From the NCBI GenBank assembly GCA_963734545.1, contig CAVTHO010000008.1, positions 1 to 64,000 of the forward strand: DNA of 64,000 nucleotides, given 5' to 3'. Positions 1 to 64,000 of the stretch are shown here, piece after piece. The notes below the pieces were generated by a model. It was not told the DNA's origin and made no database searches. It saw only the letters and a list, made by a program, of their open reading frames with translations. Numbering within the stretch: position 1 is the first letter of the stretch; each line of letters opens with the position of its first letter. Made by a program: the position numbers and the translations under genes. Source of the stretch: an uncultured Spirochaetota bacterium (GTDB lineage Bacteria; Spirochaetota; Spirochaetia; SZUA-6; Fen-1364).

Positions 1-17
1 CGCTTGTAAGCTGATGA

Positions 18-172
18 CGTGTAAATCCCCTCGTGGATGCTGCTGCCTACCGCCGCTGCCTCCGTAAGGAGTCTCCTGCGTGAGATTGCCAGCTCCACGA
101 GGGCCCTTTCGTGCACGTAAAACACATGCCCGCTCCTCATCGGGAGTGGTTGCTGTTTACAAGGATGCATGA
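18..172 (+). ncRNA. putative bridge RNA of IS110 copy 1 (ends approximate)
   Basis: Non-coding left end with two stem/internal-loop/hairpin modules. Loop segments match the target flank (GCGTGAG 78-84) and the donor junction (TAAAACA 118-124, TTACAAG 157-163). Confidence 0.75.
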
Positions 173-194
173 TCGGGAGAGAGGAGGAAGCTGC

Positions 195-1598
195 ATGCGG
201 TACAAGGCCATCGGCATCGACCCCGACAGCCAGGGGGCCATATGCACCCTGGTTGACGCGGCGCTCCCCAAGGTCGCTGTCAAAGAGTTCCTGATTTCAG
301 GCGACGGCCTCAGCCAGCTTGTGCAATGGGTAAGGCGACAGCCGGACGCCCTGATTGCTCTCGAAGGGCGCAACGGTCAGAGCAAGCCCATCGAGCGTGC
401 CCTGCAGAGCGCCGGCGTGGTCTTTTACTCGTTTACCGCGTATGAGGTCTCCAAGTTCCGTAGCGCTGTACTGGGGCAAAACAAGAACAACGAGAAGGAC
501 GCAGAGGCCGTTGCACGCTACGCTCTGGCCTTGGAGACGCAGAATCGACTGGAACGCTCGCGGCGCGTTTGGTTTGTCGACGAAGACCTGCAGACCATTA
601 CACGGCTCTATTCCCAGAAGCGCCAAGAAGCGACCCGCGAGACGAATCGGCTGTGGAAGGCCCTGCGCAAGGCCTCGGGGGATGTCTATCTTGCATTCCG
701 CGGGTCGCACCCCGATTTCCCGTTCACCCAAAGCTTGCTCAAGTTGAAAGGTGTGGTGCAGTTGCTGGCGGCCAGCCCAGACATCAGCTCTTGGCATCTT
801 CTTGCACCGCAAGAGCTTCTGCAGCTCGCCGGAGGCTCCCATCGTGGACGCAAGCCACTGCTGGAAGCCCTGCAACTTCTCTCTGGTCGTCTCCAGCCGT
901 TTTCATCAACGACCGTGCTGTTAATTCAGTCCTCGGCGGCCGTCCTCCGTGTGCTCTTTGACACCCTCGAGAAACTCGAAAGACAATTGGGGGAGCAGAC
1001 CAAACACAACAACGCGGTCCGGTGGCTTTGTGGGCATCCAGGCATGGGTGTGCTCACGGCCGCAACCATGATCGCAGAGATCGTCGACGTCCGCCGCTTC
1101 CCAACCAACAATCATCTCGCCAGCTACGCCGGCTTAGCGCGTCATGAGTACAAGACCGGCCGATCCGGCACCGAGATCGCTACCTCCGTGCACAACCATC
1201 GATTGAAGAACGCCTTTTTCGCGGCAGCCAGGAACACAACCCTGCATGCACCTGACTCACACCTGGCAGCGTACTACCGGTCCCTAATGAAGCGGGGAAT
1301 GTCCAACACTGAAGCTTACAAGAGAATCGGCCGCGCTCTGGCCCGCAGGTTCTACCGAGGGCTCACGGCGCTGAACGAACAGCCCGCACCCTCATCTGAA
1401 GAGACGGAAGGCGCCATGGCAACCGGATCTGACCGGGAGGCAAATGAAGCCCCAAGCGACACGGCGCCCTCCGGCGTCCATTATACCCCAACGCCCCTGG
1501 AAAGCAGCAACCCGCATCCGGTAGCGGCCAAGCGCTGTGCCCGAGCAACTCACGCCGCGACGGACCCGAAGGCAAGGAGGGTACGCGTTTCTCCTTGA
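195..1598 (+). CDS. IS110 family bridge recombinase/transposase
   Basis: ATG at 195 after RBS GAGGAGG. Motifs IGID, LEG, KNNEKDA, PGMGVLTAATMIAEIVDVRRF, YAGL..TG, NHRLKNAFF, AYYRSL. Confidence 0.93.
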   Translation: MRYKAIGIDPDSQGAICTLVDAALPKVAVKEFLISGDGLSQLVQWVRRQPDALIALEGRNGQSKPIERALQSAGVVFYSFTAYEVSKFRSAVLGQNKNNEKDAEAVARYALALETQNRLERSRRVWFVDEDLQTITRLYSQKRQEATRETNRLWKALRKASGDVYLAFRGSHPDFPFTQSLLKLKGVVQLLAASPDISSWHLLAPQELLQLAGGSHRGRKPLLEALQLLSGRLQPFSSTTVLLIQSSAAVLRVLFDTLEKLERQLGEQTKHNNAVRWLCGHPGMGVLTAATMIAEIVDVRRFPTNNHLASYAGLARHEYKTGRSGTEIATSVHNHRLKNAFFAAARNTTLHAPDSHLAAYYRSLMKRGMSNTEAYKRIGRALARRFYRGLTALNEQPAPSSEETEGAMATGSDREANEAPSDTAPSGVHYTPTPLESSNPHPVAAKRCARATHAATDPKARRVRVSP

Positions 1599-1794
1599 CA
1601 CCGCTAAAACAATCTCACGCTCTCGTTGCCGTAGCAACACGAACTGGTGGCCATGCAGACGTGCGCCTCTCCACTGACGAGATACTGCGACTCACTCGGG
1701 CCGACTGATGGCACCGCGTCTGACGGGTTCCCTGAGCGCCCGTATCTGCCAACCAACTTGCGACAAAGTCCGAATCCAACGATTGGAAAACTTG

Positions 1795-2011
1795 AGCCCA
1801 CCCTGAAGAACATCGCTCGGGAGCTTGTCGTGAACGTTTGAAAGAACGTCTCAATAGACTGGACCGTGCGGGAGAACGTCAGGGCGCAGTTAAGGGTCAG
1901 GTGAAACGAATCCTCCGCAAGTACGGCCACCCGCCCGACAAGCAGGAGAAGGCAACTGAAACCGTTCTGGAACAGGCTGCCGTTCAGTCGGAGGAATTGG
2001 CGGTCGCGTGA
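1795..2011 (+). pseudogene. hsdR: 3' remnant of type I restriction enzyme HsdR (DUF3387-like C-terminus)
   Basis: Translates across a stop and a frameshift as [68 protein letters not shown], the typical HsdR tail. Confidence 0.8.
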
Positions 2012-2155
2012 TCGGCGTTCTCTTGGGAGTAGCCGCGGGGCAACTCGCTGAGCTGGCCAGTCGCGCCGTGTGTGTGGGTATTTGCTGAATACTTGACATT
2101 TTCCGTCGATAGAGAAGATTTCTACTTGTACCGCGCTGGTGAAAGGAGAAACACC

Positions 2156-2908
2156 GTGACAAGAGTTCTCCTGGCAGGAGAAAGTTGGATCACCCACTCG
2201 GTCCACATCAAGGGATTCGACAGCTTCACGACGGACGAGTACGTCGAGGGAGCCGAAAGGCTGATCGAGTCGCTGCGCACGGCGGGAAACGAGGTCACGT
2301 TCCTTCCCAACCATGTGGCGCCGGCCCGGTTCCCATCGAGCATGGAAGAGCTCGAACGCTATGACGTGGTATTTCTCAGCGACATCGGGGCCAACTCCCT
2401 GCTGATCCATCCGGAAACCTTCACGCGCTCGGTGTCCAAACAGAATCGGATCAGCCTCCTCGTGCAGTACGTCCACGGCGGAGGCGGCCTCGCCATGATC
2501 GGAGGATACCTCTCCTTCTCCGGCATCGAAGGAAAGGCCGGGTATCCCCGCACGGATCTGGCCACCGTGCTGCCGGTCGTCATGACGGAGGGTGACGATC
2601 GCCGGGAAGTCCCGGAGGGCGCCTCGGTGGAGATCGTCGAGCCGGGTCATCCCCTTGTGAAAGGCATGCCGACATCGTGGCCGCAGTTTCTTGGATACAA
2701 CCGGCTGCGCGCGCGGGAGGGTGCCACCGTTGTCGCGCGCCGCGGTGAGGACGTCTTTCTGGCCGCGGGCGTGTACGGGAGGGGCCGCTCGGTCGCCTTT
2801 GCCTCTGATTGCGGTCCGCACTGGTGTCCCCCCCTGTTCGTGGAGTGGGAGCACTACGCTACTCTGTGGAGGAATATCGCGGGGTGGCTGTCACAGCCCC
2901 TGGGCTGA
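2156..2908 (+). CDS. class I glutamine amidotransferase-like protein (DUF1355/GATase1-like)
   Basis: GTG start after GGAG. Motifs RVLLAGESW, HIKGFDSF, YDVVFLSDIGANSLL, GGGLAMIGGYLSF, ASDCGPHWCP. Confidence 0.85.
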   Translation: MTRVLLAGESWITHSVHIKGFDSFTTDEYVEGAERLIESLRTAGNEVTFLPNHVAPARFPSSMEELERYDVVFLSDIGANSLLIHPETFTRSVSKQNRISLLVQYVHGGGGLAMIGGYLSFSGIEGKAGYPRTDLATVLPVVMTEGDDRREVPEGASVEIVEPGHPLVKGMPTSWPQFLGYNRLRAREGATVVARRGEDVFLAAGVYGRGRSVAFASDCGPHWCPPLFVEWEHYATLWRNIAGWLSQPLG

Positions 2909-2926
2909 CTCTGGCACAATAAAAAA

Positions 2927-3104
<178 letters not shown>

Positions 3105-3303
3105 ATAATACACACTAGGGAGGACGTGCTCTCGGCGTTTCGGCGCTTGCGCGCCTCCAACGCCTGCCGCACGAATGTCACCGGGTACGGTGACAGAGGT
3201 GAACGAATCGGTCCGTGCAGCCTTGCGGCCGCGCGTCTATGTTTGGGCTTGCGCCCTTTGAGATCGATGAAAAATATGGTCAAGCCTCACGGTAAATTAG
3301 TAC

Positions 3304-3358
3304 GGAGTACCGTTCGAAGGTCTTGGAGCAGGCTTCGCCTGCTTGACAACCTTCGTAC
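3304..3358. repeat. hairpin mini-insertion 2 (AGTA-loop hairpin + long hairpin, GTAC duplicated)
   Basis: Absent from the intact 23S. ACGG-AGTA-CCGT then GAAGGT..AGCAGGC-ttc-GCCTGCT..ACCTTC. GTAC at 3300-3303 and 3355-3358. Confidence 0.85.
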
Positions 3359-3476
3359 TGGTCAGCTCAGTGCGTTGCCGCACGTATACTTCCAGCCTAT
3401 CGACCTGGTTATCTCCCAGGTACCTTCAGGGGGATTGAATCCCCAGGGTTGCCTCATCTTGAGGTGGGTTTCCCAC

Positions 3477-3532
3477 AAATGGTCTCTGCGGACGAAGCCC
3501 GCTCCTGCCATTTGAGCGGTACTCCGCACGCA
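3477..3532. repeat. hairpin mini-insertion 3 (same architecture as insertion 2, opposite orientation)
   Basis: Replaces TT of the intact 23S. Reverse complement reads GCGG-AGTA-CCGC-T-CAAATGG..GAGCGGGCTTCGTCCGC..CCATTTG. Confidence 0.85.
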
Positions 3533-3590
3533 AGATGCTTTCAGCGGTTATCCCTTCCGAACTTGGCTACCCAGCGCCTACCCTTGGCAG

Positions 3591-3616
3591 AGAATGCCAC
3601 GGAGTACCGTGGCCGC
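3591..3616. repeat. hairpin mini-insertion 4 (GAATG type)
   Basis: AGAATGCCACGG-AGTA-CCGTGGCCGC, absent from the intact 23S. Relatives at 3173-3198, 42641-42665 and 48099-48123. Confidence 0.85.
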
Positions 3617-3786
3617 GATAACTGGCACACCAGAGGTTCGTCCATTCCGGTCCTCTCGTACTAGGAACAGCTCCTCTCAAGCAACCAACGCCCATGGCAG
3701 ATAGGGACCGAACTGTCTCGCGACGTTCTGAACCCAGCTCACGTACCGCTTTAATTGGCGAACAGCCAAACCCTTGGGACCTGCTC

Positions 3787-3828
<42 letters not shown>

Positions 3829-4152
3829 TGCCGTCGATGTGAACTCTTGGGCAAGATCAGCCTGTTATCCCCGGAGTACCTTTTTCCGTTAAGTGAGGCT
3901 CATCCACTCACCACCGCCAGATCACTAAGACCTCTTTCGCGCCTGCTCGACATGTACGTCTCACAGTCAGGCTCCCTTATGCCCGGGGGTGAGTGAAGAG
4001 AAAGACTTGGGCGTGCCCCGCCCGAGGGAACTCCCCGGAGCGCGCGAGCGCCGTCTCCGTGACCGCCCTCGGGCGGGTCGCGTGCTGCGGGGGTTCCGTC
4101 CTCGCTCCGCTCGGACCGCTTCGCGCCCCTCCGCCCGCTTGTAAGCTGATGA

Positions 4153-4310
4153 CGTGTAGAATCCCCTCGTGGATGCTGCTGCCTACCGCCCGCTGCCTCC
4201 GTAAGGAGTCTCCTGCGTGAGATTGCCAGCTCCACGAGGGCCCTTTCGTGCACGTAAAACACATGCCCGCTCCTCATCGGGAGTGGTTGCTCTTTACAAG
4301 GATGCATGAT
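4153..4310 (+). ncRNA. putative bridge RNA of IS110 copy 2 (ends approximate)
   Basis: Target loop: stem CCCTCGTGGA/TCCACGAGGG, guides CCGCCCGCT (4186-4194) and GCGTGAG (4215-4221), capped by CTCC-GTAA-GGAG. Donor loop: stem CGTGCA/TGCATG, guides TAAAACA (4255-4261) and TTACAAG (4294-4300). Confidence 0.8.
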
Positions 4311-4331
4311 CGGGAGAGAGGAGGAAGCTGC

Positions 4332-5733
4332 ATGCGGTACAAGGCCATCGGCATCGATCCCGACAGCCAGGGGGCCATATGCACCTTGGTAGACACGGCG
4401 CTCCCCAAGGTCGCTGTCAAAGAGTTCCTGATTTCAGGCGACGGCCTCAGCCAGCTTGTGCAATGGGTAAGGCAACAGCCGGACGCCGTGATTGCTCTCG
4501 AAGGGCGCAACGGTCAGAGCAAGCCCTTCGAGCGTGCCCTGCAGAGCGCCGGCGTGGTCTTTTACTCGTTTACCGCGTACGAGGTCTCCAAGTTCCGTAG
4601 CGCTGTACTGGGGCAAAACAAGAACAACGAGAAGGACGCAGAGGCGGTTGCACGCTACGCTCTGGCCTTGGAGACGCAGAATCGACTGGAACGCTCGCGA
4701 CGCGTGTGGTTCGTCGACGAAGACCTGCAGACCATTACACGGCTCTATTCCCAGAAGCGCCAAGAAGCGACCCGCGAGACGAATCGGCTGTGGAAGGCCC
4801 TGCGCAAGGCCTCGGGGGATCTCTATCTTGCGTTCCGCGGGTCGCACCCCGATTTCCCGTTCACCCAAAGCTTGCTCAAGTTGAAAGGTGTGGTGCAGTT
4901 GCTGGCGGCCAGCCCAGACGTCAGCTCTTGGCATCTTCTTGCACCGCAAGAGCTTCTGCAGCTCGCCGGAGGCTCCCATCGAGGACGCAAGCCACTGCTG
5001 GAAGCCCTGCAACTTCTCTCTGGTCGTCTCCAGTCGTTTTCATCAACGACCGTGCTGTTGATTCAGTCCTCGGCGGCCGTCCTCCGTGTGCTCTTTGACA
5101 CCCTCGAGAAACTGGAAAGACAATTGGGGGAGCAGACCAAACACAACAACGCGGTCCGGTGGCTTTGCGGGCATCCAGGCATCGGTGTGCTCACGGCCGC
5201 AACCATGATCGCAGAGATCGTCGACGTCCGTCGTTTCCCAACCAACAATCATCTCGCCAGCTACGCCGGCCTAGCGCGTCATGAGTACAAGACCGGCCGA
5301 TCCGGCACCGAGATCGCTACCTCCGTGCACAACCATCGACTGAAGAACGCCTTTTTCGCGGCAGCCAGGAACACCACCCTGCACACCTGACTCACACCTG
5401 GCGGCGTACTACCGGTCCCTGATGAAGCGGGGCATGTCGAACACTGAAGCTTACAAGAGAATCGGCCGCGCTCTGGCCCGCAGGTTCTACCGAGGGCTCA
5501 CGGCGCTGAGCGAGCAGCCCGCACCCTCATCTGAAGAGACGGAAGGCGTCACGGCAACCGGATCTGACCGGGAGGCAAATGAAGCCCCAAGCGACATGAC
5601 GCCCTCCGACGCCCATTATACCCCAACGCCCCTGGAAAGCAGCAACCCGCATCCGGTAGCGGCCAAGCGCTGTGCCCGAGCAACTCACGCCGCGACGGAC
5701 CCGAAGGCAAGGAGGGTACGCGTTTCTCCTTGA
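4332..5733 (+). pseudogene. IS110 recombinase copy 2, frameshifted by a 2-bp deletion near 5383 (could be a sequencing error)
   Basis: CTGCATGCACCTGAC in copy 1 versus CTGCACACCTGAC here. ORFs 4248..5390 and 5422..5733 are the two halves. Confidence 0.8.
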
Positions 5734-5851
5734 CACCGCTAAAACAATCTCACGCGTTTGCGGTCGGCCGCTGCACTGGGTCACCGTGAGTCCGTGGTTT
5801 GACCCGGGAGCCTGGAAAAGCGTGATGGCGCCGGCTGTTGTTCTCTAAGGA

Positions 5852-6604
5852 TGTGCAGGCCGTTGCGGTCTCTGCCGCCAGAAGTCAGACCAACTACGTC
5901 CAGCGAGGAGTCAATACTCTCCAACAAGTGTTTCGGGATCACTTCGCCCGCTTCGCCGCCGAGTACGATTCACGCTACGCGAAAGACCTCGGCAACTTCC
6001 GCATCGAGCGTATCTCCCGCGTGGCGACCCGCTTCCTCACCTGCGGCGACTACCCCTTGAGCGGCAGCGGTGTGTACTCACACCGCGAGAGCTGCCAGGG
6101 CGTGGCCCGCATCCGATTTGTGAACCCTGAATGCCGCCACGAGTACTTCCGCCCCTTCTCTTGCAAAGGCTTCTTCCTCTGCCCATCGTGCAGCCAGAAA
6201 CGAACCCTCCTGTTCGCCGAGCACCTCGACGAGAACCTGTTGTTTGCCCTGCCCCATCGACAGTTCGTCTTCACGCTGCCCAGGCTCTGAGGGTCTTCCT
6301 CCGCCATGATCAGCGCCTGTTCGCCAAGCTCTCGAGACTCATTTTCTCGCTGATCGCCGAGTTCTATTCCGCCGCAGCTGGCAAGCCCATCTCCACCGCC
6401 GCCGCCGTGGCCTATCAGCCCTTCGGGGACTCGCTTCGGTTCAACCCGCACTTCCACGCCCTCATCCTTGAGGGTGGATTCGACTCCACCGGGCAGTTCA
6501 AGAGGCCGATGGTGCGCCGTCCTTCCGAGCTGCGCACGATCCTGCGCCACCTCATCAAGATAGGCAGGGCACCGCCGGGACTCGATCCCAGCTCCCTGAA
6601 CTGA
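5852..6604 (+). pseudogene. IS91-family (Y2 HUH) transposase remnant, frameshifted and internally deleted
   Basis: Zn-binding motifs CGD..GVARIR..C.HEYFRPFSCKGFFLCPSC, HRQFVFTLP, HUH motif FNPHFHAL, then a jump to the C-terminal ILRHL..GRAPPG. The central tyrosine region is missing. Confidence 0.85.
6055..6093. repeat. hairpin mini-insertion 5, in-frame 39 bp inside the IS91 transposase
   Basis: GCGGCAG-CGGTGTG-TACT-CACACCG-CGAGAGC. Removing 6055-6093 restores C-G-D-Y-R-Q-G-V-A-R-I-R. Confidence 0.75.
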
Positions 6605-6961
6605 GACCCTGCCCAATGCTCTGCCCCGCCACTGCTGGGACCATGCCCCCCCGACAAGAGGAGCTATCTACGTGGTACGGACCCTGCCGGGCTCAACTCG
6701 TCAACAGGACCTGCCGCGGCTCAAAGCACCTCGCCGGGCCCCTCGATCGCGCCCTCTGGGGACCCGCGGGGTCCGGCGCCGGCGCGCCTACCCTGCCGGC
6801 GCACGGTCGACAGGAATCGATTTGTCTATCATTCATTTATAAGCAGGAACGACCGTCGGACTTATCGGCCCCGTCTCTCCCCGATCCCAGGAAAACCAAA
6901 GGATGCGATTATCAACGGGGCAACTCCAGACCGCATATCCACGGCACGGTTTTCCGCTTTG

Positions 6962-9900
6962 CTAGTGACAGCAGCAACCTTTTCCTTTGAAGGTGAGCCA
7001 ATCCAAGCTGTTTCCGTCTATGGTATCTGATGCCTGCCCAAGGTCCAGGATAAAGCGCTTCAGCCATGGATTCTGCATGGCAACGGCTGCGTCGATGCCG
7101 CCGTCACTGCCCCCATCGCTGCCGCCTTGCTGCACCTCGTCCCTGCCGAGGCCGCCGTTCAGGCGGTCGTAATCGCTTCCGCCGTACAGCTTGTCATTTC
7201 CGGCACCGCCGAGAAGCGTATCCCGGCCGGAGCCGCCGTAGAGCGTGTCGTCACCGTCCCCACCGTCCAGAGTGTCCTCCCCCTGCTGGCCAAAGAGGAT
7301 ATCGATGCCGTCACCGCCCAGGATCACGTCATCGCCGTTTCTCCCGTCACAGTCTCTGCCGCCCCAGCCCTTGTCCGGCCGTGCTTCATAACGTACCTCA
7401 CTGTCTCCGGCTGCGAACACAGGGGTCACCACGGCATTGTCGCCAAAGACCACATCATTGCCGCTGCCGGCATCGATGACATCGCTGCCGTTCAGAATGC
7501 TGTGATCGCAATCGCAGTCGCGGCCACCTTCGCTCCCCCACCAGTCACAACCGCCGCAGCTGTTGCCGTGGCAGTCGTGTTCACAGTGGTTTTCAGCGAA
7601 CGGGTCCCTCGTGAGATCATCCGCATCTTTCATGAGAAGATCGGTTGCCTGGTTCAGATCCCTGGCGTCGTGTTTTGTCATGGGACCTTCAAGGATACCG
7701 GGTTGTACCACCACGCCACTATCGCCGATGACCAGATCATTGCCGGCACCGCCTCCAAGGATGTCGTTCCCCACAGCGTAGTCATAGCCGGCACGGAAGC
7801 GAATCAGGTACTGATCTCTCTGCGTCGGAGAACACTTGTCGAAGTCGCCGTGGTCATAACGGATGTGGTCCTTGAGGAGCCCGTCTCGATGCCAGTCCTC
7901 ATGGTCCAGCGCTTTCTTGACATCCCAGAGCTCGTTTCTGCCAACGTCAAGCGGATTGCCTGCCTCGTGCATGAGGGTCTCTGAGGCTGCCACCGGCGTT
8001 ATCATCAAGGCGTTGTCGCCAACGATGAGGTCGTCTCCGGCATCCCCATATATGATGTCCGTCTGCAAGACCAGATCCCTCAGACCAAGATCGATCACAT
8101 CCCATTCCTTGGGCGCCGTTTTCCTGGGGTTGTGGGCAATGGCATCGTCGACGAGAGAGTCGAGCACCTGGAGATGGGCCGCTTTCGCCAGGAAGTCGAA
8201 GTCCGTGGCCATCCATTCCACATCGCGGACAAAGTCAAAGAGCTCGAGGGCATCAGTCTTCAGATCCCCTTCCCGCCCAAGGCCCTGGCGGACCGTGGCC
8301 GGTGCGATCAGGGTCCCGTTATCGCCGATGAGGGTGTCGTTGCCGGTCCCGCCAATGATGGTGTCGTTCCCCACTTCAATCAGCGTGGGCGGGTCAACAC
8401 CCAGGAGGGTGTTCTCAAAGACGTCAAAGTCTACGGCTATCTGCCGCAGGTGCCGGAGCATATCCGCCAGCTGCAGGCTCACGTCCTCACGCGCGTCGTC
8501 AATGCACGACACGCCCGTGTGCATGGGTGCAGAGAAGCTCGCATTATCCCCGAAGATGAGGTCATCGCCGCTGCCGCCGTCGATGGTCTCATTGCCTTGG
8601 AGTACGTCCGTGTGGTGCACCACATCGGGTACGATCGTAATGTAGGGTACAACGGAGGCGCCATCGGTTCTCGCAAGCGCGCTGTTCTCAGCCAACGCCT
8701 GGAACTCCGGCACCACATCCGAGACAAACTCGATCGTCGGGTAAAAATCGGTCAGCTCATCCGGCAGCAGGTTCACCGGTGCGGTGATTACCGTGCCTCC
8801 CTGCGGCAGGGAAACAGGAACATCAGCTCCTTGGGCAATCCCAATCAGCCGGATTCCGTTATAGATCTGCGGGATCGTGGTCTCGAAGGGCACCAGGTTG
8901 ATGGCGCCATCGCCGAAGATGAGGTCCGCACCATCGCCGCCGGAGAGCGTATCACTTCCCCGCTGTCCGAAGATCACATCTTCCCCGTCCCCGCCGTCTA
9001 TGGTGTCATTGTTGGCATCCACGAGGTCGATGAGATAGAGATCGGTATCCCAGGCACCGTTGTCGGAGTTCAGATACTTGCCGCCGTCCGCGGCAAAGGC
9101 ACCGGTCAATACCAGCAGATCCGAACCGAATATCTTCTCTGCCAGCTCGGGATCGGCGCTGCGCAGCGGGGTGGTATCCATATCAATAACGCCGGTGATA
9201 TATCCCACCTCTTCCAGGAACACATCCCTGTGCCACGCCCCGTTTGTATTGAGCCGTGGGGTTCCGTCCTCGTTGTAGTCCCGTACGATCGTGCCCACAT
9301 CGCCAAGGATGATGTCACCGCCTGCACCGCCTGTGATCGTGTCATCACCGAGCTCACCGTATATCTCATCCTCTCCGGCGCCGCCGTCAATGGTGTCGTC
9401 ACCTCTTTGCCCGTGGATGATGTCATCGCCGGGGCCACCGCACAGGGTGTCATCACCATGAATGAGGTCGATGTCATCAAAACGGCTCACATCCCGGATT
9501 ACATCGGCAAAGGGCCCGGGATAGCGCTCCCAGGTGAAATCCTCGCCGGGGATCAGGTGCCTGAGGATCGTGCCGTTGTCGCCCAAGATGACATCGGCAT
9601 CGTCACCGCCGTCCATGAAGTCATTACCGTCAACGCCAAGAAGCACGTTGTGCCCGCCGGTCATATCGTCTTCACCGGCATCTCCGTAGAGAGTGTCATC
9701 GCCCTGCTGGCCGAGGATGAAGTCATCGCCGGCGTCTCCGTGGATGGTGTCGTTGCCGGCGCCGTCATTGTCTGCGGCAAAGATGGAGACAACGTTTTGA
9801 TCTGCCGGCAACGAGGAATCATACAACCCGTGGTCTCCGAGAAGAATGTCGTGGCCTCCACCGCCGTGAATCTCATCACCGGCCGTGCCGCCGAAAATGA

Positions 9901-12900
9901 TGTCGAAGTCTTCTCCGCCGAAAATCGTATCGGACCCGCCGATCGTGGGATCCGTGCTGCGGGCAGTATCCAGGGTCGCGGGATCGCCGTCTCTGTCGAA
10001 CCGGACAACGCCGTTGTCGCCCAGGATGACGTCGCTACCGGCGCCTCCCTCGATGGTGTCGTCTGCAGCCCCGCCCAGGACGATGTCACTGCCGTTGTTG
10101 CCATAGATGCTGTCCGCACCGCCGACCTCCGCATCGCGGGTCGTGACAAGCGCCCGCTCTCTCACCACCCCATCGGTCTGGCGGATCGGCACGTCCGTTG
10201 GCAGCTCGAGTCCGGCACCCGGCACTGTCCTCTCGTCCAGACCGATTCCAAGGCGGCTCTTCAGGTTGCCCTGTTCATCCCGGTAATCCACCCTCCCTCG
10301 ATCGCCAAGAATGACGTCGTTGCCCTGGCCGCCGTGAATCGTGTCGCTGCCTTCTCCGCCGAATATGACCAGCGGCAGGGTCGATGCAGCGGCGTCTACG
10401 AAGTCGTCCCCGCCCTCGGTGTTCAAGGCGAAGAAGCCGTCCACGCCAACGTCCAGGGAAACGGCCACCGAGTCGTCTCCGGCGCCGGTGTTCACCATGG
10501 TCATGGTCGGGAACCCGTCGTCCCTCTTCATGGCACCTTCGATGGAAACCTGGTCGCCTCCCGAGCCGAGGAAGATCTCCAGTTGTTCCATGGTGCCGTA
10601 CCTGATCCCGCCGGACATCCCGAGACCTGTGATGGCATCCTCCGTGAGCGTACCGGTGTTCTGCCCCGTATCCCCACTGTCATCCACGTTCAGGATGTCG
10701 TTGCCTTCCTGGCCGTTCAGCGTAAGCAGAGCGTAGACGCCGTTGAGGGTCCCGCCCATGGCGGGCGCCAGGCTCCCGACATTGATGGTGTCGTCTCCGG
10801 CACCGGTATTCAGGGCCATGGCGGCGCTTGTTCCCCGGATGTTGATGGTGTTGCCGCCGGAGCCAAGGCCGATGTTCAGGTGCTCCAGCGCCTCGTAGGT
10901 GATCCCGTCGCTCATACCGAGGCCGATCACGGCGTTCTCGCTCAGCGTGAGAGTGTGTGCCCCCGTATCGCCGCTATCGTCCACGTTCAGCGTATCCTCA
11001 CCCTCTTCACCGTTGATCGTGAGCGGGGCGCCGATGGCGTTGACGGTCCCGTCGCTTCCCGGCGCATTCGAACCGACGTTGATGGTGTCATCTCCGCTGC
11101 CGGCATTGACGGTCATTGCCGCGCCAATTGTCCGGATGTTGACCGTGTCTTCATCGGTGCCCGCGTCGATCGTGACCTCTGCATCGGTCGCCCGCACGTT
11201 CACGGTGTCGCTGCCGGCCCCGGCCGCGAGCGTGGTCGTGCCGGAATGGGTACCCTCGATAGTGAAGGTGTCACCACCGGAACCCAGGCCGATGTCCAGG
11301 TGCTCCAGCGTCTCGTAGCCGATGCCTTCCGGCATTCCCAACCCGGTCAGCTCGATGGCGCTCAGGATGCCGGTACCGCCCAGCGCGTCCCCGGTGTCGT
11401 CCACGTTGAGCGTGTCCTCACCTTCATCGCCGCGCACCGTCAGGCGCGCCGCGATGCCGTTCACCGTCGCCGGCGACAGGCTGCCAACGTTGATCGTGTC
11501 GTTGCCACTGCCCGCATGAATGGTCGTTGCACCACAGATGGTCTGGATGTTGATGGTGTCTCCACCGCTATCGGTCGTCAGGCTCGTTGTCCCGGAATGC
11601 GTGCTCGCAACGGTGAACTCGATGTCGCTGCCGGTAGCCAGGACGATCCTCAACACCTCGACTCCGGTGTAGGCAATCCCGTCCGGCATCTGCAGGCCGG
11701 TGAGCTGCGTGCTCGTGAGGTTGCCGGGCTCGATCGACGGGAAGACCGTCGTGAAGGTCAGTTCGTCCTGGCCCCCGAGCGCCCCGCCGCCATCGACGGT
11801 GAGCATGCCGTTGATCGCGGACCCCTCGGCGGGCAGATCAATCGTCGTGTCGAACGGCCCGTCCGCGGACGGGGCCACGCTGATGAAGTCGGATCCGTCG
11901 CCCGCGTCGATCGTGGTAGGCCCGTTGACGGCGCCCACCTCGATGACGTCCCCCCCGGCACCGGTGCTCAGGACCGTATTGGTTCCATCGCACGTACTCT
12001 CGATCGTGAAGTGATCTCCCCACGCGCCAAGGGCGATGCGTATATCCTCCACCGAGTAGTAGGCGATTCCCGCCGCCATGCCGAGCCCGGTCAGTTGCGC
12101 CCGGGTCAGACGACCGGGGACGGCCTCCTGGTCGTCCCGGTTGTCAACGGTCAGCGCATCGGTTCCCTCACCGGCATTGACAACAAGCTCCGCGGCAATG
12201 CCACCGAGTGTGCCAGGGGTCCCCGGGGCGTTCGACGACACGTTGACCGTGTCATTTCCGGCGCCCAGATCCAGTGTCGCCGTCGCGCCGATCGAGTGCA
12301 CGTTCACCGTGTCCGCGTCGTCGCCCGTGTACACTTCCAGCACGCCGCTGGTCGCATGGATGGCCACGCTGTCGCTGCCCGTCCCAGTGTCCAGCACCGT
12401 GGCGCCCGAATGGGTATCGACGATCGTGATGTCATCCGCGCCCGCGCCGCTGCTCAGGCTGAGTGACTCGAAGTTGCTGTACCCGACCGCCGTCTGGCCG
12501 AGTACCTGAACCGTTGTCGCATCGACGCTCAACGTGTCCGCACCGTCCGTGAGATTCACCTGCAGGCGGTCGGTTGTCCCGGTTCCGCCATCGACGCTGA
12601 GCGTTCCGGTGGTGATCGGATAATCCAGCGTGATGACGTCGTCCGCCGCCTCGCCGCGCAATGTGAGATTCCCGGTCACGCCGGTGCCCGTCAGCGAAAG
12701 CTGGTCCTCTCCCTCTCCACCCGCCACGGTCAGGTTTTCCACGTCGATCAGGGTCACCACCGTGTCTGAGAACTTCACATCGAGACCATCCACCGAAATG
12801 CCGTCGGCGTCCGCGGTGCCGATGACGATGACACTGTCGCCGGCCGACGACGCGCCGCCGTTGACGATGATTGTGGTGCTCGCGCCGGCCGCCAGGTTGA

Positions 12901-15900
12901 CGGTGATCTCGTCGTCCCCGTCTCCGCTGGAGAGGGTGACGGTCGTCGGGAACCCGGAGGTCGCCGGATTGACGGTGATGGCGTCGAGACCGCCCAGGGT
13001 GCTCAGATCGATCTGACCAATGTTGAGATAGTCCGTGGTACTGCCGTTTCGGCTCACGACCAGTTCATCTATCACTACCACGTCGTCGACGTTCGTGGTG
13101 CTGAGCTCAATGCGGTTGTCCCCGGCCCCGCCGTCGATGACCCCGCTCACGACTGACGTCGAGGCCAGGATGAAGCTGTCCGCCGAAGCACCTCCGGTGA
13201 GATTCTCGAAACTGGAGAACGTGGCAGCGCCGCTGTTGATGGTGCCGGCGTCGATACCCAGATTCCATTCGTTGGTCGCGTCCTGTCCGGTCAGATCGTC
13301 GATCAGGGAGGTGCCGACCAGATTCTCAACGCCGTTCAGCCGTCCGCCGATGGCGGTGGCGCTTTCGTCCGCCAGGTCGACACTCACAGCCGAACCGCGC
13401 CCGGCATAGGTGAGCGTGTCGGCCCCCTCACCGCCGTCCAGGTCTCCTTCAATGGCAGCGGTGTCGACGGAGAAGAGGAAAGTGTCTCCGTCCGCGCCAC
13501 CGGTGAGACTTTCCATACCCCGGAAGACCAGGGGGACATCGCCGTCAATGCTTCCTTGACCGGGCCCTGTGATGTGCCAGGTGTTGTCGCCGTCGGGTCC
13601 GATCAACAGGTCGATCCCGTCGCCTCCCGTCAAGTCTATCGTCTCGAGCGTGGGCAGTTTGCGTACGATGATGAAGGTGTCGTTGCCACCCAGGCCGTCA
13701 AACGTCAGGGCGGTCGCGGTGCTGATGACGTACGGATTCCCATTGATGGTCAGGATTCCACCGTTCAAAACGATCGTATCGTCGAGAGGCGTGCCGGCAG
13801 ACGGTACACCGTTCGATTCCTGCACCTCGATCGTGTCGTCGAACAGAACCGTCTTGTTGCCGACAGGGAATTGACCGTTGGCCGTGCCGCTGGCGGCCGC
13901 GCTGGCGGGCAGTCTCAAGGTGTCCTCATCGCCATCGATGCCCTGCGCGGGGCCGCTGTCGCTGATGCTGACGAAGGGGCCGACGGGCTCAAGTCCCTCC
14001 TCCACCTGATAGGTGTCGGAGCCGTCATTGCCGTCGAGGACGACGCTGTCGGCGCCGGACTCGAGCACGTAGAGAGTGTCGTCGCCACCGAGTCCGCCGA
14101 TGCGAACCTCCTCGATTCCCGCGTAGTGGATCTCGGGGTTCATGGTGATGGAGGTGGCGAAGACTCTGAAGATATCCGGTCCTTCGGTGCCGAATATGGT
14201 GAGTCGATCGGCGGCGCCCGCGGAGTCGGCCACAATGGCGCCCGCCACGGTCGCCAGGCATACCGTGATCTGGTCGGACCCGCCACGCCCGTCGATCACG
14301 AGCGGCCCGCTCCACGATTCGGCTTTGATGATGGTGCCGGTATCGCCGCCAAGCAGCCACGCGCTGTTGAAGTTGGCAATCCTCATCGATTCGTCTCCGG
14401 AGCTCAGACGGTCTGTCTGGAGCGTCCAGTCGACATTCGCGTCGGCGACAAGCGTGTTGGTGCCGGCGCCTGCGTCGAAGAAGAACTCGCCCTGGACCTT
14501 CACGTACTCGAGGCCTTCCGGAATCTCCTCGCCCGGTTCCAGTCCACCGAAGTCGCCGTCTTCGATGACGTTACCGACTGCCGGCGGCGCCAGCTCGCCC
14601 GAGTGGACGGTCATCGTGTCGTCGCCGGCACCGGTGGTGACGGTGAAGTTGGCCAGGCCGTAGGCCGTGAGTCCCTGGCTTCCGATCGTGAACTGATCGT
14701 CATGCGAGCCGGTTGAGATAGACACGGCAGCGATGTCGAAAAAGTTCAACGTGGCGGTTGGATTGCCGCCGAGCGTGCCGTGGAGCACATTTGCCTGGGC
14801 GCCCGCAATCAGCGTCTGCTGCAGGACAAGTTCCGTGACATTCCGCGGCGGCGACACCGAACGAACGTAAACGTATCCGGTACCGTCACTATCGATGTTT
14901 TCGCCGGTCCGCTCACCAACCTGCGGCGCGCCGAGCAGCGCGGTATTCCCGTCGATGGCAACCGAGTAACCAACATTGTCACCCGCCCGCGCCCCGTTCC
15001 CGCTTATTGCGCGTGCTTCCGGCAATCTACCCCATTGGCCGTGTGGACGTCCGTATGCGAACACCTGACCCGCATCGAACAGCGTGACACCATCGATATT
15101 CATGACGTCACGGAACGGGGCTCCGATGAGGGCGTGATCTCCGTCGAGGGTGACCGAGAAACCGAACCCGTCACCGGCGGCGGCATCACTCAGGGCGACG
15201 CGCGTGTCCTGCGCCCATCCACCGCTACCGTTCTCGAAGAAGTAGGCCGCACCGGAGTCGAGGACCCCGCCGCTGTCGGCGCCCGAGGCGCCAATCAGGA
15301 TCGACGATCCGCTGATCGACACCGCCTGGCCGAAGTGGTCGCCCGGCGCGCCATCGGCGGCGAAGAGGACAACTTCGAGTGTCCAGCTTGCTCCGTTCTT
15401 GACGTAGACGGTCGCACTTCCTTTGCCCGCCGCCGCGTTCGGCGCACCGACCACGATCCGGCCCGCATCGATGGCCACATCGGTGCCGAACTCGCTGCCA
15501 CTGGCGCCGGCCAGTGTCACGGGAACTTCGGACCAACCCGTCGCAGTCAGGCTGAATACATACGCTGCCTCTTTGCCCACCGAACCGACGACGATGGTGT
15601 CGACATCGATACCGACGGAGTTGCCGAACAGGCGGGAGCCGGCATGCGAGATGACAGCGGCCTGCTGCCAGACCGTGCCAAGCCGTTCGAACACGCAGGC
15701 CGCGCCGCTTCCCCTGCCAGGCGCGCCGACGACAATGGTGTCGCCGCTGATGGCCACACTGCTGCCGAAATCGTCGCCAAGCGCGATACCGTCGGACTGG
15801 AGGATCGCCTGCAAGGTCCACCCGGTGCGTGGGTCGTTCTGGAAGACAAAGGCCGCGCCGGCATTGTCGTAGTCTTTCGCTCCGAGCACCGCGGTATCGC

Positions 15901-18900
15901 CGTCGATGGCGATGTCGGAGCCGAGCTTGCTGCGCTCGATCGGCTCGGGAACCGTTACGGCTCCGGCGACGCTCCAGGCCGGACCGCGTTGGCGGAAGTT
16001 GTACAGGATCTCGCTGTCCTTGGTGCCGACCACGTAGTGACCTTCGCTGACGATCGAAGCGCCGACGCCAAAGTGCTTTGCCGCCGTATCGTTCGCTGTG
16101 CCCAGGGTATTAAACGGTAGCAGCGTGGGGCCGATTTGCGCGTTCGACGTAGCGTCCCTCAGGATCGCAAACCCGGCACCGCCGTTCCCTCCGGGACCGC
16201 CCATGAGCATGCGGTTGCCGGCGATCGCGATCGACCCTTGTATCCCGTAGCCCGCAGAATCGGGCGCGTTAAGGCCGACTGGAATCGACAGCGTGTAGCT
16301 CGAGATCCCAAAGTCGCCGACGATACCCGCACCCGGAAATCCTACGAACAGCTCGCCGGCACTTTGCAGGCCGAGTTCGGTCCCGAGGTCAACATCCGGA
16401 AGATTGCTCGGATATGTATAGTAGTCGGTGGTCCTCAGCGGATCGGCGCTGAAGCCGCCCGCGTACGCAGTCCATGTGTTCGTGACGGCGGCACTCAAAT
16501 TATAGACCGCTACCCGTTCCCTGCCGGGCGCACCAACGACGACCAGGTTGCCGATGATGTCGACGCTGGTTCCCCAGCCGGCGTTGTCGAGACCGGAGAA
16601 CGTGTTAGGCACGGTCTGCCAAGTTCGGCCTCGCGCCGCCATATTCAGTCGTCCGTTGAGGAATCCATTCGTGTATATCGTGATCTGGACCTGGTCATAA
16701 TTCGGATCGAATCTTGGATTGTGGAGGTGGGGATGGCTGTTGATTTCCTGATAGACATAGTTCGAGGTGGAGCCGTCCCAATAGGTCCAGCCGTAGGTAC
16801 TCGTGGAGCTCCAACGCCACGTGCTGTCGCTGTCGTAGGTCGTCCAATCGCTCCAATAGCCGAGCCACGATTCGGGCAACGCGCTATCGTCAGGCATCAG
16901 GAAGAGGTAGGGGGTCGTCCCCCACACGCCGTTGGTCCGTTTGTAGACGAACGCCGCACCGCTCGTCGTCAGCGTTACGCGGTGAGGATCCAGAGACGCC
17001 GGCTGGTTATCCGACTTGTACTGCACCGTCTGCGACGGCGCGCCGACGACGATCAAGTCACCACTCACGGCAACTGATGAGCCGAAGCTCCAGTCCTGGC
17101 CAGAAATGAGGTTCTTTCGCGACCAGTTTTCCCCGCTCGCATCCCGCTCGTAAATCGCGATCTGTCCCAGATGCGCAGTTGTGACTGACGGCGCTCCGAC
17201 AACCAGCGTGCCTGCATCGGCATCGAGATCGACACCAAACTCAAAACGATTGTCCGAAAGGGAGAGCGTCTGCACGTAACGCCAGGAAAGCCCCTCGTTG
17301 ACGTAGACATCGACGGTACCGATCGCCGAAGAGGTTCCCGGCGAAGCGACGAACAATGTGCGCGAACTGGCGTCGTAAGCGGTGCGTGAGCCGAAATTCG
17401 ATGTTGTTGATTGTGCGGGGTCCGGCAGTATTTCCGCACGCAGTGAGGCGAGCGTGACGGCCGGCAGTTGACCGTCGGTGGTGAAGGTCAGGAACCCGCC
17501 GTTGTCGTCGCTGGTCGGTTCGTTGTGCCCCGGCAAGCCGACCATGATCCGCGTGCCGCTGATTGTCACTCCGCGGCCCAACCGATCGGCGGTCTGGTAC
17601 TGGTCGATGAGCGGGTCGCCGGTTTGCGATCCGGCGCCTTCCGCGCCGGCGAAGTACAGTCGACCGCCACCGGACGATCCGCTGGACCGCACCCAGGTCG
17701 ACGGGAGACCCGAGTTTCCGAGCGCGTCCAACTCGTAGAACGCATAAGCCGCGCCGGCATCCATGACGGAGGCGCTGTCGGTACCGGGGGCGCCGACGAC
17801 CACGTAGTCACCGTCTCCATCCACCGACGAACCGAACAGATCGCCGGCAAAACCCTCCTGCGTGGATTCCGATTGCGGCAGTCCGTCGTCCGCGGTCAGG
17901 CGAGCGACACGGACCCAGTGACTGCCGATCTCGTCGAAGACGAAGGCACGACCTTTGTCACCGCTGTGCCATCCTTGCCATTCCAGTTCGGCGCGCCGAC
18001 GACGATACGTGAAATCCCGCCATCCATCGCAATCGAAACCGAGGAACCGAAATGCTCGCCGGCGGTGGGTTCCGACGGTGTCACGTTCTCGTCCAAGGAC
18101 CATCCACTCGCTCCACGCGCATAAACCGTGGCGAACCCACTGCGAATATCGAGGACCAGGCCGCCGGGGGCTCCGACGACGAGACGATTGCCCGAGATGG
18201 CCACCGATCGGCCGAAATCGTCCAAACTGTCGTTGGGCACGCTGAGCGGGGCGCCTTTGGCGATCCATGCCCCGGTCGCCGACCGCTCGAAGATGTAGGC
18301 GGAGTCGTGGGCGGCATTCATGTTGTCCGCGTCATCGCCGGGGGCACCGACAACGGCGACATTGCCGCTGATCCCGACCGATTCTCCAAACCGAGCATGC
18401 TCCAGCGTTGTCCCCGAATCCGGTGCCGGCGTGGGGGCAAACAGCTTTGTCTTCTGCGTCCAGTAGCCATCGACTTTCTCGAATATGTACACCGCCCCCG
18501 CTTCGGTGCCCCGCGAATCATCGTCCGGGGCGCCGATGATCAACCTGGTCGCGCTTTCGTCAATGGCGACAGATTTTCCGAACCCCTGGCCCCCTCCGAT
18601 GCGGTCCTGGGGCAACAACTTTGCGACCTGATGCCATTCATTGTTGATCCACTCATACACCAGCACTGCTCCGCAGGACGCTCCGTCCAGTTCCGCGCCG
18701 ATGATCAGCGTGTTCCCGCTCGATGCGATCGCGCCGCCGATATGCTTCGGTTCCAGGGCCTGGACGTCCACGATGTTCAGCTTGTCACCGACGATCGGCG
18801 GCGTCCACGAAACCACACCGTCGACAGTGACAACGTGGAGCACGAGGTTCTTCAGCTCCAGATCCGCGACCGCGACGGAATCGAGATCCAGAACGGCGGC

Positions 18901-21900
18901 TTCGTCGGAGTGAATGATGGCGAAGTCGGGCAGGCCGTGCACCACCAGCGGCTCCACGTTGGTGAACTCAAAATGGTTGCCCGCCAGCTCTATCGTGCCT
19001 GACCTCTGGGAGGTTGCGCTCGGCCGGTAGGTGCCGCCGCCGGCCACGCCGTCGCCGGCAATGCGGAGCTTGTCCCCGGTGCCCAGCGTGTTGGGTCCGC
19101 CGTTGAAGGTCAGCGAGACTGTGCCGTCGGGCACGCCTTTTTCGAAGTCGACAAACACCGTGTCATCGTCACCTTCGCCGTTGAACACGATCTGGTGGCC
19201 GGTCGCGTCGACACCATTTTCGATGACGAAGGTGTCATTGCCGTCCCCGGAGTTCACGGTGATGTCGCTCTGGTAGCTGCCGCTGACGAGTTGGACAACG
19301 TCGGCGCCGCTGCCGAGCGAGACCACCACCCCTTCGATCAGCCGCGAGCTGATGTTCAGCGGCGGGCTCTGCCGCAGCTTCAGTCCGTCGGCTTCGACGG
19401 CAATTCCGCTGGAGGGGCCCACAAACTCTATTCTCCATTCATTGCCTTCCGCAGCCTGTGTCACGCTGACGTCAACCAAACCGGTGGCCTCGATCAACTC
19501 TTCCAGGCCGCCGGCGCCGGTCGCTGCGGCGTCGAAGGGAATCCCTCGCACGTCGACCTGCCCGCCCGGCGCGCCGGTGATCCGCAGATCAAAGGTGCCG
19601 CCGGTGGCGTCTGTGGACACGGTGAACGTGGATTTTGCCGCGCCGGCGTCTTCCTGGACGTTCACCTCCCCCGCAGAGGAGATGATCACCTGCGAGTACG
19701 AGGTGCTCTGTGGGTCGTCACCGAAGATCTCGCTGAACAGCTGCACCGATTCGGGAGAGGATGTGGGGGGAACCGTCGGCGGATCGGCAGGGAACAGATC
19801 GGCGAACAACTTCTCCACAAAGGCCAGACTGAGAGGGTCGGTCGGCGCCGTGTCCTGGAAGTGAACCGTGTCGTTGCCTGCCTGGCCGTTGACCAACACG
19901 CGTATGCCGCGCGTTGTGGGAGTGGCCGGATCGGCATCGATGGCAAAGCGCTCGAGCGAAAAGCCGCCGGCTGTCTGTTCGCCGATAGTGACAGTGTCAT
20001 CGCCGCCGCCGGCGTTGATTGTGAAGGTCGATGCAATACCCGCCACCGTGCTCTGCTCACGATGGGTGGCTTCGAGGTCGACGATGTCGTTGCCGCCGCC
20101 GGCATTCAGAACCACGGTTTCGATGGTCGTGTAGCGAATCTCGCCGCCGGCGCCGGTGCGCGTGACGGTGGTGAGATCAAGGCCTGGTTCCGTCGGCAGC
20201 TGTTGGTTCGTCACCCGGAAGATCTCGTTTGACGTCGTGCTTTGATCGTTGACGAACAGCGAGTCTCCCGCCTCGGGGCCGTCGCCGTCGATCCGGACAA
20301 CGCCGGCGATTGCGTCCAGGGAACCCTGCGATTCGTTGCCGGGCGTCGTGCCGACGTAGATTTTGTCGAAACCGTCACCGGCTCGCACGCGCACGCTCTG
20401 ATCGGCATTGACAACCGGAATATAGAACCGGTCGGCACCGCCACCGAGCCGAATCTCGACATCGTCACCCGCATCGAACGCGATCGATCCATTGATATCC
20501 AGACCGGTCACGGTATCTCCGAGGAATGTGCCGATGTGTGTTCCCAGATCCCCGGAATCATCCACAATGATCAGGTCGGTGTCGGCGTCCCCCGCAAGCA
20601 TCAGGGGTCCGTCGATGTAGTCGACCCGACCGGGGAAGGTGGGATTCAGGCCGGCGCCGGTTGAACCGACGCGCAGCGTATCGCTTCCGCCGCCGCCGGA
20701 GACCTGCGTCAGGCCGTAATCGCAGGTACTGTCGACGATGAAGTCGTCGTCGCCGCCGCCGAGGAACACGTTGACCATTTCGACGGTGCTGTGGATCGAA
20801 CCGTCGGTCGTGTCGCGGTTGGCGTAGTAGATCGCGGCCGGATAGACCGGCGGATCCTTGACCGAGAGGGCGGCCCCGAAGCGGTCGTTGTGCGTCGTGA
20901 AGCGATCGTTCGTCCCCATGCCCATGCCGGTGATGCTGATCGCCGTCAATTGACCGCCGGCGACCGGATCGATGCCCCTCGGTGCGTCGCCGTAGACATT
21001 CAACGTGTCGGTGCCGTCTTCACCCAGGAAAGCGACGATGCCGCTGATCCCCGCCAGCGTGCGGCCGCTCTTGCCGACATCAAGGGTGTCGTTGCCGCCG
21101 CGCCCTTGCACGTACACGACGACGTCGGAGGCTGCGCTCGTGACTTCGAATTGGTCTTCGCCGGCACCGAGCCCGATCAACACATCGACCCCATCGCTCC
21201 CGGTTGTCGGCGTCGCAAAATCGATGCTGCCCGCCATGCCGAGCCCGGTGATTGAGCCGCCATCGAGCATTCCGACCCGGGGCGCCTGGCTGCCCGCGGT
21301 GCTGACATAGAGGGCGTCGGGAACGGTGCCGGCCGCACTGCCCTTTCCGGTGTGAATCGTCAGCGTCGCGTTGATGTCCGTCAGCTCCCCACCGAGCCGG
21401 GAGAAGACGTCGCCGTCATCGGAGTACGCATTGGTGATGACGAACAGTGATTTTGCGGCGTTGCCTGATATGAAGTATCGATCCGAGCCGTCCCCTCCGT
21501 TGATGGTCATTGGACCATCCACGTACTGGATGAAGAAACGATCGTCCCCGCTGTTGCCATTGATCGTCGTCGAGACGCGGGCAGCGATCTGACCCGGGCG
21601 GCGGAGTTGAATGAAGTCGAAATTGTCGCCGCCCGAAATCGTCAGCGTCTGCGCGACAATGTCGCCGGTGATGTCGATCGTCGAACCAAAGATGTCCGGG
21701 TCAGGATCCGTCGAGTCGCCGTTGACTTCCACCGACGATCCCGCCGTGATCACCGCACCCGATTCGATGTTGACATCGTCTCCGGCGTTGATCGTCACCG
21801 AACCCGCCGCGTCGATCCGCCCGATCGGCACCGTGGTGCCGACGAGCGTCTGACCGCCGGCGCCGGGCAGGTTGAAAGCTTCGGTCGGCTCGGTGGTATC

Positions 21901-24900
21901 GCGGACGCCGATCCGCACATCGCCGCCGGCGGACGCGGCTGCAAGGATGATGACCGCGCCACTGACTTCCATCAGATAGATGCTTTCGTCCGCCTCGACC
22001 CACAGGCGTCCTGCCGCCGGCCGGTGATACGGATCTATTTCCAACCCCGGATCGATCAATTGGTCGACGCCGCCGCCGTGGAACTCCAGATCGTTGGTCG
22101 GGGTACCGATCCCGCCACCGGATACCTGGAGGTCAATGCGGCTCGCTTGAATGTCCGCCCGCATGAAATCGGCGGCAATCGGATCGTTATCGGGCTCGAC
22201 GTCGAAAATCGATCCGCTCCTGACGGTGATGGACACATCTCCATCCTTCGCCAGCGCGCCATCCAGGTTCAGGTCGCCGCTGGTTTCGGTCAGGAAGACG
22301 CTTGTGCCGGCGCTCACCGTCACCTCGCCCGCAGCGATCCGAGAGGAATCTATTTCGAGGAAGTCGGTGACGGTGCCGATCGCTCCATTGGCAATCAACG
22401 TCACGTCTTTTCCGATGACAGAGGGTGTCATCCCGTTGTCGCCCGTCGTCGTCACATCGTAGATATTCGCCGCTTCGTCAGCGGCGCGGAGAGCCGCGTC
22501 GCCTTCGGTTGACTCGACCGTGCCGATCCGCATGTCGCCGACGGTCTCGGTCAAATCGATGCTTCCGTTGAACAACGCATCGATCTGCCCGCTGTCGCCA
22601 TGATCTGTGTGGGCCGTCACATCGATGCGCGGACCGCCGACGTCGGAGTTGGCCGCATGCAGATGTATGTTCGTTCCGGTGATCTGTTCGAAGGAGTAGC
22701 GTGCGTCGGCCGCCACGGCCTGGCCGGTGTCCGTGAAAAGACGGAAATCGAGGGGAGCAGGACTGACCGTGTCGGGATCCGGAGAGAAATGCTCGAGGTA
22801 GACCAATGGATCGGCCGCGTTGACCGTTACCGTGACCCCTGTCGCGAACCCGATGGACGCCGTCTCCTGGAGCGAACTCTGGAAGAGGATGTCCACGTCG
22901 CCGCCCGTCGTCTCGACCCGGCCGGCATTGAAATGGGAGTTGCTGACATCGATGTCGCGCACGCGCCCGGTCAGATTGAGCCAGATGTCGTCCGCGGCCC
23001 GCGCGTCGAAGTCGGTGGCGCGGCGTTCGCTCGTCACGAGGTCGGCATTCAACCGAAGCGCAGCAGAGCCGATCCCCCCTGCCGAGATCAGCTCGATCAT
23101 CTGCCCGCGGAGGATGTCATCGGTGCCGTCGTTGCTCACGATCGCGCCGCCCCGGTTCTCGATCCGGATGAGGCCGACCGGATTCTCCACCAGGCCGTCT
23201 ATGCGAACATCGCCGGTGCCTTCGTTGAGAATGAGAATGTCGAGATCGCCTGCGGGTGCAACGTTGCCAACCTCGAACTCGAGGCTGACACTCTTGGCTC
23301 TGAAGGTGACATCCGGCAGGACAGTGCCATTTGCCAGGTTGATGTCATGGATCACCAGGTCGTTGTCCGACCGGTTGGTGATATCCACCCGCGGGAAGGT
23401 CGATCCGCTGCTTATGGTGCCGCCCGAGCCCCTGATCTCTCCGTCCGGAATGGAAGGGCCGGAAGCGATCACGTCGTCATTGACAGTGAAGGTCGCGCTG
23501 CCGCCGTCGAAGTTCACGATCGGATCCACGCTGATCGCTGCGACGACCGTGCCGGTGGACTGGCCGTTATTTACTGTGACGCCCTCCGCGATCACGATGT
23601 CCCCGCTGGCCGCGATTTCCAACTCCGGCGTGGGATCGGCGAGGAAGGTGAGGTCGCCATTCCAGGTGATCGAACGCCCGGGCAGGAAAGCGCCGGGGGT
23701 TGACCTCGTCTCGTCACCGAACACATCCACATCTGCGGTGGCGCGCCGGAAGAACTGCGTCACGTGCTGACTCGATGCGACGCCAAGGTCGCCGGCAGCG
23801 ACCGTTGCGCCGGCGGCGGCGAAGACGTCATTCAGGCTGTCATAATGCGCCCGGGCTTCGGAATCGGCGTTTGCGTACAGTCCGTCCGTGTCGGCGTCGG
23901 AACGCGAACTCACATTGACGCCCGCATGCTCGGCGGTGATCGTAACCGTCTCGGCCGTGATCGCGGCGTCGGCGGCCAGATCGACCTTCACCGCGTCGTA
24001 GATGTCGATCCTTGCGGCCGCATCGGCATCGGCCACCGCGCCGCCGGATTCCGCTTCAGCAGCGGCGCTCGCTGCCATTCCTGCGACCCTCGAGCGGACA
24101 ATGACCGCGTTGCCCGCCTGAAGCCGGGCGCGTGCGCCGAGGACCGTCTTTGTCACTGCGCGCAGAGTGTCATTGTCCCCGATGGTGAGGAAGGCTGTCG
24201 TGTCGGCGCTGGAGCCCAGACCCGCGGAATCCCCGACTGCGCGAGCTTTGACATTGGTCGCGCTCACCGAATCAACCGTCACGAGATTCTCCGCCCGAAG
24301 ATCCGCGTCGGTACCGATGTCGACTATCGAAGCGTAGATGATGTCCGCAGTGAGGTCGGCATCGGCGAAATCGACCAGCCCGCCTCCGTCGCTGGAGGCG
24401 AGGACCGATCCGTTCACAGCGGCATACGAGCTGACGCTGATGTCATGCGCGGCGCTGAAGGTCGCCGCCCCGATCGCGACGCGGCCGGTGCTGGAAATGG
24501 TGAGATGCGATTCGGCATCGCCGATCGACACCAGGCCGCCGCCGCTGTTGGCGGAAGACGCGGAGGCATTGCCGAAGGCCGCGGCATCGACAGTGATGTC
24601 GTTGCCATCCAGCGAGGCGCCGTCGCCGATGATAGTCGTGACCGTGGGCGTGCTGGACGCGGTGGTTTTCGCGTCGCTCGACCGCACGATGCCGCCGCCC
24701 GAACCGCTGGCCGAGGCAGTGACGACGCCGTCCCCGGAAGGCGCTCCGGCAAGGGCACGGGCCCCCCCGACGCCATCGAGCAGCTGGGTGCCGCTGCCGG
24801 CCGATGTCAGATCGAGCACCAGGCGGTGCGCCCCGCTGCCGCCGTTGGTCAGATCAACGCCCTCGGTGCCGAGCGTGCTCGTGCCGGTCAAGACGGTTGT

Positions 24901-27900
24901 TCCCGATACCGGGTCGACACGCCCCAGTGCCACGATATGTGAGCGCGCCTCGTCTGTCGCAAGCTTGAAGGTGTCGCCGTCGACCTGAGTCACGTAATAG
25001 GTGACGCCGTCAGTGAGACCCCCGATGGCCTGATCGGTGACCGTGCGCAGGGAGAGTTGAGTACTTTCGTCCACCGGATCCGTCGAGCGCGACAGTGCGA
25101 TCGGATTGGGCAGCGTCGCCGGAACGGGTTCGGGCGTGGCATCCGGATCGCCGGGATCACCCATCGCTTCCGCAAGCGTGCGCGCGAGCTGGATCTCGTC
25201 CGGCTTCGCAGGATCGAAGATCACGAAGTACCGATCGCCGCTGGTGAGCTCAGGAATGGGCGCGCCGCTTCCGGCGGTATAGATCACCTCGTCACCGGCA
25301 AGCAGCCCGTGATTCGGGCCGAGATAGATGTTGTTGTTGTCGGCCGGGGCGGTGTTCGCCGCGGGATCCTCCGCGTTGTATGTTCCGCCCACGACATCCA
25401 CGCCGGGGAGGCCGAACTCGACGGCACCGGGCTCACGGTAGGTCACCGCCTGGCCATCGACGAATCCATGGCCATCAAGGGTGATCGTGTCGCCTGTAAT
25501 GTCGGAACCGGAAAACTCTTTCGCATCGGCCAGAGTGACTTCAGGATCCTTCAGCTTGATGGTGGTGCTGTCAATCACGACGACCTGGTAGGTTTTGCCG
25601 CTCTCGAGGTTGCCCACGCCTGAGGGGCCGTCCGACTGGTAGATCACCCGATCACCATCCTGCAGGTTGTGCGGCGCGGTGAAGGTCAGCACGTCCCTCG
25701 TCGTATCCACCGCCGCAGACTGGAAGGTCGTGCCCAGTTGAAGCTCGGAGTCGCTCGTCTTGATGACCCCGTAGGTCCGGCCGTTTCCGAGGCCGCCGAT
25801 GACCGTTCCGCCCTTGGAGTCGTAGGTCACGGTATCACCGGTGAGCAGGCCGTGTTCGAGGCCGAGGTCGATGGTATCTGTCGGCAGACTTACATCATCC
25901 GCCGCGTTGAAGGTTCCCTCTGCAGTCGGTGTGGGCAGTTCGCCGTGGCGGGCGCTGATGGTGATGTCGCCGCCCGCTTCGATGATCGTGTGCGGCAGAA
26001 TCTCGGTGGTGACGTTCGTCACCGCCTTGGCCGTGGCATCCAGCTTCGTCACCGCCACCGCGCCGCCGGAGGTCGTCCGGGAGGCGGCATCGGCATCTCC
26101 GACCGAGGTGGATTCGATCACGACATCGCCGCCGGCCCGAATGGTGCCGCCGCCCCTGGCGGTAACCGTGGGAGCGGTATCGGCAATGACCGTGGAGAAT
26201 CCGATGGAAACCAGGCCGATCGCAAAGGATTCGGCACCCGCGGTGGTGGCGTCGTAGCCGTCGGCGGTCACGCGCACATTGATCGCACCGGGCGTCCCGC
26301 CGGGCCCGGTAATGGTCCCCAGTGCCAGCGCCTCGGTGGTTGCGGTGATTTCGGCGGTGGGGTTGCTCTTGCCGAAGGTCACCGCGCCGATGGAGAAGCT
26401 GCTCGTCCGGGCGTTCGCCCTGTTGGTTGTCACGGCGACCACGTCGAGGTTGCCGCCCGGCACCGACACCGTCGCGCCGGATGCGATCTCGGCACGCGTC
26501 GTGGAGTCGATCGAGGAGGTCACCTCGAGGAAATCCAGGGTGATGGCACCGACACCGGTCGAAGACATGGCGCCGCTGGACAGGGAGTTCGACTCGGCCC
26601 TCACGACAAGGTTGCCCGAGCTCATGGTCAGATTGCTGCCGGATTTGATCTGGGCTTCGGTCGCGCGGGTGAGAGTGATATCGCTGGTGGCCTTGTTGAT
26701 GGCAATCGCGCCCGCCGCAACGACCTTCGTCTTGGGTGCCGCGGCATTCGTGTCAAAGGCCTGCACGTCGAGCGTATTCGCCGTCACGCTGCCGGCTCCC
26801 TCGACGTAGGCGCGGGTCGCGCCGCCGATGGTCGCTTCCGCATCCAGCAGGCTCACGGCTATCGCGCCGCCGGAATTGCCCCTGGTCACGGGCGCGGCAA
26901 GCGACGTCGACGTGGCGTGGACGATGACATCGCCTCGGTCCGCGCTCAGCGTGGCGCCCTGGAGGAACGCCTCGGTGGTGACTGTGATCTCGGTCTCCGA
27001 CTTCGCCCCGGCCGGCGCCGACACCAAACCCGATCGACAAGGCCGTTGCCTCGGTTCGGGTCTCGATCACCGGATGGGAACTCGAGATCACTTCGATGTT
27101 TCCACTTCCGGCGTTTATCGAGGAGTTCCGGATGAAAGCCCGTACCTTGTTTTCAGCCGCGTTCATGGCCAATCCGAGACCGACCGCGACGCTGATCACC
27201 CCGCCGGCAGCCGCGATGGAATCGATCCTCGCATCGATCGCGGCGGTGTCGTCGGCTTCGACGGAGACGGCGCCGGCTGCCTCGACATCGGCGGAGTCCT
27301 CAACGAATGCAGTCGTCGTGCTGGTGATGGTATTGAGAGCCGAGGCGAGGCCGCCGCTTATGGCAATCGACGCCGGCGCGATCGCGATGGCGGCGGATGC
27401 CGCCACGGTGATCGCAGCGATGCTGTTCGATTCAGCCGCGGTCACGGTTACGTTCCCGGCCGTCGCCTCCAGATCGTTCGCATTGCTGATCGAGGCCTGG
27501 ACCAGGTTGTTGATTGTGTTTTCCGCCAACGCCACCCCGACCGAGAGTGAAGCGGCCCCGGTACCTGCGAAGGAAACGGCGATCGAGGCGGCTCCGCCTA
27601 CCGCATGGATCGCGGAGCTGTCGGTCGCCGACACGCTCACGGAGGCGGCGGTGATGCCGTTCTCGCCATCACCGTCGATGAACGCTGCCACATGGTTCGC
27701 GATACGATTGACTGCGGACACCCCCGCGCCGCTCGCGGCAATTCCCGCGACGCCGCCGCCGGCGATCGCGGCGGAACCGGCAAGAACCACCGCGTCAATC
27801 CTCTCGTTCGCCAGCGCCGCCAGCGTGAGATCACCGGAGGCATTGATGCTCGAGTCGCGGAGGTAGGCCATCACCTCTGCGGCCTGCTCCTGTCCTTCCT

Positions 27901-30900
27901 GGTTGTACCCGATGAAATTGCGGGAGACCGAAGCACCGATGGAGACCCCGGCGCCGACCGTTCCGCCGGCCCCGATGGCCACGGACAGGGCCGCCACTGT
28001 GGCCACGATGGTCGATTTATTTTCCGCGCCCAGCGTGACATCCCGCGCCTGGACGATGTTGCTGGCGTCGACGGAGGAGCTGGTCCTGGTCAGAATGACG
28101 TTTGTCGCGACCGCACCCGCCCCGCTGATCGCCCCGCCAACCGTACCGGCAAATCCAGCCGCCAGCGATGCCGCGCCGACCCGCGCGGTGATCGTGCCGT
28201 CGGCCAGCTCCCACAGCTCGGTGTCGGAGTAGTCTTCTGCTCCGAGGTAACGGTAGTCCGGCAAGACGAGGGTCCACCGGCTGGTGTCGCCGTAGTGCTC
28301 CTGTCGCAGGTCGACATCTTCCTCGTCGCCGCCCTTCCAAATGTAGACGCCGCCGATGGTCCCTCCGGCCAAATGGCCGGGGGCCACCCGCACAGTGTCG
28401 CCGTTGTCCAGTTCCTGCTCCGGTTCCTCCACGCTTCCCGCTGCCGAGGAGAAGTCGGCCACAAAACCGTGGTAGTGATAGACCCGCCCGGCTTCGCCGC
28501 CGACGGCCACCCAGAATGGGGAGTACTCCTGGTCGTAGTCCTGGCGCAGGAGATCGAGATTCCGGGCGACACCGATGTATTCGTAAACGACACCGGCGGT
28601 TCCATAGTCCTCGTCGTAATCGTCGGTGACCAGGACAAAATCGCCGGATTTCACGGCCACGAATTTGCTCGTCTGACCGGGAGCAGCCGTTGTATCGTAG
28701 TCCGGCACGGCGTAGCCGGAATTGAGCGTGACGGTCTCGCCGGCACGAAGAAGCTGCCAACCCGAGGAGTCTGAATAGTCCGACTCAGGGATCGTTCCCC
28801 CGATCGTCCGCGCATCAATGGTGATGTCGCCCAGGGCCGTGACCGGATCGGCATTGGCGATGGAGGCCTCCACGACATTGCTCACTTCGTTGAAGGCCAC
28901 CGCAATCCCCACCGACAGCGAAACCCCTACCGTCCCGGCCGCAGAACCGGCGAGGGAAGCAGCGCCGGCGTCGGCGGTGATCCGCGTATTGTCGTGTGCG
29001 CTCAAGGAGATGTTGTCGGCGACGATCCCGTCCGAGCCGCTGATGAAGGCTTTGACCAGCGTTCGCACGCGGTTCTCAACGCCGACTCCCGCGCCGCTCA
29101 GGGCGATCCCGACCGTTCCCCCCGCGCCGATTGCCACCGAGCCCGCGAGAGTAAACGCGTCGATGGAGCCCATCGCCACGGCGTCGAGCGTCAGGTCCCC
29201 GCCGGGCAGTGACTTCGGAGTTCATGACATACGCCTGAACCTGGGACGCGTCTTCGATGTCCTCCGGCAGGATCAGCTTCCAGAGATCGAGGTCGCCGTA
29301 GTCCTGTCCGCGCAGACTGCTGACGCGCTCGAGTCTCCAGCCCTCATTGGGCTCCGGATGGCCCTCGTCGTCGAACTCGCCGTTGGTCTGGTAATTCTGC
29401 GTGCCCAGGTTCACGCTTTCGTTGTCATCGCCTTCCCAGACATAGATGTCGTCGCCAACCTTGACCCGGGTCTGCCTGTCATCGTCGTTCTGAAGGGTAC
29501 GGGTCCCGTCGGTACTTGTGAAATCGTAGACATCGACCGTCGGACCGATGTAGCGGTACACGTCGCCGCCCCGCACACCATCCAGGACACGCACCGTGGT
29601 TCCGGTGGGAATTGTTTTCAGCTCTTGCGCGCTCGTGTAATCGCTCGCCGGAGCCGACGGGTCCCAGCCGATGAAATTACGCGCCAGGGCAAAACCGACG
29701 GAGGCGCCGATGCCTGCCGTGCCGCCGACTCCCACCGCCGCACTCACCGCGACCACCGTGGCATCGATCGCGGAATCGCTCTCGGCGTCGAGGTCGACCG
29801 CACCGGCGCTGTCGATGACGCTGTTCTCGATATACGCGTTCGTCCGGGTAAGGATGACGTTCTTGGCGACCGCCCCGGCCCCGCTGACAGCAATTCCGGC
29901 CGTCCCGGCTGCGCCGATCGCGACCGACGCCGCAGCGGTGATGGCGTCGATGCCCGCACGCGTCCGGGCGTCGAGGACAATACCACCTGCCGTGGATTCC
30001 AGGGTGTCATCGGCATTGGCGATATATGCCTCCACCTCGTTGCTGATGTGGTTCTCGGCGAGCGCGACGCCGACCGACAAAGCAACTCCCGCTTTCCCGC
30101 CAAAGGCCGCCGAAATGGTTGCGGCGCCTGCGATAGCTTCGATCGAAGAAGCATCGGTGGCGTGGAGGGCCACGACGCCCGCGGAAATGCCGGCCGCCGC
30201 CCCGACGCTGTCGTCATCGTCGCCGTCGATGTACGCCTTGATGTGGGTCGCGATACGGTTGGTGGCTGACACGCCGGCGCCACTGAGTCCAACCCCTGCC
30301 GTGCCGCCTGCGGCGATCGCCGCCGAACCGGCGAGGACAACGGCATCGATCGTCGAATCGCTTGCCGCATTCAGGGTCAGGGTACCTGTTGCGGTGATGC
30401 TCGAGTCCCTGATAAACGCCTGCACTTCCGCGGGGCTCCGGCCGCCCTCTGCATCCCAACCGATGAAGTTCTCCGCAATCGACACGCCGATGGATACCCC
30501 CACACCGGCCTTCCCGCCGGCTCCCAGGGCGATGGAAGCCGCAGCGATCGTAGCGGTGATCGCCGATGAGTTCTCCGCATCGAGATCGATATCCACTGCG
30601 TTGACGACGGTGCTGTTCTCGATGTGGGCGTTCGTGGTGGTCAGGATGACATTGGTGGCAACCGCGCCCGCGCCGCTCACTGCAACGCCGGCCTTCCCAC
30701 CGAACCCGGCGGCGATCGACGCGGCCACGGCCCGCGAGGTGATGGTGCCGTCGGCGAGTTCCCAGAGCCTGGTGTCGGAGTAATCCGTGATTCCGAGGTT
30801 TCTCCGATCAGGATTGATGAGCTCCCAGAGACTTCCTCCGTACGCCTGGGTCCCCAGGTTCAGGTCGTCGTCTTCACCCGCGTACCGATAGACGGAATTA

Positions 30901-33900
30901 CCCGCCTGCACCGTGTTGCCTTCATGGATCGCAAGCTCAGCAGACTCCCAGTAGTCGTCGTCGGAGTAATCCTGCGACGGCAGATAGAGCGATACGCCTT
31001 CACCCTCGTTGTCTGCACCGACGTATCGATAGATCGCGAGTCCCACCTTCACCGTGTCCCCCTCGACAAGGGTGACAAGCCCGTCTGTCGGAAGGAAATC
31101 GGCCTGGTTCGTGTAGTCGGCCACGAAGCCCCGGTAGGCGTAGAGGCGACCACCTTCGCCACCGTTGGCGTAGTCGTCAGCAAGCCGGACCGTGTCACCG
31201 ACCGAAAGCGTCTGTATGCCCGAGGCGGTCGTGTAGTCGGAGGTATCTATGTCCGTCGGACGTACATGCGCCTGTAGGGAGATGTCGCCGGTGACGATCA
31301 TCATGTCCGCATTCGAGATGCAGGCGTCGACCTCGTTGCTGATTTCGTTCTGCGCAATGGAGAGGCCGACCGACAGGGCCACCCCGGTCTTGCCGCCAAC
31401 TCCCGCGGCCAGCGATGCGGCGCCGGCATCTGCCGCGATCGCGGAAGAATCATCCGCAGTCAGGCCGATGCTGCCGGTCGAGATTCCCGTGCTCCCGGAG
31501 CCATCAACGGAGGCTCTGATGCCGGTCTTGATTCGGTTTTGTGCAAAAACGCCGGCGCCGCTGACGCCCACACCGGTCTTCCCGCCGCCGGCGACACCCA
31601 CGGACCCCGCGAGGACCGTCGCATCGATGGATTGATTGCCTCGAGCGGTGAGGGTAAGTGCTCCGTGTGCCTTTATTTCGGTGTGCGAAGCGCAGGCCTG
31701 CACCTCTGCCGCCGACTGCGCGAGGTTCACCTGCTTCCAGAGCCGGTAATCGGTGTAATCCTCGGTGTGCAAGTCGATGCTCTCGACCAGTTCCCAGTCA
31801 TCGGATTCGTAGTCCTGGAGTGCGAGATTCACGTTGGCCGACGGCGTTCCCTGGAAGCGGTAGTAGCTGCCGACATTGCCGAACGGCTCATTCGTCGGAT
31901 CGACCGGCCCTTCGAAACCGTCCGCGATTCTGACGATACTTCCTTTCGTCAAGAACGACCGACGTGTCTGTCGTATCGAAGTTCGCGGTGGGCTGGACGC
32001 GACTCGGCCCGAGGTATTCGAAAACGTCCACGGCGCGTGGACCATCGGTTATCTTGACTGTCATGCCGGCATTCAGCGCCGCTCCGTCGGCAAGACGCGT
32101 GCCGGTTTCGTACGTGGCGGATGTGGAATCGGAAGGATCCCAGCCGATGAAGTTGCGGGCAACCGAAACGCCGATGGACACGCCGCCGGCACTCTTCGAG
32201 GAGCTGCCCGCAACCGCGAGCGAGACGGCCGCGACCGTGGCGTCGATCGACGCCGTGCTGGTCGCTGTAATATCCACGGCGTCGTCGCTGTGGAGCGTAC
32301 TGTCGGTGACGGAGGCGTTGGCCTTGGTGAGGACGACGTTCGTCGCCTCGGCGCCTCCGCCGCTCAAGGCAAGAGAGGTCTTCTTGCCGATGCCCACGTC
32401 GATCGATGCCGCGACCGACGTCGCCGCGATCGTAGCGTCCTCGACGACGGTGACCTCGATGCTGCCGCCGGCACTGGTTGTGACGGTGGAGTTGTCGATG
32501 GAGGCATCGACGGTGTTGTCGATCTCGTTTCTGGCGATGGAGACCCCGACCGAGAGAGCCCCGGCACTGCCGCTCGTCGTGACCGCGACGCCGATGGCGG
32601 CGCCGATCACATCGACATCGATGCACGAGGCGTCGAGTGCCGTCACCGATACGTCTCCGGCAGCATGCGCAACGCTGTCTGTGATGGAGGCAGAGACCGT
32701 GCTCGTGACCTTGTTCAGCGAGCCGGCACCCGCAGCGGCGAACGCTCCGGTGGTGCCCTTACCGACCGCGCCACCACCGGCACCAGCGACGGAGACTGCA
32801 CCGATCGTGTCCTTGACCGTATCAAGTCGGTGACTGTCGCCCGTTCCCGCGACGGTCGTGCTCAAGCGGATGGCCACGGGGGTGTCGCCGGTGGCGTTCT
32901 CCTTCGTGGCCGCAAGCTTGATCGTGTCACTGTCCACGACGATGACGTAATAGCGTTCGCCGTTCCGCAGGCCGCCGATCTCCTCCCCGGATACACCGAG
33001 GTTCCGGTAGACCACCCGGTCACCGGTCGCAAGACCGTGGTCGGGGAGCTTGATCTCGTTCGCAGTGGTGACGGCCGTCTTCAGGAAGTCGAACCGTTCG
33101 TCGTGGGCTCCTTCGCTCGCGGCGCTGACCATCAGCTGCAGACCGGTATCGATCGTGGACGAATCAACGGATGCCGTTGTGAAGTTGCTCACTTCGTTGA
33201 ATGCCAGCACGATGCCGAGCGTTGCCGCCCCGCCGCTGCTGTTACCTTTTCTGACACCGAGGGCGACGCCGCCGCCGTCGGCTCGAATCGAGGAAGCATC
33301 CGCAGCCTTGACTGTGGCATTGCCCTGCGTCGTGACGTCAGCGCCGTTCGCGATAAGGGCATGCGCCTCGGCATTGATCGTGTTGAGGGAGACGGCTCCG
33401 GAGAGAACGATCTGATTCTTGTCGCCAGCCCCGAGTGCTCCCGAAACGGTAATCGCCTGAATGTCGGCCCCATTTGTGGCGAGGACCCTCATCTCACCAA
33501 CGTGGAGCAGGTGTGAGCCGTCGACACTCGCAAGAGTTTCGTTTTCAATGGTATTGATCGCCAGGCTGAAGCCGACCGCGAGGTTGCCACCGCCGAGCCC
33601 CACAGATAGCGCACCGGCGAGCGCGAAGATCGAAGACGAATCCTGGGCCTGCACCGTGATATCGCAGGCGCCCGCCGGGCTCGTGGGGACCCTGTTGTCC
33701 CACACGCCGATCACGGAAGATTCTGTCGTGTTGTTGATCTCGTTCAGGGAGACGGAGCCGGCAACGACCAGGGCTCTTCCGTCAGCATCCTTCTTCGAGA
33801 CGGCGACGCCGATACCGACCGCAATCGCCTGGATGTCGCCCACACGATCGGCGCTCAGCACGAGCGTTGCGCCGGGACGGAGGAACAGATTCGTGGATAC

Positions 33901-36900
33901 CGCGGCGTCACGGCCGTTGATGAAGGCAGCGGTGCTCCCCGTCAGCTCGTTCTTGCTGAACGAGCCGGCGATGCTCGCCTGATTACGCGCCCTGGATCCC
34001 GGAAGAACGGCCGACACGGCCGCGCCCCAGGCAACGAGCTCGGTGCTGTTGAACGCGGCAAGCGCGATGCTCGGGGACAGGATCTGCCCCGCATCGTGCA
34101 CATAGGCAGAGACGTCATCCTCGACGGTGTTGAGGGAAACATTCGCCGAGATACCGATTCCGTATTTCGGCTTCTGCCCGTCAGAGTCGCCGACGGGAGC
34201 TTCACCCTCTGTCTTCTCCGATGTGGGCGGTTCTTCTTTACCCGCGATGGCGGCAGCGTGGGTGAACGCCCAGAGGTCGCCATCGACCTTGGCATCGACT
34301 TTCAATTGCCCCGACGCGTCGATACTGGTGGTTGTGGAAGGGGCTATCGCATTCGCGGGATCGACGGAGGCGTCGATGGTTCCGACCACCGCGCTGGTGT
34401 CGCGGTCGATGTCGTTAATGGCCACCGTGATGCCGAAGCCGAGGTTCCTCCCCTTGGCGACGCCGCCTGCCCAGTTGATGTTGGTTTCCAGGCTTCCTGA
34501 GTAGATCGTGACGGGGCTGCCGGCGGTGTCGATTTCATCGGGATCTGCTCCCCCGGAGACCTGTACTCCGCCCGACAACTGGGCCCGTGTGCTGCTGGCC
34601 TGTTCGAAGTACGCGACTGTACCGCCGATGGCGTACGTGTCGGATTGGGCGCCGGCCTGGCTGAAGCTGAAATACACGATTGCTTCTTCGGCCTTCATAT
34701 TGAAGCCGCCGCTGCTGCCGCTGTAGATCGCCGCGCCTTCTTCGACGAGGGCGGTCGTTGTGTTGTCCAGCAGCGATACAAGGATGGCGCCGCCGAGGCC
34801 GCCCTTCTTTCCCGTCGATGCCACCGGCGACACGGAGAGCCCCGGATCGAACTCCGGATCGAGCGGGTCGAGGGATGCGCTGGGCAGTTTGAACTCGAAG
34901 GTGCCTGTCACGTTGAAAAACTGCATGTAGTTCGTTGCCTCGACGGACACGACCTGCTGATCTTTCCTTGACTCCGGCGTGGGGGTTCTGAAAACCGTGT
35001 CCTGGTTGATTCTGGCACCTGAACGGATGATCGCCTCGGAGACATTCCTGAAGTCCAGGAAGTTGACCGAGCCGGCAACAGAGAGCTCGCCCGCTTCGCC
35101 TGAGCTCCTCGCCCATGTGTTGAACAGCTTGGACTGAAGGCCCAGGGTCCCATCGAGATAGTCGTTGACCCCATCCGGTCCCTCGCTCTCCAGCTGGTCG
35201 ACGAGCTCGCCGACGCTCATCGGAATGAATTCGTCGGGACGGGTGAGATAGGGATACGTGATGCCGGAGATGACACGCAGGGCCCGCAGCGCGTCGAGCT
35301 GTGCTCCGGATGCCACCGTTGCCCGGGCGGTGCTGTCCACCAGGCTAACGGCCACGGCGGCGCTGAGCGCGCCCTTTGCGTCCGTCTCGACACTCGTCTC
35401 GGCCTTGGTCTGGATTTGGTCTGAGATCTGGGCCTTGACTTCGAGGTCTTCATTCGACTTGAGCACCGCAGCGGGTCCGACAGTCGCCGAGACCGTGTGG
35501 TCCGCATCCACATACCCCAGAGCGCCTGCCGCCTGCAGCTTGGGTTTTGCTCCGCTGTCCGACTTCTCGGAATTCGCGTTATAGCTGGTCAGGAGTCGGT
35601 CAAGCAGAGATGTGTTCAGTAGATTCCCGACTTTGTCGGTGATACCCTTCGGTTCTTCCTTCTTTACACCCGAATCGACCGTTGCCTTGTTGGTCGCATC
35701 GAGCGAAGCAAGCACTCCGAGCCCGGTCGAAAGACCCGAGTCGAGCACGTGGAGTGCCGTCAGCGTCTGCGTCCCTGTGGCGCCGCTCGCGTCGATATCA
35801 ATGGCGATACCGGCACGGGCTTCGTTCTCCGATTCGGCGAGCCGTATTACCTGTTTGTCGACGAACCGGAGATCTCCCTCCAGGTTGAATTGATTGGTGC
35901 TTGCGATGACGTAGTAGACGTTGCCGGGAGTGAGACCCGCGATCGGTGTGTCTCCATCGGCGACATCATAGCGAACCGCCTGGCCCAACTCGAAGGTGGA
36001 GCCGATCAACGACCCTTCGGGTCGTGCATTGTCGAGAGTAATGGTGTCATTTACGCTATCCACGACCTCGGTACTGCCGGCGTCAAACTCCTTGGTATTC
36101 GCGGCAACCTCGTTGGCGCCGTCCCCCAACTCGAGATCGATTGCGTGTCCCTGAATTGCCCTGTCCCGCGTTTCAGCCAGCTTGATCTTTCCCGGGTCGG
36201 GCGTCGTGATGATGTAATAGTCGCCGCCGTCAGTCAGGCCTCCCTCGCCCACGGCTCCCCCGATGCTCGTGCCGCGACGGTTGGTGTAGGTGACCCGGTC
36301 ACCGGTCGCGAGCGCATTCTCGCCGACGTAGATGGTATCGTTGGCCGTATCAACGTAGCCGGGCCTGGTGGGATCGCGCAGGGTGGGGTCGAACTCCAGC
36401 TTGACCACCGACCCGGGAGCCATGTTCGCCGTTACCGTTCCGTACACCTCGGTGGTGATCGTGGCGTCCGAAAGGCTGATGCCCAAAGAGATTCCGGCGC
36501 TGCCGTCTGCCTGGATCCCGACGGACGCTTCCGCCTCGGCGTCTTCACGACCTTCGGCTGTGATATTGGCGGTCTTGCCCGCAGTGATGGTGACCGATTC
36601 CGCCACGGTGACTTTCGAGACGATTTCGGTCTTCGCGATTGCCAGAGAAATCGCGGGCGTCGCAGAATCGCCGAGGCCCCGACTGGTCTCGGTCTTCAGC
36701 AGAGACACTGCCTTGCCGTCGGTGTTGATCGCTACGCGACCGCTGGGGGAGGTGATCTGCACGCCATCCTGGATATCGATGACGGCGTTCGCCGTTGTGT
36801 CCACATAGCCGAAGCTGAATAGCTTGCTCTTCGCCACGAGGGGCAGGCGAAGCGCTGTCACCGAATCGACTGCACCACCGGCACTGGCATCCGCGCCGGC

Positions 36901-39900
36901 ATCGGCCTCGATGGTCACACCGGCCCTGCCGGTCAGACTCACGTTTTCATGGATGGTGACAGTGGCGTCCGAAGTTTTCAGGAGCACCTTGAATGGCAGC
37001 GCGAACAGGCAGGTGACGGTTTGGAACAATTGGTCGATGACGTACTTGTTGAGGAGCTCACTCGTCCCGAAAGAGGAAGTCAGGGATTTGTCGGCGGCTT
37101 CCGCCCTGATGATCAGGGTGTCCGCGCTTATCTCCGCATCCTGCCGAATCTCGATTGTGGCCGTGTTGCTCTTGCTGCCGGGGATGAGATCTTCCAGCTG
37201 CTTGATGCTCGTGTCCCTGGCGCCGAGGGTGATGTTCCCGGAGCTGGTGAGCCTTGCTCCGGTGTCGACGATGATTTTCTCCGCGCGCACCTCCAGGGCG
37301 CGGTTACCCAGATCGATATCACCCTGAATCGTTATTGAGTCATCGCCGAAGCCGAGATCGACCACCACCCGGTCGACCCCGCTGATGTCCACTTCGCGCC
37401 ATGGGGAGCCTAACGAAAGCCCGAGGGGTTCGCTCCACTCCAGGAAATAGAGCACACCCGGCATTTCCTCTATTCTCAGGGTGTCGGGGGCTGGCTGCGT
37501 GAGCGTCAACGTGTCACCGAAGACGGTGCCGCCCAGGGCGAGGGCAGACGGCGTTTCGAAAGCACCCTCCAGTCCTCGAAACTCCACTACGATCGTGCGG
37601 CCGAGATCTACGTCAAGGATCGTGTCGGTCAGCAGCGTTCCGCTCCCGTCGCCATCGGGAATAATGACGGCCAACTTGCCGTCCGGGTCCTCGACGGCCA
37701 GGTTGTCATGGCCCGAGGCGCCACCGTCCACGGTGCCGCTGATGCTGCCGCTGGAGCGCAGGACAAAACCGTCCTCGTTGTCAGCCGCGCCCGTCAGGTT
37801 CTGGAATTGAGAAAATGCGATGCCGTTGACCTCTCCGGCATCGGCTCCGGTGATTTCCCAAACAGCATCTTCATTCGGCCCGAGCAGTTCGTTTGCGCCG
37901 TGAGAACCCGCCGTTATCGCGTGCATGTGGGAGATGCCTCCGCGCACGCCGGTGGTCGCCGGACCGGTACTGCCGAGATTCACCGTCACCGGGGTGGTGT
38001 ACGCGGAGAAGTCCAGGCTGTTGATGCCCGCGCCGCCGTCGATGCTGCCCGTCATTCCGGCGGCGTCCTCGAAGATGAAGGTATCGCCGGCGAAGCTGCC
38101 GCCGAGGTTCTCGAATCCGCCGAAAATGATCGAGGAAATCGTCACTGCCGGGCTGTTCAGCGAGCCGACGCCCTCCGTCCACGCGCCGCAGCTCACCGCA
38201 GCGGGAACCCCGCCGGTCGTCTCGAGCCGAATCGTTTTCTCATCCACAACTCTTACCGTGTAGGTGGTACCGACAGTCAGGCCGCTTGCGTCGGGCACGG
38301 GAAGATCGCTCTGATAGACGAGCTGGTCATCGTCCGCCAATCCGTGGGGCAGCAGGAATCGGATCGCATCGGCAGGAATCGGTACGACGTCGTTCAGCGA
38401 GACGGTAGTCGCGAGGCTGACCAACGCGTACGAGCCCGTGTTCCATGCGCGGACGTCGACTGCGACAGGAACAGATTCCTCTGTCTTCAGTGCAATGGTG
38501 ACATCATCGATGTACGCGACGATGTACGTGGAGAGGTTGGTGAGCCCACTGATGTCGTTGCTGTCACTGCTCTCGTATCTGACCGCCTCGCCATCGACGT
38601 AGCCGTGGGGCTCCTTGAACTCAATTCCATTGGAGACGCTGGCCACGACGGTGGCGTTCGTGCCAAAACTATCGAGCGATTTGCCGGTCTCCGCGGTACT
38701 CAAAGAGCTCGATCCGGTGCTCCACGCGTCGATGTTCACCGGTACCGCAACCGACTGCGTCGACTCGAGCGTGATGGTGTTTTCATCGACGAATTTGACG
38801 ATGTAGGTTTCACCCGTGACGAGCCCACTGTTGTCGACCGCGAGGTCACTCTGGTAGGTGACCTCGTCGCCGTTCCGGAGGCCATGAGGTGAGGCAAACG
38901 TGATCTCGTTCGATGCTCCGGCCTTCAAGGTGGCATTCTCTCCGGAAGCGTCCAGCCGGATAGAATCGCTGCTCGTCGTGTTCACCTGACCGGCATTCGT
39001 GCCGGTGATCGTCCAAATGTTGTCGTCGTCTGCGCCGAGGAGCGTGTCGGCAGCGCCGGACCCGCCGAGGATCTCGTCGATATTGACGTTGCCGAACCCT
39101 ATCTGGATCTCCACGGGACCCGCCACGGCGCTGTAGTCGAGGATGTCGTTCCCATCGGTTCCGCCGTCGACTCCGACACTCAGACTCGATGAGCTCGCGG
39201 TAAAGGCAAAGGTGTCATCCTGATCTCCCCCGACGAGCGATTCAACGCTGAAGAAGGAGACGATTCCCGACCCATCAAGCGTCCCCGTATCCGCCCCGTC
39301 GACGGTCCAGAGGTGCTCGCCATCCCAGGCGCTCAGGACATCGTCACCGTCGCCGCCGGAATAAATCACCTCAACGACAGGAACGGCTGCCAGCGTCAGG
39401 TTGTCATCACCCGCGCCGAGTGCGAAGAGTATGGATGTTGCAGGTGTGGCGAAGCTGAGTTCGGCTACGAAGGAGTTCGAGCCGGCATCGTAGAAATCTC
39501 CGGAGGCGTTCACGATCTTCTTGCCCGCCGGCGTCGCATCGTCGAGCACGAAGTTGTCGGCAGTCCCGGTACCGAAAACGACGCGGTCAGCACTTGTTCC
39601 CGCTATCAGCGGCTCGATGCCCGCATACCGGAAGGTTCTCTCCCGTGCCGGGTCTGCCGGATTCGCCACGCTAAACGCGTGGGCGTTGTCGCCGGTCGAG
39701 TGAACGGTGATGAAATCATTCCCGCGCTGCACCACCACGCTGTCGGGCCCGCCGGCGCCACCGGTGAGGGTGCCCTCGATCGAACCGTCCAAGAGGACGA
39801 GGAAGGTATCAGGAACAGTGTCTGCTCCGACGAGATTCTCGATCCCGCTGAAATCGAACACACCCTCGAGATAACCTTCGTTTGACCCGGATATCGTCCA

Positions 39901-41337
39901 GAGGTTGGCCGCAGATGCCGGGCCGACGAGTGTATCCTGGCTGCCTGACCCGCCGACAACCTCTGATATCCCCACGGCAGAGTTGAGGGCCGTAAAGTCG
40001 ATACGGTCGTCACCGTCTCCGGTATCTATGGCGACGGAAACGCCGGCAAACGGCGCCGTGAGCTCGGTCGCCTCGACGCTGACAATGTCCACGCCCGCGC
40101 CGGTCTTGACGGAGAGATTCTGCAGGCCGGACGCCACGAGCCCGGGAGACGAGATGGTCAAGGAGTCGGCATCGCCGCCGGGTACGTCGTTGGCGCCGAG
40201 GTCGACGGTGACGCTGGCCACGTCAAAGAACGTGACCGCTTCGAATGCCACGCCGCCGCTCGTGCCCCTGATTCGGTTCTGCCCAAGAGCGGGGCTGTCG
40301 ATGACGACTTCGTCCACGCCGGTCAGGTTCTCAGGCGTGGTACCGGGAAACAGCGCAGATGTGTCGTCGGTACGGAACGTGTAGGCGGAAACGCCGCTGA
40401 TCGTCACCGGCTCGAGGCCGGTGAATTGCACGAACGTCGTGACAGGGGTCCCGTCCGCATCACCTCTCAACGCCAGCATGCCGGCGTCTGCGCCGAGGGC
40501 CGTGTAATCGGCGATGATGCCATCGGCGCCGATGAACACCAGGCTGTCGTACCAGCCGGAACCGCCATCGAAGGTGATACCGTCGTTCAGCCAGAAGGGG
40601 ACGGAAAAATCCACGGTAAGCAGATCGTCTGATTCGTCGGAACCGAATATTCCGATCGAAGTGAGTGACGCCAGTGGCGCCGACGCGACGACCTGATTGG
40701 CGTTGTTACTGAAAATTTCTATATTGCGGTGCGTTTGCCAATCGACTCTGAGAATCAAGTCGTTCTGACCCGCGCTGGAAATGATTCGAAACGTCTCGGC
40801 CCCTATTGGAGGAGGCTGCGGTGCGTGTAATGTCTCAACGAACTCATCAGGTTGCGTTGAAAAAGCCGACACGGAAGGAGCGCCGGCCGCCGATGCCGTG
40901 AAGGCCTTTTCGCCTCCATCTGCAAAGGAGAACGAGACAATCACGACGTCGTCGGTGTCTGTGTTTTCGTACAACTCCGCCACCTTGGCGGCACGCGGCT
41001 TTTCCGGCTCGGTCTCAGTATCGATGGGGGGATTCTTGAGCAGGTCGACGTCACAAGCGTTGTCCAGGGCATCACAAGGCTCAGTTTTGACAGAATTTGC
41101 CTTTTGTTCAGTGTCGTCCGTTTCGCCCCCGAAAAGGTCAGCAAGCTGCACATCGGGAGAGTAGGTGAGGCCCGAGCGTTCCATGCCAAATTCAGGGAGC
41201 TCTACCGTGATTACCTCTTGAGCAATCGCTTCGTCGATCGGATGGATGGCAAGGACAGCTACTTCCGGCAGAAGACCGTTGCCTGACAAAAGGAGTCGGG
41301 GTTCCAGTTGTTCCAGCCTATATCGGTCCTTACTCAT
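6962..41337 (-). CDS. giant secreted adhesin-like protein (~11,450 aa): LEPRxLL N-terminus, beta-rich repeats, FG-GAP propellers, RTX Ca-binding repeats; split by four 1-bp indels
   Basis: ORFs 31888..41337, 29076..32045, 26753..29179, 17896..27027 and 6962..18268 overlap and join at single-base shifts near 31955, 29204, 27012 and 17966. Starts MSKDRYRLEQLEPRLLLSG. Many GGxGxDxLx repeats and FGxSVAIxGDxxVVGAP repeats. Confidence 0.85.
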
Positions 41338-41591
41338 TTCTGACTTCTTAATTCACATTTGCGGCCGGAAAGTCTAAGACACGGTGTTCCCGAAGTCAAG
41401 GGCATCTCGCACGAATTCTCGGACCTCTTTCGCAGGATTGCTGCCCCGGTGGAGCTCGGGATCCGTCAGACTGACACCGGATGGCCGCTTTGCCAGGCAG
41501 GGTCCGCAGCACCCGCTCTCATTGGGGTTTTTACGGCTAAAAAGTGCATAGTCTAATGCTAGGTGGCTGTCCCCGGGGAGGACGACGGATG

Positions 41592-41696
41592 AAAATTCTT
41601 CGCAAGTATGGGTACCCGCCGGACAAGCAGGAGAAGGCAACCGAAACGGTGCTGGAACAAGCCGCCGTGCTGTCGGAAGAATGGGCGGTAGCTTGA
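41592..41696 (+). pseudogene. hsdR: second 3' remnant of HsdR
   Basis: [34 protein letters not shown], homologous to 1910-2011. Confidence 0.8.
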
Positions 41697-41804
41697 ATCC
41701 GTCACCATTCGGCGTTGCTCTCTCAGCGATCATGAGGGAGACGGCGCCACGCAAGGGCTTGCGCCCGGCACTTTTCTATGTCTCCATTGGATTGAGGATC
41801 CATC

Positions 41805-42098
41805 GTGAAAAGCCGGGAAGAGGTACTCAGCATACTACGCGCGGCGCGGAGTGACCTGGAAACGCGGTATCAGGTCACTCGGATCGCCCTTTTCGGCTCC
41901 TATGCGCGTGGAGATCAGCGAGAGGACAGCGACATTGACGTGCTCATCGACGTCGATCCATCAATCGGCATGAAGCTCGTTACGCTGGCAAACGAGCTGG
42001 AGAATCTGCTCGGTAATCGTGTCGAGCTTGTAACCTCCCGGGCTGTCAGCCCGAAGATGAAACAGATCCTCGAGGCTGAATGCATTGAAGTCGCGTAG
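41805..42098 (+). CDS. MNT-family minimal nucleotidyltransferase antitoxin
   Basis: 97 aa with LFGSYARGDQREDSDIDVL (GSX10DXD motif). Confidence 0.9.
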   Translation: MKSREEVLSILRAARSDLETRYQVTRIALFGSYARGDQREDSDIDVLIDVDPSIGMKLVTLANELENLLGNRVELVTSRAVSPKMKQILEAECIEVA

Positions 42099-42438
42099 GG
42101 CGGACAGACTCCTCCTCGAGGACATGCTTGAATCGATAGAGCGGATAGCCAGTTATTCATCAGGCATGGACAGGGGGACTTTCCTTTCGGACCGCAAGAC
42201 GATAGACGCCGTTGTGAGGAATCTCGAGGTCATCGGCGAAGCTGCGGCCCGGCTGACCGATGAAGCCAGGAAACAGAAGTCGGACATCGAGTGGGTGCAG
42301 ATTGTCGGTCTGCGAAACAGGATCGTGCACGAATACTTCGGCGTCGACGCAGAGATTGTCTGGGACATCATTACCCGCGACCTTACGAAGCTGAAGATCG
42401 GTTTGCAGTCGATTCTAAGAATGCGGACCTTGGAATGA
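42085..42438 (+). CDS. HEPN/DUF86 RNase toxin (HepT-like)
   Basis: Overlaps the MNT gene. DAVVRNLEVIGEAA and RX4H motif RNRIVHEY. Confidence 0.9.
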   Translation: MKSRRADRLLLEDMLESIERIASYSSGMDRGTFLSDRKTIDAVVRNLEVIGEAAARLTDEARKQKSDIEWVQIVGLRNRIVHEYFGVDAEIVWDIITRDLTKLKIGLQSILRMRTLE

Positions 42439-42465
42439 CGTCGTTGCTTGTTGGCAAATAAAAAA

Positions 42466-42581
<116 letters not shown>

Positions 42582-42746
42582 ATATTATGCGCTAGGGAAT
42601 GAACGTGCTCTCGGCGTTTCTGACGAAACGCCTGCCGCACGAATGTCACGGAATACCGTGACCGCGGTGAACGAATCAGTCCGTACGGCCTTGCGGCCGC
42701 GCGTCTTTCTTTATTGGGCTTGCACCCTTTGAGAGCGATGAAAAAT

Positions 42747-45758
<3,012 letters not shown>

Positions 45759-46008
45759 TTTTCCATCGTTCCCTTGCTTAGCACGTAATCCACGCCAGGT
45801 AATGACGTCGATCACGTCTCTTCTCCGCGGCTTCGCCTCTCAGGCCAGCTCCACCACGGACTCTCTTCACGCAACGCACGCCTGGTGCCATCCAGCGCAC
45901 GTTCGCGTATTCGTTCACCCTTCCCTAGATTGTCAAAGAACAGCCACAGCACGCGTATCTTGCCGATGTGATTTCTGCCGCGGTTCCCGCGGCGACATCG
46001 CGCCGCTC

Positions 46009-46084
46009 TGGTGGAGGTATGGGGACTTGAACCCCAGACCTATGGCTTGCAAAGCCACCGCTCTAGCCACTGAGCTATACCCCC
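46009..46084 (-). tRNA. tRNA-Ala(TGC) in the 16S-23S spacer
   Basis: GGGGGTATAGCTCAG..TTGCAAG..GTTCAAGTCCCCATACCTCCACCA, 76 nt with encoded CCA. Confidence 0.97.
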
Positions 46085-46310
46085 AGGCTTGGCCGCCGCA
46101 CCATCGCGCAACACTCCCGTCAGCATGGCTCGGCGGGTTTGTGCTGTGTACGGGATGCGGCATATATACAGAAAAGGGAGGAGAGTTTGAGAGAGAGCGA
46201 GCTATTCCGCGCTCGCTCTCGCCGTCCTGCTCTTCCACGCTTTCGCGTGGACTTGCGCAGGCCGGCTGCCGCTCGCACGGATTCGCGCCTCTGTATACAG
46301 AGGCGCTACT

Positions 46311-47862
<1,552 letters not shown>

Positions 47863-48147
47863 TATAGAACCTGTCCTTGCGGACAGGTTTTATACTTCGT
47901 TACACGCGCTTCCGACGCCTCGCTGACTTTGCGACGCCGTATAGCGCGTTTTCGCCCCAGACGCAGTTACCCGCGCCCGTGACGGACCCGCTCACCTCAT
48001 TCTCCCCTTCCCTTCACTGTCAAAGATCACGGCCGTGGCTTCACACGGCTCGGCCCCAGAGACGGTACTCCCCCCCTCGGATTTTTTGGTCTGAGGAGAG
48101 AATGCCGCGGATCACCGCGGCCGAAGTACTACCCTGGAGGCTTTCTT

Positions 48148-48177
48148 AATATAACTTCAGCCCAACAGTCATGTCAA
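48148..48177 (-). promoter_or_regulatory. sigma70-type promoter of the rRNA operon
   Basis: TTGACA-N18-TATATT on the minus strand. boxA-like GATCTTTGACAG near 48017-48028 and GTTCTTTGACAA near 45930-45941. Confidence 0.6.
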
Positions 48178-48749
48178 CTAGGTTTTCGAAAATTCTTCAT
48201 GAAGAATGCTGCATAATCGGCCAAAGACCACAGCGCCACCAGCGCGGCCAGAACGAAAAGCACGAATGCGATTCCCTGAATGATGGGCATGTAGTCCAGG
48301 AAAAGACCGAGTTTCCTCACTGAAAACACGGCAATACCGACACCGCCCGCGAACGCATAGATCCATGCCTTGAGCTTCCCGCTTGTGCGGGCGGGCATCA
48401 AAACCTGCGATTTTGAAACCATCACTCTGATATAGGCTACTGCAACATCGCGGTAGATGAGAATGAGCAGTATCCACAGAGGAAGAATCCCTGTTCCAGC
48501 AAAGGCGACGAAATAGGTGAGCCTGCTCAAAGAGTCGGCAAATGGATCGAGAATCTTGCCAATGTCGGATTCCTGTTTCCAAATCCGGGCAAAATGGCCA
48601 TCCAGCAGGTCCGAAACCTCGATAAGGAGGAAAGTGGCCCAGACCGGTACGAGAAGAGCTGTCCCGTAAGCTTCGGCCAGCTCGTAAAGCAGGAAAAAAA
48701 GGGGCGCAATGGCGATTCTGCCCCACGTAAGAATCATGGGCAAAGTCAT
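48174..48749 (-). CDS. pgsA: CDP-diacylglycerol--glycerol-3-phosphate phosphatidyltransferase
   Basis: Motif SDLLDGHFAR..SDIGKILDPFAD and ARTSGKLK. Confidence 0.85.
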   Translation of the reverse strand: MTLPMILTWGRIAIAPLFFLLYELAEAYGTALLVPVWATFLLIEVSDLLDGHFARIWKQESDIGKILDPFADSLSRLTYFVAFAGTGILPLWILLILIYRDVAVAYIRVMVSKSQVLMPARTSGKLKAWIYAFAGGVGIAVFSVRKLGLFLDYMPIIQGIAFVLFVLAALVALWSLADYAAFFMKNFRKPS

Positions 48750-48964
48750 GGGTGCATCTTAGTGTTCAGGTGGATTTCGTCAACGTCTGATTCTCCGGTG
48801 ACGCTGTCTGCATTGTGAAAATGCAGAATTTAGAAGCGCCCCTTCTAAATTCATCGAAAAGCTCAATGGGACGCGCATACTCCTGGCAAAACCTCAGACG
48901 CGCGAGTCGCGCTGGCCACCTCGGTCTTCGGCGGGCCGCGCAGCGGCGTTCGACTCCCTCTCCC

Positions 48965-48993
48965 TTGACAGGGGCATGCCGGTAGCCTAGATT
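48965..48993 (+). promoter_or_regulatory. sigma70-type promoter
   Basis: TTGACA-N17-TAGATT directly before the CDS at 48998/49001. Confidence 0.55.
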
Positions 48994-48997
48994 CCCC

Positions 48998-49822
48998 GTG
49001 ATGCCAGCCAAGGGAACCCTCGAGAGAAGCATTATTCTGCATGGCGTACTCTTTTTCCTCGCCCAGGGTGTGATCCTGCTCGCAGTCCCCCTGGCCTATC
49101 GGATGGGGTGGCAGCGGCCCGCCCTGTTCCTGGCGATATCCGCGGCGTACCACGCACTTTTTACCTCATTGTTGCTCCATCGCAAGGCGGATTTTCATGT
49201 CGACGGGACCCCTACCCCGCTTGCGCGGGTGAATCTCTCGAATACCCTCACTTTCGGGCGTCTCAGCGCCATACCCACGGTGCTGTTCCTGATCATCCAG
49301 GCGTCCGCCTACCCCATCATGCCTGTTCTCCTGCCGCTCATGGTTCTCGTATTCGTCACCGACACGCTGGACGGAATGGTGGCCCGAAGAAGGAATGAGA
49401 TCACTTTTGTCGGCAGATACCTGGATTCCTCAAGCGACTATCTCATGATCATCACTGTGACGATCATTTTCTTCTATTATGAGCTCATTCCGCTCTGGTT
49501 TTTCATCCTTATCATGTGCCGATTCGTGTTTTTCGCGCTCGCCATGGTCGCCCTTGCGCTCCGCGAAGGAAGGCCCGACCCCCTTTCCACCTTCCTCGGC
49601 AAGGCGTCCATTTTCGCCCTCATGGTGCTCTACGTGATGGAGATCGCCGGGCTTTTCGGAGTGCCGTGGATCGGCAATGACCTGGTCATTCGGATCGTGG
49701 AGTACGCCGTTGCGCTGATCGTGGCCGTTTCCATGGTGGACAAGGCGATATTCCTGAGGCGTGCGTTCCAGAAAGCAGCGCATCGACAGGAGCGGATCCC
49801 GCCCGCCAGCGGGTCAGCCTGA
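48998..49822 (+). CDS. CDP-alcohol phosphatidyltransferase family protein
   Basis: NLSNTLTFGRL and TDTLDGMVARRRNEITFVGRYLDSSSD. Extra N-terminal transmembrane helices. Confidence 0.85.
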   Translation: MMPAKGTLERSIILHGVLFFLAQGVILLAVPLAYRMGWQRPALFLAISAAYHALFTSLLLHRKADFHVDGTPTPLARVNLSNTLTFGRLSAIPTVLFLIIQASAYPIMPVLLPLMVLVFVTDTLDGMVARRRNEITFVGRYLDSSSDYLMIITVTIIFFYYELIPLWFFILIMCRFVFFALAMVALALREGRPDPLSTFLGKASIFALMVLYVMEIAGLFGVPWIGNDLVIRIVEYAVALIVAVSMVDKAIFLRRAFQKAAHRQERIPPASGSA

Positions 49823-50623
49823 TTTCGGCACGATCTGAACTCCCCCATCGTTCTGCACCCTGATGCCATAGGTGGCGAACTCCGCCGCTCTCTTGCTGGA
49901 CATCTCGATCTGAGCTGTCTTCACGCCGGGGATCCGTGTTTCGTTCTTTTCGAAAAAAGCCCAGAGCTCTTCGGACACGCCCAGGGGCCGCGGGAACCGG
50001 TAGGCCGACTTGACCTGCAGGAGCTGCTCGTCGAAAGTGTTGATCCCCTCGAACCGATACCAGGTCCGCGCGCCCAGGAAAACGAGGAGGTCATCGAAAA
50101 TCACGACCTTGACGATGGGAGCGAAACGGACGCCATCCATGGTCAGGAGGACCGGCTCCTGGCCCCGCGGGGCGACCTCCAGCCTCATCGAGGAGGCCGA
50201 CACGCTGATCACCCGCACGCTGGCGATCTCGGTCTCCCCGGTAAAGGCGCGGATGCTCTGAAAGAAGAGGCTGAACAGGATGACCGATGCAATGAGGAGC
50301 ACCATGACGGGAATCCCGAGGGCCTTTTTGAAACGCAGGGCGCAAAAGGCGACTACCGCCGCGACAAGGGCAGCCCATGCAAGACGGATATCGACGACCT
50401 TGGACGGCCCGGGGATGAATACTCCGAGCAGGGCCAGGACAATGGCGATGGAGAAAAGCACGCAGGCGACAACCCACTTCCGCGTGCGCGCCCGGTCAGG
50501 ATCCCGGCGATGTTTCGTGCGCATCGAGGCGCGCGCAACCGCCGCCCCGACGAACACTCCTGCGAGGATCGCCCATGGAAGCGGGCTGGAAGCCACGGTG
50601 CGGAGTATCGACAAGGCATTCAT
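49814..50623 (-). CDS. hypothetical membrane protein
   Basis: 269-aa ORF with about four hydrophobic segments, collinear with the upstream operon. Confidence 0.7.
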   Translation of the reverse strand: MNALSILRTVASSPLPWAILAGVFVGAAVARASMRTKHRRDPDRARTRKWVVACVLFSIAIVLALLGVFIPGPSKVVDIRLAWAALVAAVVAFCALRFKKALGIPVMVLLIASVILFSLFFQSIRAFTGETEIASVRVISVSASSMRLEVAPRGQEPVLLTMDGVRFAPIVKVVIFDDLLVFLGARTWYRFEGINTFDEQLLQVKSAYRFPRPLGVSEELWAFFEKNETRIPGVKTAQIEMSSKRAAEFATYGIRVQNDGGVQIVPKSG

Positions 50624-50641
50624 GGGTCCCTCCCCGGGTTC

Positions 50642-51976
50642 TCAATGGTACGTATATGCGCTCCCGCCGATGAACTCACGGAGGAGCGAGCGGCTGGGAA
50701 CGACGCTTTCGTCCTCGGCTGCCGGCACCTGGTCGAGCAGCGACTTCACCCTGACCGCTCTCTCGTGCGCGTCCTGCGTGTCTGGATCCGCCGCGAACTG
50801 CTCGATGAGCGGCGCAAGGTGCCGTTCCACCCTTCCCTTCATGATGGGAAGCTCATAGGATAAAAAGCTGTTCACGAGGGCGTGCGCCCTGCGCAGCTCC
50901 GGCACGATGTAGCGGAGCTCGGCCCGGCGCACCAGGTGCCAGTGCCGGATCGTGGCCCGCGGGGAATAGTTCCTGAACTGCATGTCGCGCACGATCCGGC
51001 GCAGCATGCGGATGTCCGCCCAGCGGATGTAGCGACCGTCCGCGGCCTTGATCTGGGACAGGGTTTCCACGTAGAGCCGAAACTTCATGTCCTCGGGCAC
51101 GCTGCGGGTCATCTCGGGGAACAACCCGTGCAGGGAGTCGATGAGCAGGACCTGGTCCGGCGCCAGACGGATCGTGCCGGAGTCCCCTGTCCGCCTGCCT
51201 GTCTTGAAGTCGTAGCGGGGCACGACGACGCTGGCGCCGCCGACCAGCGCCTGGAGGTGCTGGTCGAGGAGAGCCAGATCGAGGGCCTGCGGCGTCTCGA
51301 AGTCATAGTCATCGTCGCCGATCTTCGGGTGCACGTCGAGGTCGTAGAAGTAGTTGTCCACCGTGAGCGGGACGGTCGTGATCCCCGCCGCCGCGAGTTT
51401 CTCTTTCACCTTGATCGTGGTAGTCGATTTTCCGGATGAAGAGGGCCCGGCGATGATGACGATCTTCAGCTCATCCCGTCGGGAGAGTATCTTCTCCGCC
51501 GCTGCGTCCAGCTCGGCCTCATAGAAATCATCTGCCGCCGCAATGAGATCCCTGTACTTCCCCGAGGCCATCTGCCGGGCGAGCTGGGCAAGGGTGACGC
51601 AGGCGTGATCCGTGGCCCATGAGAGCGCCTCCCACAGCTTGCGGTAGGGGATGTTCTCCTCCGAGTAGGTGAGACTGGCCTTTCCCTCGCGCTTGAGGGC
51701 GTGCTCGTAGCGGTACACGATGTAGGCCTTTGCCACACGCGCGTGGCCGCGCTCGATCAGGGCCTTCTCCACGAGATCCTGGATCTCTTCCACCGTCGGC
51801 CAGCTTCCGCGGCCCTGCCGTGCCTCGAGCATCGCAAGGACATCGTCCGTGACCAGCTCAGCCTCGGCTTTGTCCCTGCCCCCGCAGGCCACCGCGGCCC
51901 TGTAGACGGCAGAGGTGATCTTCTCCTTCTGGAACGGGACGGCCCTCCCGTCCCGCTTGATGATCATTTCGATCAT
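50642..51976 (-). CDS. ATP-cone domain fused to a uridine/nucleoside kinase domain
   Basis: IIKRDGRAVPFQKEKI..VEEIQDLVEKALI..AKAYIVYR, Walker A IAGPSSSGKSTT, DYDFETPQALDL, RMLRRIVRD. Confidence 0.85.
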   Translation of the reverse strand: MIEMIIKRDGRAVPFQKEKITSAVYRAAVACGGRDKAEAELVTDDVLAMLEARQGRGSWPTVEEIQDLVEKALIERGHARVAKAYIVYRYEHALKREGKASLTYSEENIPYRKLWEALSWATDHACVTLAQLARQMASGKYRDLIAAADDFYEAELDAAAEKILSRRDELKIVIIAGPSSSGKSTTTIKVKEKLAAAGITTVPLTVDNYFYDLDVHPKIGDDDYDFETPQALDLALLDQHLQALVGGASVVVPRYDFKTGRRTGDSGTIRLAPDQVLLIDSLHGLFPEMTRSVPEDMKFRLYVETLSQIKAADGRYIRWADIRMLRRIVRDMQFRNYSPRATIRHWHLVRRAELRYIVPELRRAHALVNSFLSYELPIMKGRVERHLAPLIEQFAADPDTQDAHERAVRVKSLLDQVPAAEDESVVPSRSLLREFIGGSAYTYH

Positions 51977-51978
51977 GT

Positions 51979-53737
51979 TCAGTCCAGCGTCTTCGGCCTC
52001 ACCTCGACCTCGATCATCGTCAGGAACTCCTCCAGCGGAATGAGATTCTTCTGCTCACCGCTTCGGGTGCGCAGGGACACGCTCCTTCCCGTCTGCTCCT
52101 TTTCCCCCAGGATGATCATGAACGGGACCTTCTGGTTCTGCGCGTTTCGGATCTTGGCGTTCATGCGATCGTCTCCCTTGTCCAGCTCGGCCCGCACGCC
52201 GCGGCCTCGAAGCCGCCTTCACCACCTCTTCCCCGTAGGCGGTGAATGCGGTCGCTGACGGGTATGGCCACTGCCTGCACCGGGGCGAGCCACGGCGGGA
52301 ACGCCCCGCCGTAAGTGCTCGATCAGGACGCCGAAGAAACGCTCCAGGGAGCCAAGCAGCGCGCGGTGCACCATGAAGGGCCGCTTCTGCGTGTTGTCCG
52401 CGGCGACGTAGGTGAGCCCGAAACGCTCGGGCTCGTTCCAGTCGAACTGGATGGTGGTCATCTGCCACTCGCGCCCCAGGGCATCCTTGATCTTGAGGTC
52501 GATCTTGGGGCCGTAGAAGGCTCCCCCGCCCTCGTCGATCACGATGTCCAGCTTTTCGATCTCCGCGGCCCGCTTCAGCGACGGCGATCGCCTTGTCCCA
52601 CGTCGCGTCGTCGCCGATCCCGTCGGCCGGCTTGGTGGCGAGGTACGCCTTGATGTCGGTGAACCCGAACGCCTTCCAGATCTTCAGGGAGAAGCGAAGG
52701 ACTTCGAGGATCTCGTCGTCGATCTGCTCCGGGGTGCAGATGATGTGCGCGTCGTCCTGCGTGAAGCCGCGCACGCGCAGGAGACCGTGCAGGACGCCGG
52801 ACTTCTCGTAGCGGTACACGGTGCCCAGCTCGGCCCAGCGCAGCGGAAGGTCGCGGTAGGAGCGCTGCTGGTTCTTGTAGATCATGAGGTGGAACGGGCA
52901 GTTCATCGGCTTGAGGAAGTAGTCCACGTCGTCGATGGACAGCGGGCGCGTACATGTTCTGCTTGTAGAACCCGAGGTGGCCCGATGTCTCCCACAGCCA
53001 GGACTTGCCGATGTGCGGCGTGTAGAGAAGCTCGTAGCCGTTCTTCAGGTGCTCCGCGCGCCAGAAGTCCTCGATGGCCAGCCGGACGCGGGCGCCCTTG
53101 GGATGCCAGTAGATGAGACCCGCGCCCGGCTTCCTCGTGGATGGAGTACAGGTCGAGCTCCTTGCCCGAGCCTGCGGTGGTCGCGCTTCTCGATCTCCAG
53201 CAGCTTCTTCAGGTACGCCTCGAGATCCGCCTTCGACTCCCACGCGGTGCCGTAGATGCGCTGGAGCATCTTGTTCTTCTCGTCTCCGCGCCAGTACGCC
53301 CCTGCAATGGAGGTGAGCTTGAAGCGCATCGGGAGGGAGCTCACGCGTGCTGGAGACGTGCGGGCCGCGGCAGAGATCGGTGAAAGTGTCCTGCGTGTAG
53401 GTGGAGATCTCTTCGCCCTCCGGGAAGCTCGTCGATGAGCTCCAGCTTGTACGGCTGGTCCTTGAACAGCTTGCGCGCCTCCGCGCGGCTGATCACGGCC
53501 TTGCGGGTAAACGCGTGCGTCCCGGCGACGATGGCGCGCATCTTCTCCTCGATCTCCGGCCAGGTCCTCGGTGCTGCAGCGAACGCGGGAGCTCGAAATC
53601 GTAGTAGAAGCCCTCCGTCGATCGCCGGGCCGATGGCAAGCTTCGCCCCGGGGAACATCTGGAGCACCGCTTCCGCCATGACGTGCGAGAAGGAGTGCCG
53701 GATTTCCAGCAGCCCGGGATTCTCGTGCATCTTCCAT
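51979..53737 (-). CDS. thrS: threonyl-tRNA synthetase (multiple frameshifts, probably sequencing errors)
   Basis: [81 protein letters not shown]. Confidence 0.93.
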
Positions 53738-53754
53738 CTCTGTCCTCCATACGA

Positions 53755-54112
53755 CAAAGCCCCTTTCGGCGCTTCGTCCCAGTATTGGACGCGGCAATAC
53801 GCCGCGCTTCCAAGGACGAAAAGCCGAAAGGGGCTCTCCGCGGTTCCACCTTGATTCGCCTCCCTTGCGCGGTACTCCGCGTGTTTCGCGGTATTCCGTG
53901 CAGCTACGGGACGCGCTCTCTCCGTGCTCTCTTACGTGGAGCCGCCGTCGGCGCCTACTCGAACGACGCACGGAGCGCCGTCTTTCGGGCCGCGGCTCGG
54001 GAGTGGTTTTCAGCGATTCGCGGTCCGCGCGCCTTTCACTCCGCGGCCCGTGCATCCGGGGCGCTCTCTCTGTTGACCGGAGCTTTCGCCTACTCTTCTC
54101 CGTCGCAGCCTT
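53755..54112 (-). promoter_or_regulatory. T-box riboswitch leader of thrS
   Basis: AAGGTGGAACCGCG T-box (53839-53852) with antiterminator, Thr specifier ACC (54005-54007) in CTGAAAACCACTCC, and stem I AGTA and AGAGA motifs. Confidence 0.85.
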
Positions 54113-54168
54113 TCTGAAAGTATCAGGACAAACTGCATCGCCTGTCAAGGCTGAGATCGACCGAAAGA

Positions 54169-54198
54169 TTGACATCGTTCCGGCGGGGGGGCTACATT
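54169..54198 (+). promoter_or_regulatory. sigma70-type promoter, back-to-back with a thrS promoter (-35 TTGACA at 54143-54148, minus strand)
   Basis: TTGACA-N18-TACATT. The spacer contains a G homopolymer. Confidence 0.5.
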
Positions 54199-54200
54199 GA

Positions 54201-55493
54201 ATGGTAGAAATGAAGCGCATCGACATCTACACGATCGACATCGGCGGAGGGCATATCGCCCCCGCCGTGGCGCTGAAGGAGCAGTTCGACATCCTGGGCT
54301 ACAAGGACCTCGATGTCCGTGTCGTGAATCTGGGCATCGCCCTGGGGGCAAGCTTCCTCCGATACCTCTACAAGTTCTACTGGAACAAGGCGCTTCGCTA
54401 CCCGCCGCTCATCAACGCGTTCTACCGCGGCGCGGACAACCCCTTCATGATCAAGATCATCGACAGAATCCTCGGCATCACGATCCTGCCGAAATTCGTC
54501 CGCTACCTGGAGCGGGAGAAGTCCCGACCTCGTCGTGTCCACGTACTTCACTTTCACGCACTACCTGGAGCTGCTGAAGCGGTCGGCCAGCTCGATGCGG
54601 TCTCCGTCGTGCTCAATCCCGAGCCCTTCGACTCGCACTATATCTGGTTCTCCCCCGTCTTCGACTGGAGCATGGTTTTCTCCCGCAAAGTCCCGTGACG
54701 AGATCATCGCAGAAGGGCATCTGGGCGCGCAAGGTGAAGGTCTTCCAGTTTCCCATCAAGCCAAGCTTCTCACCCCGCAAGGAGTCCCGCACCGTGCTTC
54801 GACGGCGGCTGGGGCTCGCGCAGAAACCGTTCACCGTGCTGTTCTTTTTCGGCGCGGAAGGTGTCGGCCCGGTCAAGAAGATCCTGGCCACTCTCATTCG
54901 AGAGGGGCCTCGCGCTCCAGGCGGTGGTCATCTGCGGCCGCAACGAAAAGCTGCAGGCATGACATCGAGACCCTGGCGCGAAGGGCCCACGGGTGCCCTG
55001 CAGATCAACGTGAAGGGCTACGTCACGAATGTCGCGGAATACATAAGCGCCGCCGATGTCGTGGTGGGCAAGTCAGGACCCAACCAGGTATTCGAGACCC
55101 TCGCTGCAGGGACGGCCCATCGTCATCTCCAGCTTCCTTGCCAATGAGAAGGAGACGACGAGCTGGGTCATCGGCAACCAGCTCGGATGGCTGACGCGCA
55201 CCCCGACGCACCTGGCGACCCTCCTGGCAAAGCTGGCGGCAAATCCGGCGATCCTGGAACGCTACCAGCAGAACATCCGCAGGTTGAACCTGCGCTCCGG
55301 AGCGCCGGAGATATGCGAGTTTCTCTACGGGCTGGTCAAGAATACCCACAGAAAGAAGAAGCAGACTGTCGGAGATGCCTTGCGCAGATTCCGAGACGCC
55401 GTGGTGGCAGAAGGAGAAGCAATCTCCCGGCGCATCGACGCCTCGGAGGGGATTCAGCGATTGAGACGCGCGACGAGCTCACACCGGGGATAG
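54201..55493 (+). CDS. MGDG-synthase-like GT28 glycosyltransferase (frameshifted in this sequence)
   Basis: [43 protein letters not shown]. Confidence 0.8.
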
Positions 55494-55592
55494 CCGGTCC
55501 CCGGCCCATAGCCATGGACGACGTTCGCGTCGAACGGGTACTCCCGTATGGCGAGGGCGGCCGAGGCCATGGATGGCCCGACAGGCCGCCCC

Positions 55593-57574
55593 CTACTTCC
55601 AGTCCCGGATCCTCTTCTCCAGCGCAGCGGCAGTGATGCCGAGGTGCTCCGCGATCTTCTGGTACGGCCCTGACTCGCCGAACCTGTCGATGCCCACGAC
55701 GAGCGTGTCATCGTCAAATGGCCCCTTCCAGCCCGGGTCACGCCCGCCTCGAAGACGACCTTCTTCGCCCCCGGCGGAACGAGCGACAAGCGGAAGTCCT
55801 GGCAGGCTGCGCGGTGAAGAGCTCGCGGGAGATCATGGATACCACGCGCACCTTGCGGTCTGACAAGCGCGGCGGCTGCCTGCAGGGCGACGGAGACTTC
55901 GGAGCCGGTGGCGACGATCACGATATCCGGTGTCCCGTCGCAGTCCTTCGCGATGTACGCTCCCTGCCGGATGGTCTTCCGCCACTCGGAATCCGCCTTG
56001 GCGTAGACGACGATTCCCTGCCGCGTGAGAGCGAGCGCGGTCGGACCGTCCTTCCGCTCGAACGCCATTCGCCATGCCATCTCGGTCTCCTCGGCGTCAC
56101 CGGGGCGCAGGAGAAGGAGGTTGGGAATGGCACGCAGCGCGGCCAGGTGCTCCACCGGCTCGTGCGTGGGTCCGTCCTCTCCCACAAAGACCGAGTCGTG
56201 AGTGAAAATGTAGATCACGGGCAGCTTCGCAATCGCAGCCAGGCGGATGGACGGGCGCATGTAGTCCGAGAAGACCATGAAGGTGGCGCAGAAGGGGCGC
56301 AGCCCTCCGTGGTAAGCGATGCCGTTGCAGATGCCGCCCATGCCGTGCTCGCGGATCCCGAAGTGGAAGTTTCTCCCCTGCGGGTTCGCCTTGTTGAAAT
56401 CCCCCATGTCCTTGAGGTTGGTGTTGTTGGAGGGGGCGAGGTCCGCGGAACCGCCAATGAGGTTCGGCACGCCCTTCGCGATGGCATTCAGCACCTGGCC
56501 GCTCGCGGCCCGGGTTGGACGCTGTCGCCTGTCTTGAAAACCGGCATGGTGATTGCGGAGAGAGAGTAGCTCCCGTCGAAGAATTTCTCCCACTCCTTCG
56601 CTAGATCGGGGTTCTCTTTTTTCCATGATTCGAGCGTCTTCTTCCACTGCTCGTACCGGGTCTTCCAGCCGGGCTTGCTTGTCCTTGAAATAAGCCTCAG
56701 CCTCCGGAAAGACGTAGAACTGGCTGCCGTCCGGCACGCCGATCGCTTTTTTGGCGCCCGCCGCCTCTTCAGGCCCGAGCGGCTCACCGTGCGCCTTGGC
56801 GGTTCCCGCCCGTGTGGGGGCGCCCTTTCCGATCACGGACGTGAGCTGAATGATCGTCGGCTTGTCGGCGGACTTCTTCGCCTGCTCCACCATGGCCGCC
56901 ATCCCCTCGATGTCGTACATGCTGCCCGACAGGGTGTGCCAGCCGTACCCCTCGTAGCGCTTGAGCACGTTTTCCGAGAAGGCAAGCGCGGTCGAGCCCT
57001 CGATGGTGATGCTGTTGGAATCGTAGAAGACGATCAGCTTGCCCAGTCCCAGGTGGCCGGCCAGAGACGCGGCCTCCGACGCCACTCCTTCCATCATGTC
57101 CCCGTCGCTCGCCAGGACGTAGGTGAAATGGTCGATCACGGCGCGCGTCGGCGTATTGAACCTCGAGGCGAGCATGCGCTCGGCAATCGCCATGCCCACC
57201 GCATTGGAGAGGCCCTGTCCGAGCGGGCCGCCGGTTGCTTCGACGCCCGGTGTCATGCCCCACTCGGGATGCCCCGGAGTGCGGGAGCCGAGCTGGCGGA
57301 AGCTCTTGATGTCATCGAGGCTCAGGTCGTATCCGGAGAGGTGGAGGAGCGAGTACAGAAGCATGCAGCCGTGTCCTGCCGAGAGCACGAACCTGTCCCT
57401 GTTTATCCAAAGGGGGTCTGCCGGCCAGTGGTTGAGCAGCTCGCCATAGACGAGCGCGCCCAGCTCCGCGCATCCCATGGGAAGGCCCGGATGGCCGGAC
57501 TTGGCTTTTTCTACGGCGTCGATTGCCAGGGAACGTACGCTGTTGGCAACAGCGGAAAGCGCGCTCAGATTCAT
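55593..57574 (-). CDS. tkt: transketolase (frameshifted in this sequence)
   Basis: [53 protein letters not shown]. Confidence 0.95.
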
Positions 57575-58230
57575 ACCTTCCTCCATGTGACCCGTGCCCC
57601 CGTCTCGTCGATGCTGACAAGGGCGTAGCTTCCGTTCTTGAACGGACCGATATTCACACAGTGCGCTCGGCCGAGAGTGTCCTCTCCGGCGGACTCGTGG
57701 ATATGCCCGCAGATGCAAAGGTCCACGGCTCCGGCAAGGAGAAACTCCCGCACTGCCTCAGATCCTACGTGCAGGCCGGTAAAGCTTCGGTCGAGCCTGG
57801 TGCCCCGGGGAGGCGCATGAGACACGAGCACCTTGTACGGCGCCTGCGCGATGCCGGGCAGCCCTGAGGCGAGAATCCTCCCTGCCTCGAGCTCCGTTAT
57901 TTCCCACGGCGTGCCGAAAGGAGAAGGAGTTCCGCCTCCCAGGCCCATGAATCCTACACCTTCGAGCACGATTCCACGGCCGTGGATGTTGATTCCCTTT
58001 TCATCGAGACAGCGCCTCGCGCCTTCCCGGTCCATGTTCCCCCCCACGGCGACAAGGGGGATTCCCGTCGCGAGCAGCGGGGCGAGTATCGCTTCCGCCT
58101 CTGCATGGCCTCCCAGGTGGGTGAGGTCCCCTGCAACGACAACCAGGTCCAAGCCGGCCGCATCACGGAGAAGCACATCCTTCAGCCCCGCGCCCTCCCC
58201 ATGGATGTCAGCAAGGCAGAGGAGATTCAC
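57571..58230 (-). CDS. calcineurin-like metallophosphoesterase
   Basis: ADIHG, AGDLT, GGNMD, VSHAPP, CGHIHE. Confidence 0.9.
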
Positions 58231-58310
58231 AAAGGCGCGCCGCCCGGAGGGCGGCATCCACGAGAGTGGTGATGTGTCCCGGTCGTGCCCATGCAGTTTC
58301 AGACGCCTGC

Positions 58311-59857
58311 CTAGTGGTGCCGCCTCCTGCGCTTCTTGTTCTTGCGGGAGCCCGAATGCCCGATGAAAGCGGTCACGTTTCCCGCGGGCGCAGGGGCAGG
58401 CTGACCGGCGGGACCCTGTTGTGCGGGCATCGGCTGTCCGGCCTCTGGTGATGGCATCCCGGGGACTGCACCGGTCAAGCCGACGGGCTCAGCGACAAGC
58501 TCCTCCGTCTCCGACTCATCATCAGCTTCGACCACGGCCTCCACCTCGACAGCCTCCATCTCCGCTGTCTTCTGCTGCACCGGTTCGGCCCCGCTCCCGA
58601 TCCCGTACTTGTCCATCTCCCGCTTCTTGCGGCGCCGGTCCATGGCCCGGGTCCACTCGAGCACGATGAATGAGGAGATGAACGTGGAGTAGGTTCCCTC
58701 GACGATACCCACGATCATGTTGAGGGAGAAGTTCTTCATGCGAGCCGCTGGTGAGCAGGAACAGCGCGATGACTGTGAGCAGGGTGGCGCCGGATGTGAT
58801 GAACGTCCGGCTCAGGGTCTGGGTGACGCTCGTATCCAGGATGGACCGCAGCGGTGTTCCCCGCATGAGGTTCTTGTTTTCGCGTACCCGGTCGAAGATG
58901 ACGATGGTGTCATTGATCGAGTAGCCGAGGATGGTCAGGATTGCCGCGATGGTCGCGGCGTCTATCTCCACCCTGAAGACCGCGTCAAACGCCAGCATGA
59001 CAAGGCGCGTCGTGCATGATCCCGATGACTGCCGCCACCGCGTAGATGGGAGGGTGGAATCGGAACATCATGTAGACGAGGATCAGCGCAACCGCGATGA
59101 GCACCAGCCAGATGGCCTGTGCAGCCGAGGCTCTGCGCCACACGGCGGCCGACGAAGTCCGTGCTCTTCAGGATGACCTGGCCGACTCCGTATTTCGCTT
59201 CCAGAACCTTTCTCAGGTTGTTCTCCGTGGTGGTCTGGAATGTCGGGTCTTCTGTCTTGGCTTCCAGCCGTGTGATGAACTCCTGGTTGACAGGCGCACC
59301 GACGACCTGGAGCTCGTGCCTGCCCCATCGGCGCGAGGGTCGCGCGCATGTCGGCGAGGTTGGTCTGCACGCCCCTGCCGGGGCCCGGGGAGAGGTTGAT
59401 GTACACGGGCATGCCCGTGATGTCCTGCGGGCCGGATCAGCGGCAGAAGCTGGGTCGGAACAGCATCCAGGCTCCCCACCGGCTGGACCGTCAGCCCGGG
59501 AACCTGTGCAACAGCGGCAGTCAGATCGCGCACGCTGGCGAAGCTCGGAGTACCGGAAGGGGTAGTCTGTCCTCGTGCCGTCCTTGGTGCTGGTGATGGT
59601 GATGATGATGTCACCGGCGGAGGTGAGGGCCTGCTCACCCGCGGGGATCGAGATCTCCGCCTTGTCGGTGCCCGTTGTACTGGACGGTGAAGCTGGCCGG
59701 CGCAACCTGGAACTGCAGCGCGATGCCCGCCTTGAAGTCGACGCCGAGGTTGAAGCCGCTGATTGACGATGTATCCGACCACGCCGATGAGAACGAGAAG
59801 GGCGGAGAAGGCGAAGAAGAAGTAGCGCGCCTTCGAGAACTGGATGACTCTCTTCAT
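58311..59857 (-). CDS. secF: protein translocase subunit SecF (frameshifted in this sequence)
   Basis: GFNLGVDFKAG and IAAILTILGYSINDTIVIFDRVREN..QTLSRTFITS. Confidence 0.9.
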
Positions 59858-61598
59858 GCGATCTTTCTCCAGGTGACCCAGGATCTTCTTGACCTTGAGC
59901 ACCTCCACGTTGAAGTCGAAGATGAGCCGGGAGACGAAGACCGCGGAGAACAGCGTCGCAAGGTTGCCGACCGCGAGGGTCACGGCGAAGCCCTGGATGC
60001 TGCCCTTGGCGAGCTGGGTCAGGACGAGTGCGGCGATGATCGTGGTGATGTTCGAGTCCGCGATGGCCAGGAACGCCCGGTCGAATCCGGACTTCACCAC
60101 GGCCTGCGTCGTCTTGCCCAGCCGCATCTCCTCCTTCATCCTCTCGAAGATCAGCACGCTCGCATCGACCGCCATGCCGACGTTGAGCACGAGACCCGCG
60201 ATTGCCGCCAGGGTGAGGGTGAAGCCGAAGACGGAAAGGATGGAGACGATGAGGTAGAGGTTGAGGATCTGGGCGATGATGGCGTTCAGACCCGCCCGGC
60301 GGTAGTACAGCAGCATGAACAGGAACACCAGGGCGAGCCCGAGCACGCTCGCCTTGATGTCCCTGGCTGATGGCGTCCTGTCCCAGGGAGGCGCCGATGG
60401 CCTGCTGGCTGATGATCTCCAGCGGCACCGGCAGCGAGCCCGTGCGCAGGGTGAGGGCGAGGTCGGTGGCTTCCTCGATCTTGAACCCGCTGACACTGCA
60501 CCTGGTCACGGATGGGCTCCTGGATGGTCGCCTGAGCCTTGACCTTGTTGTCCAGCGCAACGGCGAGCCGCTTGCCCACGTTGGCGCTGGTGAGCTTGTA
60601 GAAGGTCTCCCCGCCCGCGGAGGTCAGGATGAAGTTGACCGTCGGCTGGCCCGTGACCGGGTCCCGGCCGACCTGCGCGTTCCTGATCTCCGTCCCGTTC
60701 AGACCCGACCTCCTCGTGCAGGACCGTGTAGCCCTTCAGCTCGTCCAGGCCGTAGGAGTCCTTGTCGAAAACGCCGCGCAGCACGTCACCCTTGGGAATG
60801 ACGGCCAGCACGCCCGGTGTCCTTGACGTTTCCCGCGGCGTCCAGGAGGACGCCGGGATTGGTCGCCGCGTACTCCTTGACCTTTGCCAGGGCATCCGTC
60901 ATCCACGATGTGGAACGTGAGGGAGCCCTTGCCCATGATGAACCGGCGCACGGTCTCGGGGTCCGAGGTACCGGGGATCTCGATGATGATCTTGTCGTTC
61001 CCCTGCGTGCGGATGGAGGGATCGGTGAGACCGAACTGGTCGATCTTGTTCCGCAGCACCTCCAGCGTCGTGCTTCATCTTGTCCTCACGCTGCGGCAGG
61101 CGTTCAGCGTGGTCTTGTTCGGTCTTCTCGAAGGCGGCGTAGTCCACCTGGATGGTGACGTACATGCCGCCGCGCAGGTCCAGACCGAGCTGCATGGTCT
61201 GGTTCTTCAGGTCCTTGAGCGCGAACATCTGGTCGCGGTACCAGTCCTCCGCGTCCGCCGCGATGTCCGCGCGGCTGGTGTAGGCCTGCAGGACGTCCTG
61301 CACCGTCCACGTGGCGGGGGCGTTCTTGTTGGCGGTCTTGTAGCGCGCCGCTGGCCTTCGGGACCAGGAACGAGTACTCCGCGGGCAGCGGGATCGGCGC
61401 GCGTTCATGGCGACGAGCTTCTTGATGGCCTCGTCCGCCCGCTCCTGCGCGTACACCTTGATCTGGTTGCGCGAGCTTTCCGCCATGTCCTTGTCCGCCT
61501 GCGGCGTCAGGAAATACCACCTGATGGAGGGCCACACGAAGTAGAAGCCGACGCGCGATGACGGCAAGGATGATGAGGAACCGGTACCGCTTTTTCAT
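59854..61598 (-). CDS. secD: protein translocase subunit SecD (frameshifted in this sequence)
   Basis: LGLDLRGG, LRNKIDQFGLTDP, LRTGSLPVPL, IAGLVLNVGMAVDASVLIFERMKEE. Confidence 0.92.
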
Positions 61599-61606
61599 GA
61601 AATCTG

Positions 61607-61982
61607 TTACTCCTTGGAGTCTCCCGAATCACCCTTGCGTTCGAGGACCTGGGAGACGGCGCTCTTGGAGAACTTGAGCTTCATGTTGTCGTCGACCTTC
61701 AGCACGACCGCGTCTTCCTTCACGGATTCCACGGTGCCGTGCAAGCCGCCGATCGTGACCACCCGGTCGCCCTTCGTGATGCTCTGCAGCATCTTCTTCG
61801 CGTCCTTCTGCTTCTTGTTCTGCGGCCGGATCACCAGGAAGTAGAAGACGACGATGATGAGGCCGAAGGTCACGAGCATGGTGACAAGCTGCGTGCTGCC
61901 TCCGCCGCCCGCCGCGCCGCCCGCGCCTGACCCGTCCGGGCATGCCGAGCATCAGGGGGAGAAAATTGGATATGGCTGTCAT
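61607..61982 (-). CDS. yajC: preprotein translocase subunit YajC (one frameshift)
   Basis: VFYFLVIRPQNKKQK..GDRVVTIGGLHG. Confidence 0.92.
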
Positions 61983-62054
61983 ATGGTGTCCTTAAAATGA
62001 AGATAAATAACCGCGCAACCATAGCATGAAGCCGGAGCGAGCGTCAACAGGAGC

Positions 62055-62747
62055 CTATGCCCGCATCCGCGCCCGCCGGTTCACGTCCGCTTCTTCGATT
62101 CTGAGTATCCGTGAGACGACCCGCAGCCGGCGCGAAAAAACGGTTTCGACGCGCGAGGAGGCGTCGCGGACCTCGCGCATCCGCTCGACCAGGTATTCCA
62201 GGGCGGCTCCCGTCTTTTCGATCTCCGGCAAGGGGCATCTCGGCGAGGTCGGCGTCCGTCGCTCCCAGGTCCGGGCCGGCCAGGCGCAGGATGTTGCCGA
62301 TCTCCGCCAGGGTGTAGTTGAACGCCTGCAGGTCCTTGATGAAGGAGAGCAGGACCACGTCGCCGGGCCGGTAGAGCCGGAACCCTCCCTCGGTGCGCCG
62401 GTGCGGGCGCGATCAGCCCCTTTTCCTCCCAGAACTTGATGGTGCGGACGTTGATGCCGCTCTTGCTCGGCAAGCTCGCCGATGGTGAGGAAATCGCTGC
62501 GCGAGACGTAGCGGCCCTTCTCGTCCTTGACGGGAAGCCCGACGCTGCGCTTGATCTTCTGGATTTCGGGAAGCGCGTAGCCCAGGGAGCAGAACTTCTT
62601 GATCAGCTCCCCTTCCTCGATGGCCGACTCGGGGAACAGGTCCCCGCGGCCGGAGAGCGGAGCAAGAAGCTCGTTCTCCGTCCACTCTTCCAGCTCTCGC
62701 GGGGTGAGCCTCAGGCGCTGGAGGAGCTCTTCACGGGTCAGCTCCAC
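62055..62747 (-). CDS. MerR-family transcriptional regulator with two HTH-like segments (frameshifted)
   Basis: LTIGELA..SGINVRTIKFWEEKGLI..GGFRLY and a related N-terminal segment. Confidence 0.8.
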   Translation of the reverse strand: MELTREELLQRLRLTPRELEEWTENELLAPLSGRGDLFPESAIEEGELIKKFCSLGYALPEIQKIKRSVGLPVKDEKGRYVSRSDFLTIGELAEQERHQRPHHQVLGGKGADRARTGAPREGSGSTGPATWSCSPSSRTCRRSTTPWRRSATSCAWPARTWERRTPTSPRCPLPEIEKTGAALEYLVERMREVRDASSRVETVFSRRLRVVSRILRIEEADVNRRARMRA

Positions 62748-62757
62748 GACAGCCCCT

Positions 62758-63053
62758 TCAGACGACTGTGACCTTCTTCACTCCCTCGGGAACCCCGAAG
62801 ACGCCGAAGATCCTCTTCAGCTCCTCCACCGACGCACCGGGGTCTCGTACGCCCGTTGTAAAGGGCGAGCACCTCTTCCAGTTCCTGCGGGGTTGCCGCT
62901 GAAGATGGCCGAGCAGACGCGCCTGCTTGAAGAGTCCTGCCTCGGCGAGCTGGCGCGGGTCGAGCGCGAGCCGTACCTGCGCAGCAGCCTGCCGTCGATG
63001 ATGGCGGTGCTTCCCTCGAAACCGATGCAGAAGACGAAGTCCTCCCTGCGCAT
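62758..63053 (-). CDS. small hypothetical protein (frameshifted)
   Basis: MRREDFVFCIGFEGSTAIID..ELKRIFGVFGVPEGVKKVTVV*, collinear with its neighbours. Confidence 0.55.
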
Positions 63054-63138
63054 GCCGCAATCCTGACAGATAGGCCCGGGTTGTGCAAGCTGCGCCGACT
63101 CCGCCCTTCCGCGGTACCCCGCGGAGTTGAGCGGAAGG

Positions 63139-64000
63139 CTACGGGGCAGCGTAGGTGAAGCTCGGGTCGGTGAGGGTGAGCATCTCTTTCGCCTTCTCGG
63201 TCGCGAAAATCTTGTGGTCGGCGCTGACAAGGAGGGCATCGACGCCGAGGGTGTTCGCAAGCGCCAGGCCCCGGGACGGGCCCAGGGTGAAAAGAGTCGT
63301 GGCGATGCCGTCGGCGTCGATCGACGAGCGGGAGATCACCGTCACGGCGACAAGGCCATTGTCGACCGGATAGCCGGTGCGCGTGTCCATGATGTGATGG
63401 TATCTTTTTCCGTTCTGAATGAAAAAGTGCTCATATACCCCGGAAGTCACGACTGACTTGTCGACAACCCCGATTGTACCGAACGAGCTCCCGCGCTCGC
63501 TGTCGGGATTCTGGAGGCCGATCCGCCAGGGGCTGCCGTCGGTCTTGGCGCCCATTGCGAATATATTGCCGCCCAGGTCGATCATTGCGGATTTCACGCC
63601 GCGCGATGAGAGGATGCGGACGGTCTCATCCGCCGCGAATCCCTTCAGGACCGCGCCCGCGTCGAGCTTCATGCCCGGACGCCTCACGTAGATCGTCTTC
63701 GCGGAGTCATCCATCACCACGTCGCGCCAGTTCACCAGGCTGCGGGCCCGCGCGATGTCCGCGGGTGCCGGAATGTGCCCCTCTTCGGTGTTCATGCTCC
63801 ACACTTTCATGAGAGGCCCGACGGTCGGGTCGAAGAGGCCGTCCGAGAGCGCGGAGAGCCGAAGCGCCTTCTTGATGACGAAGTACACGTCATCCGTGAC
63901 GTGCACGGCTGTCCGGCCCGCGGCGGCGCTGACCGCGTCCAGCTCGCTCTCGGGAATATTCACGCTGAGGCGATCGTGGATCTCGTGCAGCCTGTCGAAC
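63139..64000 (-). CDS. apbE: FAD:protein FMN transferase (5' end outside the window)
   Basis: DGLFDPTVGPL, LDAGAVLKGFAAD, DLGGNI, VVTSGVYE, YHHIMDTRTGYP. Confidence 0.93.
   Translation of the reverse strand, partial: FDRLHEIHDRLSVNIPESELDAVSAAAGRTAVHVTDDVYFVIKKALRLSALSDGLFDPTVGPLMKVWSMNTEEGHIPAPADIARARSLVNWRDVVMDDSAKTIYVRRPGMKLDAGAVLKGFAADETVRILSSRGVKSAMIDLGGNIFAMGAKTDGSPWRIGLQNPDSERGSSFGTIGVVDKSVVTSGVYEHFFIQNGKRYHHIMDTRTGYPVDNGLVAVTVISRSSIDADGIATTLFTLGPSRGLALANTLGVDALLVSADHKIFATEKAKEMLTLTDPSFTYAAP

Follow-up and report, generated by a model that had tools for sequence, protein, structure and literature searches.

Two short RNA segments determine where a bridge recombinase inserts, inverts, or excises DNA, and further orthologues of these enzymes are being mined as genome-writing tools. 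Characterised bridge recombinases of the IS110 family reportedly include IS622. IS621 of E. coli (PMC11208160, PMC11208158; structures 8wt6-8wt9) is the founding member among bridge-RNA systems of the IS110 group. Passages of the 2024 report by Durrant (PMC11208160) place the target loop first and the donor loop second, give the 3′ side a complementarity of 4-7 nt, and include the CT core in each pairing. In the same passages IS1111 elements are described as short at the left end and long at the right, with long subterminal inverted repeats. The IS1111 group, which comprises the seekRNA elements, shares both protein domains with the element described here and also chooses its sites by RNA guidance; it is set apart by the layout of its ends. 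Another characterised bridge recombinase, ISCro4 (9t56), belongs to the same family and has the same fold as the protein described here, at a distant 15-16% identity.

The window, the whole stretch of 64,000 nucleotides that was analysed, carries an element of 1,611 bp at 4140-5750 (copy B). This element is identified as an IS110-family insertion sequence of the IS110 group with an IS621-like bridge-RNA mechanism, a reading to which a probability of about 0.9 is given. The left end consists of 192 nt of non-coding sequence, against 191 nt in IS621, and the right end, which is short in both, extends ~17 nt past the stop codon. Assignment to the IS110 rather than the IS1111 group is based on this right end and on the position of the non-coding RNA region upstream of the gene; relatives share the build of a long left end and a short right end. 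As in IS621, the element has a CT core and lacks inverted repeats and target duplication. The core dinucleotide is found at both junctions (4138-4139 and 5749-5750), which have nothing else in common. The element and its boundaries are as follows.

4138 to 4139, plus strand: left core CT; CT followed by TGTAA is seen in nearly all of 53 relatives with a readable left junction.
4140 to 4331, plus strand: left end, which encodes the predicted bridge RNA; the right donor half, TGTAAG, forms its start, and it can be aligned with 54 distinct relatives.
5749 to 5750, plus strand: right core CT, read from the sequence.
5751 to 5755, plus strand: right target half CACGC, found also after copy A (1616-1620), in the repeat copy on contig C4, and in two unoccupied metagenome contigs.
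5 to 1615, plus strand: copy A, with its left end at 5-194, an intact gene at 195-1598 (467 aa), and the right end and core up to 1615.

Collected across the 5.1 Mb assembly, the copies number two, and they are 97% identical; copy A begins 4 nt inside the contig start. Both copies are followed by CT-CACGC, up to and including which they are alike, and are unrelated beyond it. The pentamer CACGC is flank and not element, because the right ends of relatives always finish in ...AAAACAAT-CT and then give way to variable flanks.

The target lies in a repeat, as IS621 targets lie in REP elements, and is GC-rich, unlike that of IS621.

3987 to 4137, plus strand: GC-rich repeat carrying the target, without an Rfam match at E ≤ 1; the left target half is CCGCCCG, its final 7 nt (4131-4137).

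Three genomic copies of this repeat are found by BLAST (at 3987-4137, at the end of contig C10, and at C4:443752-~443930), two of which are occupied, while the C4 copy is uninterrupted and contains CACGC. In two contigs of run X2 the left flank runs to 4139 and continues directly into CACGCAAGCG..., which is an unoccupied site. Contig C10 ends in ...CCCCTCCGCC and contig C8 starts with CGCT-TGTAAG; these ends, if joined, would give a left junction of copy A like that of copy B. An X5 contig joins 4138 to 5756 with an extra G and is not the exact predicted empty site; it probably represents another repeat copy or another organism, since its match is 90% alike and has only 30 letters on one side, and it is given no weight. 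No circle junction is seen among the metagenome contigs matching the stretch, which amount to small shares only. The GC-rich repeat was also considered as the end of an adjoining broken IS91 element, a candidate rejected on the C4 repeat copy, which has no IS91-like sequence nearby.

The preliminary description had read the left end as a target loop followed by a donor loop around CT cores, and this IS621 layout is upheld by guide-flank covariation, by stem covariation, and by the family and fold of the protein. The parts of the target loop are listed here.

4165 to 4182, plus strand: 5′ arm of the target-loop outer stem (RNAalifold, 56 sequences, columns 13-30 with 85-99, compensatory pairs), present also in the single-sequence fold.
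4186 to 4194, plus strand: left target guide CCGCCCGCT, identical at 9/9 positions to the left flank at 4131-4139.
4197 to 4208, plus strand: inner hairpin of the target loop, CTCC-GTAA-GGAG, from the single-sequence fold.
4215 to 4221, plus strand: right target guide GCGTGAG, the reverse complement (7/7) of the right flank CTCACGC at 5749-5755 and 1614-1620.
4222 to 4223, plus strand: candidate handshake guide AT, which is complementary to the AT that precedes the core at 5747-5748 (donor positions 6-7).
4225 to 4239, plus strand: 3′ arm of the target-loop outer stem, from the RNAalifold consensus.

Both target matches are read directly and stand as first described. As in IS621, the 9-nt left target guide is in sense and the right guide is antisense, both with the core; the right guide has 7 nt here and 4 nt in IS621. 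To gauge chance, the same geometry was placed at random 2,000,000 times in the source genome. A 9-mer to the left of a 192-nt stretch recurred inside the stretch in 8,449 placements, and the reverse complement of a 7-mer located 1,609 nt downstream recurred in 44,093. Both target-type matches occurred together in 191 placements, and in the correct order and 10-40 nt apart in 30 (1.5e-5). A match of the right-donor-guide type was seen in 36,853 of the placements.

Hairpins of 4 bp or more form in the inner target-loop segments of 42 of the 46 distinct relatives, and 27 different arms occur among them. The dinucleotide that follows the right target guide fits, as a candidate, the handshake rule of IS621 (PMC11208158), in which such bases complement donor positions 6-7. 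Among relatives, AT goes with a donor ending in ..AT-CT in 34 loci, and AA goes with ..TT-CT in 4 loci.

The donor loop follows, with its counterpart in the right end of the element.

4241 to 4246, plus strand: 5′ arm of the donor-loop outer stem, which pairs with 4308-4313 (RNAalifold columns 102-108 with 174-179).
4255 to 4264, plus strand: left donor guide TAAAACA-c-AT, equal to TAAAACAAT (5740-5748) if 4262 is skipped.
4265 to 4290, plus strand: inner hairpin of the donor loop (RNAalifold columns 128-136 with 145-155, compensatory changes), in agreement with the single-sequence fold.
4294 to 4300, plus strand: right donor guide TTACAAG, the reverse complement (7/7) of CT+TGTAA at 4138-4144.
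5740 to 5748, plus strand: left donor half TAAAACAAT, in the right end of the element.

The donor junction had been described as matched by TTACAAG and partially by TAAAACA, and both matches are found. Contiguous TAAAACA (4255-4261) equals 5740-5746 at 7/7 positions, and the match extends to 9/9 with C4262 bulged. The one-base bulge and the absence of core pairing distinguish this left donor guide from that of IS621. All four bases occur at the bulge position in relatives, and the right end TAAAACAAT is kept in 37 of the 46 tabulated loci. A donor-loop handshake pair was considered and rejected: in copy B, GA at 4301-4302 forms no pairs with CG, the bases at target positions 6-7, and no pattern is seen.

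Folding and alignment of homologous left ends give a two-loop consensus (RNAalifold, 56 sequences) that consists of two stem/internal-loop/hairpin modules with 31 pairs, 11 of which are changed on both sides. In copy B the donor outer stem has lost two of its pairs, and the single-sequence fold of the left end has a z-score of only -1.5. The left end has no Rfam family match at E ≤ 1, and therefore the RNA cannot be named from that library.

Two hexamers at opposite ends of the element resemble the halves of a promoter; in IS621 the promoter is split over the joined ends.

5730 to 5735, plus strand: TTGACA, a -35-like hexamer found by eye; it overlaps the stop codon, and CTTGAC is conserved in the same place in relatives.
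4142 to 4147, plus strand: TAAGCT, a -10-like hexamer found by eye; the TTGAC motif is equally spaced in relatives.

Across the junction the spacer is 17 nt, made up of 15 nt to the T of the core (5750) and TG (4140-4141). The predicted promoter TTGACA-17 nt-TAAGCT, as read by eye, would be complete only when the ends are joined. A promoter scan of the linear element, which has the joined sequence outside its range, finds none at the ends. The hexamer TAGAAT at 4157-4162 is not claimed as an internal promoter, because transcription would begin inside the first stem.

By analogy with IS621, the circle, the transcription of the RNA, the pairing itself, and catalysis would take the following course. 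The element would depart as a circle in which the right end is joined to the left end at a single CT; the joint would bring TTGACA into register with TAAGCT, and a bridge RNA of ~160 nt would be transcribed from the left end. This RNA would carry two internal loops, with the guides of the first matching the genomic target, and with UAAAACA(c)AU and UUACAAG of the second matching the joined ends TAAAACAAT-CT-TGTAA. The RNA would hold four recombinase subunits of 467 aa as a tetramer, which would swap strands at the CT cores, and the circle would be inserted at CCGCCCG-CT-CACGC within the GC-rich repeat.

The gene of copy B is present in two parts.

4332 to 5390, plus strand: first 352 codons of the copy B recombinase gene, ending at a premature stop, with Pfam DEDD_Tnp_IS110 and Transposase_20.
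5392 to 5733, plus strand: the rest of the copy B gene in another frame, 90% identical to copy A residues 347-467.

The copy A protein matches PF01548 at 48.2 bits (cut-off 29) and PF02371 at 59 bits (cut-off 21.3), and the first part of copy B scores similarly. The best NCBIfam family is NF033542, 'IS110 family RNA-guided transposase', which covers residues 6-388 at 128.3 bits, below its cut-off of 140. A profile of 30 relatives matches IS621 chain 8wt6 with an E of 1.5e-11. The AlphaFold model (pLDDT 80.7) has a disordered tail of ~70 aa; its best Foldseek match is IS621 (8wt9, E 1.1e-12), followed by ISCro4 (9t56, E 2.5e-11), and the top 10 are all IS621 and ISCro4 chains (E 1e-12 to 8e-11, TM by target 0.47-0.49). 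The protein has the RuvC-like and Tnp domains of IS621 in the same fold. It differs in sequence (~16-17% identity) and in size (467 aa, against 326 aa in IS621), with a longer coiled-coil part. A weak match of the Tnp/Nop-like domain to the TIGR-Tas RNA-guided endonucleases (NF052498, 47 bits against a cut-off of 100; 9mty, Foldseek E 6.7e-07) does not amount to membership: it is below the family cut-off, it is limited to residues 248-352, and there is no tigRNA array.

Mutation of Ser241 or Asp102 abolished recombination in IS621 (PMC11208158), and both positions differ here. IS621 Ser241-Gly242 aligns with Thr321-Gly322, equally far from the AGL motif; of 121 relatives, 114 have Thr and 7 have Ser at the first of these positions, and the Gly is invariant. 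The DEDD tetrad (D11, E60, D102, and D105 in IS621) is incomplete: D9, E57, and D102 of the protein described here are present and invariant, and the position of IS621 Asp102 is taken by Asn99, a residue conserved as Asn in 42 of 43 relatives and, in a wider set, in 117 of 121. Function may persist with Thr321 because the hydroxyl is kept, and by analogy with IS621 this residue may act as the nucleophile. It is tentatively proposed, with slightly less than even confidence, that the clade runs the IS621 reaction with a changed active site, in which Thr321 would form the covalent DNA link and Asn99 would hold this loop in place of Asp102, and with an RNA that has a right target guide of 7 nt and a bulge in the left donor guide. 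The clade comprises at least 290 proteins at E ≤ 1e-10, mostly sediment-borne. A limited literature search on a threonine nucleophile returned a single review, and the word 'threonine' is absent from the main text of PMC11208160.

The alternative that survives best retains the same bridge-RNA IS110 identity and regards the element as a dead relic in the source genome, with the frame of copy B lost and the guide of copy A misfitting its site. The copy B gene is frameshifted by a 2-nt deletion relative to copy A near 5383 and runs into its premature stop; the missing TG is present in all 4 contigs, from 3 other runs, that span this frameshift. In copy A, the left target guide is one C short (CCGCCGCT) and fits the site at 6/9 positions, 53 nt from the contig end, and another 1-nt deletion is located at column 24. 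Indels may be assembly errors, as suggested for copy A by their location within 55 nt of the contig start. With ~3% divergence neither copy is a recent duplicate, only these 2 are present in 5.1 Mb, and the neighbourhood contains other broken elements, namely a truncated rRNA operon and a broken IS91 transposase. However, the 467-aa frame of copy A is intact and retains the residues that are invariant in 43 relatives. Its product could work in trans on the intact RNA and ends of copy B, and a full-length protein (P0002) with 93% identity exists elsewhere. Loss of function in this genome is a plausible but somewhat doubtful account.

A different explanation treats the repeated words as DNA signals bound by the transposase, that is, as subterminal copies of target and ends, as in classical site-specific elements. 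The words do lie within ~160 nt of the left end, the usual place for transposase binding sites, and among the RNA runs listed none matches 3990-5900. However, they occupy two internal loops closed by stems with compensatory pairs, each pair consists of one sense and one antisense word as in the solved IS621 complex, and the protein has an IS621-like fold. The words also vary with the flank between elements, which a fixed protein surface does not explain.

This variation was assessed in relatives collected by an exact-pattern scan that fixed the donor loop; 91 metagenomic stretches matched and 80 loci were fetched, a set that includes many close kin. On the left side, 38 distinct guide-flank pairs have a mean of 7.08/9 for a guide with its own flank and 5.02/9 with foreign flanks, and scores of at least 8 are reached by 16/38 own pairs against 11/1,382 foreign pairs. 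On the right side, the means of 35 distinct pairs are 6.4/8 (own) and 3.47/8 (foreign), with scores of at least 7 in 20/35 own and 14/1,150 foreign pairs. Some elements fit their own flanks poorly (left, L008 at 4/9, L055 and L107 at 5/9; right, five flanks at 4/8). These comparisons support target-loop segments that vary between elements and follow the flanks of each. Covariation on the donor side rests on few cases because the collection pattern fixed the donor loop; the one compensatory case is L007, with the right donor guide CTACAAG and the left end CT-TGTAG, which once reverse-complemented is an ordinary family member. A scan of genome contigs with the protein found a single relative, L003, and among 401 genomes of the phylum the donor-loop pattern occurs only in the source genome. 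Binding of the words as DNA signals is very improbable beside RNA guides of the IS621 type.

Coincidence is scarcely credible even in this GC-rich, repetitive locality, with 153 14-mers within ≤2 mismatches of the target in the genome and 4 in the window against 2.2 expected, since the target pair alone has a joint frequency of 1.5e-5 and the same architecture recurs with different words in dozens of relatives.

The system is genuine, but its kind is already known, as the mechanism of the family was published in 2024. The preliminary description had called it a new programmable recombinase; its place among the IS110 bridge recombinases stands, the phrase was an overstatement for what is a further member of that family, and its programmability is something we infer. 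Predictions of IS110 bridge RNAs already run into the thousands, and so the element has only modest practical value. The locus provides a fully readable natural example: the sequence allows assignment of the target, the donor, the guides, the candidate handshake bases, and the predicted split promoter. It lies in a spirochaete-like sediment genome and has dozens of relatives that carry differing guides. The main interest is biochemical: at two sites where IS621 depends on its Ser and Asp, the clade as a whole has Thr and Asn. If active, these proteins would be the first natural threonine-nucleophile bridge recombinases and would provide a set of orthologues with GC-rich native targets.

The genome (5.1 Mb) is assembled in 10 contigs, and the window, made up of the opening 64 kb of contig C8, holds the only two copies, A and B, of the IS110-family insertion sequence in the whole assembly. 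The copies are 97% alike, with 98% mean column identity in the pairwise alignment, and a truncated rRNA copy lies between them on the minus strand (2975-3986).

5-1615: copy A, with the contig start only 4 nt upstream
195-1598: recombinase frame of copy A, 467 codons, open
2975-3102, minus strand: 5S gene of the truncated rRNA copy
3343-3986, minus strand: last ~640 nt of the 23S gene of the truncated rRNA copy
4140-5750: copy B

The similarity of the copies runs through CT-CACGC and is lost beyond it, and this comparison alone would leave undecided whether CACGC is element or flank. The right ends of all relatives finish in ...CTTGAC-(9 nt)-AAAACAAT-CT with varied sequence beyond, and their left ends begin with CT-TGTAAG; this gives an element of 1,611 bp with a CT core and assigns CACGC to the target. 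Both copies are incomplete as assembled. Two bases missing near 5383 in copy B shift the frame into a stop at 5388-5390, with the remainder of the protein legible in another frame to 5733. All four contigs that cover the position in three other runs have this TG, so either copy B alone has lost it or the assembly is in error there. The left end of copy A lacks two single bases, one of them within the left target guide and both at most 55 nt from the contig start. A complete system would consist of the protein of copy A and the RNA and ends of copy B. In two metagenome contigs, L096 and L044 (whose right end lies near 2632), TGTAAG, the start of a left end, comes immediately after the right end ...AAAACAAT-CT; a tandem pair, a circle or a repeat wrapped around in assembly could each account for this junction.

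The preliminary description had matched the flanks and the donor junction to loop strings at the left end, and each string was found where it had been placed. When the same geometry was set at 2,000,000 random positions of the source genome, a 9-mer match arose 8,449 times, a 7-mer antisense match 44,093 times, both jointly 191 times, and both in correct order and spacing 30 times; chance is therefore no serious explanation of the guide matches. The proposed folding and alignment of homologous left ends gave, from 56 distinct sequences, an IS621-type architecture, the one described for IS621 (PMC11208160, PMC11208158). The consensus fold has three helices with 31 pairs, 11 of which show changes on both sides; these are the outer stem of the first (target-binding) loop, the outer stem of the second (donor-binding) loop and a hairpin within the second loop. 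The inner hairpin of the first loop is absent from the alignment; folded individually, 42 of the 46 distinct segments form it, and 27 different arms occur among them. Copy B folded alone gives the same structure for these parts at an overall energy that is not unusual (z = -1.5).

The left donor guide, TAAAACA-c-AT, stops short of the core and, with C4262 skipped, is identical to the final nine bases of the right end. All four bases occur at this position across 46 tabulated loci, 37 of which have the right end TAAAACAAT, a pattern that fits an unpaired base. In IS621, once strands have been exchanged, donor positions 6-7 pair with the two bases 3' of the right target guide (PMC11208158). The candidate handshake bases here are AT, complementary to the AT preceding the core; across the 46 loci, AT accompanies ..AT-CT in 34 and AA accompanies ..TT-CT in 4, 4 CT-core loci pair at one position of two, and the end call is doubtful in 4 rows. 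A compensatory donor change is present in L007, a locus outside the search pattern, in which the right donor guide is CTACAAG and the left end starts with TGTAG. By eye, TTGACA (5730-5735), the 15 nt to the core end and the left-end TG give a 17-nt spacer to TAAGCT (4142-4147). The two motifs would form a candidate promoter only in the joined form, and a promoter present only in that form is reported for IS621 (PMC11208160).

Scanning reference genomes with the protein yielded one relative, L003; a few more came from 40 related genomes, and a donor-loop pattern searched for in 401 genomes from the phylum matched none but the source genome. The same pattern occurs in 91 stretches of metagenome contigs, from which 80 loci were retrieved. 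Their near-constant donor loop is imposed by the search pattern; their first-loop strands are highly variable. The first-loop strands of each element were scored against its own flanks and against those of unrelated elements, in counts that are non-independent trials because many loci are kin.

Match of first-loop strands to own and foreign flanks
Left side (of 9): 53 loci with a readable flank, 38 distinct pairs; mean match 7.08 own, 5.02 foreign; score of at least 8 in 16/38 own, 11/1,382 foreign
Right side (of 8, fixed register): 37 loci with a readable flank, 35 distinct pairs; mean match 6.4 own, 3.47 foreign; score of at least 7 in 20/35 own, 14/1,150 foreign

Misfits include L055 and L107 on the left (5/9 each) and five flanks at 4/8 on the right. 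Despite the misfits and the kinship, the direction is clear: guides fit their own flanks better than foreign ones. The poorest left fit, 4/9, belongs to L008 (G008:C55:1-4190), a degenerate relative whose gene contains stops and which occupies the site specified by the guide of another locus, L091; it may be a hybrid or decayed copy. Apparent unoccupied target sites of the L060 type, CGCGGTCAA-CT-CCAGCGCC, lie ~1.4-1.5 kb downstream of the donor loop in L073 and L114. These sites adjoin another repeated unit, so repeats may serve as targets of the L060-type element as well.

A GC-rich repeat of ~150-170 nt, which contains a 12-bp inverted repeat (GCCCCGCCCGAGGG ... CCCTCGGGCGGG) and has no match in Rfam, is where the insertion sequence naturally lands; it forms the left flank of copy B (3987-4139). 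The genome has three copies; of the other two, one is terminal on contig C10 and one lies at C4:443752-443930. C10 finishes with ...CGCGCCCCTCCGCC and C8 starts with CGCT-TGTAAG; were the two contigs adjacent, as we infer, the left junction of copy A would equal that of copy B. No interruption occurs in the C4 copy (...GCGCATCC-CT-CACGCG...), whose right half is identical and whose left half fits the guide at only 2/7. The exact 14-mer target has no other occurrence in the genome, and one-base variants occur at three sites. In two contigs of metagenome run X2 the left flank runs directly into CACGCAAGCG..., the site without the element. The truncated rRNA copy is 98% like the complete operon at 42466-47863, its 23S homology ends abruptly at 3986, where the repeat starts, and a similar 5S fragment precedes the repeat copy at the C10 end; it may reflect an IS-linked rearrangement or an assembly problem.

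The window contains several further features. Directly right of copy B, a broken IS91-family transposase (5838-6604) has Zn_Tnp_IS91 and Y2_Tnp domains split over two overlapping frames. Immediately after copy A, a 416-codon open frame on the minus strand (1604-2854) has no Pfam match, and within it 1909-2011 is 83% like 41594-41696, which adjoins the complete rRNA operon. A 3,768-codon open frame on the minus strand (6962-18268) contains FG-GAP and RTX calcium-binding repeats and probably encodes a giant protein that is secreted or exposed at the surface. At 27476-31395 a 91-nt stretch occurs four times at intervals of 1.2-1.4 kb, its copies 63-70% alike, which suggests paralogous genes or domains in series.

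The protein of copy A matches the Pfam families DEDD_Tnp_IS110 and Transposase_20, each above its cut-off, and its top NCBIfam family, 'IS110 family RNA-guided transposase', scores 128.3, below the cut-off of 140. A profile built from 30 relatives recovers the IS621 chain (E 1.5e-11). The predicted model (pLDDT 80.7), in which residues 318-324 form a floppy loop and the tail is disordered from 397, has IS621 and ISCro4 as its best structural matches. D9, E57 and D102 are invariant in the alignment. IS621 Asp102 aligns with Asn99, and IS621 Ser241 with Thr321, followed by an invariant Gly. Position 99 is Asn in 117 of 121 relatives and position 321 is Thr in 114 and Ser in 7; Lys precedes the Thr in 47 of the 121, so a neighboring Ser could not take its place. 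Both IS621 residues are essential, and Asp102 holds the Ser241 loop via Gly242 (PMC11208158). A literature search on Asn and Thr at these positions in the clade found nothing. Because Asn could form the same hydrogen bond and Thr retains the hydroxyl, the clade is likely to be active.

The initial observation is confirmed, and the covariation, the stems, and the protein family and fold support its bridge-RNA interpretation. What the preliminary description called a 'new programmable recombinase' joins the IS621-type bridge-RNA family as a new member and is not a new kind of system. Noteworthy in this member are the clade-wide Thr and Asn substitutions, a right target guide of 7 nt, a left donor guide with a bulge and a target that lies within a GC-rich repeat.
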